Assembly: GCA_019057815.1 (NCBI GenBank)
Contig: JAHLWR010000005.1
Location: 96,001 to 160,000, forward strand
Length of the DNA: 64,000 bases
DNA from: Candidatus Heimdallarchaeota archaeon
GTDB lineage: Archaea; Asgardarchaeota; Heimdallarchaeia; Heimdallarchaeales; Heimdallarchaeaceae
Reading direction: 5' to 3'
In this document: piece after piece, positions 1 through 64,000 of the stretch
Position numbering within the stretch: position 1 is the stretch's first letter
Layout of the letters: each line of letters opens with the position of its first letter
Translations under genes and position numbers: made by a program
The notes under the pieces: generated by a model
What the model was told of the DNA's origin: nothing
Database searches by the model: none
Seen by the model: only the letters and a program-made list of their open reading frames with translations

Positions 1-64
1 CTTCAAAGTTTTGTTTCTCCTTAAAAATAAACTGAATATCATCATAGTTACTTATTGATTCCAT
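1..64 (-). CDS. 5' end of a hypothetical protein running off the window (MESISNYDDIQFIFKEKQNFE...)
   Basis: ATG at 64 preceded by AAGGAG; frame open to the window edge. Confidence 0.55.
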   Translation of the reverse strand, partial: MESISNYDDIQFIFKEKQNFE

Positions 65-224
65 CTCATTATCTCCTTAACATTAATTTATACCACTTGC
101 TTTTTAATGACTAGGTTTTATGATATAATTCTGTCTTCTTGTCGCCTAACAGAATCTTTCGCGGAGAGCCAAGGCTGGAAACAAAAAGTTATCATAAAAT
201 AAAAAAAGAAATAAAAAGAGGAAA

Positions 225-959
225 TTATTTCTTCCCTTTTCTTCTTCCACTTCTTCTAGCTGCAATCAGGCCTACTTTTCTACCTGGTTGAGCATTTCGA
301 GAAACAGTTGTTGAACGAGGGGGTCCTTGATGAGCACCACCACCATGTGGATGAGAGACAGGATTCATAGCTACTCCCCTGACTTTTGGCCAATAATGTC
401 CTTTTGCTTTCATAAGATGATGTTTAACTCCTGCCTTGACGAATGGCTTTTCTGTTCGCCCGCCACCAGCTACAATGCCAATCGTTGCTCTACACCTTTG
501 AGGAATTTCCTTCATTTCACCACTAGGTAGTTGAAGCGTAAGTTTACCTTTATCGCGGCCTAGAATTGTTGCATATCCCCCACTAGAGCGAATTAACCGC
601 CCTCCATCTCCTGGAGTAAGTTCAATATTAAAGACAGGGGCTCCATCTGGAATAGCTTGTAATGGCATTGTGTTTCCTAGGCTAACAGTTGCTTCTGAAC
701 CGTACTCTATTGTTTGTCCTACTCGTATTCCTTCAGAAGGTAGAATTATTTTCTTTAATCCATCGTCAAAAAGTATCTCGGCTACAGGAGCACCTCTACC
801 TGGATCATGAACGATGTCTTTTACAACACCAGTTATTATTCCTGAATATTCAATTTTAGCTATTTTCCTATATTTAACACTACCTTTCTTTTTATGGGAA
901 GCAGCTCGAAATTGTGAAGTTCCTCTACCTCTCCTTTGAACAAGAATTTTCTTACCCAT
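225..959 (-). CDS. rpl2: 50S ribosomal protein uL2
   Basis: MGKKILVQRRGRG start, HDPGRGAP, VRGVAMNPVSHPHGGG motifs. Confidence 0.98.
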   Translation of the reverse strand: MGKKILVQRRGRGTSQFRAASHKKKGSVKYRKIAKIEYSGIITGVVKDIVHDPGRGAPVAEILFDDGLKKIILPSEGIRVGQTIEYGSEATVSLGNTMPLQAIPDGAPVFNIELTPGDGGRLIRSSGGYATILGRDKGKLTLQLPSGEMKEIPQRCRATIGIVAGGGRTEKPFVKAGVKHHLMKAKGHYWPKVRGVAMNPVSHPHGGGAHQGPPRSTTVSRNAQPGRKVGLIAARRSGRRKGKK

Positions 960-972
960 TTTATCACCTTCT

Positions 973-1233
973 TTAGAATAACCCCATCTTTGAGGCTATA
1001 TCAGCAGCATCATCAAATTCACTAAGTCTAACATAGGCTTTCTTTTGTCCTTGAGGTGTTATTAAAGTGTTTATTTTCACAACTTGAACGTTATACAACT
1101 TTTCCATAGTGTGCTTTATTTGGTGTTTAGTTGCTTGTCTATCAACTAGAATTACTAGTTTGTTTTCCTTTTCAATCAGTTCAAAATCTTTTTCACTAAT
1201 CAAAGGTTTAATTACTATTTTATATTCATCCAT
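973..1233 (-). CDS. rpl23: 50S ribosomal protein uL23
   Basis: KPLISEK, ATKHQIK, KKAYVRL motifs; operon position. Confidence 0.97.
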   Translation of the reverse strand: MDEYKIVIKPLISEKDFELIEKENKLVILVDRQATKHQIKHTMEKLYNVQVVKINTLITPQGQKKAYVRLSEFDDAADIASKMGLF

Positions 1234-1240
1234 TTTTCAC

Positions 1241-2035
1241 TCACCCAAAACGTTCATTTAAAGTTCTTATTGCATCATCAGTCCAAATAGTGAGTCTACC
1301 AGGGTGAGTACCAGGAGCTAAAAGTTCGGTTGTAAGTTGTTTCACCTCTACAATTGTTGCACCTAGAATATTGTTTCCAGCTTTGATTAGGTCGCAATTG
1401 TTATTCCCAACTATTAATAAAGGACCCACAGGAACCTTATACTTGCGCCCTCTTCGTTTTCCTTTACCAGGTCTTATATTCTTTCCATTTTTCACCCTAT
1501 TCAAATCAGGAGACAAACCTAAATTATCCAAAAGTTTAACAACATCCCTAGTTTTTACAAGTGTTTCAGCTTTAGATTCCACTACTATTGGGAAATCAAT
1601 TTTTCCTTCAAATTTATGACCTCTTTGACTTACATGTTCTTCATGTATAGTATATGCTATAGCGGATTTAAGAGCTAAGAGATGTTCTTTTCTATTAACT
1701 TTCTCAATTATTTTTTTCTCAGCTTTAGGAGGATGTGCTTTATGACCTCCCCTTACATTAGGAATAAAAGCTGCTCTTTGTGCACTATGAGTTCGTGAAC
1801 CTTTTCGTCTTGGAACTCTTGCAGCTCCTCTACCTGTTCCCCAATTCTCAACAGCTACAAGGCGACCAGCTAATGGACTAACCCCTTTTGGTTGTCTCTT
1901 CCAACTTTGTTCTGCAAGAACTGCCCTTCTTATCACATCAGGGCGCAAAGGTGTTCTAAATACAGATGGAAGTTTGATTGATTCTGATTTTTTCTTCCCA
2001 TTTATTGAATAAATTGCTACATTCATTTTTATCAT
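1241..2035 (-). CDS. rpl4: 50S ribosomal protein uL4
   Basis: RPDVIRRAV, WGTGRGAARVPR, LLAPGTHPGRLTIWT motifs. Confidence 0.97.
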   Translation of the reverse strand: MIKMNVAIYSINGKKKSESIKLPSVFRTPLRPDVIRRAVLAEQSWKRQPKGVSPLAGRLVAVENWGTGRGAARVPRRKGSRTHSAQRAAFIPNVRGGHKAHPPKAEKKIIEKVNRKEHLLALKSAIAYTIHEEHVSQRGHKFEGKIDFPIVVESKAETLVKTRDVVKLLDNLGLSPDLNRVKNGKNIRPGKGKRRGRKYKVPVGPLLIVGNNNCDLIKAGNNILGATIVEVKQLTTELLAPGTHPGRLTIWTDDAIRTLNERFG

Positions 2036-2042
2036 CTCGCAC

Positions 2043-3053
2043 TTAACCTTGTTGGCTCTCCGTTGAGATGTAAAGAATCCTAGGTTCTTTTTCTGGTTGT
2101 GGTGTTTTTCTCATAGGTTCTCTAAGCATTACTGTCCTTTTTTTAGAACCAGGAATTGACCCTTTAAGTAACACATAATTATTTTTAACTAATCCGTAGT
2201 TAACAAAACCACCTTTGGGAACAATTTCTGCGCCATCTGATCCAATTTGCATTATACGTTTATTATACTCAGTACGGACATTAAAACCCATTTGTCCATA
2301 TCGGGGAATTGTCCACATCGTACGACCAGGAGTCCATGGACCTATAGAACCGACACCACGTTTTGTTCCTTTCGATTTGTGTTGAAGGATTTTTACTCCA
2401 TGCCTTTTTACAGGACCTTGAAATCCTTTACCTTTCGTTACACCAATAGAATCTACAAATTCACCAGGTTTAAAAACGTCTCGTATAAGAACTTCCTTTC
2501 CGAGTAGTGAAAGACCATACTCATAACCATCACTAATGCTTTTATAACCAATTTTGATTTCAGCAATTGAAGGAGTTTTCATTCCAATACCTGTTAAGTG
2601 TGGTTGAGTATGAACTATAGCTCGAAGTTCATCAATTTCATCAAGCTTTTCCTCGAATATTTTCTTTGTTTTCTCAAAATCATAGTTTTTTGGAGTTTTA
2701 ACTTTACGTTCAAGTTCATCCTTTCTTTCTAGAGTTCTGAGGTCTGCTATAATTTCAAGACCATAAGGAGTCTTGTTGTATCCACGTAGACCGAAAACGA
2801 CCATTGGTGGTGTTTCGACTACCGTCACTGATACTGTCACCTCTCTATTTGCCAGATGGCTTCTTGGACGGTCTACAACATAAACACAATGTGTCATCCC
2901 GGCTTTGAAACCAAGAAAACCCATTAGTTTTGAGGAGCCATCGTGTTCTGGCCATGCTCGAGGTGAAGGTACTATTCGTCTTGCTCTAACCCTTCGATAT
3001 CCTAATGATGATCGATGGGGTGCACTTACCCTTCTGTGACCCACATTATACAC
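2043..3053 (-). CDS. rpl3: 50S ribosomal protein uL3
   Basis: GFKAGMTH, VTKGKGFQGPVKR, GQMGFNVRTEYNK motifs. Confidence 0.97.
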   Translation of the reverse strand: MYNVGHRRVSAPHRSSLGYRRVRARRIVPSPRAWPEHDGSSKLMGFLGFKAGMTHCVYVVDRPRSHLANREVTVSVTVVETPPMVVFGLRGYNKTPYGLEIIADLRTLERKDELERKVKTPKNYDFEKTKKIFEEKLDEIDELRAIVHTQPHLTGIGMKTPSIAEIKIGYKSISDGYEYGLSLLGKEVLIRDVFKPGEFVDSIGVTKGKGFQGPVKRHGVKILQHKSKGTKRGVGSIGPWTPGRTMWTIPRYGQMGFNVRTEYNKRIMQIGSDGAEIVPKGGFVNYGLVKNNYVLLKGSIPGSKKRTVMLREPMRKTPQPEKEPRILYISTESQQG

Positions 3054-3223
3054 GTCCTTTCATATTGTTGACTTTTATACGCCTTTCATTTACAATGAAG
3101 ATGTATCGCTATTTTGTACTAACTTCTATACAAAATGTGCTCTAACGTCGTACTCCCTCAATGATAACATCATATAAATATGTCGTTCTTTTAGTTTTAA
3201 AAAACGCTTTTTGAAACGTTCTA

Positions 3224-4258
3224 CTAATTTTTAACGTTTATTAAGTAACTCCCTCGTTCTTTTATAACTTCAATTTTAGATCTAGTTAACTTGTGTATAA
3301 GATCAATATTAGTTTTGGTGTGATTTGTAATTTTTCCTGTAAGAATACTGGAGTTTCCATCTGTTAGGGCCATTGGAACGATTAATTGATCGGCTGCATA
3401 TTCGTCTACTGTTGAATTACCTTCATAGTTTTTTTTCCATTTGTGTGCACATAGTTTTCCTACATGTTCAGAGGTTAATTTTCTATCTCCAGTAACAAAA
3501 CACCCTGTAATACCACCATTTGAGTAATGACTTATAACAGTTAATCCAGTTCCTGGGGAAAGGCTGTTTACATACTTTACTCTAGGAATTATATCTATAT
3601 TAACATTAATAGCGCTTAAAAAAGAATTAAGCTGTCTTTCAGCTACTTTTCTTTGTCTGAGAATAGATGACGCTATTGAATAAACCTTTAAACTAATTAA
3701 ATCACCTTTATCATTTAATATTAAAGGTTCTAGAGAAGTATGCTTGTGAAAAGAAAATTCGCATTTTGCTCCTCCTTTAGGATAAAAACCATATTTTCCT
3801 ATCTTTAAAGTAATTTGTTTATTCATATTGCTCAACAACGGATAGATTACACTTTCTATGTACTCAACAGATGGAGCCCATTTTCCATGTGTTGCCCCTC
3901 CATTAATAACTAACTCTATAGTCCTTGTTTGAGAAAAAGCATAGTATAAAACTGCTTGAGCTACTAAGGGAATGCTTCCCGCAGTTTTTATATTTACTTT
4001 AGCTAAATCACACTTAGCTTTTCCAGGAGAAACCTCAATTGCAGAACTACCTATCCTACAACCCTTAATTTTCATTCCAGAGAGTTGTTGAATCGCTCTA
4101 ACTGCCTCTACATGCTGTGCTTGAAGACCAGGATTTGGACGGTTAGACCTAATATTTTCTAGTTTAATAGGGGTTTTTGTTGTAGTCGCTAAAGCCAGTG
4201 CTATTCTTATTATTGACCCCCCTCCTTCGCCTATAGAACAGTCTACTCTATATATCAT
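3224..4258 (-). CDS. rtcA: RNA 3'-terminal phosphate cyclase
   Basis: GEGGGSIIR, RPNPGLQAQH, GFYPKGG, ADQLIVPMAL and the His-containing TNHTKTN motif. Confidence 0.92.
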   Translation of the reverse strand: MIYRVDCSIGEGGGSIIRIALALATTTKTPIKLENIRSNRPNPGLQAQHVEAVRAIQQLSGMKIKGCRIGSSAIEVSPGKAKCDLAKVNIKTAGSIPLVAQAVLYYAFSQTRTIELVINGGATHGKWAPSVEYIESVIYPLLSNMNKQITLKIGKYGFYPKGGAKCEFSFHKHTSLEPLILNDKGDLISLKVYSIASSILRQRKVAERQLNSFLSAINVNIDIIPRVKYVNSLSPGTGLTVISHYSNGGITGCFVTGDRKLTSEHVGKLCAHKWKKNYEGNSTVDEYAADQLIVPMALTDGNSSILTGKITNHTKTNIDLIHKLTRSKIEVIKERGSYLINVKN

Positions 4259-4295
4259 CTTAAATTAAAGAATTGAAAGAAGGAAATAAAAAAGT

Positions 4296-4709
4296 TTATC
4301 GATAGGATTTCTGAAATCTTGAACGAGAACTTCTTCCACCAAAGTGTTTTGGTTCTGTTCTTCTTGGATCTCCAGAAACTATTGTTTTGTCATATATAAC
4401 AAACTTTTCTTTAAGACTCAAATCCTCAAAATACTCAATAAGGCCACGAGCAATAGCTGTACGAATAGCATCAGCTTGTCCAATAACACCTCCCCCTCTA
4501 ACATTTGCTTTTATATCTACTTTATTTCTCATGTCCTCTCCTGCTAGTGAAAAAACTTCATTCACTTTTACCCTACTTAGCTCATTGGGGAGGATTTCTA
4601 GGGGGACACCGTTAACTCTTACTTTTCCTTTTCCTTTCTTTATAGTTACACGAGCGATTGCAGTTTTTCGTTTTCCAGAAGAAACAATTACTTTACCCAC
4701 ATCTTTCAC
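4296..4709 (-). CDS. rps9: 30S ribosomal protein uS9 (likely GTG start at 4709)
   Basis: GKRKTAIAR, GGGVIGQADA, C-terminal QKSYR. Confidence 0.96.
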   Translation of the reverse strand: MKDVGKVIVSSGKRKTAIARVTIKKGKGKVRVNGVPLEILPNELSRVKVNEVFSLAGEDMRNKVDIKANVRGGGVIGQADAIRTAIARGLIEYFEDLSLKEKFVIYDKTIVSGDPRRTEPKHFGGRSSRSRFQKSYR

Positions 4710-4711
4710 CT

Positions 4712-5182
4712 TTAATCTTGCCAACCAAATTCCTTGCAAAGATCACCAATCGTAATTGATTTGCAGTTTAATTTATCCGCATCTGCATGTTTTGGTTTTA
4801 TTAATTCTTGCCCTACAAATTCTTTTGGAATACCAATATAGGTCATTAATCTATGGTGGGCCGCTTTACCACGGCTTTTCTTCATTGGTAACATTCCTCT
4901 TACAGTACGCCTGACTAAACGATCAGGACGTTTTGGATGAAAGGGTCCCCTTCGAGGATTTGTTGCAGTATGAATTTGCTGGATTTCTCTATATTCTTTT
5001 AATATTGAATGTTTTTTGCCAGATATTATTGCCTTCTCGCAATTAACAATATTTACAGCATGTCCTTCTAACAAGTATTTTGCTACTTCAGAACTTAAAC
5101 GGCCTAAAACGGCATTTTTTGCGTCAATATGTATTTTAGGGACGATGGTTGGCTGTTCTACATCTTTTATTCCTTTTTGCAT
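4712..5182 (-). CDS. rpl13: 50S ribosomal protein uL13
   Basis: IDAKNAVLGRL, RRTVRGMLP motifs. Confidence 0.96.
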   Translation of the reverse strand: MQKGIKDVEQPTIVPKIHIDAKNAVLGRLSSEVAKYLLEGHAVNIVNCEKAIISGKKHSILKEYREIQQIHTATNPRRGPFHPKRPDRLVRRTVRGMLPMKKSRGKAAHHRLMTYIGIPKEFVGQELIKPKHADADKLNCKSITIGDLCKEFGWQD

Positions 5183-5195
5183 AGTTTATGCACCA

Positions 5196-5561
5196 TTAAA
5201 CAATTATTCTAGTTTTACTGATTTCAGGTTTTGAATCCATGAAATCTTTAATTGATAGGAAGGTGCTCTTTGAATTCTTAATTTTCTCTGTTGCCATTTC
5301 GGAAGCTTTAAGCGCAGCAATAGTTACTGTATGTTCTAAATCCCCAGAACTTAATACGCTTCCAGGAATAATCACTATGTCACCTTCTTTTGTATTCCTG
5401 TTTATTTTACTTAAGTTCACCGACGTTCTTTGTCTTCTGGAATTTTCAAGCCTTTCTGCTACAGTCTTCCATAAAGCTATTTTGGTTTCGGAGGATAGTT
5501 TTTTTAATTGATTTATTAAATCTTTTACATTTGGATCAGTGGGGCCGGTTCTTTTAGGCAT
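5196..5561 (-). CDS. rpl18e: 50S ribosomal protein eL18
   Basis: KRTGPTDP, VNLSKINR, IPGSVLSSG motifs. Confidence 0.95.
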   Translation of the reverse strand: MPKRTGPTDPNVKDLINQLKKLSSETKIALWKTVAERLENSRRQRTSVNLSKINRNTKEGDIVIIPGSVLSSGDLEHTVTIAALKASEMATEKIKNSKSTFLSIKDFMDSKPEISKTRIIV

Positions 5562-5563
5562 TT

Positions 5564-6400
5564 TTATTCACTCTTTTCTTTCTCTTCAATAATCGTAGTT
5601 TCCAGTTCATTTTTGAATTCTTCGATTTTAGCTATAAGTATCTCTCCTGCGTTTACCAAAAGTGATGAAATCTCTTGTCCACCATTTGTTTCAAAGGAAA
5701 AAATAGTTTTTGAAGCATCATGACCTATTGTAATTGCTTCTGGTTCACATGTAGGTTTGCAATGTTTGCATAGCGTACATCTCAACGGATTTACAACTTT
5801 GACGCTGTTTCCGACTTTTTGAAAAACACCTCTATAACAAATATCGATGCAAGCCAAACAATTATTACATTTTTCTTGGTTTATTTCTGGTATTGGAAAT
5901 TCTTGATATCCTATAGCTGATACAGGTTGCCATTTTGCATGTTCTTTACCACGACCTAGTTGAGCCATACATTCGAGTTCCAATGATTGATTAGGGCCCA
6001 ACTTAACGATTGGTATATTGTCACTTATTGGTTTAACACCTTCTTGTAATGAAATCAAATCACCACTATACACAATGGATGTTGTTTGATTATCTGTTTC
6101 TTTTGAAAGTGTTAGTGTTACAGTGCACAAATTGCAACCAATCCCCCCACAATCACAATCTTCTCTAAAATTTAATTCCAAGATACCTTCATCATATTTA
6201 AGTGGAACTAAGCCAAGTCTATGTGCAATGAATTCATCAAAAAGTGGTGATGTATTTTTTAATACATAAACGTCCTCAATTATAAGAGTTGGAACTTCCG
6301 CTAAAGTTATACGACGAATAGTGTTAGCAAAGGCTAATGTAATATCCGCCAAGACGAATTTGGTAGAGTTGGGAAACAACTCAATAAGCTCAATATCCAT
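5564..6400 (-). CDS. rpoD: RNA polymerase subunit Rpo3/D with a Cys4 motif and a ferredoxin-like domain (start likely 6400)
   Basis: FANTIRR, FDEFIAHRLGLVPL, GKEHAKWQP; CxxCxxCxxxC twice. Confidence 0.95.
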   Translation of the reverse strand: MDIELIELFPNSTKFVLADITLAFANTIRRITLAEVPTLIIEDVYVLKNTSPLFDEFIAHRLGLVPLKYDEGILELNFREDCDCGGIGCNLCTVTLTLSKETDNQTTSIVYSGDLISLQEGVKPISDNIPIVKLGPNQSLELECMAQLGRGKEHAKWQPVSAIGYQEFPIPEINQEKCNNCLACIDICYRGVFQKVGNSVKVVNPLRCTLCKHCKPTCEPEAITIGHDASKTIFSFETNGGQEISSLLVNAGEILIAKIEEFKNELETTIIEEKEKSE

Positions 6401-6728
6401 AATTAACCCAACAACAAGTGGTTCTGTATCGGTCGCAATAATCACAATAAAAAAGCTTTTCCATGAGCGACAAGTTCTACAACATCATAGTTAAATTCAT
6501 TTGTAAAACTAGTAATAACCATCATAAAGTTCTTACTCGCACACTTCGGCATTTATGTTTTAGATAACTATTTTGTTGTGTTTTCAAAATACATATAAAT
6601 ATTAATAATAACCTGTTTAATTAACTCTTTGAACAGCTGTATATCATCAAGAAAATTATGATAGCTTTTGTTTGACAAAAGACAATACTCTGCACTTATT
6701 TACAAATAAGAAAAGAGCTCCTTTTGTT

Positions 6729-7943
6729 TTAATTTTCTTTTATCATTTTCTTTTGATGGTTTATTGCCTTCGCCAAGAATTTTTCTATAACTTCCACAGA
6801 TATATCAGGAATACTAATTAAGGTTGTTTTACCTCTCATACCTTCGCCAGAAAGTTTAGTATATATGATATCTTGTTTTGACAGTTCTTTTATATATGAC
6901 CAAATTTGCGTTTGTTTTCTTGGTTCTTCACCATACTCTTCACAGATAAGACAATAGGAACTTATAACATCGCCTTTGGAAGTATAAGCGTTTTTTGTGT
7001 GTTTTAGTTTGCGGATTATTGAAAGGAGTACTAATTGTTGATGAAATGACAATGTTAATATTATTTCACGACGAACTTCAGGATGAATTAATGCTTTCGC
7101 GGTCCTTACATTATCAGGATAGACAATTGGAGAACACTCATCATCAGCACACTGACCTGCTCCCCATATCAACTCAATTGCATATCTTGCATCACCTGAT
7201 TTTCTAGCAATGTCAGCAACCAAATCTATTGCACCTGTTGTGATAGCGCCTTCATAAAAAGCCATTTCTGTACGAGATCTAATGATATCACGTAAACGTG
7301 ATTCTGAATACTTATCTAGAGACATATGATTTGACCGAAAACTACTACGTGTACTTTCGTCAAGTTCATGGAGGAAATTTAGATTTCTAGCAATAAAAAT
7401 ATAGGATAACCATTGACTTGTTGTCATCTCACTTATACGAAGTAAAACATAAAGAAAATCACTACCAACGCGAGATACTAGATAATCTACTTCATCAAGA
7501 ACCAACATAATCTTTGGTGAATGTAGTTCCAATAAGTGAATAAGAAGTGATTGAAGTTCTTCGAAAGAATATCCTCTAGGAGGTATTGCCTTATCAAGCT
7601 GTCTAACTAACGTGCTAATGATTAAATAGGGACTCTTATAGATGCGACAATTAATATAAACAAAAAGAAATTTTTGACGCTTTAGTACATTTTCAAGCAT
7701 TTGCCCAAATCTCTTGACTAACGTTGTTTTACCAGAACCAGTTGGACCAGTTAGAATAACTTTTCTTAAGGGAGCATCAGATTCAGAGGATATTGTCTTA
7801 AAGTACTTAGCCAAAGTACGCAGCTCCTCTTCCCTATGAGGAAGATGGGGAGGGATAAAATTAACAGAAAGACAACTTATGTTTTTAAATACAGAAGGTT
7901 TTTTTATTAATGAGTTAAAGTAATCTTCATCAGATGAGTACAT
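6729..7943 (-). CDS. cdc6: Orc1/Cdc6 replication initiator
   Basis: LPHREEE, Walker A GPTGSGKT, VLDEVD, GDARYAIEL, C-terminal wHTH with GMRGKTTLI. Confidence 0.95.
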   Translation of the reverse strand: MYSSDEDYFNSLIKKPSVFKNISCLSVNFIPPHLPHREEELRTLAKYFKTISSESDAPLRKVILTGPTGSGKTTLVKRFGQMLENVLKRQKFLFVYINCRIYKSPYLIISTLVRQLDKAIPPRGYSFEELQSLLIHLLELHSPKIMLVLDEVDYLVSRVGSDFLYVLLRISEMTTSQWLSYIFIARNLNFLHELDESTRSSFRSNHMSLDKYSESRLRDIIRSRTEMAFYEGAITTGAIDLVADIARKSGDARYAIELIWGAGQCADDECSPIVYPDNVRTAKALIHPEVRREIILTLSFHQQLVLLSIIRKLKHTKNAYTSKGDVISSYCLICEEYGEEPRKQTQIWSYIKELSKQDIIYTKLSGEGMRGKTTLISIPDISVEVIEKFLAKAINHQKKMIKEN

Positions 7944-8240
7944 TATTATCGTCTCTGAAATAAAAACGAGAAATTCCTTTTTATACTTACCAGACAGACA
8001 TCTCTGAAAGTTATTTTTTGTTTTGTTTGCTGAATTGAGAGTTTAATGAAAAATCACCGGTCTTAGTTCTACTAATGCATTCCCAACAAAGCGCTAAAAC
8101 ATTGAAAGTATTCACGGTCTAGGAAAAGCTCGAAAACAAAATTGTTATTTTAATGAAATATCCTGAAAATTATTACTGGTGTTAAAGGAACTAAGTCGAT
8201 AAAGTTAAAAACCAATAAAAATGAAATCATACAACAATTT

Positions 8241-8325
8241 GCGGAGATTGCCGAGTGGTCAAAGGCGCTGGAATGAGGATCCAGTCCTTAGTGGTCCGGG
8301 AGTTCGAATCTCCCTCTCCGCACCA
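8241..8325 (+). tRNA. tRNA-Leu(GAG)
   Basis: GCGGAGA/TCTCCGC acceptor stem, CTGGA-ATGAGGA-TCCAG anticodon arm, long variable arm, GTTCGAATC, encoded CCA. Confidence 0.95.
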
Positions 8326-8539
8326 TTTTACCCTACGCAACGCAAAAAAACGATTTTTACTAGAAAGCCGTTTTCATTTTAGTTTTTGTCTCTAAAAAAA
8401 ATGAGTTTTTAGGTTATAGACTTCTTTATCCCATAATAAGCTCAATAACTTGTTAAAATAGATTTCACTTTCAATTTCCTCTCTCTTATAATTAAAAAAG
8501 TAAAGTTAGAATAGTGAAACCAGAACAGGTAGAACAGCT

Positions 8540-8836
8540 ATGACAAAAATGGATAATACTTTAATCGTGAAATTCTCAGTAGAGGACGTCTTATCATCTC
8601 GTGGAAGAGTAAGAATCTTAAAATTACTTGCTGATTTGGGAGAATTAAATATTTCCGCAATTTCTAGAACGATAAACCTGAATCATTCAGCAGTCAAAGA
8701 TCACTTGAACTTCTTAGTTAAAGTAGGTTTAATTAAAGAAAAGAAATTTGGGAGAATACTCATTTACCAGTATCAAAATCACAACATACTTGCTCGTTCC
8801 TTAAAACAATTGTTCAAGATTTGGGAAGACAACTAG
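8540..8836 (+). CDS. ArsR-like winged-helix protein, divergent from cdc6
   Basis: SRGRVRILKLL...LNISAISR...HLNFL...GLIKEKKFGR pattern. Confidence 0.8.
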   Translation: MTKMDNTLIVKFSVEDVLSSRGRVRILKLLADLGELNISAISRTINLNHSAVKDHLNFLVKVGLIKEKKFGRILIYQYQNHNILARSLKQLFKIWEDN

Positions 8837-8983
8837 AGCGCGTAACCTTATATTTCTTTGAAAAACTAATCTATGGATTAGTGAGTACCATAGTGTCCAA
8901 TCTGTGAAATATTAATTTTCAATAAATACACATTATGAAAAGAAGAAAAGTTAAAAAGCACCGTTCATTTTTGTAGTTTGATT

Positions 8984-9094
8984 GCCCCGATGGTGTAGCT
9001 TGGCCAATCATTGCGGACTCTCAAATTCTGAGCGTTTGCATACTCTGAATGGAAATCTCCGCAGACCCGGGTTCAAATCCCGGTCGGGGCACCA
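8984..9094 (+). tRNA. tRNA-Glu(CTC) with a 33-nt intron (9024-9056) at position 37/38
   Basis: GCCCCGA/TCGGGGC acceptor stem, GCGGA/TCCGC anticodon stem split by a hairpin-forming insert, GGTTCAAATCC, CCA. Confidence 0.9.
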
Positions 9095-9150
9095 AAAATA
9101 ACAAAAACACAAACATAAACTTATTCTACTTTTACGAAAATTTCAAGACA

Positions 9151-9987
9151 ATGAGGTATTTAGTTCGTACATACTATGAAGGTGAAAGGTACTATGGTTA
9201 TCAAAGACAGTCAGATGTTTTAACTGTCGAAGGAACGATAATTAACGCGTTAATAAAGACAAAATACATAAAGGAACCAGACTCTAGCCAGTTTAAAAGT
9301 GCAAGTAGAACCGACAGAAAAGTAAATGCCTTAGGTAATGTTTTTGCATTTAATACTAATAAAGAACTTGTTCTTAGTCAAGTTAACAGCGTGTTACCGA
9401 AGAATAAATCAATTATTTGTTGGGCATACGCTAATGTTAATAATCTTTTTTCTCCTAGATATGTAAAATGGAAAAAATATTGGTATATACTACCTGTTGA
9501 GATTTTAAAGCAAAAAACAAGTCTTTCATTGAGTGAAATTCGTAAAATCAGCACAAAGTTTGTTGGAAGACATGACTTTGAACTTTTTTGTAAATTAGAC
9601 CATAGAAATACACAAAGAAAAATAAATGAGATAAATATACAACAACAAGGAAATGTAGTAATTTTTGAGTTTATCGCACAATCATTTCTTTGGGAACAAG
9701 TAAGAAGAATCATGGCATATTGCATTCAATATCCATTATTAAATAAGAAACTACAGGACACAGAATTTTTGCTTTCATTTAATTCTAAGAAAGAAGACAT
9801 AAATCTAAAACCAGCTAATCCTGCTTGGCTAACGCTTACAGAACTTTACTACGAAAATATTCACTGGATTTATGACAGAAAAGAAATTGAAAAAATAAAT
9901 AGAAAAACGTGTAAAGATCTAAAATCATTAAAACAACAAGTTTCTCAAAAAGAAGTAATTCAAAACTTTTTCCACACTATAAACTGA
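9151..9987 (+). CDS. truA: tRNA pseudouridine(38-40) synthase (start 9151; the ORF-track extension overlaps the tRNA)
   Basis: YYGYQRQ, TVEG, ASRTDRKVNA, GRHDF, SFLWEQVRR motifs. Confidence 0.9.
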   Translation: MRYLVRTYYEGERYYGYQRQSDVLTVEGTIINALIKTKYIKEPDSSQFKSASRTDRKVNALGNVFAFNTNKELVLSQVNSVLPKNKSIICWAYANVNNLFSPRYVKWKKYWYILPVEILKQKTSLSLSEIRKISTKFVGRHDFELFCKLDHRNTQRKINEINIQQQGNVVIFEFIAQSFLWEQVRRIMAYCIQYPLLNKKLQDTEFLLSFNSKKEDINLKPANPAWLTLTELYYENIHWIYDRKEIEKINRKTCKDLKSLKQQVSQKEVIQNFFHTIN

Positions 9988-10031
9988 GTATTTTGATTGA
10001 TAATCTTATAAAAAATGGAGATAGAATATCT

Positions 10032-11006
10032 TTATTCTTTTTTTATGCTTTCGTTGACTAGTTTTGCCAAGAAAGCGGTTAGCTGAATATTACCGGATGC
10101 TCCTTCCGAAATCCGAAAGTCTACCTCTGCAAGATATTCCATAATTTTAAGCTTTTTAGTATCGGAAATTGTTAGATTAGGTAGTTCTCTATAGATTTGA
10201 TAAGCAACATCACTACCAGATAATCCATACTCCAATATCAAATGTTGAAGAGCATCTCTTGCGGCATAGAAATCACCATTTACAGCACAATTTAACATGT
10301 TTCTAGTCTTTTCTGGGTCTGCATGACCAATTGTCCGCAATATAGTAGTCTTTTCAATAGATTTACCGGAAGCAGCAGTGGCTTGTAAAATATTAATCGC
10401 TTTTCGCAAATCACCTTCTGATATATAGAGAATTGTATCAATACCCTCTTTATCATAAGCTATTGTTTCAGAGTTACAGATATAATGAAGAAAATCAGAC
10501 ATGTTTTTATCTTTCAAAGGTTTAAATCTGAAAATAGCGCATCGAGACTGGATTGGCTCAATAATCTTACTGGAATAATTACAGATTAGCGCAAAACGAC
10601 TGGTTCTTACATATCGTTCCATTGTACGACGGAGAGCATGTTGTGCAGCGGTTGTTAAACTATCCGCTTCATCTAAACAGATTATTTTAAAGGGTGCGCC
10701 ACCAAAAGGTGAGGTTCTCGCAAATTCCTTGACTTTTGTACGTATAGTATCAATACCTCGATCATTTGATGCATTCAATTCCAGAAGATTACGAATCACA
10801 TTATTTTTTCCAAACAAATCATTAGCAAGTGCAAGGAGAGCTGTTGTTTTACCAGTCCCAGGAGGACCTGCCAAAAGTAGATGAGGGAGATTATTTCGTT
10901 GTACAAAACCTTTGAATCTTACAATTATATCTTTGTGTCCTTTGAGATTATCCAAAACTTTTGGTCTATATTTTTCAGTCCACATTACATCATAGCTTGC
11001 TGTCAT
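10032..11006 (-). CDS. rfcS: Replication factor C small subunit
   Basis: WTEKYRP, GPPGTGKTT, LNASNDRG, LDEADSL, IQSRC. Confidence 0.97.
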   Translation of the reverse strand: MTASYDVMWTEKYRPKVLDNLKGHKDIIVRFKGFVQRNNLPHLLLAGPPGTGKTTALLALANDLFGKNNVIRNLLELNASNDRGIDTIRTKVKEFARTSPFGGAPFKIICLDEADSLTTAAQHALRRTMERYVRTSRFALICNYSSKIIEPIQSRCAIFRFKPLKDKNMSDFLHYICNSETIAYDKEGIDTILYISEGDLRKAINILQATAASGKSIEKTTILRTIGHADPEKTRNMLNCAVNGDFYAARDALQHLILEYGLSGSDVAYQIYRELPNLTISDTKKLKIMEYLAEVDFRISEGASGNIQLTAFLAKLVNESIKKE

Positions 11007-11144
11007 TTTTTCACGTTCTCAAGTATAGTTTTGTCTATTTAAATATATTAGGTAAAAAATAAATCTAATTACAACAAATTCATCCAAAAAAAGTGGTGTT
11101 GAAATACTTTTAATAGAACATATACTAGAGTAAGCGGATTTACA

Positions 11145-12563
11145 ATGAACAATCAAGATATTATTGAGAACAACAATAATTTGAACTTCCAAACGTTAAA
11201 TGAATACAAAATTAGAGGACACTTTGTCTCCATATATCGAACAAATGAAGGTCTATCTTATTCAGCGAAGCCTATCTATAATTTTGAAGAAAAACCGCTA
11301 TTGTTCGCAGAATTATCAGCAATTATTTTTAAGAACAAAGCAAGATTAGGGAACGAAATATTAAAATTTGAAGAACTTGTAGATACGCTGAAGTCCATAT
11401 GTATGTGGAAAATATTGGATATAAATGAAATCTCAATTAATCCTGAAATAGTCGCTGAAATTTTTATTTATAAGTTAATAAAACTGAATAAGTTAATTCC
11501 TTTATTTTTGGATGATAATGTTAATGAAATTTATATGGATGAACGTGGTTCACCAATTTATATTGATCATCAACTTTTCGGAAGATGCAACACAAACATT
11601 ATTTTGACTGAAGAAGAATTAAATGCCTTGGTAACAAGAATTAAACTAGAGCATCCTATTTCAATAACAACAAAGAATCCTTCTTTAAAAGTTGAATTTC
11701 AAACAAGTTTATTTCACACGAGAATTTCTATGGATTTTCCACCCTTATCTCCTAATGGCCCATCATTTAACATCAGAAAACTAAAAGCAAGACCCTTAGA
11801 GTTAAGTGATTTAATTCTTCTGGACACCTTGCCGTCGTACCTTGCATCATATCTGGTTGAAGTGGTAAAAGCAAGAATGAATATTACAGTTATAGGGGAG
11901 CCAAACTCGGGAAAAACCACATTAGCGAACGCTATTGATCTTTATACACCAAAATATTGGAGAAAAATAGCTATAGAAGATGCAATTGAATCAATAAAAC
12001 AATCTTCGTTGGGATATAAGCAGCTTTCCATACAAGTTGACTCTTTTGAATCAAATAAATCAGATTATACAAAAACATCTGAAATCCTTAAACTTCTCCA
12101 TAGATCACCAGATTGGATATATTTAGGTGAAATACAATCACGTGAGCACACTCAAGCAATGTTCGAGGCGTTAAATGCAGGATTAAAGGGAATACAGACC
12201 GCCCACTCTGATTCTATTCAAAAACTCTTCCGCAGATGGAAAAATTCACACAATATCTCTGAAACAGATTTTCTCTCATTAGAGGTCATAATTGTTATGA
12301 AGCGCGATATAAAACTTGATGGTATAATTAGAAAGGTTTCTGAGGTTTATGAAATTGGGGAAAATGAAGAACATCTTTTTACAAAAATTTATGATTTACA
12401 GTGGGGTAAAAAACAATTTTTTGAAAAAATCAGTAATCAATCTAAGTTAAAACAAAAGATGGATATAATAATTCAGGGAACAGCCGTTTTTGTTTCTCAA
12501 ACTCATGTGCGTGCTGCTAAAAATGATGTAAACATAGGTGAAGAAGCTGAAATCGTTAACTAA
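11145..12563 (+). CDS. VirB11/CpaF/FlaI-family type IV pilus/secretion ATPase
   Basis: FNIRK, Walker A GEPNSGKTT, AIED Asp box, PDWIYLGEI, TAH His box. Confidence 0.88.
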   Translation: MNNQDIIENNNNLNFQTLNEYKIRGHFVSIYRTNEGLSYSAKPIYNFEEKPLLFAELSAIIFKNKARLGNEILKFEELVDTLKSICMWKILDINEISINPEIVAEIFIYKLIKLNKLIPLFLDDNVNEIYMDERGSPIYIDHQLFGRCNTNIILTEEELNALVTRIKLEHPISITTKNPSLKVEFQTSLFHTRISMDFPPLSPNGPSFNIRKLKARPLELSDLILLDTLPSYLASYLVEVVKARMNITVIGEPNSGKTTLANAIDLYTPKYWRKIAIEDAIESIKQSSLGYKQLSIQVDSFESNKSDYTKTSEILKLLHRSPDWIYLGEIQSREHTQAMFEALNAGLKGIQTAHSDSIQKLFRRWKNSHNISETDFLSLEVIIVMKRDIKLDGIIRKVSEVYEIGENEEHLFTKIYDLQWGKKQFFEKISNQSKLKQKMDIIIQGTAVFVSQTHVRAAKNDVNIGEEAEIVN

Positions 12564-13359
12564 AACACTTCAAAAAGCAAAACTTTCTAACACTAGTTTC
12601 ATTCCAAAAGAATTATTGCATAGACTAATACTAGGAAAAATAAGAGAACATTCTTCATATTTTATCACTCAACATGATTTAAGAAGCATCAATCTTATTG
12701 GGAATGTAGCTTTAATTTGGAGCATTCCACTCTTTATTCTCTTTTATTACTTGACTAATCGAAACATCATAATAGCTGTAGTATTAAGCGTGGCAATGAT
12801 TATTGCCTTTTTGTTTGTGTCTGGGGATCATGTTCGCTCCAAAATTCTAATAAGGCGTCAAGAATTTGATGAGATTGCATTTCTTATAATAAACTCATTA
12901 TCTATTAACATGCTCTCCACACAGTCATTTCCAATGTCTGTCGAACTTCTAACTAACGATAATATTAACAATGAACATTATCAAAAATATTTCCAAGAAA
13001 TACTTTACAAATCAAATTTAGGCGAAAATGAAGACACAATTATACAAGATGGGGGGAAGATGTTTCTTAGTGATAGATATAGACATATTTTTCAAAACAT
13101 CAAACGTGAAAGGACATTTATTGACAGTGACCCTGAATTCCTTTTGAGAGTTAAAAGACAAGCAGCTTTAATAGAAGACAATATAGTTATTTTTATTGCA
13201 GTTACATGTCTTTTACCTTTGGTTCTTAGTTTGGTTCTAGCTTTAATTATGCCACAAGATTCGCTTAGTATACTTTTATTACCCTTGATTTATGCCTTAT
13301 TTGGGTCGTATATCTTGCGTTATATTCAAAATAAAAATTTTGGTGTACAAAATGGTTAA
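12538..13359 (+). CDS. Membrane platform protein (TadB/FlaJ-like)
   Basis: About 4 TM segments; overlaps the ATPase gene. Confidence 0.6.
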   Translation: MKKLKSLTKTLQKAKLSNTSFIPKELLHRLILGKIREHSSYFITQHDLRSINLIGNVALIWSIPLFILFYYLTNRNIIIAVVLSVAMIIAFLFVSGDHVRSKILIRRQEFDEIAFLIINSLSINMLSTQSFPMSVELLTNDNINNEHYQKYFQEILYKSNLGENEDTIIQDGGKMFLSDRYRHIFQNIKRERTFIDSDPEFLLRVKRQAALIEDNIVIFIAVTCLLPLVLSLVLALIMPQDSLSILLLPLIYALFGSYILRYIQNKNFGVQNG

Positions 13360-13969
13360 GCTTAAGTGTACAGACCATATTTTTCTAGTAAAATTAGCAA
13401 ATCAGATAGAAACAGGGGAAAATATTGAACGCTCTTTATTTCTTATTGATGAAATCCCTCCAGAATTGCACATGAAACTATATCTTGGAGAAGATATAAC
13501 AGAAATACTAACATCTATAGAATTTAATTATCCAAATATTTTAAACCTTCTTTCTTCAACAAAAAATGCGGAAGTGGAAGAGAACGTCAAAAGAATGAGA
13601 ACTACTGCAGAATTAATAAGAAAACGCGAAGAAATTTTACAGGAAAAGGAAAATGCAATTAACATTCAAAAAAGAAGATTAAAAATTATAAGATATGTAA
13701 CATTAATAACCATTGCAATAATAGCAGGATTTTCACCCCTTTTCACTAATATCTATTCACTCATTGAAAATGGAGTGTTTCAAAGCACGTTTACATTTTT
13801 TTCTGTCCTTTCTATCTCATTTTTGCTTGTTAATATATTGAATAATTATTTCTTGTTAAAGATGGTTAATGAGAGAAATATGAAATTCAAACTAGGAATT
13901 GTTGTAATCCTGCATATTGGAATTGTAATAATTGTAAATCTATTTCTTTCTAACTATGTTCTCAGATGA
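13352..13969 (+). CDS. Membrane platform protein (TadC-like; start likely 13352)
   Basis: LANQIETGENIE helix followed by 3 TM segments; operon context. Confidence 0.55.
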   Translation: MVKLKCTDHIFLVKLANQIETGENIERSLFLIDEIPPELHMKLYLGEDITEILTSIEFNYPNILNLLSSTKNAEVEENVKRMRTTAELIRKREEILQEKENAINIQKRRLKIIRYVTLITIAIIAGFSPLFTNIYSLIENGVFQSTFTFFSVLSISFLLVNILNNYFLLKMVNERNMKFKLGIVVILHIGIVIIVNLFLSNYVLR

Positions 13970-14007
13970 CATAATGTGGTTTTCAGTGTCGAAAATACAT
14001 TGAAAAA

Positions 14008-15039
14008 TTAACTGAAATTTGAAGAAATCTGGTTACTAATCTCAGTTACTATATCATTATAGTCATACCTGAAGATGAATTCAGCGTGATCTCTAATTGT
14101 AAACTCTGCTACATTCGTCGCGTGGGCAACAAGTTTTTGAGTTAGGGCTGAAGAACGACCAATTTTTTTAGCTAAAAGCTTATCCGCAACATAAACCGAA
14201 GCTGCAGAAAGCGGATATGGTCTTCTACCCCCACGATCAGAGTTAGGAATTCTCTCAAAAATACGTAAACAAAGAAGTTGAAGTAATTTTTCATATACAA
14301 AAACATCAATAACGTATTTTTTTTCAATTCTTTCTTTTGTGGTAGAATCATTACTAACTAGGGAACAAACACGGAAAACATATTCTTCGCTTCTTCGAAT
14401 ACCAGCTAGAGGGGATTTTATGTCAAGTTTTTGCATTAAATTCAATAAATTCTTTCCTAAAACCCGATGGCCCAGTTCGCTGTAAGTTCCTACAATCTCC
14501 TTAAGCGTCAAAGGACAATTATGCTTATTCTCTCGAACAGCAAGCAACAAACACAATGCAGATAACAAAACATGATTTGTGATTTTATCCTTGTGCTCTT
14601 TTTTATGTTTCCGATACAAGTAGAGAGTTCTGTCGCGTATATTACTAGGTATATGTAAACGAGAAAAAACCTCGTTCATAATTTTAAGTGTTCTATAATC
14701 TGTTTCTCTTCCCTTTATTGCACCAGGAATGTGATAGAAATTCTTGAATTTTCTGAACTTGCCTTGGCTATGTTCACCTATTAGCGAACCTTGAGCATCC
14801 CTAAATAAGTACTCCTCCACCGCACCAATGGAAGAACCTAATGAGCTTACAACTGCCAATTGATTATTAATCGAAGTGTACTGTTGTTTTTTACGTTGGT
14901 CCTTGGAAACAATTGCGCCTAATTGAAAAGAAGAAGATTTTATAACAGGCTCATGAACAAGACCGCAACTTGGACATGTATATAATCCATTTTGTTCAAT
15001 GATTCTAGAATTACATTCATCGCATTGATAGTCTACCAT
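14008..15039 (-). CDS. tfb: Transcription initiation factor IIB family protein, copy 1 (start likely 15039)
   Basis: CDEC...CPSCGLV zinc ribbon; cyclin repeats ending LTQKLVA...VAEFTIR. Confidence 0.85.
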   Translation of the reverse strand: MVDYQCDECNSRIIEQNGLYTCPSCGLVHEPVIKSSSFQLGAIVSKDQRKKQQYTSINNQLAVVSSLGSSIGAVEEYLFRDAQGSLIGEHSQGKFRKFKNFYHIPGAIKGRETDYRTLKIMNEVFSRLHIPSNIRDRTLYLYRKHKKEHKDKITNHVLLSALCLLLAVRENKHNCPLTLKEIVGTYSELGHRVLGKNLLNLMQKLDIKSPLAGIRRSEEYVFRVCSLVSNDSTTKERIEKKYVIDVFVYEKLLQLLCLRIFERIPNSDRGGRRPYPLSAASVYVADKLLAKKIGRSSALTQKLVAHATNVAEFTIRDHAEFIFRYDYNDIVTEISNQISSNFS

Positions 15040-15320
15040 TTTCCTCAAAAAAACAGCTCTTACAAAACTCTTGAACATTTTTTAGACGAGAATAGAGATT
15101 CAAGTATGTTTAGAGACATTGAAAATTATTCAAAGTGCGTTCTCTGTGACAAAAAAAACAACAAGAGGGGGGTGAGTGAAAGTATTTTATCCAACATAAA
15201 AAGTAAAAAAGATATAATGCAATTGCTGAAACCAAACAAAAAATATTGAAAAATCACGAATAATTTTCTAACAGCTCTCTCAACGTTTATGTTACCTCAC
15301 TTTAAATTCAGCTTTAGTAA

Positions 15321-16883
15321 TCAAATATACGAAGTTAACAACTCTTCTAAGCTTGTGAAATTGTTAACTTTACATTCTTCAATTGTCTTGCAGAATTTGG
15401 GCGCAGCGGTGAAATCCCCACTTCTATGAGCAGCAAAATACATCATACCTTTAATAAACAACCTTTGCTCTAAAACTTCGATCGTATCCAAGTTATCACT
15501 GTAAGGTTTCAAGAGTTTGTTCATCTCATCGAAGCGTCCCATCTCATAATACTGTTGAGCAAGTAAAAGATTAACAAATGATTGTTCTACGAAAGTATCG
15601 TCATTAGGGGCTCTTCTTTTCCACAGGGTAACGATGCAGTTTCTTAAAAGTTCAAATGTTTTTAAATCTACATCTGTTCGTGTTTTTTCCACCATAAATG
15701 AAGTAACGTGCTTTACTCTTTTTAGACTTACATTATCCTTCTTTTGTAACTCTAATAGTTGTTTATAGGACAATTGAGCATTCAAGAGAAATTCGCTCAA
15801 CATGATAGCATCGCTGTAATTTATCTGCGTACCAGAATAAATGTTTTCAATTAAATCGCTAGATTCTTCAAAGTTGAAATCCTTTTTCCTTGTCTGAACA
15901 TAGAATTTTGTCAGATTAAAAGTATGAACAATTTGACGTTTACTAACTCGGTCTAAGTTTTCTTGAATGAACTCATCCTGTAGCAATTTTTCTGTTTCCT
16001 CAACTGATTGGGTAGCTTGATCTAGTTTTCCTTGAAGAGCATAAATTGCTGAAAGATAGGAAAGAGTTGTAAGGTAATAACCAAAATATATGCTACTCTT
16101 ATATGATTCTTTCAGTATTTTTCGCGATTTCTCAAAGTGTGTTTCAGCATTTGTTAAACTGTATTGTAACACATGTCCTAATCCTGCTAAGTAGTAAGTA
16201 AATGCTTGAACATCTTTAGATAGTTGCTCAAAAACGCTTTTATTCCCTAATAACCCTTTAGACGTTTCTAGCACTTTTTCACTGTTTTGTGTTCGTTGAT
16301 AAATTATTAATAATATTCCCAAGGCTTGAACCAAACTTCTATAAAATCCATTTTGGAAGAAGTAGTCTGCACACTCTTCTAGAATATCGGCACTTTTTGT
16401 GTCACGTTCTTCTAACCATTTCTCGACTGCATATGAATAAAGTATAAAATAATGTATATATCTATCACAATCTGTTAATTGGTTTAAAATTTCAAGGGAC
16501 TTATCCATAGCTTTTGCGCTTTTTTTCTCGTTTCCCTTAACTTTTTCAATATACCAAACATACGAATGAGCCCAAGCTATACCCTCTTGATAGTTAATTT
16601 CATTTGAAATAATTAACATTTCCTTAATTAATTGAGGAGCAAGTGGAAGCTTTTCTTTAAAATTGTATATAATAGGTATTTTGTAACCATAGAGATTTAC
16701 TAATGCTTTTTTGTCATCTAACAATCTACAGTTCTCTATGGTTTTATCAATTAGTTTTGAAACACCAAGAGATTTTTCATTAGATGCAAGTAATTGTAAA
16801 TCTCTAACAGCTGACCAAAGATCCTCACTGTTTTCTATCTCCTCTATCTGTTTTTCCATGTCTTCAAGTGACAAATAAACCAC
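15321..16883 (-). CDS. TPR-like alpha-solenoid protein
   Basis: Repeated helical hairpins (YYLAGLGHV...AETHFEKS; LSAIYALQGKLDQA; LLAQQYYEMGRFDE). Confidence 0.75.
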   Translation of the reverse strand: MVYLSLEDMEKQIEEIENSEDLWSAVRDLQLLASNEKSLGVSKLIDKTIENCRLLDDKKALVNLYGYKIPIIYNFKEKLPLAPQLIKEMLIISNEINYQEGIAWAHSYVWYIEKVKGNEKKSAKAMDKSLEILNQLTDCDRYIHYFILYSYAVEKWLEERDTKSADILEECADYFFQNGFYRSLVQALGILLIIYQRTQNSEKVLETSKGLLGNKSVFEQLSKDVQAFTYYLAGLGHVLQYSLTNAETHFEKSRKILKESYKSSIYFGYYLTTLSYLSAIYALQGKLDQATQSVEETEKLLQDEFIQENLDRVSKRQIVHTFNLTKFYVQTRKKDFNFEESSDLIENIYSGTQINYSDAIMLSEFLLNAQLSYKQLLELQKKDNVSLKRVKHVTSFMVEKTRTDVDLKTFELLRNCIVTLWKRRAPNDDTFVEQSFVNLLLAQQYYEMGRFDEMNKLLKPYSDNLDTIEVLEQRLFIKGMMYFAAHRSGDFTAAPKFCKTIEECKVNNFTSLEELLTSYI

Positions 16884-16912
16884 CTAACTCAATTATACTC
16901 AGTGAAATAGTC

Positions 16913-16951
16913 TTTATAAACCGTTGTTCTTAGATTGCAGTTAGATTGCAG
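16913..16951 (-). promoter_or_regulatory. TATA box (TTTATAAA) of the TPR gene with an upstream 2x11-bp tandem repeat
   Basis: TTAGATTGCAG at 16930-16940 and 16941-16951; TTTATAAA at 16913-16920, about 30 nt before the GTG start. Confidence 0.55.
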
Positions 16952-17024
16952 TTTTGATATTAGCACACCTCTAATTTTACATTAATTTTACAAAAAAAAG
17001 AAAAGAAAAATGCTTCCTCAAGGG

Positions 17025-17087
17025 CTAAGGTTGCCAAATTGGAGGCATAATATCTTGATCTCCTGGTTCGCTAGGGTCGTACATCAT
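17025..17087 (-). CDS. 20-aa peptide MMYDPSEPGDQDIMPPIWQP
   Basis: ATG...TAG frame, GC-rich relative to its flanks, preceded by SD-like AGTGAT and followed by a T-tract. Confidence 0.55.
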   Translation of the reverse strand: MMYDPSEPGDQDIMPPIWQP

Positions 17088-17243
17088 ACATCACTTTTAA
17101 TTGTGTTAATCTGATTATGAGCAAAAAAGATTAAAGAACAACAGAAAAAAAGTGACATAAACCCAAAAACGACACTAGAGATATAAACTCTATCTTAATC
17201 ACAACTCTAGAACTATTAAACCGTTTCATATAATCTAAATTTC

Positions 17244-18574
17244 ATGAGGTGTTTCTTTGTACATTATTATGCTGGTTTTTATAGTGAAAAAAAGAATAAG
17301 TGGATGATGAGTAAGAGAGGGAAGATGCAAGCTTTACAGGCTAATGTAATCGAAAAAACTATATCTCTCGTGATTGTACCAGGAATAGAAAAAAAACTGT
17401 TTTTGCGGAAAGTACAAGCGAAGATAGTAGAATTTGCTAACATTCTTCTGACCTATAAGCAAAAAACACAGACTTATAATCTTTTTCACCATCTAGTCTA
17501 TAATAAACACAAGTATCTTGGTATACACAGCCAACTCCAAGAAGCGGTGCAAAGGAAAGTCTTTGCTGCTAGAAAAGCGTGAAAGTTTAAATCTTTACCC
17601 TTGGAATTCAACTTTCCCAGAAGTGGAAAATTAACTTTTTCTACTCGCGGAAAACCCATTTTGTGTCTATCACCATTTAAGAAACGTGTAGCTTTCCCCC
17701 TTAAAATCAACGGAGGATGGTATAGATTGACTGACCATCTTAAAGGTGGATGGGAAGCACATAGTTGCAAAGTCTGGAAGGTTAAAAAACAGTGGTGCGC
17801 TCATCTAATCATTCGCAAGAATCTCCCACCTACTCAAGAGGTGGAAGGAATCATCGGAGTAGATATAGGAGTGAAAATTCTGGCTTCAGTAACACTTAAT
17901 CACTCTTCTTTCCCTCTGATGGAACAATATCTTAGGAAGGATCTGGCTTGGAAACAACACCAGTTCCTTAAAAGGAGAGCAAAACTTCAAAAATTTGCTT
18001 CTCACGGCAGTCTTCAAGCACGGCGTGCGTTGAAAAGGTTAAGAACACAAGAACGAAAGTATGTTTACACCCGTTGTGGGCAAATAGCCCGAGAAATAGT
18101 TAATTCAGCTGTAACTACCCGTTCAGCTATAGTCCTTGAACGTGTCACTCATATCCGGAAAAGGTGGACGCGTCAAGCAAGTAAAGGAAAACAAGGAGCG
18201 CAAAAGAGTAGGAAGAAGATTAACCGCTGGTTTTTTGCCACTTTTCAATATCTCCTTCTACGTGCAGCACAGTTAGAAGGTATTACTGTTATACACGTTA
18301 ACCCCCGTTATACCAGTCAAACTTGCTCTCGTTGTGCGAGAAGAATAAACACTTCTCGCCCCCACAAGGAACCTTTTTGTCTGTGGTAACTGCGGTTTAG
18401 TACTACACGCTGACCGTAACGCTTCGCGTAATTTAGCTGTTAAAGGTTTATTTTTCTTTCCTCTCCCCCTCTTTAGTTCTTGGTTTTCCTTTCTCTCTTC
18501 CCCGAACGAGCGGAGAACGCTTTCTCCAGTTTCTTCGGTTGAGGTGTTATCGACCATCTCATCTGGCTCAATGA
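17244..18574 (+). pseudogene. tnpB: IS200/IS605-type TnpB with an in-frame TGA (17580-17582) and a frameshift in the C-run near 18360
   Basis: IGVDIG, IVLE, PRYTSQTCSRC; the shifted frame gives FVCGNCGLVLHADRNASRNLA. Confidence 0.85.
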
Positions 18575-18744
18575 GCGGCTCACCCCCCGAAGGTTGACTC
18601 GAGAGCAAGATTTTTGTATAACTATACAATAATCAAGTTGATGAAGTAAAATAAGCATAGATGTAGTTTTGAAAGTAACAAAAAAGAAGATAATAATATG
18701 AAAAACGTTTAGTTTTTAATATTTAGTGTATATAAAAAATTGAA

Positions 18745-21669
18745 ATGAGAAAACAAAGAGCACTGGTGATTTTATTAATTTCTTATTTATCGTTAGCATT
18801 ACTTTATCCCAACTTCATTGGGGTTGAAACAAGTGAGAGCAAGAATTCAAACCTCAAATTATCAGAAAATTCAGAAAAAATGCAGATTATAAATGATAAT
18901 CAACAACACCCCTATGGAATAGGTGAGATCAAGCACGCGATTCTTCAACCTATTAAAGAAGAAAGTAAAGAGGATTGGGGTAAAAAAAGTACGTTAACAG
19001 GGGAAGGGGAAAATAACACAATCGAAGAGATACTTCAAGAATTCAAACCAAATGTAGATGTTATTGGTAAATATCTTGATACAACAATTGAAGGGGAAAT
19101 TCAAGAGAACAACACAATAATGGTTTTTCCTGAGAAGGGAGATTACATAATTGAAGGAAGTTTAGATGGTTTAAGCGTACAGTACTTGCAAAATTCTGGT
19201 GCGGAAACAAATCAATTGTTCTATTCCAATAATGTTCTTCAGGGAGGAGACATAGAAATCACAAGAGAAAAGGATAGTAGAAGTTTTGAAGGAGACTATA
19301 TTTGGAAATTTTATGCACAGAGCACTGAGCAAACGGTTTTTTCACTCTTCCAAGATGAAATAAATTTGTACAATGGAAATACCAAAATTAGTTACAATTA
19401 TTTGTTAGAATCAAATTCTAGTCTAAAAGAGGTAATTAATTCTTCACTAATATTTGATTTAGTTTTTGACACTTGCCGTATTATGATCATTCATTGGCAT
19501 TACACAGATGTAGATCCACCATTGATAGGAGGAAATACAACAGAACCATTTGTTGTTTATAGACTCCTTCAAAACTCAAGCTGGAATAATCAATGGAATA
19601 GCTATTCATTAAATTTTTCAGACTTATTTGAACCTGATGACCCATATATTCCCAGAAAATTAAAATCTATAGGGTTTTTTGTCGTTTCACCTGAATATTC
19701 AGAGTGCTCTATATTATTAGATAATTTTGAAATAAAAACAAGCTTAACACCAACTGATATAGACCTGAAGATAAACGATGAACCAGTTAGAACAATAGGA
19801 GAAGCACGGGGTAATTTCACATTACAGCTACAAATTAGTGAAAGTGAAATTGGACAAGAATATAGTCTGAATTGGTATTCAAACTCAAGTTTTGAATTAA
19901 ACGGTCATTTTCAAGTAAGTGTAAGTGGTACTGTTGTTATCCCATATACAACAAGCATAGAATTTAATGGTGATATACTAAACTACACAATTTTCATTAA
20001 CAACCTTAGTTCAAGCATAAACCCGATTAATATTTCATACCCAAACATATGGGATATATCAAATTTAAGTGAGTATTGTGACAATGTTTCTTCTGAAGAA
20101 TATGGTACTCAAAAAATTGTTACTCTAATAAGAGTGTTGCTTAATCAGAACTTTTACTGTAGTTTTAATATTGAAAATCTTATTGCAGATATAACATATG
20201 AACCATCTTTAACAGTATTCGAAACTATAAACATGTCATTTAATTTTGTGTGTCCACCAGAAATCAATGTTGTTTATGTATTTTGGTCAAATGTTGAAAG
20301 TGGTAGTATATCTACAAGTCTTATCAACAATAAAATTAGTTTTACTTACCCGCCAGATGTTCCTTGTGGTCCTACCAATACAAAAATTGTAATCATCGAA
20401 GAAAATACTATTGGATTTGTGGAAACGCTTGTTAATCTAACAAGAATACCAGCAAAGCTGATAGTTATGGAAGATATCGATATTCCGCAGTATGGTCTAA
20501 AAATGGTAGAAGTCACATATGAAAGTTTAGTTGAAAATATTGAAGTTAATAGTTTCAATCTGTATGCGTCATTAGAAGATGAAGAAATTTTCCCAATTTT
20601 AGGTGACAATAATTGCCAAATACCAGTTTCAACCTACCTTTTGAAGATAGGAGCATATAATCTCACTGTTTATGCAAGCTCAACCACGCACGCGTCTTTA
20701 GAATGCATTATAAAAATTAATGTTTATGAAAATGACATTAAAGTAGACTTCAATTATAAACAACTAGACGGCTTATCTAAATACCAGCTTGTTTTTAATA
20801 CTACAACCGATGGTTTTCCAATCAGTTTTGCACCATTAATAATTAACATTGGTGGTTATCAAATACTCACAGGAGTAACTGACATAGAAGGAAAATATTG
20901 TCATCATGTGACTTTGCCTTTAGATATAACAAGAATAAATGTTTCTATATCTTTAACAAAACTAAATAGTAAAATTCACACTGAACTGTATATACTTGAA
21001 TTTGAGGTTCTAGAAGCAAAGTTGCAAATAAATGAAAATGAGATTTTCATATCCGACAACATAACACTGAATTTTCAAATTCAATACCCAGTAGAACACG
21101 ATAAATGGTTTCTAACATTGCAGGATGAAATGGTACCCATCATAGAAGCTTATATCGAAACAGAAACCTACAGAATACCAGTTTTTTGTGAAGAAAATAC
21201 TGTTTTATGGCAAACCTTTGCTAATGAAAATACTGACAACCATAAATTAGTAATTACAACATCGGGACCTAGTTTTTCTGCGACATATGAACAAAAAGAA
21301 GATCAAGTCATAATGCACTTTATTATAGAATCCACTTTAAAAACATTTCAAAAAATTTCAGTGTTATATCCTTTAAATGGAAGTATTTCAACGGCTAAAT
21401 ATCAGTGGAAACTCTTAACAAGTGATGAATATGATGTTACTAGGGATTATGAATTGGAAGTAAATGATCTATACATCTACTTCACTAATGTTAACATATC
21501 AGAAGGAAGTTATTTAATTCTTAATCTTGTAGGAGAACAAATTTCCGATGTCAGAAGTATAACCAATATAATCATCCCAGCAGTTTCAGGCTCAAGTGTG
21601 TTACTGGGTGCAGTAGCAGCTATAATTAAAGTGTATAACAAGAAAAAAAGTATGATCCTAGAAATTTGA
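18745..21669 (+). CDS. Large secreted/surface glycoprotein with a C-terminal membrane anchor
   Basis: N-terminal signal peptide, beta-rich body, many NxS/T sequons, C-terminal TM plus basic tail. Confidence 0.75.
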   Translation: MRKQRALVILLISYLSLALLYPNFIGVETSESKNSNLKLSENSEKMQIINDNQQHPYGIGEIKHAILQPIKEESKEDWGKKSTLTGEGENNTIEEILQEFKPNVDVIGKYLDTTIEGEIQENNTIMVFPEKGDYIIEGSLDGLSVQYLQNSGAETNQLFYSNNVLQGGDIEITREKDSRSFEGDYIWKFYAQSTEQTVFSLFQDEINLYNGNTKISYNYLLESNSSLKEVINSSLIFDLVFDTCRIMIIHWHYTDVDPPLIGGNTTEPFVVYRLLQNSSWNNQWNSYSLNFSDLFEPDDPYIPRKLKSIGFFVVSPEYSECSILLDNFEIKTSLTPTDIDLKINDEPVRTIGEARGNFTLQLQISESEIGQEYSLNWYSNSSFELNGHFQVSVSGTVVIPYTTSIEFNGDILNYTIFINNLSSSINPINISYPNIWDISNLSEYCDNVSSEEYGTQKIVTLIRVLLNQNFYCSFNIENLIADITYEPSLTVFETINMSFNFVCPPEINVVYVFWSNVESGSISTSLINNKISFTYPPDVPCGPTNTKIVIIEENTIGFVETLVNLTRIPAKLIVMEDIDIPQYGLKMVEVTYESLVENIEVNSFNLYASLEDEEIFPILGDNNCQIPVSTYLLKIGAYNLTVYASSTTHASLECIIKINVYENDIKVDFNYKQLDGLSKYQLVFNTTTDGFPISFAPLIINIGGYQILTGVTDIEGKYCHHVTLPLDITRINVSISLTKLNSKIHTELYILEFEVLEAKLQINENEIFISDNITLNFQIQYPVEHDKWFLTLQDEMVPIIEAYIETETYRIPVFCEENTVLWQTFANENTDNHKLVITTSGPSFSATYEQKEDQVIMHFIIESTLKTFQKISVLYPLNGSISTAKYQWKLLTSDEYDVTRDYELEVNDLYIYFTNVNISEGSYLILNLVGEQISDVRSITNIIIPAVSGSSVLLGAVAAIIKVYNKKKSMILEI

Positions 21670-21673
21670 AGAT

Positions 21674-21784
21674 TCAGTCTACTTCTTCTTCTTTTCCTAT
21701 ACTAAAGGCATGATAGAATAATGCAAATAGAACAGCTAAGACGGCTACAAAAACCACCAGTGTGAAAACTACGTTAAAGTTCAT
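21674..21784 (-). CDS. 36-aa single-TM micro-protein MNFNVVFTLVVFVAVLAVLFALFYHAFSIGKEEEVD (Ost4-like)
   Basis: Clean ATG-TGA frame, TATA-like TTATTAAT about 25-30 nt upstream, TM segment plus charged tail. Confidence 0.65.
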   Translation of the reverse strand: MNFNVVFTLVVFVAVLAVLFALFYHAFSIGKEEEVD

Positions 21785-21867
21785 ATAAACCGATGATGCA
21801 GTCTTCTTGGTATTAATAAGGCTTTCGAATTACAATCAAATGAAGGGAAATGGAGAAAAAAGAAAAA

Positions 21868-23982
21868 TCACTTTGATAGCGTTTGATTAACTATTGTCTT
21901 TGTGGAATCTCTAAAATTAATTTTTGAAATTCTCGCTAATACAATCTCTAGGCTGTCCAAAAAAGGGTTTTTTTTCACTTTTCCCTCAATTATTTGCTCG
22001 GAGTATTCAAAATTTTTATTCTTTAAATAGAAGTAAGGCGCCTTAACTGAATCTACAGCAATTTCCGCGGCTTTTTCAGTTGTTATCCCCATTACATTTT
22101 CCGCGATTCTTCCGGCACAAAGAACGTTAATGTCTCCAGTTCCATCATTGGCAGTAAAAGAAAATAAGAGTCTATACTCAGGATTTTGAATATTTCCATC
22201 TTCTTGGCAGATGTAATCATCATCCTTCTTTTCTATCTTTTTCCCGCAAGTAGGGCAAAAGGCATACACATACCGCTTTTCAGCGAGTTTGACAACTGTG
22301 GCTCTTATTCTTACTTCGTCTCCTTCTTTAACATTTTCAATGTTTTGTATTACTAAACTTTGTTGATTCATTTCTGATACTTCTGTTCCTGATATAAAAT
22401 CTGGAGAAAGAAAATCACTACTATGGGATACTTTGATAATAGACCTTTTAGTGACTATTAAATCGGGATTGTAACTCGGGTTAACTTTAGTTCTGGCATT
22501 TAGTACCTCAATTAAATCCCCGCTTTCCAAGTTCTCTAGTTTCGTAGTGTTATCTCGCCAACAGTTTACTCGTATAACGCCTGTATTATCTTGTAATTTG
22601 AATGTCCTAAGATCAATCGTTTCGTTATTTTTTGTAACAATTTGCCTTAAAGGTTCTAGTTCGAGAATCAATCCTCTTACATGAATTTCTTCTTTTTCCT
22701 CCGAAATTTCAGAAATATTAGTAAATGCAACTTGATATTGGTTAATAATGTTTGAAGGTGCCGTTTCTAAATCAATTCGTGTTTGTTTCCCACAATATAT
22801 TTCAATATCAGTGTATTGATTTTTACGTGTATAACCATTTAGTATTGTGATTATTTTGTCAATAGGTTGTTCATCTACCAATTGAACTTTATCATCCCAA
22901 AACACAACTCTCATTACTCCTGTATCGTCTGATATAGAAATGTTTCGCACTCTACCAATTGAATTATCATCTCGAGTAAATTCATGTATTGATCCAACAG
23001 AAATTATTAAACCTTTTACTGAAACAGTTTTATTGCTTTCTTGAATATGGGCAATCTTTGATTGAGTTTCTACTTCTTTGGCAGAAGATCCTATAAAACC
23101 TCTTTTTACTTTAATATCTTTAACTTCTTCTGATTGTACTATTGAAGTAAACCTTGTTGTATGAAGTTCTATAAAACCTTTGAGACCTAGTTTGGCAGAT
23201 AGTCCAATTACATCGACAATTTCATTGACTTTAAAAGTCGCCAACATTTCCACTTTTTCATTCCAGAAATTCAGATTAACTTCTCCTGTTTCATCACCAA
23301 TAATTATGCTTTGCCTTTTTCCTTTAGATCCGTCGGAGCGTTCGAATTCGTGTATTGTATCAATTTGTGTAATTTTGCCTCTAACATTGATGTCTATTTC
23401 TTCACATTCTATACCATCAATTTTTATGAATAGGGTCTCAAAGGAAGGTAAATCGGTATCTTTGATCCCAGAAGGGCGTATTTGAAGTTGACTCCTAATA
23501 CCAAGGTGTAATTCCGTAGAACCATCTTTCCCTTGTTTTGTGTAACCACCAATTATTCGAACTGAATCACCAAGTTTACAATTGCTTTCTTTAACTACTT
23601 CAGCTTTCTGATCCCAAGCAACAACACGTATTTTCCCTGTTTTATCTTCTACAGTTATTGGTTGTAACTGACCTTCAGTACCATCTTTCTTTTTGAAGGT
23701 TATTTTATCATATATCCGTACTATCCGTCCTATTAGAGAAACGTTATTAATATCAGAAACAAGTTGAGCAATTTCTAAAGTAGATGGAACCACTTCTTTG
23801 GATTCTTGAGAAATATTAACACCAAGTTCTCTAGCAATTATATGTGCTGCGCCCAATTCAGTTACAAAGTCCCCAAATTCGTTGATTTTTGATTTAATTA
23901 ATTCATGGATTTTATCGTTCTCCATCCCAGTCTCTGTTTTAATAGTATTAACAATTTCTGTTAATGTAGGGGTATTTGACAT
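21868..23982 (-). CDS. rpa: Replication protein A (multiple OB folds, C-terminal zinc finger)
   Basis: Four repeats of DxTGxI/MRVxxW; CPTCGKK...YIC; DGTG. Confidence 0.88.
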   Translation of the reverse strand: MSNTPTLTEIVNTIKTETGMENDKIHELIKSKINEFGDFVTELGAAHIIARELGVNISQESKEVVPSTLEIAQLVSDINNVSLIGRIVRIYDKITFKKKDGTEGQLQPITVEDKTGKIRVVAWDQKAEVVKESNCKLGDSVRIIGGYTKQGKDGSTELHLGIRSQLQIRPSGIKDTDLPSFETLFIKIDGIECEEIDINVRGKITQIDTIHEFERSDGSKGKRQSIIIGDETGEVNLNFWNEKVEMLATFKVNEIVDVIGLSAKLGLKGFIELHTTRFTSIVQSEEVKDIKVKRGFIGSSAKEVETQSKIAHIQESNKTVSVKGLIISVGSIHEFTRDDNSIGRVRNISISDDTGVMRVVFWDDKVQLVDEQPIDKIITILNGYTRKNQYTDIEIYCGKQTRIDLETAPSNIINQYQVAFTNISEISEEKEEIHVRGLILELEPLRQIVTKNNETIDLRTFKLQDNTGVIRVNCWRDNTTKLENLESGDLIEVLNARTKVNPSYNPDLIVTKRSIIKVSHSSDFLSPDFISGTEVSEMNQQSLVIQNIENVKEGDEVRIRATVVKLAEKRYVYAFCPTCGKKIEKKDDDYICQEDGNIQNPEYRLLFSFTANDGTGDINVLCAGRIAENVMGITTEKAAEIAVDSVKAPYFYLKNKNFEYSEQIIEGKVKKNPFLDSLEIVLARISKINFRDSTKTIVNQTLSK

Positions 23983-23994
23983 TAGTTAACCATC

Positions 23995-25347
23995 CTAATT
24001 ATTTTGTATAAAGTTTGTGATTAGTTGAGTGTTCTTAATATCATCAATTTTTAAATTTTTAATCTGGTTTTTGTTTAACACCAGAAAAACTTCAGCTATA
24101 TCTTTGTGTAAAGAATAAATTGTTTTAAAATCGGATGGGAAAATAGAAACTAAGGATAACCAAAATATATCTTCATTGTGTCCCAAAAGCTCAAAAGACT
24201 CTATAAATGGTAGTTTGTTGTACAATTCCACCAATTCATTTTTTGAAATTATTAATAATTGAGTCAATTTGTTCCCCCCAAAAAATAATTTTGGTTGAAC
24301 AATACCGCTTTCAACTAATTTCGACTTGGTACGAATTAATGTTCGAACTGAAACATCGTTTTGATTAGATATCCTACTTAATTCAGGTCGTTTATAGTTT
24401 TTTTCACAGTTTCTCATAAGTTGAAGAATATATTTTTTATTTAATGAATAAATAAAGTCATCAGAATCAAAGTTTACAATTGTTATATTCCTTTTAGCTT
24501 TACTAAGTGGAGAATGCCCCCACCAATCTTGAATAGATATACCTTTACTGAGAATACTAGGGTTCCCAATAATTTTCTTTGATTTCACATGAAAAAATGA
24601 AGAATTGTCAATATTGGAATAAGTGACTCCATGAAAGAGTGATAATTGAGGAAACAAATCATGTTTCTCCAGAAACACAAACACATCGTTGAAAATATCA
24701 CTATAGTCAAAACAAAATACTTCTTTTAATCCGATAGAGGAATAATTTACTAAACTTCCAAGATAAATTCCTTTTAGCGTAAGATTTTTCATAGTTGTGG
24801 TAATTTTCTTTTCAGAAACACCTAGTTCCTTTGAAATTTTCCTGTATGAAGTTAATGGATCTTTCTCTAAACGCTCTAACAATTTCTGCTCTATATAAGT
24901 AAGAAAACGCTCTGAAGATAGTTTAACTAACCGCTTTTCAAAATGCTTTAAAGTTTGATTCAAAGTCATTGATTTTGTGTAAAATACATCATGAAAAATT
25001 TTAAGTTCAACCCAAAAATCTTTGTAATCAACATATTTCCATAATTTTGTTATATGGATAGAATGTTTATTAAAAAAATATTTCGCAAAAATATCCGCTG
25101 TTTTACACCTGAAACCCGAAGAGAAGTGCGATAAACTGTCACGGAACAAATTAATTGTTTTTGTAGCAGAATATTTTGTAACCTCTAAGCGAAAATCAGA
25201 AACATTGATATTTCCAGTTAAAAGTCGTTTAATCAAGGATTTTGTTTTTTCATTAGTTTGATTTTGTAATAAGGAATCCTCACTAATCTTTTCATTCACA
25301 TCCATTTTCGTCAGTAAAATAACATCACTTGAGTATTTATAACCCAA
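23995..25347 (-). CDS. Protein with two HTH/AsnC-like segments
   Basis: DPLTSYRKISKELGVSEKKI and ISNQNDVSVRTLIRTKSKLVESGIV. Confidence 0.6.
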   Translation of the reverse strand: MGYKYSSDVILLTKMDVNEKISEDSLLQNQTNEKTKSLIKRLLTGNINVSDFRLEVTKYSATKTINLFRDSLSHFSSGFRCKTADIFAKYFFNKHSIHITKLWKYVDYKDFWVELKIFHDVFYTKSMTLNQTLKHFEKRLVKLSSERFLTYIEQKLLERLEKDPLTSYRKISKELGVSEKKITTTMKNLTLKGIYLGSLVNYSSIGLKEVFCFDYSDIFNDVFVFLEKHDLFPQLSLFHGVTYSNIDNSSFFHVKSKKIIGNPSILSKGISIQDWWGHSPLSKAKRNITIVNFDSDDFIYSLNKKYILQLMRNCEKNYKRPELSRISNQNDVSVRTLIRTKSKLVESGIVQPKLFFGGNKLTQLLIISKNELVELYNKLPFIESFELLGHNEDIFWLSLVSIFPSDFKTIYSLHKDIAEVFLVLNKNQIKNLKIDDIKNTQLITNFIQNN

Positions 25348-25425
25348 AATTTTCTATTGTAATACACACAAAAAAATAAAACAAATTGAAAAAATAGAGA
25401 GTCTATTTTTCCTAAACACAGAAAA

Positions 25426-26508
25426 CTAGCTCTTAATAATTTTCTGTCTTCTATATGATCGATATTTATAGATAAATATAGATAAGCTAAAAATTACTAC
25501 AGATAAGCCAACAACAGTAAGTGCAAAATATTGAAACGATAACACTGCTGGAAGAACTTTCTCATAAGGAGTTAATTTTAACAGCCAAGAAACAATGTTG
25601 AACCACAATTCTAAGTTTTGTGATTGTTCAACCCATGTTTCTTCTTCTGTTATTTTTAAATCGCTGAACATGATTGATGAACCAGAGATAACTAACCTAG
25701 AAGAGCCAGTTTCCTTGACAAATAACCAAGTGAGAAAACCAGTATTAATATCTCTGAAAATTGAATAATCATCACTAACAGAATATGAAGTGATTGGTGT
25801 TCTTCCGATCGCTACATCGGTTTCTTCACTACCCAGTATTATTGATGTTGAGTAAAGAGTAATATTTTCAATTTTATATTCTTGATCAAATATAACATGA
25901 GAACTTTCGTAATTTGTAATAAAGAGATATGAATCGTTACCATATTTTCCTAAATAATCATCAATGATTATGGTAGAATGAGAGATATTAGAACTGCTTC
26001 TTCTAATTCGTGCAGATGTTAATCTATCATCCTTTGCACTTAACAATTCGTTGATGGGTAAAGGATGGCCAGTAATAGATTCATTTTGTGTTAATGGATT
26101 ACTTAAAACAAATAGTGACCCTCCGAGTTCAGCAAAATCGAGAATAGCATCAGTTTCGGAAGATGTAAAAATATGCTCATCCTCAATACTAGGATTGGTA
26201 ATGATTAATAAATCCACACCCTGTAAGTTTGTGGAATTGAATTTTCCTTCAGAGTGATAAAGGATTTTTATGTTAATGTCTTCACTTATGTTAGTTACCA
26301 TCTCATTCAAAGCCTCGATGGCTTTTATCATGTAATTTCTAGTGAAGAACTGACCATGTGACTCATCAAATAATATCACATATTCAGTGGTTGGTTCTCC
26401 GATAGCTGTGGTAGGTAACATTGTTACAAAGAACGATGTTAGATAAAGTAACAGAAACACAAATTTACTAGTTTTCATGGCAACTTTTGTAACTGATTTT
26501 CTTTTCAT
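25426..26508 (-). CDS. Membrane-anchored GIFT/DUF4350-like (class I glutamine amidotransferase-like) protein
   Basis: Signal peptide, ILFDESHGQ, DLLIITNP, GGSLFV, RLVISGSS.MFSD, NIVSWL, C-terminal TM. Confidence 0.7.
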   Translation of the reverse strand: MKRKSVTKVAMKTSKFVFLLLYLTSFFVTMLPTTAIGEPTTEYVILFDESHGQFFTRNYMIKAIEALNEMVTNISEDINIKILYHSEGKFNSTNLQGVDLLIITNPSIEDEHIFTSSETDAILDFAELGGSLFVLSNPLTQNESITGHPLPINELLSAKDDRLTSARIRRSSSNISHSTIIIDDYLGKYGNDSYLFITNYESSHVIFDQEYKIENITLYSTSIILGSEETDVAIGRTPITSYSVSDDYSIFRDINTGFLTWLFVKETGSSRLVISGSSIMFSDLKITEEETWVEQSQNLELWFNIVSWLLKLTPYEKVLPAVLSFQYFALTVVGLSVVIFSLSIFIYKYRSYRRQKIIKS

Positions 26509-26785
26509 CTTTACACCTTTTGCAGGTAAATTTCCAGTAATTCATTTTTTATAAGGGAGTATGCATAGCTCCTATTATTATTGATGAGATACTATTGCCT
26601 GTCCAATTTTTTTAATTCGTTCCAAGGAATAGTTGAACATTAAGGCGATGGTGCCCATTATTACGCGCTTGTTAGCAAAATAAAAGATGGGATATTTAGA
26701 CTTTTCGCCCTTTGTGGAATTTTTAACGCGTGAAATATGTGAACATAATGTTTAAAAGTTTCTTATTTTGTTTTATAATAGATTT

Positions 26786-26861
26786 GCCTCGATAGCTCAG
26801 CAGGTAGAGCGCTTCCTTGGTAAGGCAGAGGTCAGGGGTTCAAACCCCCTTCGGGGCTCCA
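26786..26861 (+). tRNA. tRNA-Thr(GGT)
   Basis: GCCTCGA/TCGGGGC acceptor stem, TAGCTCAG, TT-GGT-AA loop, GGTTCAAACC, CCA. Confidence 0.93.
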
Positions 26862-26933
26862 TACATATTTTTCACTAGAAAATACGTAATATGAACAAAC
26901 GAAATCTTTTTTTCTATCAATGTTAATTGCTAA

Positions 26934-27728
26934 ATGAAGAAAATGAAGAATTTTCTACAAAATGATGAAGAGATAATAGAAGAGATATGTAAATTTATTA
27001 AAACAGAAATAGAACTTTCGAGAACAAACGGCACAATTATCGGGATTAGTGGAGGGATTGATTCAGCCTTAGTAGCCTATTTAACTGTTAAAGCTATAGG
27101 TAAAAACAAAGTCTGTTTAGTTCACCTCCCTGAAACAGCTCTAAATCCAGAACATTCACAAGATGCGGAGATTGTTGCAAAAGGACTTAGTTTACCTTTA
27201 AGAACAATTGATATCTCAACAATTTTAGAGAGTTACATTCAATTATTACCAAATCTAGAAACTAATCGACTCGCTAAAGGAAATTTGAAGGCAAGAATAA
27301 GAGCGGTTATATTCTATTCAATTGCCAATTTAGAGAATCGTTTAGTAATAGGAGCTTCAAATAAATCTGAAATTATGATAGGTTATGGAACCAAATATGG
27401 TGACTTAGCAGCTGATATATGGCCAATAGCAGACCTGTATAAAACAGAAGTAGTCAAACTTTCTAAAACACTAGGAATAAACGAGAAAATTATCCTAAAA
27501 CCGCCAACAGCAGGACTTTGGCCAGATCAAACAGACGAAGGAGAAATAGGTATTAATTACAACAAATTGGACAAATTATTGCTAGTAATAGAAAATGTTG
27601 AAATAATTGATAATATAAAAGAGAAATTACAAATAAATCAAAAGAAAATTGATCATATCAAAAACATGATTGAAAAAAGTAAACATAAACGCAAATTGCC
27701 TAATAAATTTAGCATTAAAAGAGATTAA
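26934..27728 (+). CDS. nadE: NH3-dependent NAD+ synthetase
   Basis: GISGGIDSA, GNLKARIR, NKSE...GYGTKYGD, PPTAGLWPDQTDE. Confidence 0.96.
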   Translation: MKKMKNFLQNDEEIIEEICKFIKTEIELSRTNGTIIGISGGIDSALVAYLTVKAIGKNKVCLVHLPETALNPEHSQDAEIVAKGLSLPLRTIDISTILESYIQLLPNLETNRLAKGNLKARIRAVIFYSIANLENRLVIGASNKSEIMIGYGTKYGDLAADIWPIADLYKTEVVKLSKTLGINEKIILKPPTAGLWPDQTDEGEIGINYNKLDKLLLVIENVEIIDNIKEKLQINQKKIDHIKNMIEKSKHKRKLPNKFSIKRD

Positions 27729-27917
27729 CGCTGAGGATAGAGATTCAAAAAGTTGTGTTTACATTTATCTTAATAGCAAGACGTTCGAAGGTGCGCTCAT
27801 AAACCATCAAAATCAACTGTTTTTATTGGGTTTATATATCATATTAATAATATAAATTTGAAAAAGAAAAAAAGGTGTTCACTATCGCTACTGATGTTAT
27901 CACGCGAGCATTTAATC

Positions 27918-28090
27918 TTGAATTAGTTGACATAGATCAAGAGTTCAATTACATAATCTTCAGTAAACTTTGTTCAACGCACGTTATGAAACTTGGTTAA
28001 AATTGCCAGAGGCTTTCTAACCGTCGTTTGAATGGTTCCCCTCACGTGCGTTGAGGGGAGGGAAGGATCGTGAAGATAAAGGTCTACCTT
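27918..28090 (-). ncRNA. Putative omegaRNA / right end of the large TnpB-like element
   Basis: 8-bp hairpin at 28037-28059 whose loop is complementary to 27977-27983; terminal hairpin 27918-27948 ending TTCAA on the minus strand. Confidence 0.55.
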
Positions 28091-29975
28091 GTTTTTCAGA
28101 GATGTTGAGAGCTGCATTGAAGTGAGTATTGACTTTCAGTCCACAGGCTTTGCAATAAGCATAGTCGTAATGACCAGAGTTGCGATCGAGTACTCCTCCA
28201 CAAACATTATGGAGTAGACTGGTATGGAAGGGATTAACTTGCTCTAGGTTAACATCATAACCTAGTTCTGAAGAAGCTAACCAGACAGCTTTTTCATAGA
28301 TGAAAGAGTTATCAGGCATGGTGTAAATAGCTTTAGCTAATGCACCTTTCGTACCTGTGGGATCGACGTTTAATTCCTCAATCTTCAAGACACGACTATG
28401 GTGTTTAGCTATCACTGTTGCTATAAAGAAGGGTAACCGTCGAAGAATTTCACGCAAAATCCTACTTCTGCGAGTATAGACTCTATTTAATTCCCCAATG
28501 AGTTTACAACAGCCATGAGAATCGCGTAATTTACGTTTTTCAGCTAATCCTCTATTGAGTTCTTTGAGAACTTTATCGGTTAAGAGGGTATAACGTTCTG
28601 CCAGTTTCAACAAATCTGGGGGGAGCTTAACAGGAGTGTTAAATGTCACCATAAACTCTCCCAAGCGGTTAATATCCACACCTAAAGTGGGGATATTTCC
28701 TGAGGGAATAGTAGTCATATAGTGGTGTAAGAGTGTAGTTGAGCGGAAACATTCGTGTGTTCCTTCTAAGACAACATCTACGCGAGGTTTGTAACTAGGA
28801 GCTTCACCACTGCTAACCTGCAAGATTTTAATGCTTGTTCCATTATGTAAATATTCCAAGACTTTGGGAGGGAAGAGTACACGGGCTTTAGTTTTCTTTT
28901 TTCCTCGTTGAGGGAAACCTAACTCTGTCCATCCTTGCTTTTTAACTTTTGCAGTCAATACTTTAGCATTACCCTCACGGGTAATAACAAACTCTTTTTT
29001 CATTAATAGTTTAATTGGTAGTTTTCCTTTTTTCTTTCTTTTAAATGGTTGAGGGATAACCTCTTCTGGTAGGGTAGAAAGAATTAACTGAGGGACACTC
29101 TCCATTAGATGATCAAAGAGTGCGAAAACGACTATCAACCTTACAGCTGAGAAGAGTTTTCGGTTTTTCTTACCTATAGATTCGGTTATCTGTTGAGCGA
29201 GCTTTTTGAGACTTTTCCAACGAGATTTTTGAGGGATGTTAATCCATGAAGTAACAAAAGAAGCAACTTGTTGTTTCTCTTGCACTAATAACTGCAATTT
29301 AGCTAGAAAGGACTGTTGATTAGGGGAAAGGTTGGGAATTGACGAAAACTCATGTATTTTGTGTTTATACGCGTCTTCTATAGCTAAAATAACTTCGTTA
29401 TGTGTCACAGTTGGTAATATGTGATTAAATTTCACATTGGAAGTTACGCATCTTCGCGCGAACTTTCTGTTCCAGTAGGAGTCTGTCTGTAACCTTGTAC
29501 TTGTCAAGAGGTTAATAACAAACCTTCTTCCCACTTTCCAATATTTCTGGAAACTGTGCTCAGTATAAGGTGATCGTCCGAATATTACCCATTCTAGTAA
29601 TTGTTGAGGGTTTTTCTGCCAGAAGTTGAAAATTCCTTGTATTTTCTTCTCTTTATCCACTTTTCCTTGAATGGCTATGTGTAACCAGTGGAAAGCACTT
29701 TCAGCTATATTCGGACTTTTACTCACTTCTTTGCATAATTTTCTTGTAAAGAACGTCTCTTTAGGGTTAGAACGGTAGAGTTCCAGAGCTTTTTTCACGA
29801 TTGCTGGTGTTAAGAGCTTTTTTTGCTCTTTTTCCAGCTCCTTTATACGTTGATTAATCTCTATTCTCTCTATCTTGCTCAAGTGTTCAAACGCCAACTG
29901 GTAACTTCTCATCACCTTCGCATGAGGGAGAGAGGGGTGTATTTTTGTTGTTGACTGTACTTGAGTAGACATCAT
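28017..29975 (-). CDS. Large (652 aa) TnpB/Cas12-like RuvC + zinc-finger protein
   Basis: LGVDIN (RuvC-I), LKIEEL (RuvC-II), VNPFHTS, HxxC...CKAC, NTHFNAALNI (RuvC-III-like). Confidence 0.85.
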   Translation of the reverse strand: MMSTQVQSTTKIHPSLPHAKVMRSYQLAFEHLSKIERIEINQRIKELEKEQKKLLTPAIVKKALELYRSNPKETFFTRKLCKEVSKSPNIAESAFHWLHIAIQGKVDKEKKIQGIFNFWQKNPQQLLEWVIFGRSPYTEHSFQKYWKVGRRFVINLLTSTRLQTDSYWNRKFARRCVTSNVKFNHILPTVTHNEVILAIEDAYKHKIHEFSSIPNLSPNQQSFLAKLQLLVQEKQQVASFVTSWINIPQKSRWKSLKKLAQQITESIGKKNRKLFSAVRLIVVFALFDHLMESVPQLILSTLPEEVIPQPFKRKKKGKLPIKLLMKKEFVITREGNAKVLTAKVKKQGWTELGFPQRGKKKTKARVLFPPKVLEYLHNGTSIKILQVSSGEAPSYKPRVDVVLEGTHECFRSTTLLHHYMTTIPSGNIPTLGVDINRLGEFMVTFNTPVKLPPDLLKLAERYTLLTDKVLKELNRGLAEKRKLRDSHGCCKLIGELNRVYTRRSRILREILRRLPFFIATVIAKHHSRVLKIEELNVDPTGTKGALAKAIYTMPDNSFIYEKAVWLASSELGYDVNLEQVNPFHTSLLHNVCGGVLDRNSGHYDYAYCKACGLKVNTHFNAALNISEKQGRPLSSRSFPPLNAREGNHSNDG

Positions 29976-30043
29976 TCACTCAGTAATGTTATGTTTAAAT
30001 TAATATATAAACTACATAAAAAAACAGCTATTTTCCTTCTTTG

Positions 30044-30172
30044 TTATTTTCCTCTCCATTGTCTATGTAATCTCCCTGCAAATGAAGAGGCTAAAGCTAT
30101 CATGTCTTCCACCAATTTTCCTTCAGTTGATTGGTTTAATAGCTGATGTATAGCTACAAGTTTAGTGTTTTG
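30044..30172 (-). pseudogene. C-terminal remnant of an IS607-family serine recombinase TnpA
   Basis: Translates as NTKLVAIHQLLNQSTEGKLVEDMIALASSFAGRLHRQWRGK*, matching the ELVEDLxxIxxSFxGRLY tail of IS607 TnpA; no start codon or catalytic domain. Confidence 0.75.
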
Positions 30173-30197
30173 TTATGCTTTCATAATATGAGAAATG

Positions 30198-30650
30198 TTA
30201 ATAATAAATATGCTTGATTAATTCCTTGAACTGTCGCATATCATCAAAAAAATCATGGAAAAGTGTTCTGGTAGCTTTATCTATATACGGTCGGTATTTA
30301 AGTAATTTTTCATCTAACGCCCAATAACTCTTATCAAGTGTAGAAAGAGCTTCTAGTAATTTAATGTTGTTTTGTTCTTGTAAAGAATTATTCACATTTT
30401 CAATTTCCTCAATAATAGTATTAAGATGGTTGACAATATAAGAGGAAAGCATAGAATCATTTTTAATTAAATGAGTAACGATGTCGTTTGCCGTACTAAT
30501 AAGTTGTTCTCGATACACTTGAACAAAATCGCGATAAAATGTTGCAGTATCAGCATCAAATGTTTGAAGCTTATAAGGTACTTCAGTTAAAATTTCAACA
30601 AACATATTAAAATTATTCAACATATAAGATGAATCAATATTCAATGTCAT
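30198..30650 (-). CDS. Uncharacterised ~150-aa helical protein ('domain X', distant member)
   Basis: FYRDFVQVYREQLISTANDIVTHL aligns with FYFSLLQINQEELETDAHNISKQL of 41415-41870. Confidence 0.65.
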   Translation of the reverse strand: MTLNIDSSYMLNNFNMFVEILTEVPYKLQTFDADTATFYRDFVQVYREQLISTANDIVTHLIKNDSMLSSYIVNHLNTIIEEIENVNNSLQEQNNIKLLEALSTLDKSYWALDEKLLKYRPYIDKATRTLFHDFFDDMRQFKELIKHIYY

Positions 30651-30859
30651 TATTTAACCTTCTAATCTTTTCTATCTTAGAATCAATGAATGTTTAGCTT
30701 TAAAGGTTAGTATGCCTATCGTAGTACAAAAAAAAACAATTTCGTAGTACATTCTATAGACTCTTTTTTTTGTACAAGGATAGAAAAAAGCTTTAAAAGA
30801 AGAACGGGAGAAGAGAATACTTACAGTCAAGAGTATTACGGGGGCTTAAATAGGAATAT

Positions 30860-32113
30860 TTGAATATAATAATGATGTATCGAGTACAACAAAACCATCT
30901 CAGAGCTTTATCGAAAGAAGAGTACTGGATACTGAAAAAACTTACACGATGCTCAAAGAACGTTTACAACCACACTTTGTGGTTGATAAAAAGAGAGTGG
31001 GAGACAAACAAAACTTTTCTTTCTTACAACAAAGTATATCTTAATATCAAGACTTATGAGTATTACCAACGTCTCCCTACTCAAATAGCTCAACAAACAG
31101 CTAGAAGAGCTGAACAAGCCTACAAATCCTTTTTCAGCTTAATGAAAGTTAAAGAACAGGGAAAATATACTGAACGGGTCAAAGAACCATGGTACTTACC
31201 AAAAGAAGGATGCTTTCTACTCTCCTTCACTCCTGATTATTTTAAAGTGCAAGGAAAAACAATTAGACTCTCACTTGGAAGGTGGATAACAAAAAATCTT
31301 AATAAACGATTCTTGAGATTTAGCTTCCCTTACCATCTCAGAGGGGAAGAAGTGAAAGAAGTTAGAATTCTTCCACGCAATTATGGGATGTATTTCGAAA
31401 TAGAGTTTGTTTATTATAAGGAGAAAGAAAGCCTCGACATTGATGTCACCAAATATCTGGGAATTGACCTAGGATTAGATAATTTTGCAACAACAGTTGA
31501 CACTGACGGGACAGCCTTCATAATCGAAGGACGTGGAATAAAATCTTTTAACCGTTGGTGGAATAAGAAGAAAGCAAAATTACAAAAGAAGTATGATAAG
31601 CAAGGGATCAAAACTGGCACTAAAATGATGAAGTTGGAAAGAAAGAGAAGGTATTATTTGCGCAACTTCATGTCTCAAGCAGTAAATGAAATAATCAAAC
31701 ATTGTAAAACAAACAATATTGGCACCATAGTTGTTGGGGAAATGAAAAATATTAAAAAGAATTGTAAGTTGGGTAAGAGAACTACACAGAATTTCCATTA
31801 TATAACCTACGGTTTATTCAAGCATAAATTGCGAACAAAAAGTGAATTTCATGGAATCGATTATAAGGAAGTTGATGAAGCCTACACCTCTCAAACCTGT
31901 TCTCAATGTGGTCTGAGACGAAAAGCCAATCGTAAATATCGAGGGTTGTATGTCTGCAAAAACTGTGGAACAGTCTTGAATGCAGATGTTAATGGTGCAT
32001 TAAATATCCTCAAGAAAGTAGCCCCTGAGTCTTCCCTTGTGAAGATAGGGGGTAGTGGTCGTCTGAGTCGACCTTCACGTCGCTCTGTTGTTCCTCAACA
32101 TAGTTACGTTTAA
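30860..32113 (+). mobile_element. tnpB: Intact TnpB (IS200/IS605 or IS607 OrfB, no adjacent intact TnpA)
   Basis: LGIDLG, IVVGE, EAYTSQTCSQC, CKNC, NADVNGALNI. Confidence 0.92.
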
Positions 32114-32150
32114 ACCAAAATAAGTCTTTTTACAAAGAACTTAGCTCATA

Positions 32151-33221
32151 TTAGAATGATCGCGAGAGTTCTTTACTTATATCAGTGAGTATATCTTCTG
32201 TAAAATAACTTAAAATGAATTCTGCACGTTCTCGTATAGTAAATTCTGCTACACCTGTAGCCCTTGCAACCATTTTTTGGGTTAAAGCTGAAGAACTGTT
32301 AAAAAGAGGTTTACAAAGATTTTTATCTATTACGTACGCTGTAGCAGCTGCAAAACAAAGGGCATTCTTACCACCCCGTTGGCGAAAGGTTATTCTAGCC
32401 AGCAACTTAAGTGATGCAAGGAACAGAATTTTTTCATAAACAAAGATATCTAAACGATATTTTCTTTGAATTCGCTCATTTATTGGGGGATGGGAACAAA
32501 TTTCAGAGCACATTCTTGCAAGATAATCTTCACTTCTACGAATACAAATTGTAGGTGATTTAACATCAAGTTTTATCATTAATTTGGAGAGATTAGTTCC
32601 TAAAACTCTATGTCCCAACCCCCTGTAAGTTTCGACAATCTCTTTAAGAGTTATGGGACAGTTGTGTTTTTCTTCTCTTACTGCAAGTAATAAACATAAT
32701 GCTGATAATAAAACATGATTCGAGACCTTATCTTTATGTATTTTTTTGTAACTATGATAGAGATAACAAGCTCTATTACGAGTATTATTTTTAATTTTTA
32801 AACACGAAAAAACCTTATCCATAATTTTAAGTGTTCTATAATCTGTTTCTTTTCCCTTTACTGCACTTGAAATATGATAGAAATTTTTGAGTTTTCGAAA
32901 TTTAGCTTGACTATGGTCATCAATTAGTGATCCTTGAGCATCTCTGAATATATACTCCTCAACCGCACCGATAGACGAACCTAATGAACTTACAACTGAC
33001 AATTGATTATTAACTGAAGTATATTGTTGCTTTTTACGCTGTTCTTTTGAAGTAACAGTACCTAGCTGAAAAGAAGAATTTTCAATAACAGGTGCATGGA
33101 CAAGACCACAGCTTTGACAGATACATAACCCGTTTTGTTCTATGATTCTGCCATCACATTCATCACATCTTTGCTCTACATGATCACTGTGTTTACTGTT
33201 CAATGTATCTCCCCCCAACAT
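32151..33221 (-). CDS. tfb: TFB family protein, copy 2 (close paralog of 14008-15039)
   Basis: Shared blocks such as KKQQYTS.NNQL.VVSSLGSSIGAVEEY.FRDAQGSLI and NHVLLSALCLLLAVRE. Confidence 0.85.
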   Translation of the reverse strand: MLGGDTLNSKHSDHVEQRCDECDGRIIEQNGLCICQSCGLVHAPVIENSSFQLGTVTSKEQRKKQQYTSVNNQLSVVSSLGSSIGAVEEYIFRDAQGSLIDDHSQAKFRKLKNFYHISSAVKGKETDYRTLKIMDKVFSCLKIKNNTRNRACYLYHSYKKIHKDKVSNHVLLSALCLLLAVREEKHNCPITLKEIVETYRGLGHRVLGTNLSKLMIKLDVKSPTICIRRSEDYLARMCSEICSHPPINERIQRKYRLDIFVYEKILFLASLKLLARITFRQRGGKNALCFAAATAYVIDKNLCKPLFNSSSALTQKMVARATGVAEFTIRERAEFILSYFTEDILTDISKELSRSF

Positions 33222-34377
33222 TGATAAAAAAGATTTTACTTCCTAATTTTTTATGAGAAAAAGGTTTATTTGTTCCGATCACAAATTCGCCAATTTGTAT
33301 TTTCTCTATTTGCTTGGAGAGAGAAGTTAAGGCACTAATGATGGTATTTCTGTAATACCTGAGCTGTAAAGCGTGACAACAGTTATTATATTTTTGTTCA
33401 TAGATAATAATACTATTATCAATTATTTTCTTACTAAGGGGGTATTGATAATACTTCTGAAGAAAATCAAAGTAAGTAAGTATTGTGATGTTCTTTTCAT
33501 AGAGTTTTATATCAAGTTTCGCTATTAAATCAAATTTGTAACAAGGTTCAATAACTATTAGTAAATTGTCTAATTCTATTGATTTTTGTACGACTAGGTT
33601 CAAAGCTTCATCTATTGTTTTTACGTTAAATGCAGAATCTTTTAACGATAGTAGGCAATTTTCCTTTTTGTTTTCATGAAATAGTAGTTGCTGATGCAAG
33701 TGTTGGTTATATAACGCTTTTTCATTACAATAATCTATCAAAAATATTTGATCTTTGAATTTTAAATATACAGAATCATCTAATCCAAACAGAGGTTCAA
33801 GAAGAATCAACCTTTGCGGATTTTCTAAGGTAATAATATCTTTAATTACTCCTTTAACAAGACTATACTGTATCCTTAATTTGATTTTCCTTCCTTTTTG
33901 AATGAACTCTGGCAAATGATCCAAGCCTAGATAAACAAATCGCTCATTATTGCTACTCTGTTGAATAAAAACTACCCTTAGATTTTCTCCACGCCTATTT
34001 TCAAAATTATGCAAAGTTGTCCAAATACAATGATAACCATAGTGAGAGTCGTTTAGCCACCAAATTGATTCTTCTAGAGACAGTTCCACACTCAAGTGAT
34101 ATTTGTAAGAGTGTCCACTAACAATCTTCATAGAAAGACCTGTCCAGTTACCTTTCTCTTCTTCGTATACTATTGACACTGCTTCGTTGCTTTCAATCTC
34201 TGATGTATATCCATCATCAATTGTTTGAAGTTCTAAGAATCCTATCTCACATTTTTCGCGTAAACTGTTGCGAATCACTCTTACCTTTCTCCCCCTTACC
34301 CTCACTCTTTCTAATTCTGCTGGAAATAAAGGATTTAGAACAGTTAAGTGAAACATTGTCTTTCCATTCATTTTCAT
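33193..34377 (-). CDS. Hypothetical protein (start likely 34377, ATGA overlap with the RHH gene)
   Basis: Long ORF, translationally coupled. Confidence 0.65.
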   Translation of the reverse strand: MKMNGKTMFHLTVLNPLFPAELERVRVRGRKVRVIRNSLREKCEIGFLELQTIDDGYTSEIESNEAVSIVYEEEKGNWTGLSMKIVSGHSYKYHLSVELSLEESIWWLNDSHYGYHCIWTTLHNFENRRGENLRVVFIQQSSNNERFVYLGLDHLPEFIQKGRKIKLRIQYSLVKGVIKDIITLENPQRLILLEPLFGLDDSVYLKFKDQIFLIDYCNEKALYNQHLHQQLLFHENKKENCLLSLKDSAFNVKTIDEALNLVVQKSIELDNLLIVIEPCYKFDLIAKLDIKLYEKNITILTYFDFLQKYYQYPLSKKIIDNSIIIYEQKYNNCCHALQLRYYRNTIISALTSLSKQIEKIQIGEFVIGTNKPFSHKKLGSKIFFINVGGRYIEQ

Positions 34378-34694
34378 CTTTCTCTTCTCCACTCCTCTTC
34401 AATTTTCACTCTCCACGATTCTCCCTTCTGTTTAGTGAATTCTTGCGATAACTCTTTTTCTAAAAAAGACTTTAGTGCATCTCTGATAACTTTTGACATA
34501 TCGCTATCTTACTCAACTGCCATACAGTTAAGATCTTCTTTTTGTTTTTCAGGGATCTTACATGTAATTAATCGCCTATTTCCAGATAAGGTTAGGATGT
34601 GAACGTTATGGGTATGAATGTCCTCTATAGGTATTTCTCTAAATTTTTCTTTTTGTTCCTTGGTCTGCTCGGTTTTAACTAAGTATTTATTCAA
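34374..34694 (-). pseudogene. Ribbon-helix-helix (CopG-like) gene with a premature TAA at 34509-34511
   Basis: The same frame continues DSDMSKVIRDALKSFLEKELSQE..., collinear with paralog 38793-39113. Confidence 0.75.
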
Positions 34695-35035
34695 TCTCCT
34701 ACCTCCTTATGTATACTTGATAATAGTTCGTCTATTCCTTCTTCCCTTGTTAGTCTTCTACATCCTTTAGATGTTGTAATTTCGAGTGTTTTTTCGTCTA
34801 TTAATCTGACAACAGTTTGATTTTCCTTAATTTCAGTTGGTACATCTCTAGCAATTTTTATCCCTCGCCATTGTTCAGTACCGTTTTTTCTTATTGTCCA
34901 GTAAATTTCAAAAGGTAATGTCCAATAATGTGCATTCAATTCATATAATTTATCACAGATTTTTTTCATAAACTGTATAGCTTCTTCTTTCCATCTTTTG
35001 GTTTCTAAATAACTGTTTTTTCTCTTTTCGATCAT
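34691..35035 (-). CDS. Hypothetical protein (MGE-like operon)
   Basis: ORF coupled to its neighbours; SD GGTGGT. Confidence 0.6.
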   Translation of the reverse strand: MIEKRKNSYLETKRWKEEAIQFMKKICDKLYELNAHYWTLPFEIYWTIRKNGTEQWRGIKIARDVPTEIKENQTVVRLIDEKTLEITTSKGCRRLTREEGIDELLSSIHKEVGD

Positions 35036-35476
35036 TTATTTACCACCTTCCACTACTTCTAATGTTTTCATATTTTTGATGCAGTTCTCCAACTGTTTGA
35101 TTACTTCCAGTTGAATATCCTTCAGTGGATGAATGGGAATACTTGTTCCTTTCGTTCCTCCTGTGAATATCGAGATGGTTTCACTGGTTATTGCAAACAA
35201 AACAAAATACGGATAGCATAGCACTATGTGTAAAACTGTCCATTGTATCGTCCCATCCGTTCTGTTTTTTTTCATCCCAATTATTCGTGGTGAAAGAATA
35301 CTATACCATATTTTATCATCGTCTACAAAGTCTCGTTTAACTAACTCTCTTCCGATTCTATGTATCAATCCTAATATTTCTTCTCTTCTCTTCTTTATAC
35401 TTCGTATCTGTTCTAATGTTTCCTCTCTTTTTTCTCCTGTATTTTTGAAAATTGGTTTATCGCTTTCTTCCTTCAT
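35036..35476 (-). CDS. Hypothetical protein (MGE-like operon)
   Basis: ORF abutting the next gene. Confidence 0.6.
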   Translation of the reverse strand: MKEESDKPIFKNTGEKREETLEQIRSIKKRREEILGLIHRIGRELVKRDFVDDDKIWYSILSPRIIGMKKNRTDGTIQWTVLHIVLCYPYFVLFAITSETISIFTGGTKGTSIPIHPLKDIQLEVIKQLENCIKNMKTLEVVEGGK

Positions 35477-35916
35477 TTAATCAGCTCTATCCATATTTCC
35501 TTTCGCTTGAAAATGTTTTTGATAATCCTTTTTAGAGAAAAATACTTGTGATAAGATGAATGAAAGGTCGGCAGAAATGAGGAAGGGTTTTTTTTCTCCT
35601 CATCTTACCTAATTTTTCACTCTTAAACTTCTCTAGCTTGTGAACACACCGCATAAAGCCATTTACATTCAGAGAGTACTCCAAATTTGTTAGGGGTTCA
35701 ATTACCATTCTTTACAACCTTTTTTCATATTTCATCAGTATTTGTAAGTTATTTCATATATATTTTTGTATATATAATTAATTATATTTAAACTTTATTA
35801 TTTTCAAATTTATTTAATATATTCTAATTAATAATGCTCATAGACACTTACTTATCCTTATCTTTAAATAATTTTTAACCTATATACTTAATAAAGAGTA
35901 AAAACGTTGAAGAGTA

Positions 35917-36096
35917 ATGAATGATGAAGAAGCAATGGATTTAAAAGAAGTTGTGACAGTCTTTAAAAGCGGCGGTGGGGAAGTGGTTATTATTCCTGCA
36001 AAGGTTCGTAAAGAATTAAAAATTAAAAATGGTGATCGATTCGCATTATATGTTCATAAAGAAACGAAGGATATTGTATTAAGAAAACTAAATTAA
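35917..36096 (+). CDS. AbrB/MazE/SpoVT-family DNA-binding protein (59 aa, not in the ORF track)
   Basis: MNDEEAMDLKEVVTVFKSGGGEVVIIPAKVRKELKIKNGDRFALYV...IVLRKLN. Confidence 0.85.
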   Translation: MNDEEAMDLKEVVTVFKSGGGEVVIIPAKVRKELKIKNGDRFALYVHKETKDIVLRKLN

Positions 36097-36257
36097 TTTT
36101 TGAAAAGTAAACATGAATAAAGGAGAAGAAAAAATAATTTAAACATTTTTAGTGTCTCAAGTAGATGTTAATCAGAATGCAAATTTTAAAGCATCTAGAA
36201 AAATTGAAAAAAACAAAAATCTTCTTCCGAAATATTGAAAAAATTGGATGAACTATT

Positions 36258-38453
36258 ATGAACTCTAAAACAGTTGTAATATCTAAAGAGTCTGATATTA
36301 AAAATATATCTGAAGTTAAAGGAATTCTGCATTTAATAATTCATCTAACTGATTATTCAAACCTTCACGAATTTCTATCAAATGAATGGAAAATCAAAGA
36401 ACAAGAATTTCATAATAGATCTTATTCCTTTTTCTTGTTTATCATTATAGATAAGCTTTGCAGAACAATATCAGAGTTGCCTGAATTAACAGATTTTGAA
36501 TATGATTATAAGTTATATAGAGGATTACAGACTAGTAATCATTTTTCAGTGATAGTTACAACTACAAGAAAAAGTAGAATTTGTTATGAGATTTTCAGAA
36601 AGACTGTTGAAATTGTACAAACAAACAATGAATTGAAAGACATGGTAAATAAGCTAAATGTTTTCTATAAATCTATTAGTTCAGCATTTGAAATTTTTAC
36701 TAACAACACTATTGAATCAAATTTATTCTCAATTAGTAATTACATTGAAAATTTACTAAATCCTATTGATTTACCTTTACAAGCAAATGTTGAATTCATT
36801 TCTATTTCAAGACATTTCTTTGAAGACTTTTATGATTACTTAGAATATTTCAAAAATCACAAAGGTGAATGGATATCGTCAAATGGCTTCTTTGCAGCAT
36901 TAATCAATTCTTATAAATTTCTTCTTGGAGATTATGTTTTTGAAAAATATAAAGAAATTCTTTTGATAGATGAACTTCCTTTCATTGATTTTTCTCCTGA
37001 AAAAAATGGTTTCTTCCCAAATTTCATTGGGACTGACATTAATGATCAGAACACTAAAACTAGTGGTGGTTCTATTTTCATAACTCAGAGTGGGATATTG
37101 CCAATATTCAGAAAGACACATGAAAAGCTATCAGAATTATATCATTTAATTTTCAAAATATCCCATTCCCATCTGTATAAAAAGTATTGTTCAAAGAAAT
37201 ACGAATCAATTACTATAGATTATCAGCAAATTGAGAAACTGATAAAGGAGATAGATAATTTTCCCAATTATAAAGAGCGATTTAGCTTAGAGAAGTTATT
37301 TGATTATAACAAGTTTTTTTCTATAGATTTACATAATTCAATTCAAACTGGTTTAATGTTCCAAATTTTATTTAACGGACTTACTGCTTTTTGTAAAGAG
37401 TATGGAATGGATTCAAATATGATTATAATTGAATCAGATGAAAATAATGATTATAAATTTAAATTCGATAAAATAGGAAACATCGTACATGTTCCTAAAA
37501 GCTCTGATTATCATATTACATCAGAAAAAAGATTGAAACAAATCTGTTATGAGAAATCAAACTTTGAGAAAATCAATACAAATAACACAGATACTAAAAT
37601 CTTTGATAATAGAAAATATGGATTTTTTAGAGAGGTTAAAACTTATGGTACATCTGGAAATGATTATACTTTTTGGTTAGGTTCATTCTTTTATGGGTCA
37701 ATAGATAATACAGCTGAAACAGAGAACCTAGAATTCTTGGTAAATGAAATTAGAAGAAATAGGAACATATATAGAATAGACCATTATATCCTTGATTTCT
37801 CTTTTTTCATTTATCTCATGAGACATTTCATAAATATTCCAATACTTGAGCCTTATAGAACTGATCCTTTTAACCTCTTTTTTGATTCTGTTGATGATAT
37901 TGAGGATCAAATAAAAATAAATAAATTTCAATCCTCCTATTCGGTTTTCTTAGAATCTTTTCAAAAAGAAAATTTAGACAATAAAACAAAAAAGAATGCT
38001 TTAGAAAATCTTACGAAAGATCTATTTAATATGTCTAAACAATTTGAGGTATTGAAAGTCAATTTTCTTGATAGTGCTGAAGAAATAGATTTGATTGTAG
38101 AAACTAAACCTTTAATTCCTGATCTATCGGAAATCTTAGGTAAAATATTTCTTGTTGAATGTAAAAATATGAACTCCAAAATAACTCCAAAGCAGATCAG
38201 GGATTTTGGAAGTAAACTGCCAAAATATACCATTAAAACAGGAATTATTGTTGCTCGTAAGAGTACAACAGGCAAAAATCAGGATAAAGGTGCAAAAAGA
38301 GAAATAAGAGATCTGATAAATAGAGGACATCTTATTCTTATTCTCGATAAGAATGATTTGGAAGATATTTCTAAAGGTAGAAGTGTTTCTACTATTTTGT
38401 TTAGATCTTTTTGTCGTATGTACTTCAAGGGATTAAAAACAATTCTGAAGTAA
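36258..38453 (+). CDS. Large protein with a C-terminal Mrr-type PD-(D/E)xK restriction endonuclease domain
   Basis: LENLTKDLF...EEIDLIVE...FLVECKN...QIRDFGSKL...GIIVA. Confidence 0.8.
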   Translation: MNSKTVVISKESDIKNISEVKGILHLIIHLTDYSNLHEFLSNEWKIKEQEFHNRSYSFFLFIIIDKLCRTISELPELTDFEYDYKLYRGLQTSNHFSVIVTTTRKSRICYEIFRKTVEIVQTNNELKDMVNKLNVFYKSISSAFEIFTNNTIESNLFSISNYIENLLNPIDLPLQANVEFISISRHFFEDFYDYLEYFKNHKGEWISSNGFFAALINSYKFLLGDYVFEKYKEILLIDELPFIDFSPEKNGFFPNFIGTDINDQNTKTSGGSIFITQSGILPIFRKTHEKLSELYHLIFKISHSHLYKKYCSKKYESITIDYQQIEKLIKEIDNFPNYKERFSLEKLFDYNKFFSIDLHNSIQTGLMFQILFNGLTAFCKEYGMDSNMIIIESDENNDYKFKFDKIGNIVHVPKSSDYHITSEKRLKQICYEKSNFEKINTNNTDTKIFDNRKYGFFREVKTYGTSGNDYTFWLGSFFYGSIDNTAETENLEFLVNEIRRNRNIYRIDHYILDFSFFIYLMRHFINIPILEPYRTDPFNLFFDSVDDIEDQIKINKFQSSYSVFLESFQKENLDNKTKKNALENLTKDLFNMSKQFEVLKVNFLDSAEEIDLIVETKPLIPDLSEILGKIFLVECKNMNSKITPKQIRDFGSKLPKYTIKTGIIVARKSTTGKNQDKGAKREIRDLINRGHLILILDKNDLEDISKGRSVSTILFRSFCRMYFKGLKTILK

Positions 38454-38629
38454 GATTCATGTTCACATTATTTTGCATTAAAGTGCAATTCATATCATCT
38501 TCTAATTAGGATGATTATTTTATAAGAAGTAAAATTTGTTGATTTATGGGAAAATAATCAATAGAGTGAATTTTTTATATAAATTAACTAAGTTAATATA
38601 AGATTTTTTAATGGATAACATAGATAATA

Positions 38630-38702
38630 ATGGATAGATCAAAAGATTGGTTAACTCATGCAGAACGCGTTTTAGAGTAAGCATAGTGGAGTTTAAAAGG
38701 AG
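38630..38702 (+). pseudogene. N-terminal remnant of a HEPN-domain gene
   Basis: MDRSKDWLTHAERVLE*A*WSLKG resembles the start of archaeal HEPN proteins; contains stops. Confidence 0.5.
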
Positions 38703-38792
38703 AAGAGGGAATTAAATCGATACTTGAAGAAATAAAAAAGTATGAGAATGAAATGAATGAAGAATAGTTTCCACAGGAAATATAGGTGTTTC

Positions 38793-39113
38793 TTAAGGGT
38801 TTGTTTCTTCAAATTTTACTATATATTTTTCTCCCCTTAATTCACTGAGTTCGTGTGATAACTCCTTTTCCAGTAGTTTTTTTATTGCATCTCTGATTAT
38901 AACTGAACGATCACAGTCTTCCTCTAATGCAATACAATCTAACTCTTCTCTTTGAAGTACAGGTAGTTTACATGTAATTAAACTCTTTTTACCTTTTAAA
39001 CCGAGAATGATTACTTTTTCTTGATCAGGTCTTTTTATGTAATCTTTACTACCTTCTTTTCTTCTTCGATGTTTTGTATTGTTTTCTTCAAACTGAGATG
39101 ATTTCTGATTCAT
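38793..39113 (-). CDS. Ribbon-helix-helix (CopG-like) regulator
   Basis: LITCKLP...EELDCIALEEDCDRSVIIRDAIKKLL. Confidence 0.8.
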   Translation of the reverse strand: MNQKSSQFEENNTKHRRRKEGSKDYIKRPDQEKVIILGLKGKKSLITCKLPVLQREELDCIALEEDCDRSVIIRDAIKKLLEKELSHELSELRGEKYIVKFEETNP

Positions 39114-39315
39114 CTACTTTCCTCAATATGCCTATTTTATATTAATACAAAACTTCTGTATTTAAACGAAACAAATTACAAAAATAAAAAAATAAATTCA
39201 CTAAAACAGTAGAAAGAATGCTAAGAAATATTGAATAGAAAACATATTAGTATAAGAATAATGAGCTAATATTAATATTTATTAAAATAATCGGAAAAAA
39301 ATTGTTTAATTCTTT

Positions 39316-39831
39316 TTAGAATTTGAGAATTTCAGCTTCCTCGAATATTTCAATGGCTTCATTTACATGTTTTTTATTAAAGTGTGGTTTCAAGGTCATA
39401 ACCTTATCTCTAATTTCGCTACGATTCTTAAATATTTTTGAAAAATATAGTACTGTACTTAACAATTCTAAATCTCTTACATTTGCTACGCTAATCAAAG
39501 AACTTACTTTATCAATCTTACTAATATTAATTTTTCCCTTTTCAGCATCGAATAATCTTTTCCCAGCCTGAGTCAATTCTATTTTGTAACCCATATTTTC
39601 ATTAAGATAAGAAACTTCTATCATGTTAACATTGTCTAAAACATCTACTAAATTAGTTAATTCTTGTGAATATGGTCCGTAAAAATGTATCTTATATGCA
39701 AAATCAAGAGCTTTACCTAAGCCTTCTTGAAGTAAGTAAATTCCCTTTTGAATGTATGTTTTACCAACAGGTTGCTCTGCTTTGTCAATTATTCCTAATA
39801 AATAAATTATTTTTTTCATACTATTAGTCAT
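39316..39831 (-). CDS. YwgA-like (SocA/Panacea-related wHTH) protein, copy 1 (start likely MTNS)
   Basis: GKTYIQKGIYLLQ...YKIHFYGPYSQEL...LELLST. Confidence 0.75.
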   Translation of the reverse strand: MTNSMKKIIYLLGIIDKAEQPVGKTYIQKGIYLLQEGLGKALDFAYKIHFYGPYSQELTNLVDVLDNVNMIEVSYLNENMGYKIELTQAGKRLFDAEKGKINISKIDKVSSLISVANVRDLELLSTVLYFSKIFKNRSEIRDKVMTLKPHFNKKHVNEAIEIFEEAEILKF

Positions 39832-39961
39832 TTTGTCACCTGATTTAACATTCACATAATACATACTATGCGTTGAACACACCTAATATATACTTATATG
39901 CATATATGTAATATACTAGATTGTTTTGAATATTTAAACACTTTGAATACTTTGAACACTT

Positions 39962-41254
39962 TTATTCATTTTTATTAAAAATAGATTGATAAATAGCTCT
40001 TTTATCTTGTATGTATTTTTTGGAGAATGAAGCAATCTCCTCTACCTTTTCTGATAGAGCATATAATCTTCTAATCATCAGATTTTCTAGTGAATTAACT
40101 AATTTTGAAACTTGTCGTATTGGTCGTATTTCGCCATTCATTTCAACATTAATGGTAGATGATTTAATGGGTTCAGTCTCTTCATCAAAGTAGAATCTTT
40201 CTGGATATTTATCATTTAATTTCTCAATCAATCCATCCCAGATAATAAGATCAGCTCTATTAAAATAGATGTTATCATCAACAGGTACCAATTTATAGAA
40301 TTTTCTCTTCAAAAATATATCTCGATAACGTGATTCTGGAAGAAAATTTATTATTTGCGCATCTGTAATCTTTACAAATTCATCTACATTATCTGGATAA
40401 TATCCATCACCTATTTCTTTTTCTAAATATGATTTAATTAAATGAGACAAGTGATAGTCAAGGATTCTTCTATTTTTATGTAAATAAACTTCAGAATACA
40501 TTAAATACCTAGCAATAACAAACTGCTCTAAAGCTCGAATACCCCCACTTTCCCAGTAGACAGGAGTACCGCCTATTTGTTTATCAAATGTTTGAATATC
40601 GACTTCTTTGTCTTTTTCGTAACGAAATGTCTCCAGAATTCTTTCCAAATCAAACTTACCATACATTACACCTAAAGTATATGAATCCCTGAGTAAATAG
40701 TCTATTCTATCTATTCCAACATGTCCAGTTAGTAAATCATGTAGCAAAGTATCATTTGGTGTTATAGGTTCATTGCTTCCTCCCATAATGAAAGAAATTT
40801 TTTTAAGTACATTTTTATTAGAATATCTGTTTAAGATATCCTTGATTTCACCTTGTTCTTGGATTATTTTTGCCCCCATAATATCATGATTTTTAACATT
40901 TTTAAATAGGGGTTTTCCTTCGAATCTTTCACCAGCATGAGAAAAGGGAGTATGACCAATATCATGGAGCAGTGATGCAAGTTTAAAAGATTCTTCATCT
41001 TCTTCCGTTAGATTATGACATCCTTCTTCTTTCAGTCTCTTAAGAATTTTTTTTGATAAGTGAAACACCCCTAAGGAATGTTCAAATCGTGAATGGCTTG
41101 CAGAAGGATAGACCCAAAAGCTATTACCTAGTTGACGAATGAATCTTAATCTTTGGAAAGGAAGAGTTTGTATTAGTTCCTTTTCTATTTCATCTAATGA
41201 AATAAAACCATAGATAGGATCTCGAATGTTTAGTTTCTCTTCGCTTCTTTTCAT
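39962..41254 (-). CDS. HD-superfamily dNTP triphosphohydrolase (YwfO/SAMHD1-like), copy 1
   Basis: IRDPIYG, FQRLRFIRQLG, HSRFEHSLG, LLHDIGHTPFSH, DRIDYLLRD, MYSEVYLHK. Confidence 0.9.
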   Translation of the reverse strand: MKRSEEKLNIRDPIYGFISLDEIEKELIQTLPFQRLRFIRQLGNSFWVYPSASHSRFEHSLGVFHLSKKILKRLKEEGCHNLTEEDEESFKLASLLHDIGHTPFSHAGERFEGKPLFKNVKNHDIMGAKIIQEQGEIKDILNRYSNKNVLKKISFIMGGSNEPITPNDTLLHDLLTGHVGIDRIDYLLRDSYTLGVMYGKFDLERILETFRYEKDKEVDIQTFDKQIGGTPVYWESGGIRALEQFVIARYLMYSEVYLHKNRRILDYHLSHLIKSYLEKEIGDGYYPDNVDEFVKITDAQIINFLPESRYRDIFLKRKFYKLVPVDDNIYFNRADLIIWDGLIEKLNDKYPERFYFDEETEPIKSSTINVEMNGEIRPIRQVSKLVNSLENLMIRRLYALSEKVEEIASFSKKYIQDKRAIYQSIFNKNE

Positions 41255-41414
41255 TTTTTCACTACTCTAATTATTAATTGTCTTTTCATCTAATAATTGA
41301 CTAAGTTTATTCATACTCTTAGTGTAAACTTGTGCATATATTAGCAGTATACCTTAAAAATATATAGATAAGAATAATCATAACTCATCTTTACTGGAAA
41401 TAGCATTAGTTTTA

Positions 41415-41870
41415 TCACAAGCTAAAAATTCCTTTAACTGTTTTAAGTAGAACCTTCACATCCTCTTTAAATCTTATAATTTGATTTAATATATCTAAAT
41501 CAGCCTTGTATGTTTTTGATTCGTCTTGTATATTGTTGAGATGTATTACTGAACTTTTGTAACCCTCTATGACTCCACTTAAATTTCCATTCTGAACAGC
41601 TTTTATCATTATGTCCATGTTTGCTAAAACAGAATATATTTCATCATTAATAGCATCTGGTTGTTTATATTCAGTGTAATATAATTGCTTAGAAATATTA
41701 TGAGCATCAGTTTCTAGTTCTTCTTGATTTATTTGAAGGAGAGAAAAATAAAACGGATCATGTTTGAAATCCCCAAAATCAAGATTTTTATCAAATTCAT
41801 ATAAGTCGTTTTCATTAGATGTTTTTCTTATCTCTTTTTCTATCCACCTATTAAACTCGTCTAAACCCAT
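41415..41870 (-). CDS. Uncharacterised ~150-aa helical protein ('domain X')
   Basis: Aligns full-length with the C-terminal half of 50116-51057. Confidence 0.75.
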   Translation of the reverse strand: MGLDEFNRWIEKEIRKTSNENDLYEFDKNLDFGDFKHDPFYFSLLQINQEELETDAHNISKQLYYTEYKQPDAINDEIYSVLANMDIMIKAVQNGNLSGVIEGYKSSVIHLNNIQDESKTYKADLDILNQIIRFKEDVKVLLKTVKGIFSL

Positions 41871-41936
41871 CCTAGTTGATAATGTTTACTTTCATTTAAG
41901 TAGTTGACAAAAAGAGTGGTAGTGGATTGAAAGCAA
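41815..41936. repeat. ~120-bp direct repeat (other copy at 44570-44690): promoter plus first codons of gene X
   Basis: TTAGATGTTTTTCTTATCTCTTTTTCT...TACTTTCATTTAAGTAGTTGA...ATTGAAAG shared by both copies. Confidence 0.85.
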
Positions 41937-42381
41937 TATCAATTACTACAAAAACAAAAATAATAATGCGGATGTGAAACAATAAAGAAAGCTTCAATAT
42001 TAAATAAGATATTTATCATCTAAAGGCTTTGAGCTAATTCTTTATCTGAAGGTTATTAAATCATAGCTATTACTCTTCTTCCTCCTCTTCTACGTGAACT
42101 TTAATATTCTCCTCTTTGAAAGTAACTTTTGCCACATTTCATATATTTGTAACCTTGTTCAAGTTCTATTTCTGCATGGATTTTAGTTATAATTTTAAGA
42201 GAAGAAGGACAGCTAGAATAAGCTAATAACGCCTTTAACAAAATAGAAAAATTAGAAAAGAATGAAAACTAATTTTGTCAATTATTCAACAACATATATC
42301 CATCCTACTAATTCTAAATTCTTCATCTACAACCAAACATTAAAACTTTCAACCACTATTGATAAGGGATAATATCGAATC

Positions 42382-43233
42382 ATGAATAATATTCACAAAC
42401 TATTATTCGTAAACTTAACTGCTTTTAATATGGAATCAGCTATCATTATTTCACTTTTTGCTCTTGCTATCGCTTTTTTAGGATTCTTCTTCCAGTATCT
42501 ACACAAAGGAAAGCTTGTATTTGCTGAACCGCACATTTATTATTTATATAAACGAGAATCAGAGTTTTTTATTACATTTCCAATCACAATAAAAAATACA
42601 GGATCCCATAGTGTAACAATTGATTATCTAGTGGGAGAGGTCGAAGGTACAAATAGCAAATACATATTCCATGTTGATAAGGATTTAACAGAAACAACCC
42701 CAAGACAAGAAAACGAAGATACACCCGATTTTACAGGAATTGAAATAAATCCTAGGTCAAGCCATAAACGTCTAATCAGTTTTGTGTTTAATAAAACTCT
42801 ACCTAAAGACAAATATATATTTGGTCTAAAAGCGCATATTAATGGTAGCAAATACATTTCTGAAGAACAGGTGATGTCTTTCTTTTTTGAAATAGATAGC
42901 GAAATAAAAAAAGAACTGGTGGAAGAAAGTTATCATACAGCACATTTCTATAGAGAGGTGGAATTAAAAGAAATGTCTAGAAACACAAGAATCTTTTATG
43001 GAATATCAACTTATGGTGTTTCATTGCTATTTGGTGCTAGCTTGATATCAGCATTCATTTTTTTTGGAAGTTATCCTACATTAAAACTTGGTACTGTTTC
43101 TTTGGGAGCTTTCTTCGGCATAATATCATTAGGATTATTGATAATAATGATAATTATTGGTAAATTAACTACAACTGACATGTATAATATTGTTACAAAA
43201 GATAGAAGAAAAAAGCATGGTGAAAAAAGATAA
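42382..43233 (+). CDS. Membrane protein with a central beta-rich domain
   Basis: N-terminal TM, ITIKNTG, two C-terminal TMs. Confidence 0.65.
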   Translation: MNNIHKLLFVNLTAFNMESAIIISLFALAIAFLGFFFQYLHKGKLVFAEPHIYYLYKRESEFFITFPITIKNTGSHSVTIDYLVGEVEGTNSKYIFHVDKDLTETTPRQENEDTPDFTGIEINPRSSHKRLISFVFNKTLPKDKYIFGLKAHINGSKYISEEQVMSFFFEIDSEIKKELVEESYHTAHFYREVELKEMSRNTRIFYGISTYGVSLLFGASLISAFIFFGSYPTLKLGTVSLGAFFGIISLGLLIIMIIIGKLTTTDMYNIVTKDRRKKHGEKR

Positions 43234-43268
43234 TCAAAGAATTTTGTTTTCTTTTCTGAAGATATAAC

Positions 43269-44528
43269 TTAAATTAGAGATTTGAATCCTAGATTTCCAG
43301 CTAGGAATAGAACTAATGCGATGATAATCGCTATTGTTGATGTTATTTCTTTTGTAGAGACTTTACTGTCTTCTTTTATCTCTTTTAAAATACGTCTGAT
43401 AGCCGCATTATCTCTCGATTTTTCAATGACTTCATTTTCCTTTTTTTTCACACTGATTGTTTCTACTATATACCCGAAATGTAATACTGCGGATATCACT
43501 ATACCTCCTCCAGCATAATATTGTGCTAAAAGAAGTGAAAACCAAATATGTACAACAAAATAACTAGCTAAAGAAAAAAGGAGAGATATTGTAGCAGCGA
43601 AGAAAATGCCTGATTGACCAAAACAGTTTTCTGAGTATTCTTTAATGTATTTTTCAATATCTTCCATTTCAATTTCCAGTTCTTTATCCTTTAAATAATC
43701 TCTTCTACAACTCGTTTTACGCTTTTTATCATCATTATCAAAAATAGAAATCAATACAAAAACACTAATTACTATCACTGTTGTAAGGAAAATTTTTAGA
43801 AATAGAAACGGTACAAGTGATACTTGAATTGTTGTATAAAGATCCAAGTTATATTCTGATGAGGCATTTTCTTGATTAAAGTGAAAATTGGATAATTCGA
43901 CCACAAATAAAGAGGAAGTAGTTTCAGAATCTACATTAGGGCTTCTATAAGCTTGATAGGTTTCAGAACCATCAATTACTTTGAAATTTCCCACTATTAA
44001 AGTTAAAGACCTTGATGTTGAATTTTGCCAATCATTAGGTATTTTAATTAAAAATCCACTTGTACTTGATAAATATGAAGTAGCATGAGTTCTGTATAAT
44101 CTAGATTCTTCATCCAACGAATTAGAAGTATAAATTTCTGTATCAGAATCAATTATTAATTGAGCAACCTCAAATTGGAAATAATCAAACAAAGAGTCTC
44201 TAAGAAAGAAGAAATCATAATATAGAGGTACAATTTTCGTTTTAAAAGAAACATATTCGTAACCATTTTGGGGTTTATTAAAACCAAAAAGATAAAACAC
44301 TCTGACTAGAATTTTTTCATCTTTAGAGTATATGTTAAATGATCCAGTTATTGAATAATTATAGTCATTCAAATGATCATGATAAGGATTCTGAGTCGAT
44401 TCTCGAATCGGAGTTGATACAATATAAGGAATGGCTATAACCCATAGTCCAAGAATGTTTAATAAAATTAGAAGAATAAGAAAAGAGCTTTTAGACCTTA
44501 AATTCTGAATTTTACTTTTAAAACCCAT
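43269..44528 (-). CDS. Multi-pass membrane protein
   Basis: N-terminal TM, extracellular domain, about 4 further TMs. Confidence 0.65.
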   Translation of the reverse strand: MGFKSKIQNLRSKSSFLILLILLNILGLWVIAIPYIVSTPIRESTQNPYHDHLNDYNYSITGSFNIYSKDEKILVRVFYLFGFNKPQNGYEYVSFKTKIVPLYYDFFFLRDSLFDYFQFEVAQLIIDSDTEIYTSNSLDEESRLYRTHATSYLSSTSGFLIKIPNDWQNSTSRSLTLIVGNFKVIDGSETYQAYRSPNVDSETTSSLFVVELSNFHFNQENASSEYNLDLYTTIQVSLVPFLFLKIFLTTVIVISVFVLISIFDNDDKKRKTSCRRDYLKDKELEIEMEDIEKYIKEYSENCFGQSGIFFAATISLLFSLASYFVVHIWFSLLLAQYYAGGGIVISAVLHFGYIVETISVKKKENEVIEKSRDNAAIRRILKEIKEDSKVSTKEITSTIAIIIALVLFLAGNLGFKSLI

Positions 44529-44569
44529 AGTTATATCTATAATTCTTATAATTAAAAATGATTGTACTG

Positions 44570-44690
44570 TTAGATGTTTTTCTTATCTCTTTTTCTTTCC
44601 ACTTACTAAACTCGTCTAGTACCATCTTAGTTTATAATATCTACTTTCATTTAAGTAGTTGATAAAAAAAGAGTAGTGAATTGAAAGTAA
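44570..44690. repeat. Second copy of the ~120-bp repeat; truncated gene X start (MVLDEFSKWKEKEIRKTSN)
   Basis: Direct alignment to 41815-41936. Confidence 0.85.
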
Positions 44691-44878
44691 ACTGATTAAA
44701 GATTAAATAAACATGTCCCAAAACTAGTCTGAGTAGACTAGAGCGCCTTTAAGGGAGAAAGAGCGTTTTAACGGAGAAAAGATGAAAAAAGCAAAAACCA
44801 AAGAGTCGAAGTAGTGAGAATTAAGTGTAGTGAGAATTTAGAATTTGATTTTCTAAAAAATTTCGCTTTATAAGAAAT

Positions 44879-45331
44879 TCAAATATATTCAGAACAAATC
44901 TTTGAGAGAAATTCAGATGTAGTAAAACACTGAAATTTGCAGTCTCCTAATTCAAATAACTTAAAATCACTATCATTGCTTATAATAATATCTGCGTTTC
45001 CTCCGTGTGCACAATCTAAGTAAATCTGATCATCCGGATCGTTTATTGTACATGGAGCAGTCATTGGATTAACATATTCAATCTGTCTATTTTGTTCTAA
45101 AGGTAAGATAAAACTACTTTTATAATGAAAATAGCCGTTTGCTATTCGTGAAAATAGATTTTCATAACATTTAGTAACTTCAGGTGTACAAATGACCTTC
45201 ATCTCGTCCCATTTGTATAAAATACAGTTAAACACTTTGTAAGATTCATAAGCTTCTGTGTCAGGTTCTCTTGTAATAAAAAGTTTAAACAAGATGTTAA
45301 TATCAAGAACAATTCTTGGCAAGCATTTCAC
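44879..45331 (-). CDS. PIN-domain nuclease
   Basis: IVLDINIL...DPDDQIYLDCA...ADIIISNDSDF. Confidence 0.88.
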   Translation of the reverse strand: MKCLPRIVLDINILFKLFITREPDTEAYESYKVFNCILYKWDEMKVICTPEVTKCYENLFSRIANGYFHYKSSFILPLEQNRQIEYVNPMTAPCTINDPDDQIYLDCAHGGNADIIISNDSDFKLFELGDCKFQCFTTSEFLSKICSEYI

Positions 45332-45347
45332 TACCTTTCAAGTTCAT

Positions 45348-46778
45348 TCAATTTCTTCTAAATTCCTCTTCAAGTATACGAAATTCCTTTCTAGAGTGTT
45401 CTAAAAATGAAGGAAGTCCATTCTTGAAAAGTCCTTGCTTGTCTATTTCAATAATATCTGCAACAGAGCCTTGCTTTGTCCTCATAAACTCGTAAACAAC
45501 GACATCATCTGCAGTTAATGTTTTATTAGCAATTTTTGTTTGAAAGTGCAACAGAACATACTCTGAGTGTGTTGTTATAAATATTTGAACACCTTTTTTT
45601 GCGGTTTCTATAATTAGATCTATCAATACTGCTTGGAATTTTGGATGTAGATGTACTTCTGGCTCTTCAATTAGTAGTATATCACCTTTCTTGGATAAAA
45701 TGCATTTTATAATTAATCCTGTCAAAGAATTCATTCCTGATCCAACAGCTTTTAGATTTACTGATGCATCCATCTCCAAATCTATTACATCCATAGCTAT
45801 CAAGGGACCTGGCTTAGGGATTATCTCAAAATTTGAATAACCAAATTTTTTTATCCAAAACTCTAGTTTTTTCCAGAAATCTAGATATTTCCTATCCTTA
45901 TAATACATAAGAAATGTTGCAAGAGATTGACCAGAATCATCAAGTGAAATTGTCTCAGGAGGATTATCATCTAAAGCATATACCCATTGTGTAACATGTC
46001 TATTAGCTGGTATAATATTTAATTTTGGAAGATAGGAAACAAGTTTAAATTCCAACCAATCTATAACTAAACCCTCTTGATCAAACTCTCTTGTTCTTAT
46101 TAGATTCCAAAAACCATTAGGAAAACTTGAACTACCACTACCAGTTAAACGACCATACGTAATATTATTAGCATACTCAATTCCAACTTCCTTGAATAGA
46201 GCATTTAAATCTGATTCATAATCACCAAAATCATTTGAAGATGTGGTTATAATTCCGTTTTCATTGAAACTTACATGGTTTTGCCAACTTACAATTTTCT
46301 TGGTTTGTTGGATTAAACTGCTGTAAGTTTTAAATTCATATATCTGTTTATCCTCTGGAGTAGTAATTGATGAGATTAAAATATCACATTGATATGTGTC
46401 TGCTATTGGTTTCTTATATTTTTGATTTCTAGAAACAATAGAATATTCATTTTGATATTCAACTCTTAAGTTTACATTTTTATTGAGATTATGTTTGTTA
46501 AATATTCTTTGATATGAACCCCAATCAGTCAAAGGACCTGTGATTTTCATTTCGTTAATAGATTGGAAAAAAAAACCGATTATTTCGTAAACTGAAGATT
46601 TTCCAGTACCATTTTCTCCTATAAAAAGATTAATCGATTTGCATTCGAGTTCAATATTGGAAATGCTTTTGAAGTTTTGAATATGAATAGATTTCAGCTT
46701 ATTGTATAGATTAATTTGTTCAACTTCTTTTTCAATCAAAGGTTTTTCTTCACCTTTATCCTTTTGTGATTCATTCAT
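45348..46778 (-). CDS. ABC-type (AAA_15/AAA_21-like) ATPase with a DUF3696-like tail
   Basis: NFKSI, GENGTGKS, VGSG, LIEEPEVHLHP, TTHSEY, IDKQG. Confidence 0.88.
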   Translation of the reverse strand: MNESQKDKGEEKPLIEKEVEQINLYNKLKSIHIQNFKSISNIELECKSINLFIGENGTGKSSVYEIIGFFFQSINEMKITGPLTDWGSYQRIFNKHNLNKNVNLRVEYQNEYSIVSRNQKYKKPIADTYQCDILISSITTPEDKQIYEFKTYSSLIQQTKKIVSWQNHVSFNENGIITTSSNDFGDYESDLNALFKEVGIEYANNITYGRLTGSGSSSFPNGFWNLIRTREFDQEGLVIDWLEFKLVSYLPKLNIIPANRHVTQWVYALDDNPPETISLDDSGQSLATFLMYYKDRKYLDFWKKLEFWIKKFGYSNFEIIPKPGPLIAMDVIDLEMDASVNLKAVGSGMNSLTGLIIKCILSKKGDILLIEEPEVHLHPKFQAVLIDLIIETAKKGVQIFITTHSEYVLLHFQTKIANKTLTADDVVVYEFMRTKQGSVADIIEIDKQGLFKNGLPSFLEHSRKEFRILEEEFRRN

Positions 46779-47123
46779 AAGAAAACAACCTCAGTAATAT
46801 CATATTATGGTTTATTCGATATAATTATATTTAGATATTTAATAAGATTGTTGTAAAATTTTGATTACAGTAAAAATATATAAACAACTTATGAATATTT
46901 TATTGCCTAATGTTTAAACTTCATTGAATTAGTCAAATCTAATGTTTCAGAAGTTAATCAAGTTAATCGAGTCAATTTTTATATGCTTTTTCTTGAAAAA
47001 CAAGATACCTCTTCTTTTTTAACAAGACAATTAGAACTGAATTAAATAGATATAATAGTTATTTCCTTACTTTTGTACGCTCAACCCCTCTGGAGTTGAT
47101 CAAGAGGTTTTGGGACATACTTC

Positions 47124-47636
47124 TTAAAGTATATTTGAATCTCTTAATCTATCTAATGCCTCTTTTATCTGATTTTCGTTGAAATGTGACTTAGCAGTAT
47201 GAGTTTGATTTATACATTCAGAATCTGTATCTGTTAGCTTTGAAAAGTATAAAGTTGTACTTAGAAGTTCCATTTCCTCAACAGATGAATTTCCGATTAA
47301 ATTTATAATCTTAGTATATTTGTCTTCGGATATCTCATAATTCTCTTTTTCAGATTCGATAAAGTTTATACCATCTTCTAGAAGATAAATTTCATATTTT
47401 TCATTCTGATCATCATAATTAATTTTTAAAAAATCCATATCTTCTAATTCGTATAGAATTTCAGTTAGATCTTCTGAATATGGTCCGTAATAATGAATTT
47501 TATAGTTGAGATCCAGCTTCTCTTCTAACCCCTCTTGAAGGAAAAATATACCTTTCTGAATATAAGTTTTCCCAACTGGTTTTCTAGAATTATTAATAAA
47601 ATTTAGTACGTTCAAAATTTGATTAATATACGTCAT
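47124..47636 (-). CDS. YwgA-like protein, copy 2
   Basis: PVGKTYIQKGIFFLQEGL...YKIHYYGPYSEDL...MELLSTTLYFSK. Confidence 0.78.
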   Translation of the reverse strand: MTYINQILNVLNFINNSRKPVGKTYIQKGIFFLQEGLEEKLDLNYKIHYYGPYSEDLTEILYELEDMDFLKINYDDQNEKYEIYLLEDGINFIESEKENYEISEDKYTKIINLIGNSSVEEMELLSTTLYFSKLTDTDSECINQTHTAKSHFNENQIKEALDRLRDSNIL

Positions 47637-47703
47637 TTTTCACATCTTCTATATACTAAGTAATTTTTCACTATATAAATTCTTTATATTATTAATTTAT
47701 TCT

Positions 47704-48993
47704 TTATATTATTATATTTTTCTCAATAAATTTTAAAGCTTCTTTCTCAATTTCATCCAATAAGCTCTCCTTAGCATAAAGTCTTCTAGTTTTTATTTTA
47801 TCCAATGAAGCAATTACTTCAGTAGCTCTATGTAAAAGCGTTTTAGTTTTCCCCTGTTCTACGCGAATATATTTTCCACCCTTATATTCATATGTTGATC
47901 TTGTGGGTTTATCAATAAAGTAATTACCTTTATACTTCTTACTAAGATGAACATCAATAATGTTCCAGTTCTTATCTAGTGTCATTTCTTTTTCTCTATT
48001 TGATCTGCATTCCTTTCGGAATAACTGGTATCTATTTTCAAAACTTGGGATACATTTGAAAAAATCTCTATTATAGAAAAAGGGTTTGTGCTTTGATTCT
48101 TTCAACCATTTGAGGATATCAATATCACTTAATGAAAGATATTCATTAATGTCCTCTGGATATGTTTCCATATTCTTTTTCGTCCTTAGAAAATCTTGAA
48201 TTGCATTTATTAAATGATAATTTAGAATTCTAGTAGTTTTATGGAAATATACTTCAGTATACATATAATATCTTGCTAGCACAAAATGTTCTAGAGCTCT
48301 TATTCCACCATTTTCCCAAAAAAGAGGACTTGGTCCTTCTTGACCATCAGCTCTTTCTCCCTTATCTAATCTTATAGTTTCCAAAATTCTCTCCAAGTCA
48401 AACTTACCATAATTAACTCCCACTGATAGAGAGTCTCTTCTTAAATAATCTAATCGGTCAATTCCAACCTGTCCATTTAACAGCTCTTTCGATATCATAT
48501 CGTTTTCTGTTCCATTTTTACGGCTTCCTTCCATTACAAATATTATCCTATCTACAATATTTTTATCATGATGCTTTAACAATAAATCGTTTATTTCTGT
48601 TTCTCGAATAATTCTTGCTCCAAAAATTTCATGTCTATCTCTTTCATTTTTTCCTTTTTTTCTAAAAAGTATATTTTCTCCTACGTGAGAAAATGGTGCA
48701 TGTCCAATATCATGAAGGAGAGATGCAAGATAAAATACTATTTTATCATCATCTGATAGTACATTGTTCTTTAGACAATCAACAATTTTCTTTGACAAAT
48801 AGAATGTACCTAAAGAATGTTCAAATCTTGTATGTCTACCAGAAGGATACACCCACATAGTAGTTCCAAGTTGATGTATATTTCTTAATCTTTGAAATGG
48901 CCAAGTATCAATGATTTTCTTTTCGACCTCATTAATAGGAATAAATCCATACAATGGATCTCGAATGTTAAAGTCTTCATCGTACTTTGGCAC
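47704..48993 (-). CDS. HD-superfamily dNTP triphosphohydrolase, copy 2
   Basis: IRDPLYG, FQRLRNIHQLG, HTRFEHSLG, LLHDIGHAPFSH, DRLDYLRRD. Confidence 0.9.
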   Translation of the reverse strand: MPKYDEDFNIRDPLYGFIPINEVEKKIIDTWPFQRLRNIHQLGTTMWVYPSGRHTRFEHSLGTFYLSKKIVDCLKNNVLSDDDKIVFYLASLLHDIGHAPFSHVGENILFRKKGKNERDRHEIFGARIIRETEINDLLLKHHDKNIVDRIIFVMEGSRKNGTENDMISKELLNGQVGIDRLDYLRRDSLSVGVNYGKFDLERILETIRLDKGERADGQEGPSPLFWENGGIRALEHFVLARYYMYTEVYFHKTTRILNYHLINAIQDFLRTKKNMETYPEDINEYLSLSDIDILKWLKESKHKPFFYNRDFFKCIPSFENRYQLFRKECRSNREKEMTLDKNWNIIDVHLSKKYKGNYFIDKPTRSTYEYKGGKYIRVEQGKTKTLLHRATEVIASLDKIKTRRLYAKESLLDEIEKEALKFIEKNIII

Positions 48994-49646
48994 TAGAACC
49001 TTATAATTGTTGAACTTTTGAATTATTAAATTTATCTACGTTTAATTTCATTTAAAAAGATGAATGTTTAAATATCAAAAGATAGACCAAGAAATTCTTC
49101 TACAGTTCCATCAGAATAATACTTATCTTATTTTTTTGATTGCAATGATTAGACTTCATTAGGGCTTGAGTCTTAAAATTCTTAAATTTCTATTATCAAG
49201 GTTTGAATTCAAAATTAATATCTTTCGATGAGTTAATTCAACTCTCTTCTGAATAGTTCAGAGTGTGTCTACTTAAGATATGAAAAACACTAGATGTTAA
49301 ACGCTGTAAATTTCCTTCTAACCAAATCGTTATTTAGTTCAATAAACAGCCTAACTACGTGAGAGTCGAGTTTTGAAGTATTAGCATATTTAAAGATTTG
49401 ACCGTCACTTCTTAGATTCCTCGGTCTTTGCTTTATTTCCCCTTTTCTCTGTTAAAACACTCTTTCTCCCTCAGAGAAGCTCTAGTCTACTCAAACAAGT
49501 TTTGGAACATGCTTTAATGAATTGAAAGTAAAATGATTAGAGATCAAGAATCAGTCTTACAATAGTATTATTTTAAACCTTCTTTGTAATACTGCTGACC
49601 TACCAATATCCAAATATTCCGACAAAACCTGTTTAGATTAGAGAAG

Positions 49647-49991
49647 ATGAGCAAAACAAGAATGAGCGAGAAAGTAGTGTGTTTTTTAAGCAAGTATGGT
49701 AGAGTTAAACAATTACTGGATGAGAAAGACAGAATCCCTCCTTTCATTTTGGAGGATGATCTTCAAAAATTTGTAGTCTTCGTCTTTGATTGGAAAAAAA
49801 GCGCAGGAACAAACACTATTATCAGGACAGAACAGAGAGCAGAGAGAATGAAATGTGATGGTGTAATTATCATCGCAAATAGATTCAGTCTAAATGCTCT
49901 AGAACAAGTTAATTATCTAAACAAAAGAAGGAATAAAAAGACAATCTTATTTAAAAGAGAAGAAATAGAATCAATATTAGATGCGTGTTAA
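49647..49991 (+). CDS. Small Mrr-like restriction-endonuclease-fold protein with a degenerate active site
   Basis: VVFVFDWKKSAG...DGVIIIANRFS..A pattern; lacks D...ExK. Confidence 0.55.
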   Translation: MSKTRMSEKVVCFLSKYGRVKQLLDEKDRIPPFILEDDLQKFVVFVFDWKKSAGTNTIIRTEQRAERMKCDGVIIIANRFSLNALEQVNYLNKRRNKKTILFKREEIESILDAC

Positions 49992-50115
49992 GAAAAACTC
50001 TATGGCACATTTTACAGACTTGATATTGCGTTAAAACATTGAGGTTTAATAGCTGTTCTGAGAATCATTATAAGTAGCTGTTATCATGAGGTGTTTTTGT
50101 AATATTGTACAATAA

Positions 50116-51057
50116 TCAAGTTGATGGAAAAAGTCGATCAGTATCTTCCAAAAAGATACTCACATTTTTAACAAAAACTTCGATTTGACTTACTGTATTT
50201 GAACTTATATCAACTTCATACAAAACTAATTTTTCCCTTAATTTCCCAAGATTATTTCTTACCCAATTTGATAACTCCAAATAAATTCCTAAAAGTGCTC
50301 CTTCTTGCAACAGCATAAGTATATCCTCAATAGCTTCTAGAGTAGTAATAATAGTTTTGTTTATGCTACTTACTTCTTTGGAATTATTGGAAGTAAGTGA
50401 TTTTAAAATTTCATAAGCCTTTGTGATTATTTCTTCTTTAAAAATCAACTTAAGTAGAGAAAAATACAACTCTCCAATTTGGAAGTCATTCGTTTCCATA
50501 GTTTTAGGTTCACTAGAAATTCCTAGTCTTTTACAACTTGCTTCAGTCTCTTTTTTTATCCAATCAATGAACACAGGCGAATGAACCATCTTTTCTTTAA
50601 GAAGCGCATCTGCGGGAGTAAAATCCCTTAAAGAATTTTGTGGTTTGAAGAATTTTCCTTTAACTTCAGAATAGATGGTATATTCAGGATAATGAGAATA
50701 TACATAGCTTACTAGTTGACTTGAACTGAAATGACCGAGACGAAAATGTAACTCTTGGATCACTTGTTCGTCGAGTTTGGATATACTTTTTTCAAGTAAG
50801 TATTGCTCCCCATATTTGGTAATCTGATAATAGTGATTATTGTTTCTTGCTTCTTCATGAATATATCCATGTTTAACTAATTCTTTAATGTCTTCTTGAA
50901 TCGCTTGACAATATGGACCAAATCTGTATGGTTTGAATTCATAATTTGTTTTAAAACTATAATTTTTTATTAGTAGAAAAACTATTTTCTGAAAATGTAC
51001 TCGACCACTAATTATATGCCAGTATTTTAATAGTAAAAGGAGTAGCGATTTTTTCAT
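50116..51057 (-). CDS. YwgA/Panacea-like N-terminal domain fused to domain X
   Basis: GRVHFQKIVFLL...FKPYRFGPYC...YVYSHYPEY; C-terminal half homologous to 41415-41870. Confidence 0.75.
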   Translation of the reverse strand: MKKSLLLLLLKYWHIISGRVHFQKIVFLLIKNYSFKTNYEFKPYRFGPYCQAIQEDIKELVKHGYIHEEARNNNHYYQITKYGEQYLLEKSISKLDEQVIQELHFRLGHFSSSQLVSYVYSHYPEYTIYSEVKGKFFKPQNSLRDFTPADALLKEKMVHSPVFIDWIKKETEASCKRLGISSEPKTMETNDFQIGELYFSLLKLIFKEEIITKAYEILKSLTSNNSKEVSSINKTIITTLEAIEDILMLLQEGALLGIYLELSNWVRNNLGKLREKLVLYEVDISSNTVSQIEVFVKNVSIFLEDTDRLFPST

Positions 51058-51584
51058 TTCAATAACTAATAATTAATTTTATTTTTAAAGTAGGTAAAAT
51101 AAAATTAGTGTGGTGAAAGAAACATCAATCAAATAAATTTAGGCAAGGAGGAGTAGAAAGGGGAGGAGAGAAGGAAGGAGAGAAAAGTATAGTAGTTAAA
51201 CTTATTCTTCTCCTTCCTAGGAATTAAGTAAATTATTCCAATAGTGTAACATTATTTAATTATATAAAGACAACAAAAATAGAATTTTAATACGAAAATC
51301 AAACATTTTACAAGTTTAATTGATATTGTTAATAATAAAAACAGTAAAGAATTTGTAGAAATTAAAAACACATTAATATTAGAACCACATAATACTCATA
51401 TACATGAGATGTTTGTAGGCTAAATATGGAGATCATGATAAATCTTTGTGAGGATTCAGATGAATATCAAGAAATCCCTCAATTAGAGAATTTTTATCTT
51501 AAATGGCATACAATTTAGTTAGTTCACAGTACTACAATAAACTTCAAATTAATAAAAACATTAGATAAAGACAGGTATTTAAAA

Positions 51585-52445
51585 TTGGAACGTACTATTA
51601 AAGTCACTAAAAACGTTATTGTAAAAAAAAGAGAAAAAATATATTCTAATGTTACACAAAGTTTAGCTTTTCGAACAAAGGAAATCGCTTTTATTATTCG
51701 TTCATATAAAAAGGAAGAAAATGATAGTTATTCACTTATCACAGTAAAAAATTTTTGTGAAAGGAAGAAAATTAAATGGTTTGAACCAAAAAATGAGTTT
51801 ATAGGAGAAACAAAAATTGAGCAAATTGTTGGTTCTGCATTATTATGCGATTTTGGTATAGCTATATTGCCAAAAACTCCAAATGAAAATGTAGGTCTGG
51901 AAATAGGATTACTTATGAGTCTAGCCAAACCAATCTTTATTCTTAAAGGGAGGAACGTCAGTAGAAAGATACCTTTTGATTATGATAGTTTTATTTATAT
52001 TAAGCATAATAGTACACAACAATTACTTAAAGATTTATTAGCTAAACATGAAACACATGAGCTTAGACATGTACAATATGAAGAACTTATCAATAAAATC
52101 CTTAAAAAAGTATTAAAACCTCTTTTTTCCTCAAAAACAGACCAACTAGCGATTGCATTAGGAAAAAGCGGGATTCAAGCACAAAATAATCAAAAAAACA
52201 TTAAGTTATTTATAGAATCTTGGAAGAAAAATCCACAAAAAACTTTGGAAAGTTTAGAACGAGGAATGATACTTGACCTTGCCACTAGAGTGTGTAAAAT
52301 CGAAAATGTTGCAAAATCTGGAACAAATAAATTATGTAAAGGAATAAACAACTATCTTATTGAGGAAATATCAAAAGAGAAAAGTCTTTTTCTTGCTTAT
52401 CAAGGAAAACATGCTATTGCAGATATGTTAATTAACAAAAAATAA
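51585..52445 (+). CDS. TIR-like / nucleoside-deoxyribosyltransferase-fold protein
   Basis: AFIIRSY, CDFGIAIL...NENVGLEIGLLMSLAKPIFIL, IPFD. Confidence 0.65.
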   Translation: MERTIKVTKNVIVKKREKIYSNVTQSLAFRTKEIAFIIRSYKKEENDSYSLITVKNFCERKKIKWFEPKNEFIGETKIEQIVGSALLCDFGIAILPKTPNENVGLEIGLLMSLAKPIFILKGRNVSRKIPFDYDSFIYIKHNSTQQLLKDLLAKHETHELRHVQYEELINKILKKVLKPLFSSKTDQLAIALGKSGIQAQNNQKNIKLFIESWKKNPQKTLESLERGMILDLATRVCKIENVAKSGTNKLCKGINNYLIEEISKEKSLFLAYQGKHAIADMLINKK

Positions 52446-52539
52446 AATTAAAATCCCAAAATTATGTATAATTTCTTAATATCTAAAAGTTTTACCATAA
52501 AAAATAAGAGATATCTTTACAAGATTGTATAAGCGTAAT

Positions 52540-52702
52540 TATTGTGAAAAAAGTCGATTAATATATTCTCAAATATTAACTACACCTTAAATATATTCTT
52601 CAATCTGAATACCTATTTGTGAGTTTATGTCAGATTCATACTGTGCAAATTTTCTTTTAGTATATCAAGATTAATTTTCACATCATCTGACAACATCAAG
52701 TT
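52540..52702 (-). pseudogene. Decayed 3' end of a domain-X gene
   Basis: LMLSDDVKINLDILKE / QYESDINSQIGIQIEEYI*...NRLFSQ aligns with LELSNWVRNNLGKLRE...YEVDISSNTVSQIEVF...DRLF. Confidence 0.6.
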
Positions 52703-52900
52703 TTATTAATATAATAATCTATTTTCAAAAAATATTCTAATCTATGAACGACAGAAAAAGAGTGTAAATAACGTCTTGTGGGTTCTAATAGTTGTAGTAA
52801 CAAATTTCAATATTTTAATGTTACTTGGAGATATTACATGTACATTCTATTAATTTTCGAAAAATTAGTACAATAATTAGACCAGTATTAATAATCTGAT

Positions 52901-54658
52901 TTATTCATCCAAGATATCTTCAAGCAAATTCTTTATTTCAGGATCAATTTCATCTTTTCTCATTTTACTTGCCCATCTTGGAATGTCCCTACTTTTTTTG
53001 AAGGTTTTGTTAAAGGATTTTTCAAAATTTTTTATGTTTGAAATCATGGTTTTATTTGGGTTATATAGTTTAGACAACTCTTCGGATTCTATCTCCCAAT
53101 CTTCTGCAATCACGCGCAATGCTCCTTTAAAATATTCTTCTAGATTTTTCTTTTTAAGAATATAGAGATACTTTTTAATTTCTTCCTCACCTATTGTTCT
53201 CACTAAATCATTATCTTTGCCTTTCATTCTGTCGGTAATTTCTTGCCTTTTATCATCTGGACTAAAATCATCTCTATCAGTTATAATTATATACTTGAAA
53301 CATAGTTTCATTTGAAGCATAAAAGAAAGAGTTAAAACTGCAGATATTTCCCCTGAACCACCAAATTTTATTATTCCAACATATTTTTCCTTACCAAAGA
53401 GCTCTTTTATCCATTCACTAAAAGCACCATAATCTGACTTTCCTTCTACGAAAATTAAATAATCATAGAATAAGAAGTCACTATTTCTTAGATCAAATTG
53501 GTTCTTAAATTCAATATAGTCGTTCATATTTCTTATGGCAGATACATTCATTTTATTTTGATCTTTTGTTATTTTAAAAATTTTTACTCCCTCTTCAATT
53601 TCACCTAAGAGAATTGGGTTATGTGTTGATAAGATTACTTGACCTTCAATATCCTCAATAAAAAGTCTTCGAAGTTCTCTCAAAGCTCTCGGATGTAAAT
53701 ATAACTCAGGTTCTTCAATAATTATCACTTTTTCAGGATTGGTGATACAAATGGCAGCAATGATTACTGCTTCCTTTAAACCATCTCCGAGTTCATGCAT
53801 AGATATTGGTTTTTTTCCCACATTACGAAATATCAGATTTATCCCCCCTCCTGTCTCTGCAGTAATATCTGGTCTTCCTACTGAAAAACTCCATTCGTTG
53901 ACAATATCCTGAAACTTATGGTATAATTTTTTCTTTTCATCATCCTCTGATAAAGCTACATTAAGTAATAATCTTCTTAAATTAGTTCCGTCATTTATAT
54001 AATAATGGCTATCTATAATTGCCTTTAACCCTACATTAATGTTTTCACTTATATGTTCAGACTCTTTTATTTGTCTTTTTGATTGAATGAATACTATATT
54101 TTGCATTATGAATCTTATTACCCAATCTTCTAGTTTAGTTATTTCTCCTTCAAAATCAGATCCAGAACCAAGCATATCTGATCTTCTGTCTATTTCCTTT
54201 CGTAAGAACGTATTGAAAGGAATAGGATCGGGCGATTCTTCTTGCCAAACTCCCAAAAATTTAGCATTAGATATTTCATGTATATCTTCCCTATAATAAT
54301 CAGGAGTTACTTTAATATTGTAAATAACTAAATTGTGCCAAAAATCACGTTTAGCATTGGCTACTTTCAAAAAAGCTCTTGTAAAATCGTCCATATGTGG
54401 AAACAAGTTTTGGATTATTATTTTCACATCATTTTCTTCTAAACTAATACTCAAAATTATTCTAGCTTGAGACCAATTATCTCTATTTATTTCATTTAAA
54501 GATATATATTGATTTGTGATGTTAACAATTATGGCGTCTTGTATAGCAGATTTTCCAACATTGTTTTCTCCAATAAAGCAGTTATATTTATCAAATTCGA
54601 AGTAATAATCTCCATTCCAGCACTGATAATTTGATAATGTTAAACTTCTTATTTTCAT
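52901..54658 (-). CDS. OLD-family ABC-ATPase-TOPRIM nuclease
   Basis: GENNVGKS, LGDG, IEEPELYLHP, STHN, FVEGKSD, DRD. Confidence 0.88.
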   Translation of the reverse strand: MKIRSLTLSNYQCWNGDYYFEFDKYNCFIGENNVGKSAIQDAIIVNITNQYISLNEINRDNWSQARIILSISLEENDVKIIIQNLFPHMDDFTRAFLKVANAKRDFWHNLVIYNIKVTPDYYREDIHEISNAKFLGVWQEESPDPIPFNTFLRKEIDRRSDMLGSGSDFEGEITKLEDWVIRFIMQNIVFIQSKRQIKESEHISENINVGLKAIIDSHYYINDGTNLRRLLLNVALSEDDEKKKLYHKFQDIVNEWSFSVGRPDITAETGGGINLIFRNVGKKPISMHELGDGLKEAVIIAAICITNPEKVIIIEEPELYLHPRALRELRRLFIEDIEGQVILSTHNPILLGEIEEGVKIFKITKDQNKMNVSAIRNMNDYIEFKNQFDLRNSDFLFYDYLIFVEGKSDYGAFSEWIKELFGKEKYVGIIKFGGSGEISAVLTLSFMLQMKLCFKYIIITDRDDFSPDDKRQEITDRMKGKDNDLVRTIGEEEIKKYLYILKKKNLEEYFKGALRVIAEDWEIESEELSKLYNPNKTMISNIKNFEKSFNKTFKKSRDIPRWASKMRKDEIDPEIKNLLEDILDE

Positions 54659-54800
54659 AATAAACCAATATTAGTTGTTATGATTAGTATATAACTTTAA
54701 TTAATAAAATAGAATTATTTTTTAAGTGTAAAAAGTGATAGAAAAAAGGGACTAATAACATTTTGTGGTCTTTAAATAAGTTGTAATAATAAAAGAATCG

Positions 54801-55856
54801 ATGTTAATCAAAAGAAACACTGATCGCTTTGTTAACATAACAAAAGGTATAATAATTGGATTCTTGATAATTAGTCTCTTAATTGAACCTTGTAATGCAG
54901 GATATCCTCGCGGAGAGTTTCATTATTCCAATTTTCTTGAAATTGATCAGACATTAGAATGGGAAGTCCATCTCGAAAAAATTAATGGTTCGTATACTGA
55001 TTATCATCATTATATTGTAGAGGGCGTAGAATTACAGAATGAGGATAATATAACATTAAAAATTCTACAAGATCCTGATGATCCTTCAAGTAATTATGAA
55101 TGGTATGATATATATTTAAATGGAATTAGTATTGGAAACTCTTTAAGTATCTTAAAATTGTATCGTTGGGGATCAGGAGACTTCTTTATTTCTCCTGTCA
55201 CATTCACTAATGAAGCAGGAAATTTTGATTTTTTTAAAGAATACTACAATTATGTGAAAAACGATCACCAATATTGCAATCAAGATATTCAATCCACAAA
55301 TGATAGCGAAGAATGGATGTTCATTAATGTAACTGAAGCTTTAGAATTTACTTTAGATGAAAATTTTTTCACTTCAAAAAACTATTATTGTGAGAAAATA
55401 GACGGGAAATCTTATGATGAAAAACTAATATACACCCTAGAAGTTGTTCAAGAATCATTAGTTGATATTGAAAGAGGTGTTTTAAAATCATTCAGATTTA
55501 ATGTTGATTACTTTTATAATTATACACACGTTGAAGGATTAATAACATTCGAAGAAGGTTTATATCACTTGCTGATTGTAAATACTGATGAAAGTGTAGG
55601 TTATGTGGAGTTTGAGTCCCAATCGGAAGAAAACAGTGAATCTAATAATAACACATCATTCGATAAAAATCTCAATTTATTTGTTTTAGGCTTACTAGTT
55701 TTTAGTGTTACTTTTGCAATAATTGTAGGTATCTATAAATCGAAAAAGAGGAAATTATTAAAAAAAGGTGAAGAGTTACACGAAATCAAAAGAGATAAAC
55801 ATAATAATGATGATGGTTTTAGACACGAAGTAAAGCGAATACTAAATGCTAAATAG
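54801..55856 (+). CDS. Secreted protein with a C-terminal TM anchor
   Basis: Signal peptide, acidic beta-rich domain, TM plus basic tail. Confidence 0.7.
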   Translation: MLIKRNTDRFVNITKGIIIGFLIISLLIEPCNAGYPRGEFHYSNFLEIDQTLEWEVHLEKINGSYTDYHHYIVEGVELQNEDNITLKILQDPDDPSSNYEWYDIYLNGISIGNSLSILKLYRWGSGDFFISPVTFTNEAGNFDFFKEYYNYVKNDHQYCNQDIQSTNDSEEWMFINVTEALEFTLDENFFTSKNYYCEKIDGKSYDEKLIYTLEVVQESLVDIERGVLKSFRFNVDYFYNYTHVEGLITFEEGLYHLLIVNTDESVGYVEFESQSEENSESNNNTSFDKNLNLFVLGLLVFSVTFAIIVGIYKSKKRKLLKKGEELHEIKRDKHNNDDGFRHEVKRILNAK

Positions 55857-55857
55857 A

Positions 55858-55895
55858 ATGAACTACCCCCACCAAAAGGAATGGGATTTCTGCTA
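55858..55895. repeat. IS200/IS605-end-like imperfect hairpin
   Basis: TGAACTACCCCCACCAAAAGGAATGGGATTTCTG resembles the AACTACCCC-hairpin-GGGxTTC ends of IS605-type elements. Confidence 0.45.
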
Positions 55896-56022
55896 TGATA
55901 GCTTAATAAAGGTTTTTTCTTTTTACAAGGGAGTAATAAGAGTAAATAGAAGTTTTTAATTATCTTTTAAACATAGATGAAAAAGTGTGGAGTATTTAAT
56001 GTATTTTGAAGCTTAATAAGTA

Positions 56023-57270
56023 ATGCGTAAAGAACTATTTGCACTTCTAGTAGTACTCACTGTAGTATGCAATTGTAGTAGTTTAGTATTAGGTGGTTCT
56101 GTGGAGGAAATAGAAATTATAAGTGTTAAAGTACTTGAAAGCTTTAACCATGCCGATTTTTTCATTTCTGGAATCGCATTACCAATAGGTTTTCAAGTTT
56201 GGTGTAATGGTAATGAAGTAACAGAAAAATGCGAAATCGATAGTTCGCGTGTTTTATTTAGTAATGAACGCATTCTAATCGTTCCCTTGCCAAAGTTAGT
56301 TGGTACTTACAATATAACTATATTATTTTACGATCGAAGATCGTCAGTAATTTTCACAGAATTTGTAGATGTGTTAAGCATAGAAACTGAAATAGACTGG
56401 ATGCTAACGGGGATTGTTTTTGGTTCATTGATTTTTTTTATCGTTATTGGATCTCTATTTGTGCCAAAAAGCTGGATGGATCATGCTGAATCAAAACACA
56501 GTGAAATGAAGAATAAAATCTTCATTGCGTTATTCATTTCAATAGCTTTATTCGCCTATACTGCTCTGAATCCTTATTTTAATTATCCCCAAATAATTAA
56601 CTTCTTTTGGTGTGAAGTATATCGTGATGTAGATTACTTTTCGCGTGCAGCTTTGTATCTAGCCATAGTCGGTTTTTCATATCATTCATTACGTTATGCA
56701 TTGGGTAAAGAAAAGAAAAGGAATTCCAAACCTAAAACTCAATCACTGACGAAATTTCAATATTTCTTCCGATCTGTGATAGGAGGAAAGGATTCTATCA
56801 ATGATGAAATCATCAAGGAAAGACGACCTTCATTTGCAGCTTTGGCAAAAATAAGCTTGATTGTTATGTTGTTCTTCACTACCAGAATACTTATGTTAAT
56901 GCTTTTTAGCACACTCTACAAGTATTTTCCTAAGAATTTTATGTTAGTTACTAGGGACAATATACCAAACCATTCAGTTTTTTCATGGATTAATCTTATT
57001 TGTCAAATCCTTTCCATTGTTTTCCTTATTTGTTGTTTTATAAGTATAGCAAAGTTTTCCTTTGCTACTCTACATAATCTAAATCAACTCTCCACCGAAA
57101 CATCAGATACCCTCAACAAAGAGGAGTATAAAACAAAAACTTTTGAAGAAGAGGAACATAAAATAGATATAAAAAAGAAAACTTCTCCCTTTTCTCTTCG
57201 TTGGTTTATTCTATCAATGATTTTTTACGTTTTGTACTTCGGTTTTGCTAAACTTACTGAATTAACATAG
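56023..57270 (+). CDS. Multi-pass membrane protein
   Basis: Signal peptide plus about 6 TMs. Confidence 0.7.
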   Translation: MRKELFALLVVLTVVCNCSSLVLGGSVEEIEIISVKVLESFNHADFFISGIALPIGFQVWCNGNEVTEKCEIDSSRVLFSNERILIVPLPKLVGTYNITILFYDRRSSVIFTEFVDVLSIETEIDWMLTGIVFGSLIFFIVIGSLFVPKSWMDHAESKHSEMKNKIFIALFISIALFAYTALNPYFNYPQIINFFWCEVYRDVDYFSRAALYLAIVGFSYHSLRYALGKEKKRNSKPKTQSLTKFQYFFRSVIGGKDSINDEIIKERRPSFAALAKISLIVMLFFTTRILMLMLFSTLYKYFPKNFMLVTRDNIPNHSVFSWINLICQILSIVFLICCFISIAKFSFATLHNLNQLSTETSDTLNKEEYKTKTFEEEEHKIDIKKKTSPFSLRWFILSMIFYVLYFGFAKLTELT

Positions 57271-57639
57271 ATATTAGTCTCTAGCTTAATAACATAAAAT
57301 AACCTACTCCTACACCTAAAGGGCATAATTTTTCAATTATGATGAAATTTAGGTATATGAACACTCTAAAAGTTATTCCGGATGCAAAAATGGATTACTA
57401 ACAATTTCAACCAATAATGCAAAAAAAGTGAGAATATCGAATATTCTATACAATATTTACCCTTTTAGATTTCCTTAAATATAAAGTCCTTCATAAAAAG
57501 CATAGGTAAAATTTGTATGTGCACCTAATAAATTGCATACGCAAAGATGGCCCGACTCTATAGGTGGTTTTGAATTGCTTATTTCTCTTTTAATTGCTTT
57601 TTATATCCATAATAAGCAATTTTAATCGCTTTTCTATTT

Positions 57640-58410
57640 TCAACCCATCAATTTTGATGATAAATTCTCAATAAAATGTATAATCCAAGCCTCATTACAT
57701 TTTGGAACAACTGGTGAACCCCATTCTGGTAAATAGTGGTGGCTTGCAATAATATGGATTATTTTATCTAATTTTTCAGACACAATATTCTGAGAAACAA
57801 CCTTGATACCATTTACAATATGATTCTGTTCAATATAGATTTGTGTCCTTAAAATCGCTTCATTTTCGATTTGGTAGCAATTAATTTTACCTATATCATG
57901 AAGAATAATACCTGCTATTATTAAATCCTTATCTACCAAAATATCTTCATCTAGATTCTCAACAACCAATAAAGTAAGTTTCAATACTTGAACTGTGTGT
58001 TCTAATAACCCTCCGCGATATCCATGATGAAAGTTTAATGAAGCAGGCGCTTCAAAAAATAATTCGTTCCCAGCAAAATAATCTTTCATTGAAGTTTTCA
58101 AAGAATCTTCTTCTACTAAATCTAATAACTGGTTGAATTCTTTTTTCAATTCATTAATATCCTTAGATGGTTCAGTTTTAAACTTGATTGTTTCTAGTAT
58201 ATTAACACCTTCGTAATCAATATGCCATAGATAAGTCTTGTTAAATGTCAATTTGAAAGTGTTTCTAAAATACTCCTTCAATTTTGGATGTTTATTGAGC
58301 AAATATGCCGGATTTTCAATAAGTCGAATAATTTCTCCTTCTTTTTTAAATTCAAATCCAATAGGATTATATTTTCTATTTAATCTTGCTATGTTTTCAT
58401 CTAAATACAT
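57640..58410 (-). CDS. YhaM-like HD-domain protein (no OB fold)
   Basis: APASLNFHHGYRGGLLEHT, LHDIGK, HIIASHH...WGSPV; SD GGAGGT. Confidence 0.85.
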   Translation of the reverse strand: MYLDENIARLNRKYNPIGFEFKKEGEIIRLIENPAYLLNKHPKLKEYFRNTFKLTFNKTYLWHIDYEGVNILETIKFKTEPSKDINELKKEFNQLLDLVEEDSLKTSMKDYFAGNELFFEAPASLNFHHGYRGGLLEHTVQVLKLTLLVVENLDEDILVDKDLIIAGIILHDIGKINCYQIENEAILRTQIYIEQNHIVNGIKVVSQNIVSEKLDKIIHIIASHHYLPEWGSPVVPKCNEAWIIHFIENLSSKLMG

Positions 58411-59190
58411 GATAATACCTCCTGATCTATTTCGTTAAATAACTTTAATTCAATTATTCTATTTAATTCTTTAGCTATTTCGATTTTCAATTCCTTTCTT
58501 TCCACTTACAAAGAATTCTTAGAATTACTTCACGAAACTAGAATTGAGACAGAAGAAATCAGAAAATAAAAAAGTAGTTTAAAAGCTTTGAAGAACTATT
58601 ACCAGGCAAAATACCAGGTCACAGTCTACAAAAATTTCAGATACTGTCAATGAAGAGATACATGAAATTTCTACTTTACAAGAGAAAAAAAATAAAACAG
58701 ATATTTTTAATGGAGAAATACATAAAAAAAAAATAAAAAAGATTTCTTCTCTCTTTTCTATTCGTAGGTTTCTTTTATCAGTAATTTTCTTTACCTTGTA
58801 TTTTGGTTGTATTAAATTAACTGAATTGTTTTGAGCTTCTGTCTCTAGCTTATCAATATTGAATAGGTTAATCAATAAAAATTGTTTTTAGACATACATT
58901 AAGAGAATTTTATTACTACATTTCATATTTTTCTCCTTGCTTATAAATGAGTTCTAACATAAGCGGGTAAATACAAAAGATTGAAGAGAATTAAGAATGT
59001 GAATTTTCTTCTTTCTTGCGGTTTTGGTAAAGATAGGTGAAAGTCACTGAAAACGAAGATTGAGCAATTAAGAGAAGATTCAAGGAAAAGAAGTGAAGTA
59101 TTTTCTTTCTTTATATCTATTCTTAAAAAACATATATCACAAAAAGAAGCGAAAAAGAGAAAAACTTCATTTCAGATTAAAATCTTCATA

Positions 59191-62100
59191 TTGTTGATAC
59201 TTGTATCCATGATTTTCCAAAGAGTTAACGCTGAAGAACATTCTAATTCCTATCTGGAAAATTCCGCTATAACTCTCCTTCCCCAAGATATTGTTTTTGA
59301 GTATAACTCAACCTTTAGCAATCAATCTTTTACTGTTGAACTCTCTCACATTGAACTTGATGTTTTTAACTGCTTTAATCTCTTTTTCAAACAAGAAGGG
59401 GATAAAACCGATGGATCATTAAAAGTTGTCTTTCTATTCGATGGTGCGGGGATTGAATTTATAATCTCACGTTTATATCAAGACCAACAAGAACATAATT
59501 TGACGCAAGCATTTGTTTATCCAGTTAAATTCAACGGAACAATGAATCTGACAATAACTTGTGAAGGTCAAACATCTTATTTTCATTCAGGTTCATTACA
59601 AATATTTTGCACAACAGCAATCAAAGCAGTTGAAATTCCTTTTTTATCAGATACAACCACTGCTCTTCCTACTGTCCCCAATTCTTTATCCTTTGGAGGA
59701 AGCATTGCATCGCCCGTGTTTAGGAGTATGATGACTGCGTTTTATAACGCGAAAGAATTAGATAAACTTAATGTCTCACTTTCCTTTTCTTCAAATTCCT
59801 TTACAGCTTTCTCGCAATATATTGAAGTTGAACTCAACAATCAAGTTGTAGTAACAGAAGAATTTGATGATGGAATAACGACTACTTTAACCTTTATTCT
59901 TCCAATAGATACCGGCTTAAACTTTCTTTCCTTCCATTTTGTTGTTAGTAAGAGCGTTGATACTTTTCATTTTACAGACATTCAAATAGGTGGATTTATC
60001 TTCTCATTTGAAGATTCCCTTCCAGAGAACATTCTAAGTTATAACCATTGGGAAGGAGATGAAATAAACTATACTTTTGATCTTTCCATATTGAAACCTG
60101 TTGCAAGCAACAATCATCAACAGACATTATATATAGAATTGAATTATGGATGTTTAGGTTCAATAATTTCTCCAGCTTATTATGAGCTTTACTCAGGAAT
60201 AGAAATCTATTCTGGAGAACTGACAGAAAGTGAGCAGAGTCAATCACAAACTATAGAAATTAACACTTATACAACTACTTATGATGTTCCTTTGCTATTT
60301 AGAATTCATGGCTCAGTAGAAGGAGAAGGAATATTTTTCATTTTCAATACTAGCACAATAGAAATAAAACCTATTCTCGAATTTACAGATGAAGCAACTG
60401 AACAGTTTGAGAGTGTGTTTACCAAAGAAGAAATAATTCCTTCTTCTATTTCTGAAACCGTTACCCGTACTTACTTTGATGTATTTGATACTACGTCTTA
60501 TGTAACTAGATGCGATCTCTGGTTATCACTTATTTTGTTCACCGAAACTTATTTTCCTGTTGAACAGATTGATATTAATCTAAGAGTTGACAATCAAAAA
60601 TTATTCTTTGGCAGTATCAAGGATAGAATGGAGATTAATATTACTAAAGAATTAACGATTCTTCGAGGATATCACGAGGTAGAGTTAACGCTTGTAATCT
60701 ATATGAGCGGGACAGCGATTACCTTACAGAATGTTCGATATACCCTCATTCCTTCCACAATTGTTGGGTTTCCAACTTATAGCAATCCTGTCAATGATGA
60801 AACTAGTGAACCAAAGAATGCTATTAACCCCTCAAAACCTCTTTTTATGGGTATTGAATATGGGGTTGATTGTTTAATGATTGTATTTTTTATTTGGCAC
60901 TTTTTCAGTAAAAAAAAGGAGAGAAAAGAGGATTTGATGGAAGGAGGAGAGATAGTTGAGCTACAAATGGAAGGCTATAACTTGCATCGAGGACACTATT
61001 CTAATTTTAGAAGAAGTGTCAAAGGTTGGAGACTTGAAAAGAATATATCTATATTGAAAACAATATTATTACCTATTAGTCTATTTTATCTAACAGGCAA
61101 AGTAGTTGTTCTCAATTTTCTAACAGATCAAATGAATATAATAGCAACAAATGGAATATTTGAGCTTAAGTCTCCTTCACTCAGTTGGGGGTATCTAAGT
61201 TTCGCAGTTTGTGTATATTTATCAACCCTTGAGTTATTCTGCATTTTCGTTCTTGTTACTCGTTCTACCTTTTATGAAGATTATTTTGATGCGATAAAAC
61301 TCTTAGGAAAACTCTTAACGTTTCCTTTTATTATTTCATGGATTTTACTCTTTCTATATATTTCCCGTAACACACATAGTTTCTCAATCTGGAATACAGG
61401 TCTCCTTTTCCTTTGTTTTCTTATTATGCACTTTTTCACTAAAAAATTAGGAAAAGCGATTATAAAAAAACATGAGTTTGTCTTCTATAATTTCAAGAAA
61501 ACGGGAAGGATGAAAGTAAAGTTATTAAAAAACGAATCTTACCCCCCATCCCTTAACCCTTTAAATCCACTAGGGAACTCTTCTATTTCTTCTGGTAAAT
61601 GGAGTGAAAAAGAACGTGAGAAGTACAAAATGCTCTTGTTTACTACCATAGTCTATAAGATTCGTCCAAATGTTCCTGTAAGTCCTCATCGTCTTGCTGA
61701 TCTTGCTGATATTCCTATAGAACTCATAGAAAAACTTCTTCTTGAACTTTGCAACAACAATCCTGCTCTTGGAAAATATTACCATACTGAACAAGTTTTC
61801 ATCCGTCACTTAGATTCGAATAAAGAAGCACTTGATTTGAGAAATACCTCTCAAAGACAAAATGATGAAAACAATGAAGACAATTACCACACAACAAAAC
61901 ACGAAATAATGCCAAGCAGCAAAAATTCGTTTCGTTATCCCAATACTGAAGCAAGGAATAATACAAATGAAGTAAAGCCACCTATGAAATTGGAAGAACA
62001 ATCATCCTTATCCAATTCCAAAACGTTAGTTTTTTATTCTAAAATAAAATATCAATTCAAATCATATTTCACAAAAGATGTCCTTGAACATGTAAAAATT

Positions 62101-62322
62101 TACGGTACACTTCCTTTCGTAACACAAATAGTGCTTAGTTTATTTCTCTTTCTCCCAATTTTTTTCCTTTCTTGCAAAATTTTCTTCTATAATCCATGGA
62201 TTAATATTATCTTTACTATTATTGGTGTATTTCTTCTCATTGAGCTGATTAACATAATATTAAGATATATCGTAAGATATGACAAAAAGGGATGTACAAT
62301 AGAACAAGCAATGATGAAGTGA
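59191..62322 (+). CDS. Large membrane protein: extracellular beta domains, TM bundle, cytoplasmic wHTH/PCI-like segment
   Basis: Beta-rich N-terminal half, about 7 TMs, RLADLADIPIELIEKLLLEL...GKY...QVFIR. Confidence 0.7.
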   Translation: MLILVSMIFQRVNAEEHSNSYLENSAITLLPQDIVFEYNSTFSNQSFTVELSHIELDVFNCFNLFFKQEGDKTDGSLKVVFLFDGAGIEFIISRLYQDQQEHNLTQAFVYPVKFNGTMNLTITCEGQTSYFHSGSLQIFCTTAIKAVEIPFLSDTTTALPTVPNSLSFGGSIASPVFRSMMTAFYNAKELDKLNVSLSFSSNSFTAFSQYIEVELNNQVVVTEEFDDGITTTLTFILPIDTGLNFLSFHFVVSKSVDTFHFTDIQIGGFIFSFEDSLPENILSYNHWEGDEINYTFDLSILKPVASNNHQQTLYIELNYGCLGSIISPAYYELYSGIEIYSGELTESEQSQSQTIEINTYTTTYDVPLLFRIHGSVEGEGIFFIFNTSTIEIKPILEFTDEATEQFESVFTKEEIIPSSISETVTRTYFDVFDTTSYVTRCDLWLSLILFTETYFPVEQIDINLRVDNQKLFFGSIKDRMEINITKELTILRGYHEVELTLVIYMSGTAITLQNVRYTLIPSTIVGFPTYSNPVNDETSEPKNAINPSKPLFMGIEYGVDCLMIVFFIWHFFSKKKERKEDLMEGGEIVELQMEGYNLHRGHYSNFRRSVKGWRLEKNISILKTILLPISLFYLTGKVVVLNFLTDQMNIIATNGIFELKSPSLSWGYLSFAVCVYLSTLELFCIFVLVTRSTFYEDYFDAIKLLGKLLTFPFIISWILLFLYISRNTHSFSIWNTGLLFLCFLIMHFFTKKLGKAIIKKHEFVFYNFKKTGRMKVKLLKNESYPPSLNPLNPLGNSSISSGKWSEKEREKYKMLLFTTIVYKIRPNVPVSPHRLADLADIPIELIEKLLLELCNNNPALGKYYHTEQVFIRHLDSNKEALDLRNTSQRQNDENNEDNYHTTKHEIMPSSKNSFRYPNTEARNNTNEVKPPMKLEEQSSLSNSKTLVFYSKIKYQFKSYFTKDVLEHVKIYGTLPFVTQIVLSLFLFLPIFFLSCKIFFYNPWINIIFTIIGVFLLIELINIILRYIVRYDKKGCTIEQAMMK

Positions 62323-62485
62323 GTGAAAATGAATATAGTCGCTCTATTCTAGAAGCTGATCCTTTGGAAGCTTTATCAGAAGTTGGTTGGAATAGAGAAA
62401 AATTTCTTAAAAGAGGAGGGATTTATGATTGGTAAAGGAAAGTGATTTCTTAGTTCTTATAAATTATTTTCTAGTTCCTTGCTTT

Positions 62486-62890
62486 CTAACTAAATAGTAT
62501 TTTTGTTATTGTTTTATAAATAAATTGGATAGTTTGATATAGGTAATGACCATAAGTTCTATTTTTGAAATTATCTCCTGCTACTTCTTTAGAAATTTTT
62601 GTTCCGAAGGTTATTACTTCCCATAATACTTTGTGTATTTCCATTTCCAATTGCTGTATATCTTGAAAATATTCATTAATCCTTTCCTTTAAAGATAGAG
62701 CTTTGAACGAAACTCCGATGATTATAGGTGTTTGTTGTAGATGAGGTATTTTCCTTTGTAAGAAGCTGTTCCATCTGTAGTTAAAGAAATCAAATCTATC
62801 AAAACACAATTCTGAATTTCTTATTTCTTTCAATTCTTCTTTGAATTTCATTATCATTTTTATTACCTTTTTTTTCTTGTTCATTTGCAT
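62486..62890 (-). CDS. Hypothetical protein
   Basis: 134-aa ORF with upstream TATA-like TTATATA. Confidence 0.45.
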   Translation of the reverse strand: MQMNKKKKVIKMIMKFKEELKEIRNSELCFDRFDFFNYRWNSFLQRKIPHLQQTPIIIGVSFKALSLKERINEYFQDIQQLEMEIHKVLWEVITFGTKISKEVAGDNFKNRTYGHYLYQTIQFIYKTITKILFS

Positions 62891-63111
62891 TCAATAAAGT
62901 TTATAGACAAGAAGTATATAAGGAAGTAAATCTTTTTGAATTTCTTAATTAGACATCAAAAAATGGTCAAAAATGGCAAATTAGAATATTATAAATGTTG
63001 AAATATAACTATGTTTGTAGTTATAATGAGTGTTAAGATTGCCAAGGATAAAGAAAGAAAGACAAAAAAGAATTATTAATAGTTTTAGAAGATATTAAAG
63101 GTTATGTTAAT

Positions 63112-63387
63112 TTGGATTTTACTCATATAAATGAAGAAATTTGTAAAATAAAACTCAAGTTACATATACCTGGATCAAAAATGATTCTTTGCTTAAGATG
63201 TGGAGAGATTGGTACTGGTAAACAGATGTTATTAAAACTCGCTAATAATCATTTCCACTTTTGTAAAAAAACAGACATAATAATTGATGTTCCATGCTCT
63301 ATATATGTAAGAACTTCATATTTAAGGATTGAAAAAGTTTTAGCAAAACAAAATAAAGTCAGACGAATATCATTTATTAAAATATGA
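63112..63387 (+). CDS. Small putative zinc-finger protein
   Basis: CLRC...HFHFC. Confidence 0.45.
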   Translation: MDFTHINEEICKIKLKLHIPGSKMILCLRCGEIGTGKQMLLKLANNHFHFCKKTDIIIDVPCSIYVRTSYLRIEKVLAKQNKVRRISFIKI

Positions 63388-63456
63388 AAATTTGAATGAT
63401 GATACTAAAATCTGTGTATCACATGGAGAGTTTACTGAGGGACAACCACTTGTGCG

Positions 63457-63567
63457 GTTGCAAAATAGGTAGGTGATAAAGACTACACTATCTTGAAACA
63501 GTTCAGTGAGGCACCAAAGGGCTACTCTAAGTTGCGGAATAGGTAAGTGATGAAGACTACACTATCT
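63457..63567. repeat. Two 37-bp direct repeats separated by 37 bp
   Basis: GTTGCAAAATAGGTAGGTGATAAAGACTACACTATCT (63457-63493) and GTTGCGGAATAGGTAAGTGATGAAGACTACACTATCT (63531-63567). Confidence 0.8.
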
Positions 63568-64000
63568 CTACTTATATTTGTTTAAATTCGTATAGAAACC
63601 AGTGGAAAAAAAGAGTTAGTTTTTATTCTTCTTCTACGTCGCCATTTATGTAGTTAGAACGCTTATGGCAAGATCAGTCATCTTTGTTCAGCGGTGAATA
63701 AAACAATTTCAATAAGAATAACCTGGAATGATGAATTTTCTGAAAATAGCAGCTTAAAAGCAGTGAAACAATTCAATAATATAAGATGTGGTGCAAATTA
63801 TTCCGTTTGATGCAGGAAATGACATAATGGAACTTATTGTGAATATCCTTAAAATGGTTATATATTACATAGGAAAGTGCGGGATTTTTTTTGGTATCAC
63901 AATAATTAGCGAAAAGGTTTGTAAAACAATACTATACAGAGACCAAAGAAATCTAAGAAAAATTGGAAAGGGAGTTGCAATTCTGCTTATTTCACTAATT

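Follow-up and report, generated by a model that had tools for sequence, protein, structure and literature searches.

Micropeptide genes paired with genes for TPR-like solenoid proteins in Heimdallarchaeaceae resemble bacterial peptide–receptor signalling cassettes

The micro-ORF at 17087-17025 of the window (the whole stretch of 64,000 nucleotides analysed) is a genuine gene that is missing from the annotation and codes for an acidic proline/tryptophan peptide. Together with the TPR-like gene downstream it makes up one of over 150 matched pairs within a single family of Heimdall (Asgard) archaea, and these cassettes look like an archaeal counterpart of bacterial peptide–receptor signalling cassettes. 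It is likely that the micro-ORF is translated into an acidic product of 19–20 aa and that this peptide serves as cognate ligand for the cytoplasmic TPR protein whose gene lies ~150 nt downstream. The locus comprises the following features:

15321..16883, minus strand: TPR-like solenoid gene (520-codon ORF from GTG 16883; all-alpha AF2 model)
16426..17076, minus strand: recombinant specificity module (peptide gene 3′ half, intergenic region, first ~150 codons of the TPR gene)
16912..16920, minus strand: TATA-like TTTATAAAG of the TPR gene (related promoters have a TATA-like box after the direct repeat)
16931..16952, minus strand: candidate operator consisting of two copies of the direct repeat ACTGCAATCTA, directly 5′ of the TATA-like box that precedes the TPR gene
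16992..17010 (17010-16992), minus strand: T5/T4/T8 tracts after the peptide stop codon (archaeal terminator-like)
17025..17087, minus strand: micro-gene for the 20-aa peptide MMYDPSEPGDQDIMPPIWQP plus TAG (family conservation and codon use)
17090..17095, minus strand: SD-like AGTGAT, separated by 2 nt from the first ATG and by 5 nt from the second
17128..17157, minus strand: promoter-like block of the peptide gene, i.e., TGTCAC (17157-17152), T-run, CTGT and TATA-like TTTAATCT (17135-17128)
Peptide MYDPSEPGDQDIMPPIWQP: residues 9-20 form the C-terminal 12-mer GDQDIMPPIWQP

The unannotated ORF, its SD-like AGTGAT and the T-tract 3′ of it, as described in the original prediction, are all present in the sequence, and so are the co-oriented 520-codon TPR-like ORF (at a gap of 141-150 nt, given earlier as ~140 bp) and, at 16920-16912, the TATA-like box ascribed to the TPR gene itself. 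An in-frame second ATG at 17084 would yield the 19-aa alternative product. Since 93 ORFs of at least 20 aa occur in the surrounding 7 kb, a 20-codon ORF carries no weight by itself; it is family conservation that lifts the micro-ORF beyond chance. All nine six-frame matches to 'PPxWxP*' in the genome are members of the peptide family (consensus M..[YF]DP..GD..[IL].PP.W.P), and the degenerate DNA pattern retrieved 152 copies from 25 genomes, all in two genera of Heimdallarchaeaceae (g1, g3), compared to none with a reversed control and none with the degenerate peptide pattern in 36 other related genomes. The family peptides are acidic and have 18-26 aa. Among 53 peptide genes, each of the invariant residues D, P, G, D, P, P and P is encoded by 2-4 synonymous codons, and entropy at codon positions 1/2/3 amounts to 0.68/0.68/1.40; such free synonymous codon use at invariant residues argues for selection acting on the peptide itself. 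None of five family peptides looked up in a collection of 15 billion proteins was present there, and Rfam yielded no match in 16700-17400.

The peptide gene probably represents a small transcription unit of its own, composed of the TGTCAC element, TATA-like box, SD and oligo-T stop, with the TPR gene driven by a separate promoter. Among 123 distinct units, 103 contain an SD-like GTGA/GATGA within 16 nt of the start, 98 the succession TGTCA..T-run..CTT 70-76 nt before the ATG, 98 a TATA-like box, and 106 a T-run of five or more no farther than 45 nt from the stop. The strict promoter-like motif is found in the window's genome almost solely at peptide genes. These patterns suggest promoter function for the TGTCAC/TATA-like block as well as termination at the T-tracts. 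The direct repeat 5′ of the TPR gene was discarded as a universal operator feature, since it occurs in only ~30 % of TPR promoters: the motif [ACT]TG[CT]AA-N4-7-[ACT]TG[CT]AA was detected in 26 of 81 TPR promoter regions (~24 apparently true repeats; background 0.01 per 350 nt), and NCBIfam provided no match for the genes behind the shared repeat.

The absence of similar micro-ORFs beside homologous TPR genes had been named as part of what would speak against the pair. Homologous micro-ORFs, conserved at the amino-acid and not at the nucleotide level, precede 77 of the 81 TPR genes of the main clade (identity to the window protein about 35 % or more), in the form of 1-3 co-oriented peptide genes at a median gap of 114 nt. 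The four exceptions include one with W-to-Y variants, one with a truncated remnant and one at a contig end. Main-clade TPR genes were likewise found in g1 and g3, with only distant homologues detected elsewhere in the family. The cassettes are arranged in multi-copy tandem arrays, accompanied by module swapping and decayed copies. The extra, 'distal' peptides of multi-peptide arrays do not represent spare copies of the proximal one, since none of 33 shares its specificity triple; 29 of the 33 misfit the pocket class of the adjacent receptor.

The TPR protein presumably starts at TTG 16874 (517 aa), behind AGGTGG at 16885-16880; public gene calls start it at ATG 16859 (512 aa). It was modelled by AF2 as an all-alpha solenoid (pLDDT 92.4) and contains no TM segment. 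Pfam returned TPR_12 and TPR_MalT only, both sub-threshold, and NCBIfam no match; the HTH stated to be lacking was found neither by Pfam and NCBIfam nor by fold search, and the same holds for toxin-like or enzymatic domains. Nor was an output domain recognised at the C-terminus: the C-terminal 118 residues, folded alone, form further TPR repeats and matched TPR segments only (Z at most 11.3, within helical-repeat noise). The most conserved part of the protein is the C-terminal ~90 residues, a candidate surface for a partner. Rap, NprR and AimR are prominent among the closest solved folds (VIA-align), with phage phi105 Rap plus peptide at Z 20.4 (327/350 residues aligned, rmsd 5.1), NprR-NprX at 17.7, RapI at 17.1, AimR at 16.1 and PlcR at 14.2. 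Eukaryotic TPR scaffolds score high as well (APC5 Z 22.4, APPBP2 Z 18.5; LGN and KLC also matched); TPR folds resemble one another generically, and APC5 outscoring Rap counts against the fold argument. A profile of 31 TPR members retrieved only designed TPR proteins (E ~1e-4) from all PDB sequences, and no sequence homology to the Rap, Rgg, NprR, PlcR, PrgX and AimR families was detected by PDB profile search, Pfam or NCBIfam. Profile search of 1.84 billion representative proteins yielded just 58 at E<=1e-30 and no bridge to bacterial receptor families; matches weaker than ~1e-15 are generic multi-TPR proteins.

Modelling of the peptide–TPR pair, suggested as a check along with the original prediction, supported binding: peptide residues 9-20 were placed in the TPR groove with an ipSAE of 0.68, compared to 0.02 for the best of three controls. 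Of 80 solved complexes 58 attain the mark of this model, as do 2 out of 110 mismatched pairs; these counts are approximate, because the alignment was self-made and the calibration contained no chain of fewer than 30 residues, the partner here having 20 aa. At least 61 % of contacts agree between runs, and pLDDT of the partner is at least 45. The peptide very probably binds the adjacent TPR protein, with the C-terminal 12-mer predicted to lie extended along the concave groove. Partly invariant TPR residues (Y146; W153 in the interface) are predicted to touch the peptide's invariant Trp and C-terminal Pro, the residue before PP would be read by TPR 265/266/310, the residue before W (W-1) by 179/180/183, and the residue after W (W+1) together with the tail by 63/67/104/105/108.

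Covariation across 74 proximal peptide–TPR pairs and 413 variable TPR columns points independently to the same assignments. The W+1 residue covaries most strongly with TPR columns 63, 101, 108, 67, 70, 104 and 105, W-1 with 179, 183 and 180, and the residue before PP with 266, 310 and 265; four of the six variable predicted contacts of W+1 rank in the top 15 of the 413 columns (p=1.6e-5). These contact sets are position-specific, showing no cross-enrichment except that the tail has the W+1 pocket columns in common with W+1, and the basic residue at position 67 (K or R) varies with how long the peptide's C-terminal tail is. F at W+1 (tail PN) goes with G108 and K67, R at W+1 with E63, A at W-1 with M183, and T before PP with N266 (21/21); the specificity code follows steric and charge logic. 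These pocket signatures reappear in separate TPR-tree clades, and leave-one-out prediction of W+1 from four pocket residues succeeded for 52 of 60. Comparison of 24 sister pairs showed contact columns to be altered in 64 % of cases where W+1 differs, against 12 % where it does not (Fisher p=3e-9); with differing peptides, changes are more frequent in the remaining variable columns too (59 % versus 27 %). Shared descent inflates the covariation, and part of the W+1 signal could stem from the peptide being physically linked to the 5′ end of the TPR gene, but such linkage cannot account for adjacent peptide residues being assigned to different groove helices that lie progressively more distal. 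Reading of variable peptide residues by variable pocket residues would render each cassette a private channel.

At the present locus, peptide 3′ half and TPR 5′ end were swapped as one block by recombination. The segment 16426..17076, whose TPR part holds the W+1/C-terminus pocket residues 63-108, shares 84-97 % identity with a paralogous cassette of the sister genome (G001:C20) and only 42-77 % with the syntenic ortholog; the module's flanks and the TPR 3′ part share 84-96 % with that ortholog. Two neighbours were excluded as parts of the module: the TFB-like gene immediately 3′ of the cassette (14008-15078) has a syntenic counterpart in the sister genome and is absent at other cassettes, and the TnpB fragments upstream (17244-18629) are an insertion missing from the sister genome. 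Across five loci of the window's genome and the arrays of relatives, cassette neighbours are unrelated housekeeping genes (TFB, PEPCK, PAPS reductase, Lsm, TGT, EF-2, Orc1/Cdc6). No transporter adjoins the cassette at this locus. In at least seven genomes of two genera, a single-copy ABC-ATPase and FtsX-type permease directly precede a peptide–TPR cassette, one such transporter pair spanning G000:C23:43589-46319; this linkage may be mere conserved synteny, PEPCK being likewise conserved nearby, and distant ABC-FtsX homologues are also present in genera lacking cassettes. About 16 loci for binding proteins of the SBP_bac_5 family (Opp/Dpp-type) score above cut-off in the genome, which is permissive of peptide import only.

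Among known systems, RRNPP(A) systems likewise combine a TPR-type superhelix as peptide-binding domain (modelled here; Rap Z 20.4) with a small propeptide gene adjoining the receptor gene (here in 77/81). In RRNPP(A) systems an oligopeptide permease takes the mature peptide back up, and the receptor acts through an HTH DNA-binding domain or a Rap-type N-terminal effector domain with a known partner. Their propeptides carry an N-terminal secretion signal (Sec, or a PptAB-type region that is basic plus hydrophobic) and are processed to a short C-terminal peptide (PMC10075063), whereas the present peptides are acidic, have 18-26 aa and contain no hydrophobic stretch. The peptide–TPR system is an analogue of RRNPP and not a member by sequence or propeptide type. 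The difference from RRNPP claimed in the original prediction holds on these two grounds, whereas the missing HTH does not set the system apart from all RRNPP, since Rap proteins also lack one.

Rap is the closest solved fold among RRNPP members. In Rap–Phr systems of Bacillus, plasmids and phages, a cytoplasmic all-TPR receptor devoid of a DNA-binding domain is encoded beside its own short peptide, which is bound extended in the concave groove as predicted here (e.g., PDB 8rte for phage phi105 Rap plus peptide and 4gyo for RapF/RapJ-PhrC), and many paralogous, mutually private pairs occur per genome. Differences are (i) the position of the peptide gene, downstream and overlapping in Rap–Phr but upstream with its own promoter-like block here, (ii) an archaeal host and no detectable sequence homology, (iii) an acidic peptide of 18-26 aa devoid of a Sec signal or obvious processing site, and (iv) a receptor ~150 residues longer due to extra C-terminal TPR repeats. 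In streptococcal Rgg–SHP and ComR–XIP, precursors of ~17-25 aa, which are not Sec substrates, exit by the ABC exporter PptAB and bear Trp-containing C-terminal recognition motifs, e.g., the 'WW' of XIP. Very short non-Sec precursors, C-terminal Trp recognition and an ABC transporter genetically linked to cassettes are features shared with the present system. However, Rgg and ComR have an N-terminal HTH, of which none was found in the TPR protein; SHPs are hydrophobic and the present peptides strongly acidic; and unlike PptAB the linked transporter is of the FtsX/MacB type, its export role being a lead only. Eukaryotic TPR readers (kinesin light chain, APPBP2, Hop, PEX5) read acidic Trp-centred or C-terminal peptides in their groove, as predicted here; PDB 3zfw represents the W-acidic/Y-acidic motifs of kinesin light chain, 8jal represents APPBP2 bound to a RxxGP degron at the C-terminus, and Hop and PEX5 have C-terminal clamps. 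In the present TPR family, the link between a basic residue at position 67 and tail length recalls a carboxylate clamp. In the eukaryotic cases the motif resides inside a large client, whereas here it would be a free-standing gene product with its own promoter-like block, co-diversifying with its reader.

By analogy with Rap–Phr, peptide occupancy probably alters the action of the TPR protein on a partner, so that binding would switch an output. The signalling part is argued by analogy, because the peptide has no known export signal and the TPR protein no recognisable output domain. Of the archaeal peptide-sensing module originally proposed, linkage, covariation and complex model speak for the pair, but an extracellular signal would here have to do without any known export signal; the predicted lack of a signal sequence was borne out, the peptide containing neither signal peptide nor hydrophobic stretch at a net charge of ~ -4.5. 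Export and sensing between cells, as opposed to action inside the producing cell, may be considered with somewhat less than even confidence. One may speculate further, and more doubtfully, on a first archaeal peptide-based cell-to-cell communication convergent with RRNPP. The leaderless acidic peptides would exit via the family-specific ABC-FtsX transporter found linked to cassettes, their conserved N-terminal half, [YF]DPxxGD, serving as shared export or processing handle, and re-enter by Opp-type importers; up to ~10 orthogonal cytoplasmic TPR receptors per cell would read them, and pherotype-like specificities would be reshuffled via the recombining 'peptide plus N-terminal pocket' module.

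The same binding pair could act purely inside the cell. The peptide would then be a labile co-factor or inhibitor of the TPR protein, working like an antitoxin or anti-adaptor or as a dosage switch, and the multitude of private pairs would stem from addiction- or conflict-type diversification instead of communication. The absence of a signal peptide or hydrophobic segment at a net charge of ~ -4.5, the small gene 5′ of a large one as in type II toxin–antitoxin pairs, the tandem multi-copy arrays with module swapping and decayed copies, and the lack of a transporter adjoining this cassette agree with such a role. It is nevertheless rather unlikely: the peptide's own promoter-like block and T-tract argue against a coupled operon, whereas type II systems are co-transcribed and include a toxin domain, and no toxin-like or enzymatic domain was found in the TPR protein; mismatch of 29 of 33 extra upstream peptides to the adjacent pocket class would be odd for an antidote; and an ABC-ATPase plus FtsX-type permease precede the cassette in at least seven genomes of two genera. 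Some RiPP pathways use TPR or other helical recognition elements, and a short, multi-copy, variable family with invariant W and P might likewise comprise precursors of a RiPP or cofactor, with the TPR protein as recognition or scaffold protein. This is very improbable, since no modifying enzyme as found beside RiPP precursors is conserved at the five loci of the genome or in relatives' arrays, where unrelated housekeeping genes are the neighbours, and since roughly one-to-one pairing and a private pocket code suit a receptor and not a shared scaffold. That the block is no gene product at all (cis-regulatory leader/uORF, small RNA or TPR promoter DNA), as its position just 5′ of the TPR gene and conserved nucleotide motifs in its flanks could suggest, is hardly credible in view of amino-acid-level conservation that leaves third codon positions free, the SD and terminator-like tract belonging to the block itself, tandem copies, the TPR gene's own TATA-like box, the missing Rfam match and the covariation of encoded residues with the TPR protein.

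To our knowledge, peptide pheromone–receptor cassettes have been known solely from Bacillota and their mobile elements. Archaea are not mentioned in a survey of RRNPP systems (PMC10075063), and literature searches retrieved neither an archaeal peptide–receptor case nor a description of the peptide–TPR system.

Heimdallarchaeaceae are close archaeal relatives of eukaryotes. The cassettes add to this family a non-homologous but architecturally parallel system, the residue-level code of which is directly testable, and more than 150 conserved genes overlooked by standard gene callers. Should the peptides be signals, it may be asked whether Asgard archaea communicate socially or with partners; if they act intracellularly, the lineage that gave rise to eukaryotic motif–reader networks would contain a module in which a TPR reader is coupled to a free-standing short linear motif.

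The locus of the 20-aa micro-ORF comprises the following features (window coordinates):

17244-18629, + strand: two adjacent ORFs (112 and 262 aa) with Cas12f1-like TNB and OrfB_IS605 matches
17095-17090, - strand: SD-like AGTGAT directly 5' of the peptide ORF
17087-17025, - strand: peptide ORF, MMYDPSEPGDQDIMPPIWQP followed by TAG
17010-16992, - strand: T5/T4/T8 tracts 3' of the peptide ORF
16952-16931, - strand: direct repeat ACTGCAAT-N3-4-ACTGCAAT just 5' of the TATA box of the TPR gene
16920-16912, - strand: TATA-like TTTATAAAG of the TPR gene
16883-15321, - strand: TPR ORF (520 codons), co-oriented and 3' of the peptide; AGGTGG, then a TTG start at 16874
14008-15078, - strand: TFB-like gene (356 aa) with sub-threshold TFIIB zinc-ribbon and cyclin-repeat matches only

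The original prediction of a stand-alone peptide gene, with AGTGAT and a downstream T-tract, ahead of a TPR-like gene possessing its own TATA box is borne out by these elements and by the conservation of the peptide. Since 93 ORFs of 20 aa or more occur in the 7 kb around the locus (window GC about 31 %, archaeal), a 20-codon ORF by itself is no evidence of a gene. However, paralogs of both the upstream region and the TPR protein occur elsewhere in the genome and bring along homologous micro-ORFs, and all nine six-frame matches to "PPxWxP-stop" in the 3.7-Mb genome belong to the peptide family. The peptide units gathered from relatives (53 distinct, later 123) share the consensus M(x0-6)[YF]DP(x1-4)GD-x-x-[IL]-x-PP-x-W-x-P(x0-1). 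Two to four synonymous codons are used at each of the invariant residues D, P, G, D, P, P and P, and codon entropy amounts to 0.68, 0.68 and 1.40 at positions 1, 2 and 3, indicating selection on the peptide rather than on DNA or RNA; Rfam yielded no match at the locus. The degenerate pattern G-D-x4-P-P-x-W-x-P matches 152 times in 25 genomes, its reversed control never; all matches are confined to two genera of the Heimdallarchaeaceae, and 36 other genomes searched from the family, order and class have none. None of five peptides looked up among 15 billion proteins was present; the family is unannotated.

Promoter-like TGTCA + T-run + CTT 70-76 nt 5' of the ATG (98 of the 123 units), a TATA-like box (likewise 98), an SD-like GTGA motif (103) and a run of at least T5 within 45 nt 3' of the stop codon (106) make the peptide gene look, by its sequence signals, like a separate small transcription unit. 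About 30 % of TPR promoters carry the ACTGCAAT-N3-4-ACTGCAAT repeat before their TATA box. The AAAAACTGCAATCTAACTGCAA direct repeat with TATA box of the TPR promoters also occurs elsewhere in the genome, at G000:C7:51831-51847(-), C24:68709-68725(-) and C40:101289-101305(-), preceding a relic without clear gene, a 150-aa + 472-aa pair and a 272-aa + 242-aa pair, respectively. None of these loci matched Pfam or NCBIfam; they may share a regulon with the TPR genes or have received a copy of the promoter.

The predicted TPR-like solenoid is supported by an AF2 model with helical hairpins throughout (pLDDT 92.4). VIA-align against about 48,000 chains matched APC5 (Z 22.4), phage phi105 Rap with its peptide (20.4), APPBP2 with C-degron (18.5), NprR-NprX (17.7), RapI (17.1), MalT domain III (16.9), AimR (16.1) and PlcR (14.2), and Foldseek likewise returned a TPR-like fold; no sequence-level link to these matches was found. 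As anticipated, no HTH was found, the last 118 residues folding as further TPR repeats. Conservation is highest in the C-terminal ~90 residues (entropy ~0.75-1.3 vs ~2 elsewhere; 74 paralogs), and invariant groove residues (Y146, W153) are intermixed with hypervariable ones. The protein has a pI of 5.4 and no TM segment.

The TPR family is narrow (58 of 1.84 billion representative proteins at E<=1e-30), its relatives being labelled Candidatus Heimdallarchaeaceae/Heimdallarchaeota. It is present in 26 of 30 Heimdallarchaeaceae genomes searched, with up to 10, often tandem copies per genome, and in none of 30 from other families. Conserved D/P-rich micro-ORFs upstream of homologous TPR genes, whose absence had been named beforehand as refuting the idea, were found co-oriented at 77 of 81 main-clade TPR genes after 40 further regions had been fetched (one peptide gene in 52, two in 18, three in 7; median gap 114 nt). 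The four exceptions comprise one gene with two W-to-Y (PPxY) variants, one with a 5'-truncated remnant, one at a contig end and one true absence (third genus). In one relative's region (L060:11313-12000, 5' of TPR 9621-11312 (-)), two family peptides carry Tyr for Trp (…PPLYFPN, …PPMYFPN), giving a PPxY motif. Decayed peptide genes precede the TPRs of L067 (354-2033) and L068 (812-2392): one is readable as …DEDI/PPPCW-stop only with a frameshift, and in the other (…GDDSFLPPLWTP-stop) the 5' half and the start codon are gone. A divergent TPR clade (~21-28 % identity; L086-L089, L042) has no peptide gene, is always located 3' of a conserved beta-CASP/MBL-like gene and may represent the ancestral form.

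Modelling of the peptide-TPR complex yielded a score of 0.68 (best of three controls 0.02), a level that 58 of 80 solved complexes but also 2 of 110 mismatched pairs attained; these counts hold only roughly since an own alignment was used and no calibration chain was shorter than 30 residues. Runs had a contact agreement of at least 61 % and partner pLDDT of at least 45. The model supports, rather than shows, binding in the TPR groove, with peptide residues 9-20 as predicted occupant and the following contacts:

I17: TPR 150/183/186/187
W18: TPR 108/111/147/150/154
Q19: TPR 67/104/105/108/143/146/147

As the predictor was given no paired alignment, covariation over 74 proximal (TPR-nearest) peptide-TPR pairs is independent of this model. 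Each variable position of the peptide shows its strongest covariation with the TPR neighbourhood predicted for it: the residue after the invariant Trp (W+1) with columns 63, 101, 108, 67, 70, 104 and 105, the residue before it (W-1) with 179, 183 and 180, and that before PP with 266, 310 and 265. For W+1, the top 15 of 413 columns hold four of six variable predicted contacts (p=1.6e-5). Cross-enrichment for another position's contact set was not observed, except for the tail, which shares the W+1 pocket columns. The resulting specificity code has chemical sense:

Specificity code (pocket, TPR residues 63/67/104/105/108)
W+1 Phe (tail PN): EKS[IV]G, i.e., Gly at 108
W+1 Ser: DRQ[LI]H
W+1 Gln: GPSYY (TPR of the window)
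W+1 Arg: ESN[IV]Y, i.e., Glu at 63
W+1 Trp: S[ST]xHY
Ala before Trp: H179/M183
Thr before PP: N266 (21/21)

Identical pocket signatures reappear in clades that lie apart in the TPR tree, and four pocket residues predict W+1 correctly in 52 of 60 leave-one-out cases. Among 24 sister pairs, contact columns change in 64 % with differing and 12 % with the same W+1 (Fisher p=3e-9); background columns also change (59 vs 27 %), so part of this signal is divergence. Physical linkage does not explain the mapping, as peptide positions 3-15 nt apart correspond to groove helices 100-250 codons apart.

In the sister genome, the syntenic locus shows 84-96 % identity in the flanks and the 3' part of the TPR gene, whereas the stretch from the peptide 3' half to about TPR codon 150 is only 42-77 % identical, compared to 84-97 % with a paralogous cassette elsewhere in that genome. 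In line with exchange of this module, the orthologous loci differ in specificity (IWQP with pocket GPSYY in the window, IWSP in the sister). The ORFs at 17244-18629 look like a broken TnpB. Located ~90 nt 5' of the promoter block of the peptide gene, this ~1.4-kb stretch is an insertion without counterpart at the corresponding locus in the sister genome of the same genus. The TFB-like gene directly 3' of the TPR gene is syntenic there and unlinked to other cassettes.

In arrays of two or three peptide genes, none of 33 distal peptides shares the specificity triple of the proximal one and only four match the class of the neighbouring pocket; the distal peptides are putative orphan or cross-talk ligands. 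At G000:C10:5554-6030, three peptide genes in tandem lie ahead of a single TPR gene; the distal-most (…ITPPLWRP) would require an ESN[IV]Y-type pocket, found in no TPR of the 95 %-complete assembly, and is a putative orphan ligand.

Linkage, covariation and the complex model make a cognate peptide-receptor pair the best-supported and a probable reading. Rap-Phr is closest in logic: there, too, a TPR receptor devoid of a DNA-binding domain is paired with a private peptide, and many such channels run in parallel. As originally proposed, the archaeal module differs from RRNPP; it falls outside that group by lacking sequence homology and a secretion-type propeptide and by its archaeal host. The peptide may function as an extracellular signal or, with somewhat lower probability, as an intracellular modulator. 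A single-copy ABC ATPase (~285 aa) and FtsX-type permease (~605 aa; about 8 TM segments, ~240-aa loop; ortholog found only in this family) are encoded directly 5' of a cassette (G000:C23:43589-46319, i.e., L046:9590-12317; also L053, L054, L064) in at least seven genomes across both genera (gaps 170-600 nt). In 17 of 23 genomes the transporter shares a contig with a TPR gene; the two genes may represent a peptide exporter or merely conserved synteny. The genome contains about 16 Opp/Dpp-type binding-protein loci. RiPP, leader-ORF or chance readings are poorly supported. Cassette neighbours are unrelated housekeeping genes, with no conserved modifying enzyme among them. No paper describing this peptide-TPR system was found; a cultivated Heimdallarchaeaceae enrichment exists, so that tests of the proposed cognate pair could become possible.

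Follow-up and report, generated by a model that had tools for sequence, protein, structure and literature searches.

A conserved histidine at the RuvC-III aspartate position of a large TnpB-like protein from an IS607-type transposon family of Asgard archaea

The 652-aa product of a minus-strand gene in the window (the whole 64,000-nt stretch of Candidatus Heimdallarchaeota archaeon DNA analysed here) is, as judged from its predicted structure, a true TnpB/Cas12f-fold protein of the TnpB lineage, and its gene belongs to an IS607-type transposon family of Asgard archaea. Cas12 and Fanzor descend from TnpB, which is also a source of compact genome editors. The protein described here is probably the RNA-guided effector of its transposon, a D-E-His nuclease in the service of the element, and this reading draws on the observed fold, on conservation across the family, on the transposon context with its insertion polymorphism and on covariation in the RNA. 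The gene, the domains and the residues under discussion are as follows:

28017..29975, minus strand: large TnpB-like gene (ORF and translation; 652 aa)
Protein layout, residues 21-29: WED strand; 34-306: helical REC; 321-405: WED
Protein layout, residues 430-580: RuvC; 585-616: HCCC zinc ribbon; 617-627: RuvC-III helix
28674..28676, minus strand: codon of D434, the RuvC-I Asp (GVDIN), invariant in 95 sequences and at the end of strand 430-435
28377..28379, minus strand: codon of E533, the RuvC-II Glu (KIEEL), invariant or nearly so in the relatives aligned
28311..28313, minus strand: codon of D555 in the MPD motif (YTMPDN), variable in some relatives; the residue lies in the loop behind the helix that comes after RuvC-II
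28143..28211, minus strand: zinc-ribbon ligands H589, C592, C608 and C611 (HxxC...CxxC) with the conserved D604 (conservation and Pfam match)
28122..28124, minus strand: codon of H618 (NTHFNAALNI), aligned with the Asp of RuvC-III and placed at the N-terminus of helix 617-627 in the model

The reading frame starts at 29975, ends with a TAG stop at 28019-28017 and is free of internal stops. The original prediction had recognized an intact ORF of 652 aa at 28017-29975 and had missed that it lies on the minus strand; the motifs GVDIN, KIEEL, YTMPDN, HxxC...CxxC and NTHFNAALNI are present as it described them. The ordinary TnpB neighbour at 30860 has 417 aa, hence the protein studied here is longer by 235 aa (earlier estimate: about 250 aa). 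The AF2 model of the protein is of high confidence (pLDDT 90.4, pTM 0.85) and shows a two-lobed WED-REC-RuvC arrangement in which RuvC is split and a zinc-ribbon TNB domain is inserted. Structural comparison with Foldseek and VIA bore out the proposed TnpB lineage, the top matches being all TnpB or Cas12 (Foldseek top at probability 1.0). Matches in VIA included ISFba1 TnpB (8iaz; Z 13.8, 344 residues aligned across model residues 21-633), ISDra2 TnpB (8h1j; Z 11.8) and Fanzor2 (9b0l; Z 11.8). Furthermore, the Pfam profile Cas12f1-like_TNB (TNB domain) matched residues 573-625 at 28.6 bits, above its cut-off, the NCBIfam profile guided_TnpB matched residues 430-627 at 25 bits (cut-off 100), and IS607_TnpB scored 17.9 bits against the protein (cut-off 350).

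The WED-REC-WED-RuvC-TNB-RuvC architecture is shared with 8iaz, 8h1j/8exa (ISDra2 TnpB), AsCas12f (8dzj) and CnCas12f1 (8hr5), and 320-357 residues of the solved minimal TnpB and Cas12f proteins superpose on the model with Z 10-14 at an identity of about 13-16%. In these proteins the site is D-E-D and the ribbon CCCC, against D-E-H and HCCC here. The expanded REC lobe that had been anticipated from the sequence appears in the model as an all-helical segment of ~270 aa (residues ~34-306) that is specific to the family. When the REC domain was folded alone and compared with 48,161 chains, the best match (Z 7.4 over 86 residues) fell within the noise usual for helical domains, so that this lobe is without a clear solved counterpart. 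The mimivirus Fanzor2 (9b0l) has the TnpB fold in common with the protein (349 residues aligned), ranks below bacterial TnpB and Cas12f and displays no special affinity to it; Fanzor2 is the eukaryote/virus derivative of TnpB and is of IS607 ancestry (PMC10691335).

The protein departs from the canonical D-E-D triad at its third position, where D434 and E533 are accompanied by H618. In profile alignments, H618 coincides with the catalytic Asp of Cas12f chains of solved structure and, in the ordinary TnpB at 30860, with the D of LNADVNGALNI. The original prediction had proposed comparing the conservation of this histidine and of the MPD motif among homologues. A histidine occupies the position in 211 of 217 relatives, which rules out a private mutation, and it is nearly invariant among relatives down to 20% identity. 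Its codons among 57 copies are CAT in 29 and CAC in 28, a pattern of synonymous turnover. As read from these alignments, H618 is an old, conserved signature of the family, a clade trait. The zinc ribbon is conserved as H589/C592/C608/C611, and its sole ligand change is the first one, from Cys to His. The catalytic centre would comprise D434, E533 and H618, the proximity of H618 being suggested by alignment and secondary structure. Replacement of the metal-binding Asp by His might weaken or abolish cleavage. Histidine as a metal ligand in an active nuclease of the RNase H fold is exemplified by the D-E-D-H centre of Argonaute PIWI, which is of a different family and topology and is an analogy for chemistry only.

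Asp-to-His exchange at RuvC-III has been described in a major TnpB clade, RIIIr-4, which includes archaeal MazE/RHH-TnpB, and in two branches from archaea, Ser-6 and RIIIr-6 (Altae-Tran et al. 2023, PMC10691335). The present family resembles these clades in its archaeal origin and in having conserved a His in place of the RuvC-III Asp. RIIIr-4, however, was described without the C4 zinc finger and partly paired with an RHH/MazE gene (PMC10691335), whereas the family studied here has kept an HCCC ribbon, has a serine-recombinase partner and is about 650 aa in size; the protein thus shares the exchange to His with RIIIr-4 and lacks its loss of the C4 zinc finger. The clades with the conserved exchange were catalogued computationally and judged likely to be active from conservation alone (PMC10691335), and our literature search found no biochemical test of them. 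Thus, the possibility raised earlier that the clade had already been characterised holds for computational cataloguing and not for biochemistry. Literature on TnpB in Asgard archaea, IS607 or the His exchange yielded only the same study (PMC10691335) and an IS survey that offered nothing specific.

Features flanking the gene relate it to a mobile element and to a putative guide RNA:

30044..30172, minus strand: remnant of an IS607-type serine-recombinase tnpA, last ~42 codons (tblastn, genome search and reading frame)
30011-30000, minus strand: TATA-like element TTTATATATTAA, 25-36 nt before the ATG, putative promoter
28058-28038, minus strand: hairpin 1 of the right-end module
27977..28058, minus strand: conserved omegaRNA-like / right-end module (conservation and covariation)
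28050-28044 with 27984-27978, minus strand: pseudoknot arms of the right-end module
Within 28022-27995, minus strand: stem B (GGTTA/TAACC) of the right-end module
27977, minus strand: right end of the element, a sharp boundary
27957..27976, minus strand: putative guide segment, the flank directly past the right end, where copies diverge exactly; role by analogy with TnpB systems
27860..27875, minus strand: T-tract at which transcription may end, about 100 nt beyond the right end, as read from the sequence

The original prediction included neither the IS607 context (tnpA remnant, empty sites, MITEs) nor the omegaRNA-like 3' module. The paralogue L002 has a full TnpA upstream (Resolvase match 6e-20 plus MerR); at about 17 related loci, a full MerR-HTH/resolvase tnpA stands directly upstream of tnpB, other loci having tnpA remnants. 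The family thus displays the IS607 hallmark of a MerR-HTH serine-recombinase TnpA upstream of tnpB in the same orientation. Precise empty sites of the L002 element were found in three genomes (G001, G003 and G010), with a 3-nt CGT ambiguity only. Occupied and empty sites and the lack of a long target duplication characterize the element family as a discrete mobile unit, and contigs break at its copies. Left junctions always read ACYGT, with the Y matching that of the right-end GTGYGT. Complete elements of about 2.73 kb consist of the left end, TnpA, the putative TATA promoter, the 650-aa TnpB and the right end, and MITEs of about 370 bp keep the left end, the tnpB promoter segment and the right-end block. 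IS607-family OMEGA elements share with this family the tnpA-tnpB order, a MerR-HTH/resolvase TnpA, no target duplication beyond the 3-nt ambiguity, and a putative RNA scaffold at the 3' end with a putative guide outside the right end; the present family differs from them in its D-E-H triad and in a REC lobe larger by about 270 aa.

The window copy itself is a non-autonomous derivative, which has lost its left end and most of tnpA by deletion and keeps the putative promoter, the intact gene and the whole right-end RNA module. Homology to full copies begins at 30169; tblastn of the L002 TnpA on the window matched residues 135-170, and the genome search matched TnpA residues 150-193. The left-end motif is absent throughout the 64,000-nt window, and the only cognate tnpA of the source genome carries a TGA at codon 11, so that the window copy is probably immobile at present. 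The TATA box claimed for the gene was recovered as the TATA-like TTTATATATTAA; it is conserved in three paralogues, and the miniature elements have kept this promoter segment too. The statement that no CRISPR array lies nearby likewise stood, no CRISPR-like array being detected in 15000-43000.

Conservation past the coding region pointed to the RNA module. Three copies agree fully (100% identity) over the 41 nt past the stop, versus 86-92% in the ORF, and 57 copies share the conserved 3' block although the stop codon slides, i.e., independently of the reading frame. The block is also kept in MITEs, and dS is lowered in the C-terminal tail of the gene. Right-end pairing is supported by covariation (95.6% of cells paired, 18 compensatory cells), a level reached by 0 of 500 shuffles; compensatory changes occur in the pseudoknot and stems, and G-U pairs are tolerated. 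A search of 27500-32600 against Rfam gave no match.

The following scheme is proposed for the favoured reading, a transposon-serving D-E-His nuclease. The 3' part of the transcript would adopt a fold of hairpin, pseudoknot and stem that ends at 27977, the right end of the element thereby doubling as a guide-RNA scaffold. The transcript would run on into about 16-20 nt of flank, and by analogy with TnpB systems the flank at 27957..27976 may be the guide. The ribonucleoprotein would recognize a short 5' motif beside a guide-matching sequence; the candidate TAM, ACYGT, is suggested by the left junctions and one empty site. Its target would be the element-free version of the element's own insertion site, and a cut by a His-containing two-metal RuvC site would favour copying or retention of the element. 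The scheme presupposes that the RNA is expressed, that the guide is used, that the TAM is as proposed and, most of all, that the D-E-H centre is able to cleave.

A rather doubtful alternative is that the protein binds DNA under RNA guidance without cleaving it, as a nuclease-attenuated TnpB that is domesticated or becoming so and acts as a regulator or targeting factor like TldR or Cas12k. The replacement of a metal-ligand Asp by His is compatible with this, and so is the state of the window copy, which is probably immobilised (no left end, a tnpA remnant only), occupies the same locus in a sister genome and is still intact. Flanking sequences also bear on the question. The 16-mer adjoining the right end recurs nearby on the same strand in 8 of 71 loci, versus about 1 expected. 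These recurrences, however, may be duplications at tRNA or other targets, or may reflect a misplaced right-end boundary in divergent subfamilies. In one such recurring pair, L004, a paralogue 42% identical to the window copy, and its orthologue L073 have conserved both a guide-like flank (15 nt) and the matching site despite a dS of 1.46, and the site in L004 lies about 40 nt upstream of the start codon of the next gene. At the related locus L015, a perfect guide match is retained uncut 535 nt downstream, inside an intact gene, with ATCGT as its 5' motif; it is hard to square with an active self-guided nuclease, provided that ATCGT is a valid TAM there. On the other side, D434 and E533 are invariant family-wide, while exapted dead TnpBs have lost catalytic residues (PMC10691335), and elements of the family demonstrably move and give rise to MITEs, which makes a pure binder less likely. 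TldR-like proteins have lost RuvC residues and often the C-terminus, whereas D434, E533, the RuvC-III helix and the zinc ribbon are intact here. Neither does the window copy resemble TldR-like systems with a fixed guide to a host promoter: its flanking 20-mer has no second genomic match beyond chance, leaving L004 as the sole possible guide-site pair. It is also conceivable, and on balance unlikely, that the D-E-His centre gives a different activity (Mn-dependent cleavage, nicking or binding alone, for instance) and that some immobilised copies are cis-acting RNA-guided regulators, L004/L073 being the best candidate.

A rearranged active site, in which D555 of the MPD motif or D604 of the zinc ribbon would supply the third carboxylate and H618 would be merely structural, is very unlikely. 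The position of D555, in the loop after the helix following RuvC-II, the conservation of D604 in at least 90% of relatives and the rearranged RuvC sites documented in other TnpB clades (PMC10691335) could be cited for it. In about 9 of 51 relatives, however, D555 gives way to K, S, Y, N or Q with H618 unchanged; D555 is therefore a poor catalytic candidate, which tells against the earlier suggestion that the MPD Asp substitutes for the missing carboxylate. D604 aligns with a variable position of Cas12f chains, and the canonical position is taken exactly by H618, whose conservation exceeds that of both Asp residues.

The database contained 135 homologues (identity 42-91% among the 120 matches listed), whose named sources are Asgard genomes only, mainly Heimdall; no eukaryotic or phage homologue of the protein was found, the phage records being without a protein match. 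The source genome holds 4 intact copies and related genomes hold many copies each. Among copies, every region of the protein shows a dN/dS of 0.13-0.17, and together with the 135 homologues this excludes a chance ORF. The syntenic copy L006 gave a dN/dS of 0.14 with a dS of 0.39, versus 0.12 in the neighbouring gene, and a mosaic of identity, the mark of gene conversion among copies; gene conversion blurs the signal, and the L006 value was not relied on for purifying selection in situ. Decay into a pseudogene, or a mutation private to one copy, is hardly credible and is refuted by the conservation data: transposase and left end are gone from the window copy, and about 1/6 of relatives from the order-wide search contain an internal stop, but the 652-aa frame is intact under the dN/dS given above, the histidine is shared across relatives, and the promoter and RNA module are conserved.

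The family represents a well-delimited lineage, its named sources being Asgard genomes only, with a His in the metal triad, an H-C-C-C zinc ribbon and a large REC lobe without a clear solved relative. Element ends, a candidate TAM, a putative RNA scaffold with its pseudoknot and natural mini-elements are now mapped; hence the activity of a D-E-H RuvC site becomes addressable with one defined protein-RNA pair. Current views are not overturned, since Asp-to-His TnpB clades were already catalogued and no special link to eukaryotic Fanzor was seen. As a minor observation, giant Asgard relatives of this family gave weak MazE/AbrB matches.

The 652-aa frame of the original prediction proved intact, with its strand corrected to minus (ATG at 29975, TAG at 28019-28017), and every motif that had been listed was found in the translation. 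The protein is longer than the ordinary TnpB at 30860, as claimed, by 235 rather than about 250 aa, the neighbour measuring 417 aa; no CRISPR-like tandem array was found in window 15000-43000, in keeping with the same prediction. Matches of this large TnpB to database families are weak: Pfam returned the Cas12f1-like TNB zinc ribbon alone (28.6 bits), and NCBIfam guided_TnpB, whose cut-off is 100 bits, aligned to residues 430-627 with 25 bits. From 95 relatives AlphaFold2 produced a confident model (mean pLDDT 90.4, pTM 0.85).

Layout of the large TnpB in the AlphaFold2 model, with the listed motifs in brackets
Residues 21-29: one beta-strand
Residues 34-306: all-helical block
Residues 321-405: beta-rich block
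Residues 430-580: RuvC fold, with D434 (GVDIN) and E533 (KIEEL) at strand ends; D555 (YTMPDN)
Residues 585-616: zinc ribbon, ligands H589, C592, C608 and C611 (HxxC...CxxC)
Residues 617-627: final helix, with H618 (NTHFNAALNI) at its start

The top Foldseek matches of the model were all Cas12f, TnpB or other Cas12 chains with probability 1.0. Together with the VIA-align scores they point to a TnpB core that, in the model, carries about 270 extra residues, mostly in a helical REC region. Folded alone, residues 30-312 reached a pLDDT of 93, and the search for solved relatives of this REC domain gave no convincing match, the best (Z 7.4 over 86 residues) lying in the range of helical-domain noise.

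Top VIA-align scores of the model
8iaz, ISFba1 TnpB: Z 13.8, 344 residues aligned (model 21-633, chain 4-387)
8dzj, AsCas12f: Z 12.9, 355 residues aligned
8h1j, ISDra2 TnpB: Z 11.8, 339 residues aligned
9b0l, Fanzor2: Z 11.8, 349 residues aligned

Profile alignments placed H618 exactly on the RuvC-III aspartate. The family profile 'kvnThinaakNia' was aligned to 'KVNADYNAARNIA' of CnCas12f1 (8hr5), and likewise to other Cas12f chains, while hhalign set 'VNTHFNAALNI' opposite 'LNADVNGALNI' of the ordinary TnpB (30860-32113). The family has 135 members in a collection of 5.8 billion proteins, of which the 120 listed are 42-91% identical, and 153 cluster representatives at 50% identity; all named sources are Asgard archaea (Heimdallarchaeota, Hodarchaeales or Odinarchaeota). 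Among the relatives D434 is invariant and E533 invariant or nearly so. H618 never varies in the close family; down to 20% identity about 47 of 51 relatives have it, and most of the others have Gln. A motif count over all fetched relatives gave H 211, D 4 and Q 2 at this position. Since 57 nucleotide copies use both His codons (CAT 29, CAC 28), selection acts on the amino acid. The aspartate of the MPD motif, proposed earlier as the third carboxylate, is a poor candidate for this role, since about 9 of 51 relatives carry K, S, Y, N or Q in place of D555; a further though unlikely candidate is the zinc-ribbon residue D604, conserved to at least 90%.

Because the conservation of D434, E533 and H618 is as strict as that of catalytic residues, and because the family is mobile, activity is favoured: the protein most likely works as an RNA-guided nuclease whose RuvC centre is D-E-His, and it would serve its transposon through homing or through retention at the element-free site. 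By analogy, a catalytic centre containing histidine is known from Argonaute (D-E-D-H). Altae-Tran et al. 2023 (PMC10691335) described six large TnpB branches with altered RuvC-III, listed the archaea-restricted Ser-6 and RIIIr-6 as well, and judged their Asp-to-His clades likely active in the same way. The largest of the six, RIIIr-4, which includes the archaeal MazE/RHH-TnpB, shares the Asp-to-His change with our family. Compared by description, RIIIr-4 has lost its C4 zinc finger, whereas the present family keeps an HCCC ribbon, pairs with a serine recombinase and measures about 650 aa. Our literature search found no biochemical study of this family, which is well mapped and open to test, though not surprising. 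Giant relatives from Odinarchaeota and Hodarchaeales (P0187, 1669 aa; P0191, 1784 aa; P0163/P0286, 1327/1344 aa; P0157; P0185) end C-terminally in a related RuvC/zinc-ribbon module with the histidine kept, as VNTHxNAA/VNTHxSAA in four and as NIH/NSH variants in P0157 and P0185; two of the giants gave sub-threshold MazE/AbrB matches near residue 650-700.

That the protein is a binder or regulator and not a nuclease is unlikely, and is kept in consideration by the changed metal ligand and by recurring guide-like sequences. In 8 of 71 loci, against an expectation of about 1, the same strand carries the flank 16-mer a second time nearby (L004 on contig C22 of the source genome, L073/L112, L015, L032, L055, L060, L061 and L065). 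L015 keeps, 535 nt downstream and within an intact gene, a perfect guide match preceded by ATCGT. One flank pair is conserved in both L004 and its orthologue L073, and its second copy in L004 lies about 40 nt before the start codon of the following gene. These recurrences concern other copies, however, and a genome search with the guide of the window copy returned no second site beyond chance. The recurring 16-mers may represent guides with targets in cis, or else duplications of targets or tRNAs. The uncut L015 target sits within a 68-nt exact duplicate, the intact gene being of the MBL fold. The guide-like repeats of L004 occupy 3425-3444 and 3578-3597, and despite a dS of 1.46, L004 and its orthologue both retain the guide-like 15-mer together with its second copy, which follows AAGCTT.

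The 3' end of the element carries a candidate guide-RNA module. The last ~85 nt of the element are conserved far above the coding sequence: the 41 nt past the stop show no difference among three copies with ORFs that diverge by 8-14%, and the block (...CCCCTCAaCGCACGTGAGGGG...AAACGACGGTTA...GGCAAGTTTAACCAAGTTTCATAACGTGYGT) is nearly constant across 57 copies, with proteins about 60% identical to the window protein and the stop codon at three different places. Synonymous divergence is 0.18-0.29 in the tail versus about 0.5 elsewhere, and flank divergence begins immediately past ...GYGT. A pseudoknot can form between the hairpin 1 loop (CGCACGT, 28050-28044) and the final scaffold bases (ACGTGCG, 27984-27978), which are complementary. 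In the 57-copy alignment 95.6% of the cells of hairpin, pseudoknot and third stem are paired (25-48% in slid controls), with covariation in individual pairs (one pseudoknot pair CG 49, UA 5, AU 1; another pair GC 41, AU 9, GU 6), and the 18 cells with compensatory double changes were matched by 0 of 500 shuffles. As G-U pairs are tolerated and A-C mismatches rare, RNA pairing is favoured over a DNA repeat. The block is a putative omegaRNA whose guide would lie beyond the element end; as in usual TnpB omegaRNAs, the scaffold overlaps the tnpB 3' end and a pseudoknot precedes a guide outside the element. Rfam gave no family match in window 27500-32600, which includes this module. In a divergent subfamily (about 40-50% identity; L070, L071, L075, L076, L116-L125, L136, L139, L140), often beside a tRNA gene, right end and flank form a co-varying palindrome across the junction (TATGCGA/CGCATA.. 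or CATGCGA/TGCATG..) and about 20 nt of 'flank' are conserved past the right end in ten genomes, so that the true element end or the guide may be defined differently there.

Our analysis revealed four intact copies in the source genome (100, 92, 88 and 42% identity). The three close ones have a common unit running from window 27977 to about 30147-30169, sharp at its 3' and ragged at its 5' boundary, whose 5' segment codes for the C-terminal tail of a serine recombinase. The paralogue L002 has the whole tnpA (Resolvase match 6e-20 and MerR HTH), and full tnpA lies directly upstream in about 17 of 79 related loci, in Heimdall genomes, with N- or C-terminal remnants in many others. Mobility is shown directly by empty sites, since three other genomes, the sister genome among them, lack the L002 element (about 2.73 kb) at the corresponding locus. 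The site reads ...TATACCGT/AATGG... when empty and, when occupied, ...TATACCGT(CGTCCACTG......AACGTGCGT)AATGG..., the two differing apart from the element by a 3-nt CGT ambiguity only. The left junction is ACYGT in 13 of 13 complete elements and in 6 of 6 mini-elements. In ten complete elements with a readable right end its Y equals that of their own GTGYGT, and all six mini-elements combine ACCGT with GTGCGT, which is consistent with a serine-recombinase crossover core. ACYGT is also a candidate TAM, set apart from the right end by positions -5 and -4. The L002 tnpA (about 830-1411; C27:145925-146500) has TGA at codon 11 (GAA TGA TGG), where two relatives have TGG; as this is the sole cognate tnpA in the source genome, the family may lack any working transposase there.

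Mini-elements of 356-374 bp occur in the source genome and its relatives, and at least eight right-end blocks of this kind were counted in the source genome. Four parts make up each: a left end of about 45 nt, a copied tnpB promoter segment including the TATA box, a 136-nt structured segment absent from the full element, and the right-end RNA block. A consensus fold derived from eight of them contains 61 pairs, of which five show compensatory changes. They look like promoter-driven, stand-alone guide-RNA satellites of the large TnpB. In the paralogue L003 (contig C21) the 136-nt segment is fused upstream of a tnpA remnant, about 220-350 nt before the ORF, and this copy is a chimera of mini-element and full element.

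Mini-elements in the source genome (the first four are loci L097-L100)
C8:42394-42767, mini-element
C1:35384-35757, mini-element
C20:11813-12187, mini-element
C27:57825-58204, mini-element
Window 63422-63570, fragment
C12:160783-161020, full copy just past the window end

The left-end motif is absent at the window copy, which is therefore 5'-truncated and non-autonomous; the sister-genome contig L006 carries a copy at the same locus with the same truncation. Between paralogues, all protein regions give a dN/dS ratio of 0.13-0.17; five pairs taken from divergent subfamilies give 0.11-0.15, and the window and L006 copies 0.14. Identity of the window element to the L006 copy is mosaic (77-98%), and dS at this locus is 0.39 versus 0.12 in the adjacent 150-aa gene, so gene conversion moves sequence between dispersed copies; within the window element, 28231-28530 matches L002 at 99-100%, with neighbouring blocks at 83-93%. 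Because of this exchange, the low dN/dS speaks for selection on the family, not necessarily on the immobile window copy.

Two neighbours adjoin the truncated element:
30198-30650 (-), 150-aa ORF directly upstream, with no Pfam or NCBIfam family
30759-32147 (+), 1389-bp solo element containing the ordinary TnpB

The sister-genome copy L008 has 93 nt of the 3' end of the 150-aa gene joined to its own element copy and hence arose by a duplication reaching past the element. The solo element is absent from L006, where the empty site reads ...CATTATATA/TTAGAATG... with a 3-nt ATA ambiguity only, and is thus a second TnpB element, of canonical type, that inserted recently beside the large one.

Follow-up and report, generated by a model that had tools for sequence, protein, structure and literature searches.

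How did four candidate defence genes come to be enclosed by inverted arms and a long direct repeat, without an intact transposase among them? The question is raised by a 4.8-kb unit lying in the window, that is, the whole stretch of 64,000 nucleotides that was analysed. Positions given without a contig name refer to the window, and the features are collected in Table 1.

Table 1. Features of the unit and of its borders.
Feature	Position	Strand	Remarks
Paralogous promoter plus truncated 5' end of 151-aa-like gene	44570..44690	+	87% to 41815-41936; intergenic insertion hot spot
Direct repeat copy 1, 35 bp	44674..44708	+	Ends with TAAAT, probably the real 5-bp target duplication made by the left insertion
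IRL relic, 111 bp	44709..44818	+	88% identical to intact IS C33:3682-4770; 16-bp terminal repeat with one change
PIN-domain protein, 150 aa	44879..45331	-	PF13470 (PIN_3)
ABC/AAA ATPase, 476 aa	45348..46778	-	AAA_15/AAA_21; PADLOC best models NsnB and AriA
IRR relic, 58 bp	47065..47122	+	Closes inner 2,414-bp unit with the left IRL
YwgA-like / DarG-C-terminal-like protein, 170 aa	47124..47636	-	Profile similarity
HD-domain protein, 429 aa	47704..48993	-	HD + HD_assoc_2; dNTP triphosphohydrolase-like
Second IRL relic, 212 bp	49304..49514	-	90% identical to intact IS
Direct repeat copy 2, 35 bp	49515..49549	+	Allele type as in empty sites

The inverted repeats of about 110 bp proposed in an earlier, sequence-only reading are real: the arms (44709–44790 and 49433–49514) are 84% complementary, or 82% identical when compared across 111 bp, and form the strongest inverted pair within the window. 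The proposed length does not hold for the right arm, however, which is almost twice as long, and the arms are not terminal repeats of the unit's own, as had been supposed. Both are copies of the same end, the left end (IRL), of one 1,089-bp IS5-like element, of which the genome has about 10 left ends. The right arm includes the frameshifted start of the transposase gene (at about 49300–49387), so that the reported absence of a mobility gene is true only for intact genes. A third end of the insertion sequence (IS), an IRR, lies inside the unit, 1 bp from the stop codon of the YwgA-like gene. The layout is IRL, [PIN, ATPase], IRR, [YwgA-like, HD], IRL, with IS ends pointing inward around passenger genes and no intact transposase, and the unit is a non-autonomous mosaic of three ends from one IS5-like insertion sequence. 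An origin of the arm as an independent ncRNA was rejected, as in intact copies it runs on into the transposase ORF.

A partner acting in trans, as had been postulated, is available in the same genome, and it is an ordinary IS5-like DDE element instead of the unusual integrase that had been imagined. The intact copy (C33:3682–4770) has 16-bp perfect terminal inverted repeats, a 6-bp duplication and an intact transposase ORF (C33:3809–4747) for a 312-aa DDE_Tnp_1 protein, which matches PF01609 above the cut-off (E 2e-9) and, when aligned, shows the conserved motifs D, D and R-x3-E-x6-K. It is called IS5-like here because the best NCBIfam model, IS5 (NF033579), was matched below its own cut-off (62 bits vs 140; the IS1182 model gave 41 bits), and the closest annotated plasmid matches are IS5-family proteins of 22–25% identity. 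A PDB search with the transposase gave no match. Exact duplications of 5–8 bp flank 14 of the 19 other paired ends of this IS, and a duplication of at least 25 bp was seen at none of the 19. The ends of the unit derive from an IS whose DDE transposase normally makes 5–8-bp duplications at AT-rich sites. Viral contigs held bare 16-mer matches only, and a match of 21 bp in an Actinomycetota bin was taken as chance.

The flanking duplication, originally put at 30 bp, is a genuine direct repeat that meets both ends of the element exactly, but it is longer and imperfect. The segments 44674–44706 and 49515–49547 are 88% identical and, when kept in register, the repeat extends to 35 bp with 29 identical positions and 6 mismatches; among 200,000 random AT-rich pairs, 12 gave a comparable match at the junctions. 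In its first half, the left copy belongs to a 120-bp paralogous promoter and 5' gene segment, which has a second copy nearby (Table 1). In this genome, neither the inner nor the outer unit is flanked by an exact duplication of 3–45 bp, and a 5-bp match to the left junction was seen only across genomes. A dif-like recombination site was also considered and rejected, the longest inverted stem in the repeat being 4 bp.

The length of the repeat is that of a CRISPR repeat, and the genome contains cas1 genes and an array (C18) whose repeat has the word GAATTGAAA in common with the direct repeat. A Cas1-type integrase, either a casposase or a CRISPR Cas1, could on these grounds have moved the cassette in trans while duplicating a CRISPR-repeat-like target. 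We consider this extremely improbable. The ends of the unit are those of a DDE element, neither cas1 nor polB is present in it, and two of the cas1 genes stand beside cas2 in CRISPR-cas loci while the third is broken. The likeness of the direct repeat to the end of an archaeal CRISPR repeat, noted earlier, comes down to that 9-nt word: the direct repeat, aligned without gaps, agrees with the C18 repeat at 18 of 35 positions at most and has nothing in common with the repeat of array C46, and its 14-nt core occurs only twice in the genome, both times at this locus. Duplication of a CRISPR repeat or leader-repeat was rejected accordingly, as no array repeat of the genome matches. Casposon duplications measure 1–27 nt (PMC4046053), whereas the repeat here is 35 bp and imperfect. 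By the definition in the same paper, the unit was not classed as a casposon: no gene for a Cas1-solo or a family B polymerase is found among the four cargo genes, and the terminal repeats are IS ends in common with a DDE element. As a target motif, TTGAAA was likewise discarded, since it occurs next to 7 of 65 IS ends, compared with 11.7% in AT-rich background, which is no enrichment.

The site was then compared with its alleles in related genomes and samples. Empty sites with a single copy of the repeat, for which the sequence-only reading had proposed a search, are present in related contigs (L119/L120). In contigs L085–L090, L073 and L093, an IRR is followed directly by TAAAT or CAAAT and then by the window's right flank from 49550, and this TAAAT is the same as the last 5 bases ahead of the window's left IRL. 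The IRR of these L085-type contigs and that of the window have a diagnostic variant in common, absent from the other 22 right ends listed; in these contigs the IRR is 53 bp long rather than 58 bp, the neighbouring genes are others and there is no partner IRL. Two allele types of the repeat could be distinguished, AAAT in repeat 1 and the IRR-TAAAT-type right junctions, and AAG(A/G) in repeat 2, L091, L092 and the empty alleles. The window's left junction was also detected in L122 and in runs X3 and X4, and its right junction in L091 and L092. The contigs with single junctions are short and do not cover the other end; run X3 covers 43716–48978 in pieces, with the right arm hardly covered, and such contig gaps prove nothing. 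Because two more insertion points were found in the promoter segment and its paralogue, at 44576–44580 (L123 and run X5) and at about 41901 (X3 and X5), the segment is regarded as an insertion hot spot.

Since the IS makes 5–8-bp duplications and relatives hold a normal TAAAT right junction, the 35-bp repeat is probably not the target duplication of a single event, as the alleles also suggest. Instead, we favour, with a probability of roughly 0.7, two separate insertions 35 bp apart at the hot spot that were later joined. The right edge of the 35-bp stretch would have received a first element, with the usual 5 bp duplicated; the left edge would have received a second element of opposite orientation, in a different lineage or in another copy of the chromosome. 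The interiors of both elements may then have been replaced by passenger genes or removed by deletion. Finally, the two alleles would have been joined. In one version, strand transfer by the transposase would have carried the right end of the first element into the second element's cargo, and the IRR does lie next to the YwgA-like stop codon; in the other, two copies of the inner unit would have recombined. The resulting hybrid would take its left flank from the first allele and its right flank from the second, and because it mixes these flanks, the 35 bp between the insertion points would be present twice. By now this arrangement has probably become fixed as a relic, even if its outer ends might in principle be paired by an intact transposase acting in trans. 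Some observations run against two insertions: given the shorter IRR, other neighbours and missing IRL of the L085-type contigs, no intact copy of the whole first element was ever encountered, the left junction expected for the second insertion (an IS end after ~44678) was missing from the relatives searched through homologues of the 419-aa, 114-aa, HD and PIN proteins, and the joining step leaves no signature that this analysis could test.

Short duplications are not universal among DDE elements: IS1549 and IS1634 are exceptions, bordered by direct repeats of 8–514 bp (PMC2266710). In a comparable way, the 4.8-kb unit might have moved once, as a composite, via its outer left ends and with a 35-bp staggered cut, the IRR-TAAAT alleles being later deletions. 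The exact abutment of the repeat on both outer ends, the single-repeat empty alleles and the similar identity of the repeat (83%) and the arms (82%) would all fit, and a left-end/left-end composite of this IS (L052), whose outer ends are flanked by a target duplication, shows that movement in one step is possible, which also counts against the two-insertion model. The duplication in L052 measures 6 bp, however, and none as long as 35 bp occurs elsewhere among the pairs of this IS. In addition, any deletion starting at the inner IRR would need to have ended precisely 5 bp short of the end of repeat 2 and also to bear the repeat 1 allele, and no second copy of the four-gene unit was found in the contigs of 61–83 relatives, mostly incomplete. 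We regard a single jump as unlikely. IS1549 and IS1634 belong to a different family, while the IS studied here was measured at 5–8 bp and shows a long repeat just once, in two allele types. More speculative, and given little credence here, is the proposal that an IS5-like transposase of Heimdallarchaeia pairing two left ends cuts ~35 bp apart and shuttles the ATPase-PIN and HD-YwgA candidate anti-viral modules between defence islands. If true, it would provide an IS5-type case of long-repeat formation and a route for defence-gene flow in archaeal relatives of eukaryotes. With a real 35-bp cut, the locus would also lend itself to the study of long-duplication transposition, a process given no mechanism in a review of 2008 (PMC2266710).

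Insertions of restriction-modification (RM) genes with duplications of more than 30 bp and no mobile gene are on record (PMC2853133), and the surrounding island is full of nuclease and ATPase genes and strongly rearranged from strain to strain. As in that system, defence-type genes lie here between imperfect inverted repeats without a transposase, and an insertion of the same kind could have left the long repeat. In the RM case, however, the repeats are unique and of unknown origin, whereas here they were traced to a resident IS, and the cargo contains no RM gene pair. Where each copy of the repeat stops, an IS terminal repeat starts with its first base, an arrangement that speaks for junctions made by a transposase, and the chance that such an insertion explains the locus seems slim.

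With regard to the cargo, domain profiles agree with the four ORFs previously read as AAA+PIN and HD+YwgA pairs. They are defence-like candidates, judged by profile similarity and island context, and both pairs are also found elsewhere without IS ends. A search of the available literature for YwgA/HD pairs gave no paper. The ABC ATPase (NsnB, E 5e-50) followed by a PIN-fold protein resembles the NsnB-NsnC pair of Menshen, a system of three genes, NsnA (ParB-DUF262), NsnB (ATPase) and NsnC (PMC12065111), and the AriA-type ATPase-effector pairs of PARIS. NsnC, however, combines an inactive PIN with a nuclease, whereas the protein here is a stand-alone PIN_3 without a C-terminal effector domain, and no NsnA gene lies inside or adjoining the unit, nor between the ATPase and the IRR. 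The pair, a short PIN beside an NsnB-like ATPase and nothing more, was not assigned to Menshen.

The anatomy of the inner unit, IRL-[PIN, ATPase]-IRR, is that of a mobile insertion cassette. In MIC231 of Bacillus cereus, derived from IS231, and similar cassettes, as far as described where PMC2266710 and PMC4133298 cite them, IS ends likewise surround passengers without a transposase and the partner acts in trans. Here, in contrast, the ends are IS5-like and not of the IS4/IS231 type, the host is an Asgard archaeon, mobility is presumptive, and no matching duplication flanks the inner unit itself in this genome. TIME-COMP1 (PMC4133298), a non-autonomous composite flanked by inverted miniature elements, and inverted-IS composite transposons also have two copies of one end facing inward around unrelated cargo; the copies flanking the present unit differ in being truncated relics of 111 and 212 bp, IS5-like and not Tn3, with an outer repeat that is imperfect and 35 bp long, and a target duplication typical of the family was not found around the unit in this genome. 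The importance of the finding is modest: an IS5-like family of Heimdallarchaeia with ends that capture passenger genes gives a concrete mechanism for remodelling a variable Asgard island. It also calls for caution, as a long repeat abutting both ends, together with a clean empty site, may stem from two insertions with short duplications and for that reason is no evidence for a Cas1-type integrase. Elsewhere, the passengers at the ends of this IS are a cell-surface gene pair and a glycosyltransferase-like gene.

The inverted arms (44709–44790 and 49433–49514, 84% identity) and the flanking direct repeat (44674–44706 and 49515–49547, 88% identity) described in the sequence-only reading were both confirmed. 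When aligned in register to the element ends, the direct repeat is 35 bp long with 6 mismatches and abuts both ends; a comparable junction match was obtained in 12 of 200,000 random AT-rich flank pairs. The arm sequence was found about 10 times in the window's genome, and both arms are the left end (IRL) of an IS5-like element. Each had been taken to be ~110 bp long, but the right one extends to 212 bp, including a frameshifted transposase start. Because both arms are left ends and a right end (IRR) lies inside, the unit reads as IRL, PIN, ATPase and IRR, followed by the YwgA-like and HD genes and an IRL facing inwards.

Features of the cassette and of its intact parent element
Feature	Position	Strand	Description
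Left-arm IRL relic			111 bp
Right-arm IRL relic			212 bp; carries frameshifted transposase start
Inner IRR	47065–47122		58 bp; 1 base from YwgA-like stop codon; profile search
PIN_3 protein		minus	
AAA_15/AAA_21 ATPase		minus	
YwgA-like protein		minus	170 aa; like C-terminal part of DarG
HD + HD_assoc_2 protein		minus	
Intact IS	C33:3682–4770		1,089 bp; 16-bp perfect terminal repeats; 312-aa transposase; 6-bp target duplication

We call the parent element, found intact on contig C33, IS5-like. Its transposase keeps the catalytic motifs, passes the DDE_Tnp_1 cut-off, and has its best scores on the IS5 models, though these lie under the cut-off. Full-length copies (79–94% identity) were observed in four relatives and in metagenomes, and a more distant IS family with a near-identical terminal repeat has several copies in two closed genomes of the host's family. 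Also in the window's genome, a more distant transposase relative (C19:41478–42391) adjoins an inverted IRR of the C33-type IS at 42614–42728, and a 174-bp MITE without target duplication (C35:72297–72470; L019) is built from both ends, left and right, of the C33-type IS.

Exact duplications of 5–8 bp were present at 14 of the 19 other paired ends, and none at five. A repeat of at least 25 bp was found at none of the 19 (two pairs have a common flank and one sits in a simple repeat); one pair showed a 20-nt match with 4 mismatches, within AT-rich sequence. The family builds cargo carriers: C35:84406–87695 is an IRL-cargo-IRR element with a 6-bp duplication, and its gene pair was found again beside IS ends at other sites. 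This pair (~360 and 340 aa) is enclosed by, or adjacent to, ends of the same IS at that locus (L015, L042), at C24:106517–107848, and at L080, L081, L076, and L055–L057, with 5–6-bp duplications in places. Given their N-terminal hydrophobic stretches, both are probably secreted or surface proteins. That this IS mobilises cargo is better supported by the recurring pair than by the window locus. Locus L052 has the layout IRL-transposase-IRR-gene-IRL, which matches that of the window, with a 6-bp duplication at the two outer left ends; at positions 5011–7556, a full but decayed IS is followed by a 407-aa gene, part of a glycosyltransferase-like cluster, and by an inverted left end of 81 bp.

The four ORFs of the cargo have domains matching the AAA+PIN and HD+YwgA pairs proposed earlier, with the YwgA resembling the C-terminal part of DarG. 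The top models for the ATPase were Menshen NsnB and PARIS AriA. By the definition in PMC12065111, these genes do not form a Menshen system: the ATPase is NsnB-like, but the NsnA gene is absent and the PIN protein has no second domain. The similarity of the HD protein to dGTPase models is partial only. The domains and island context make a defence role plausible. ATPase-PIN pairs (L074, L124, L127) and HD-YwgA pairs (L094, L095, and window 39316–41254, whose HD protein is 44% identical to that of the cargo) also exist without adjacent IS ends, so both gene pairs acquired these ends secondarily. Most of the unit was recovered in pieces, at ~91–98% identity and apparently at the same site, in X3, a run of a different study; the relatives searched yielded no copy at any other site.

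The unit is comparable in operation to a mobile insertion cassette or non-autonomous composite (PMC4133298; PMC2853133), whose anatomy it has, but the family-typical duplication is missing around it in this genome. It resembles known passenger-carrying IS derivatives, with putative movement as a whole. Neither this IS nor its cassettes were found described in the two archaeal papers searched, a set with incomplete coverage.

A CRISPR-like direct repeat and a Cas1-type integrase had also been suggested, and neither was supported. The repeat agrees with the genome's CRISPR repeats at 18 of 35 positions at most, and within the genome its 14-nt core is confined to the window locus. Two cas1 genes adjoin cas2 in cas operons and the third is broken, while the unit contains neither cas1 nor polB, the defining casposon genes (PMC4046053). 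The broken cas1 (C36:5922–6906; L084) is in two pieces with internal stops, and neither cas2 nor polB was recognised by eye among the ORFs around it.

The empty sites with a single repeat copy anticipated in the sequence-only reading were observed. A contig of X5, a run on another sample of the same study, passes from 44654 through 24 letters equivalent to 44655–44676 to 49518 and continues to 50000, and is an empty allele with one copy; in L119 and L120, which come from other data sets, a 419-aa gene and the promoter segment are accompanied by one copy and ~25 bp of right flank. The duplication is therefore tied to the insertion history. In L085–L090 (six records of one allele), L073, and L093, the IRR runs directly into TAAAT or CAAAT, which leads into the window's right flank from position 49550, while TAAAT precedes the window's left IRL and TAAAC that of L122. 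Together with the window's TAAAT, these junctions amount to an ordinary 5-bp duplication where the 35-bp stretch ends. The IRRs of these loci and the inner IRR of the window have a common diagnostic variant, absent from the other listed right ends. Because repeat 1 (44674–44708) groups by its AAAT allele with the L085-type right junctions, and repeat 2 (49515–49549) by AAG(A/G) with the empty alleles and with L091 and L092 (strains with the window's right junction), the two copies seem to derive from two alleles.

The 35-bp repeat was probably not made in one event. In the simplest history, two IS insertions would have occurred 35 bp apart, the interiors of both would have been replaced, and the two would have been joined at the inner IRR; we infer the join itself, as well as the second insertion's left junction. 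A single jump of the unit with a long staggered cut is unlikely: IS1549 and IS1634 are known to have long variable repeats (PMC2266710), and two left ends can act together, as L052 shows, but such a jump would require a deletion landing exactly on the 5-bp register and bearing the other allele.

The promoter and first codons of a 151-aa protein (41415–41870) are duplicated at 44570–44690. This promoter region is an IS insertion hot spot, since further IS junctions were found at 44576–44580 (L123; X5) and, within the paralogous promoter, at ~41901 (X3, X5). In L073 and L085–L087, compared with window 28003–32626 and 49544–54849, other genes (polyprenyl synthase, NAL1-like, LRR-kinase) stand in place of the DNA left of the IRR, with a junction to a fragment of the 32151–33221 gene; therefore, ~17 kb of the island differ between strains. 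On the short contig L093, the IRR and the upstream region of a 114-aa gene form tandem repeats with 581-bp spacing. Over its C-terminal half, a 313-aa Panacea/SocA-like protein (50116–51057) is similar to the 151-aa protein (27%, E 2e-8).
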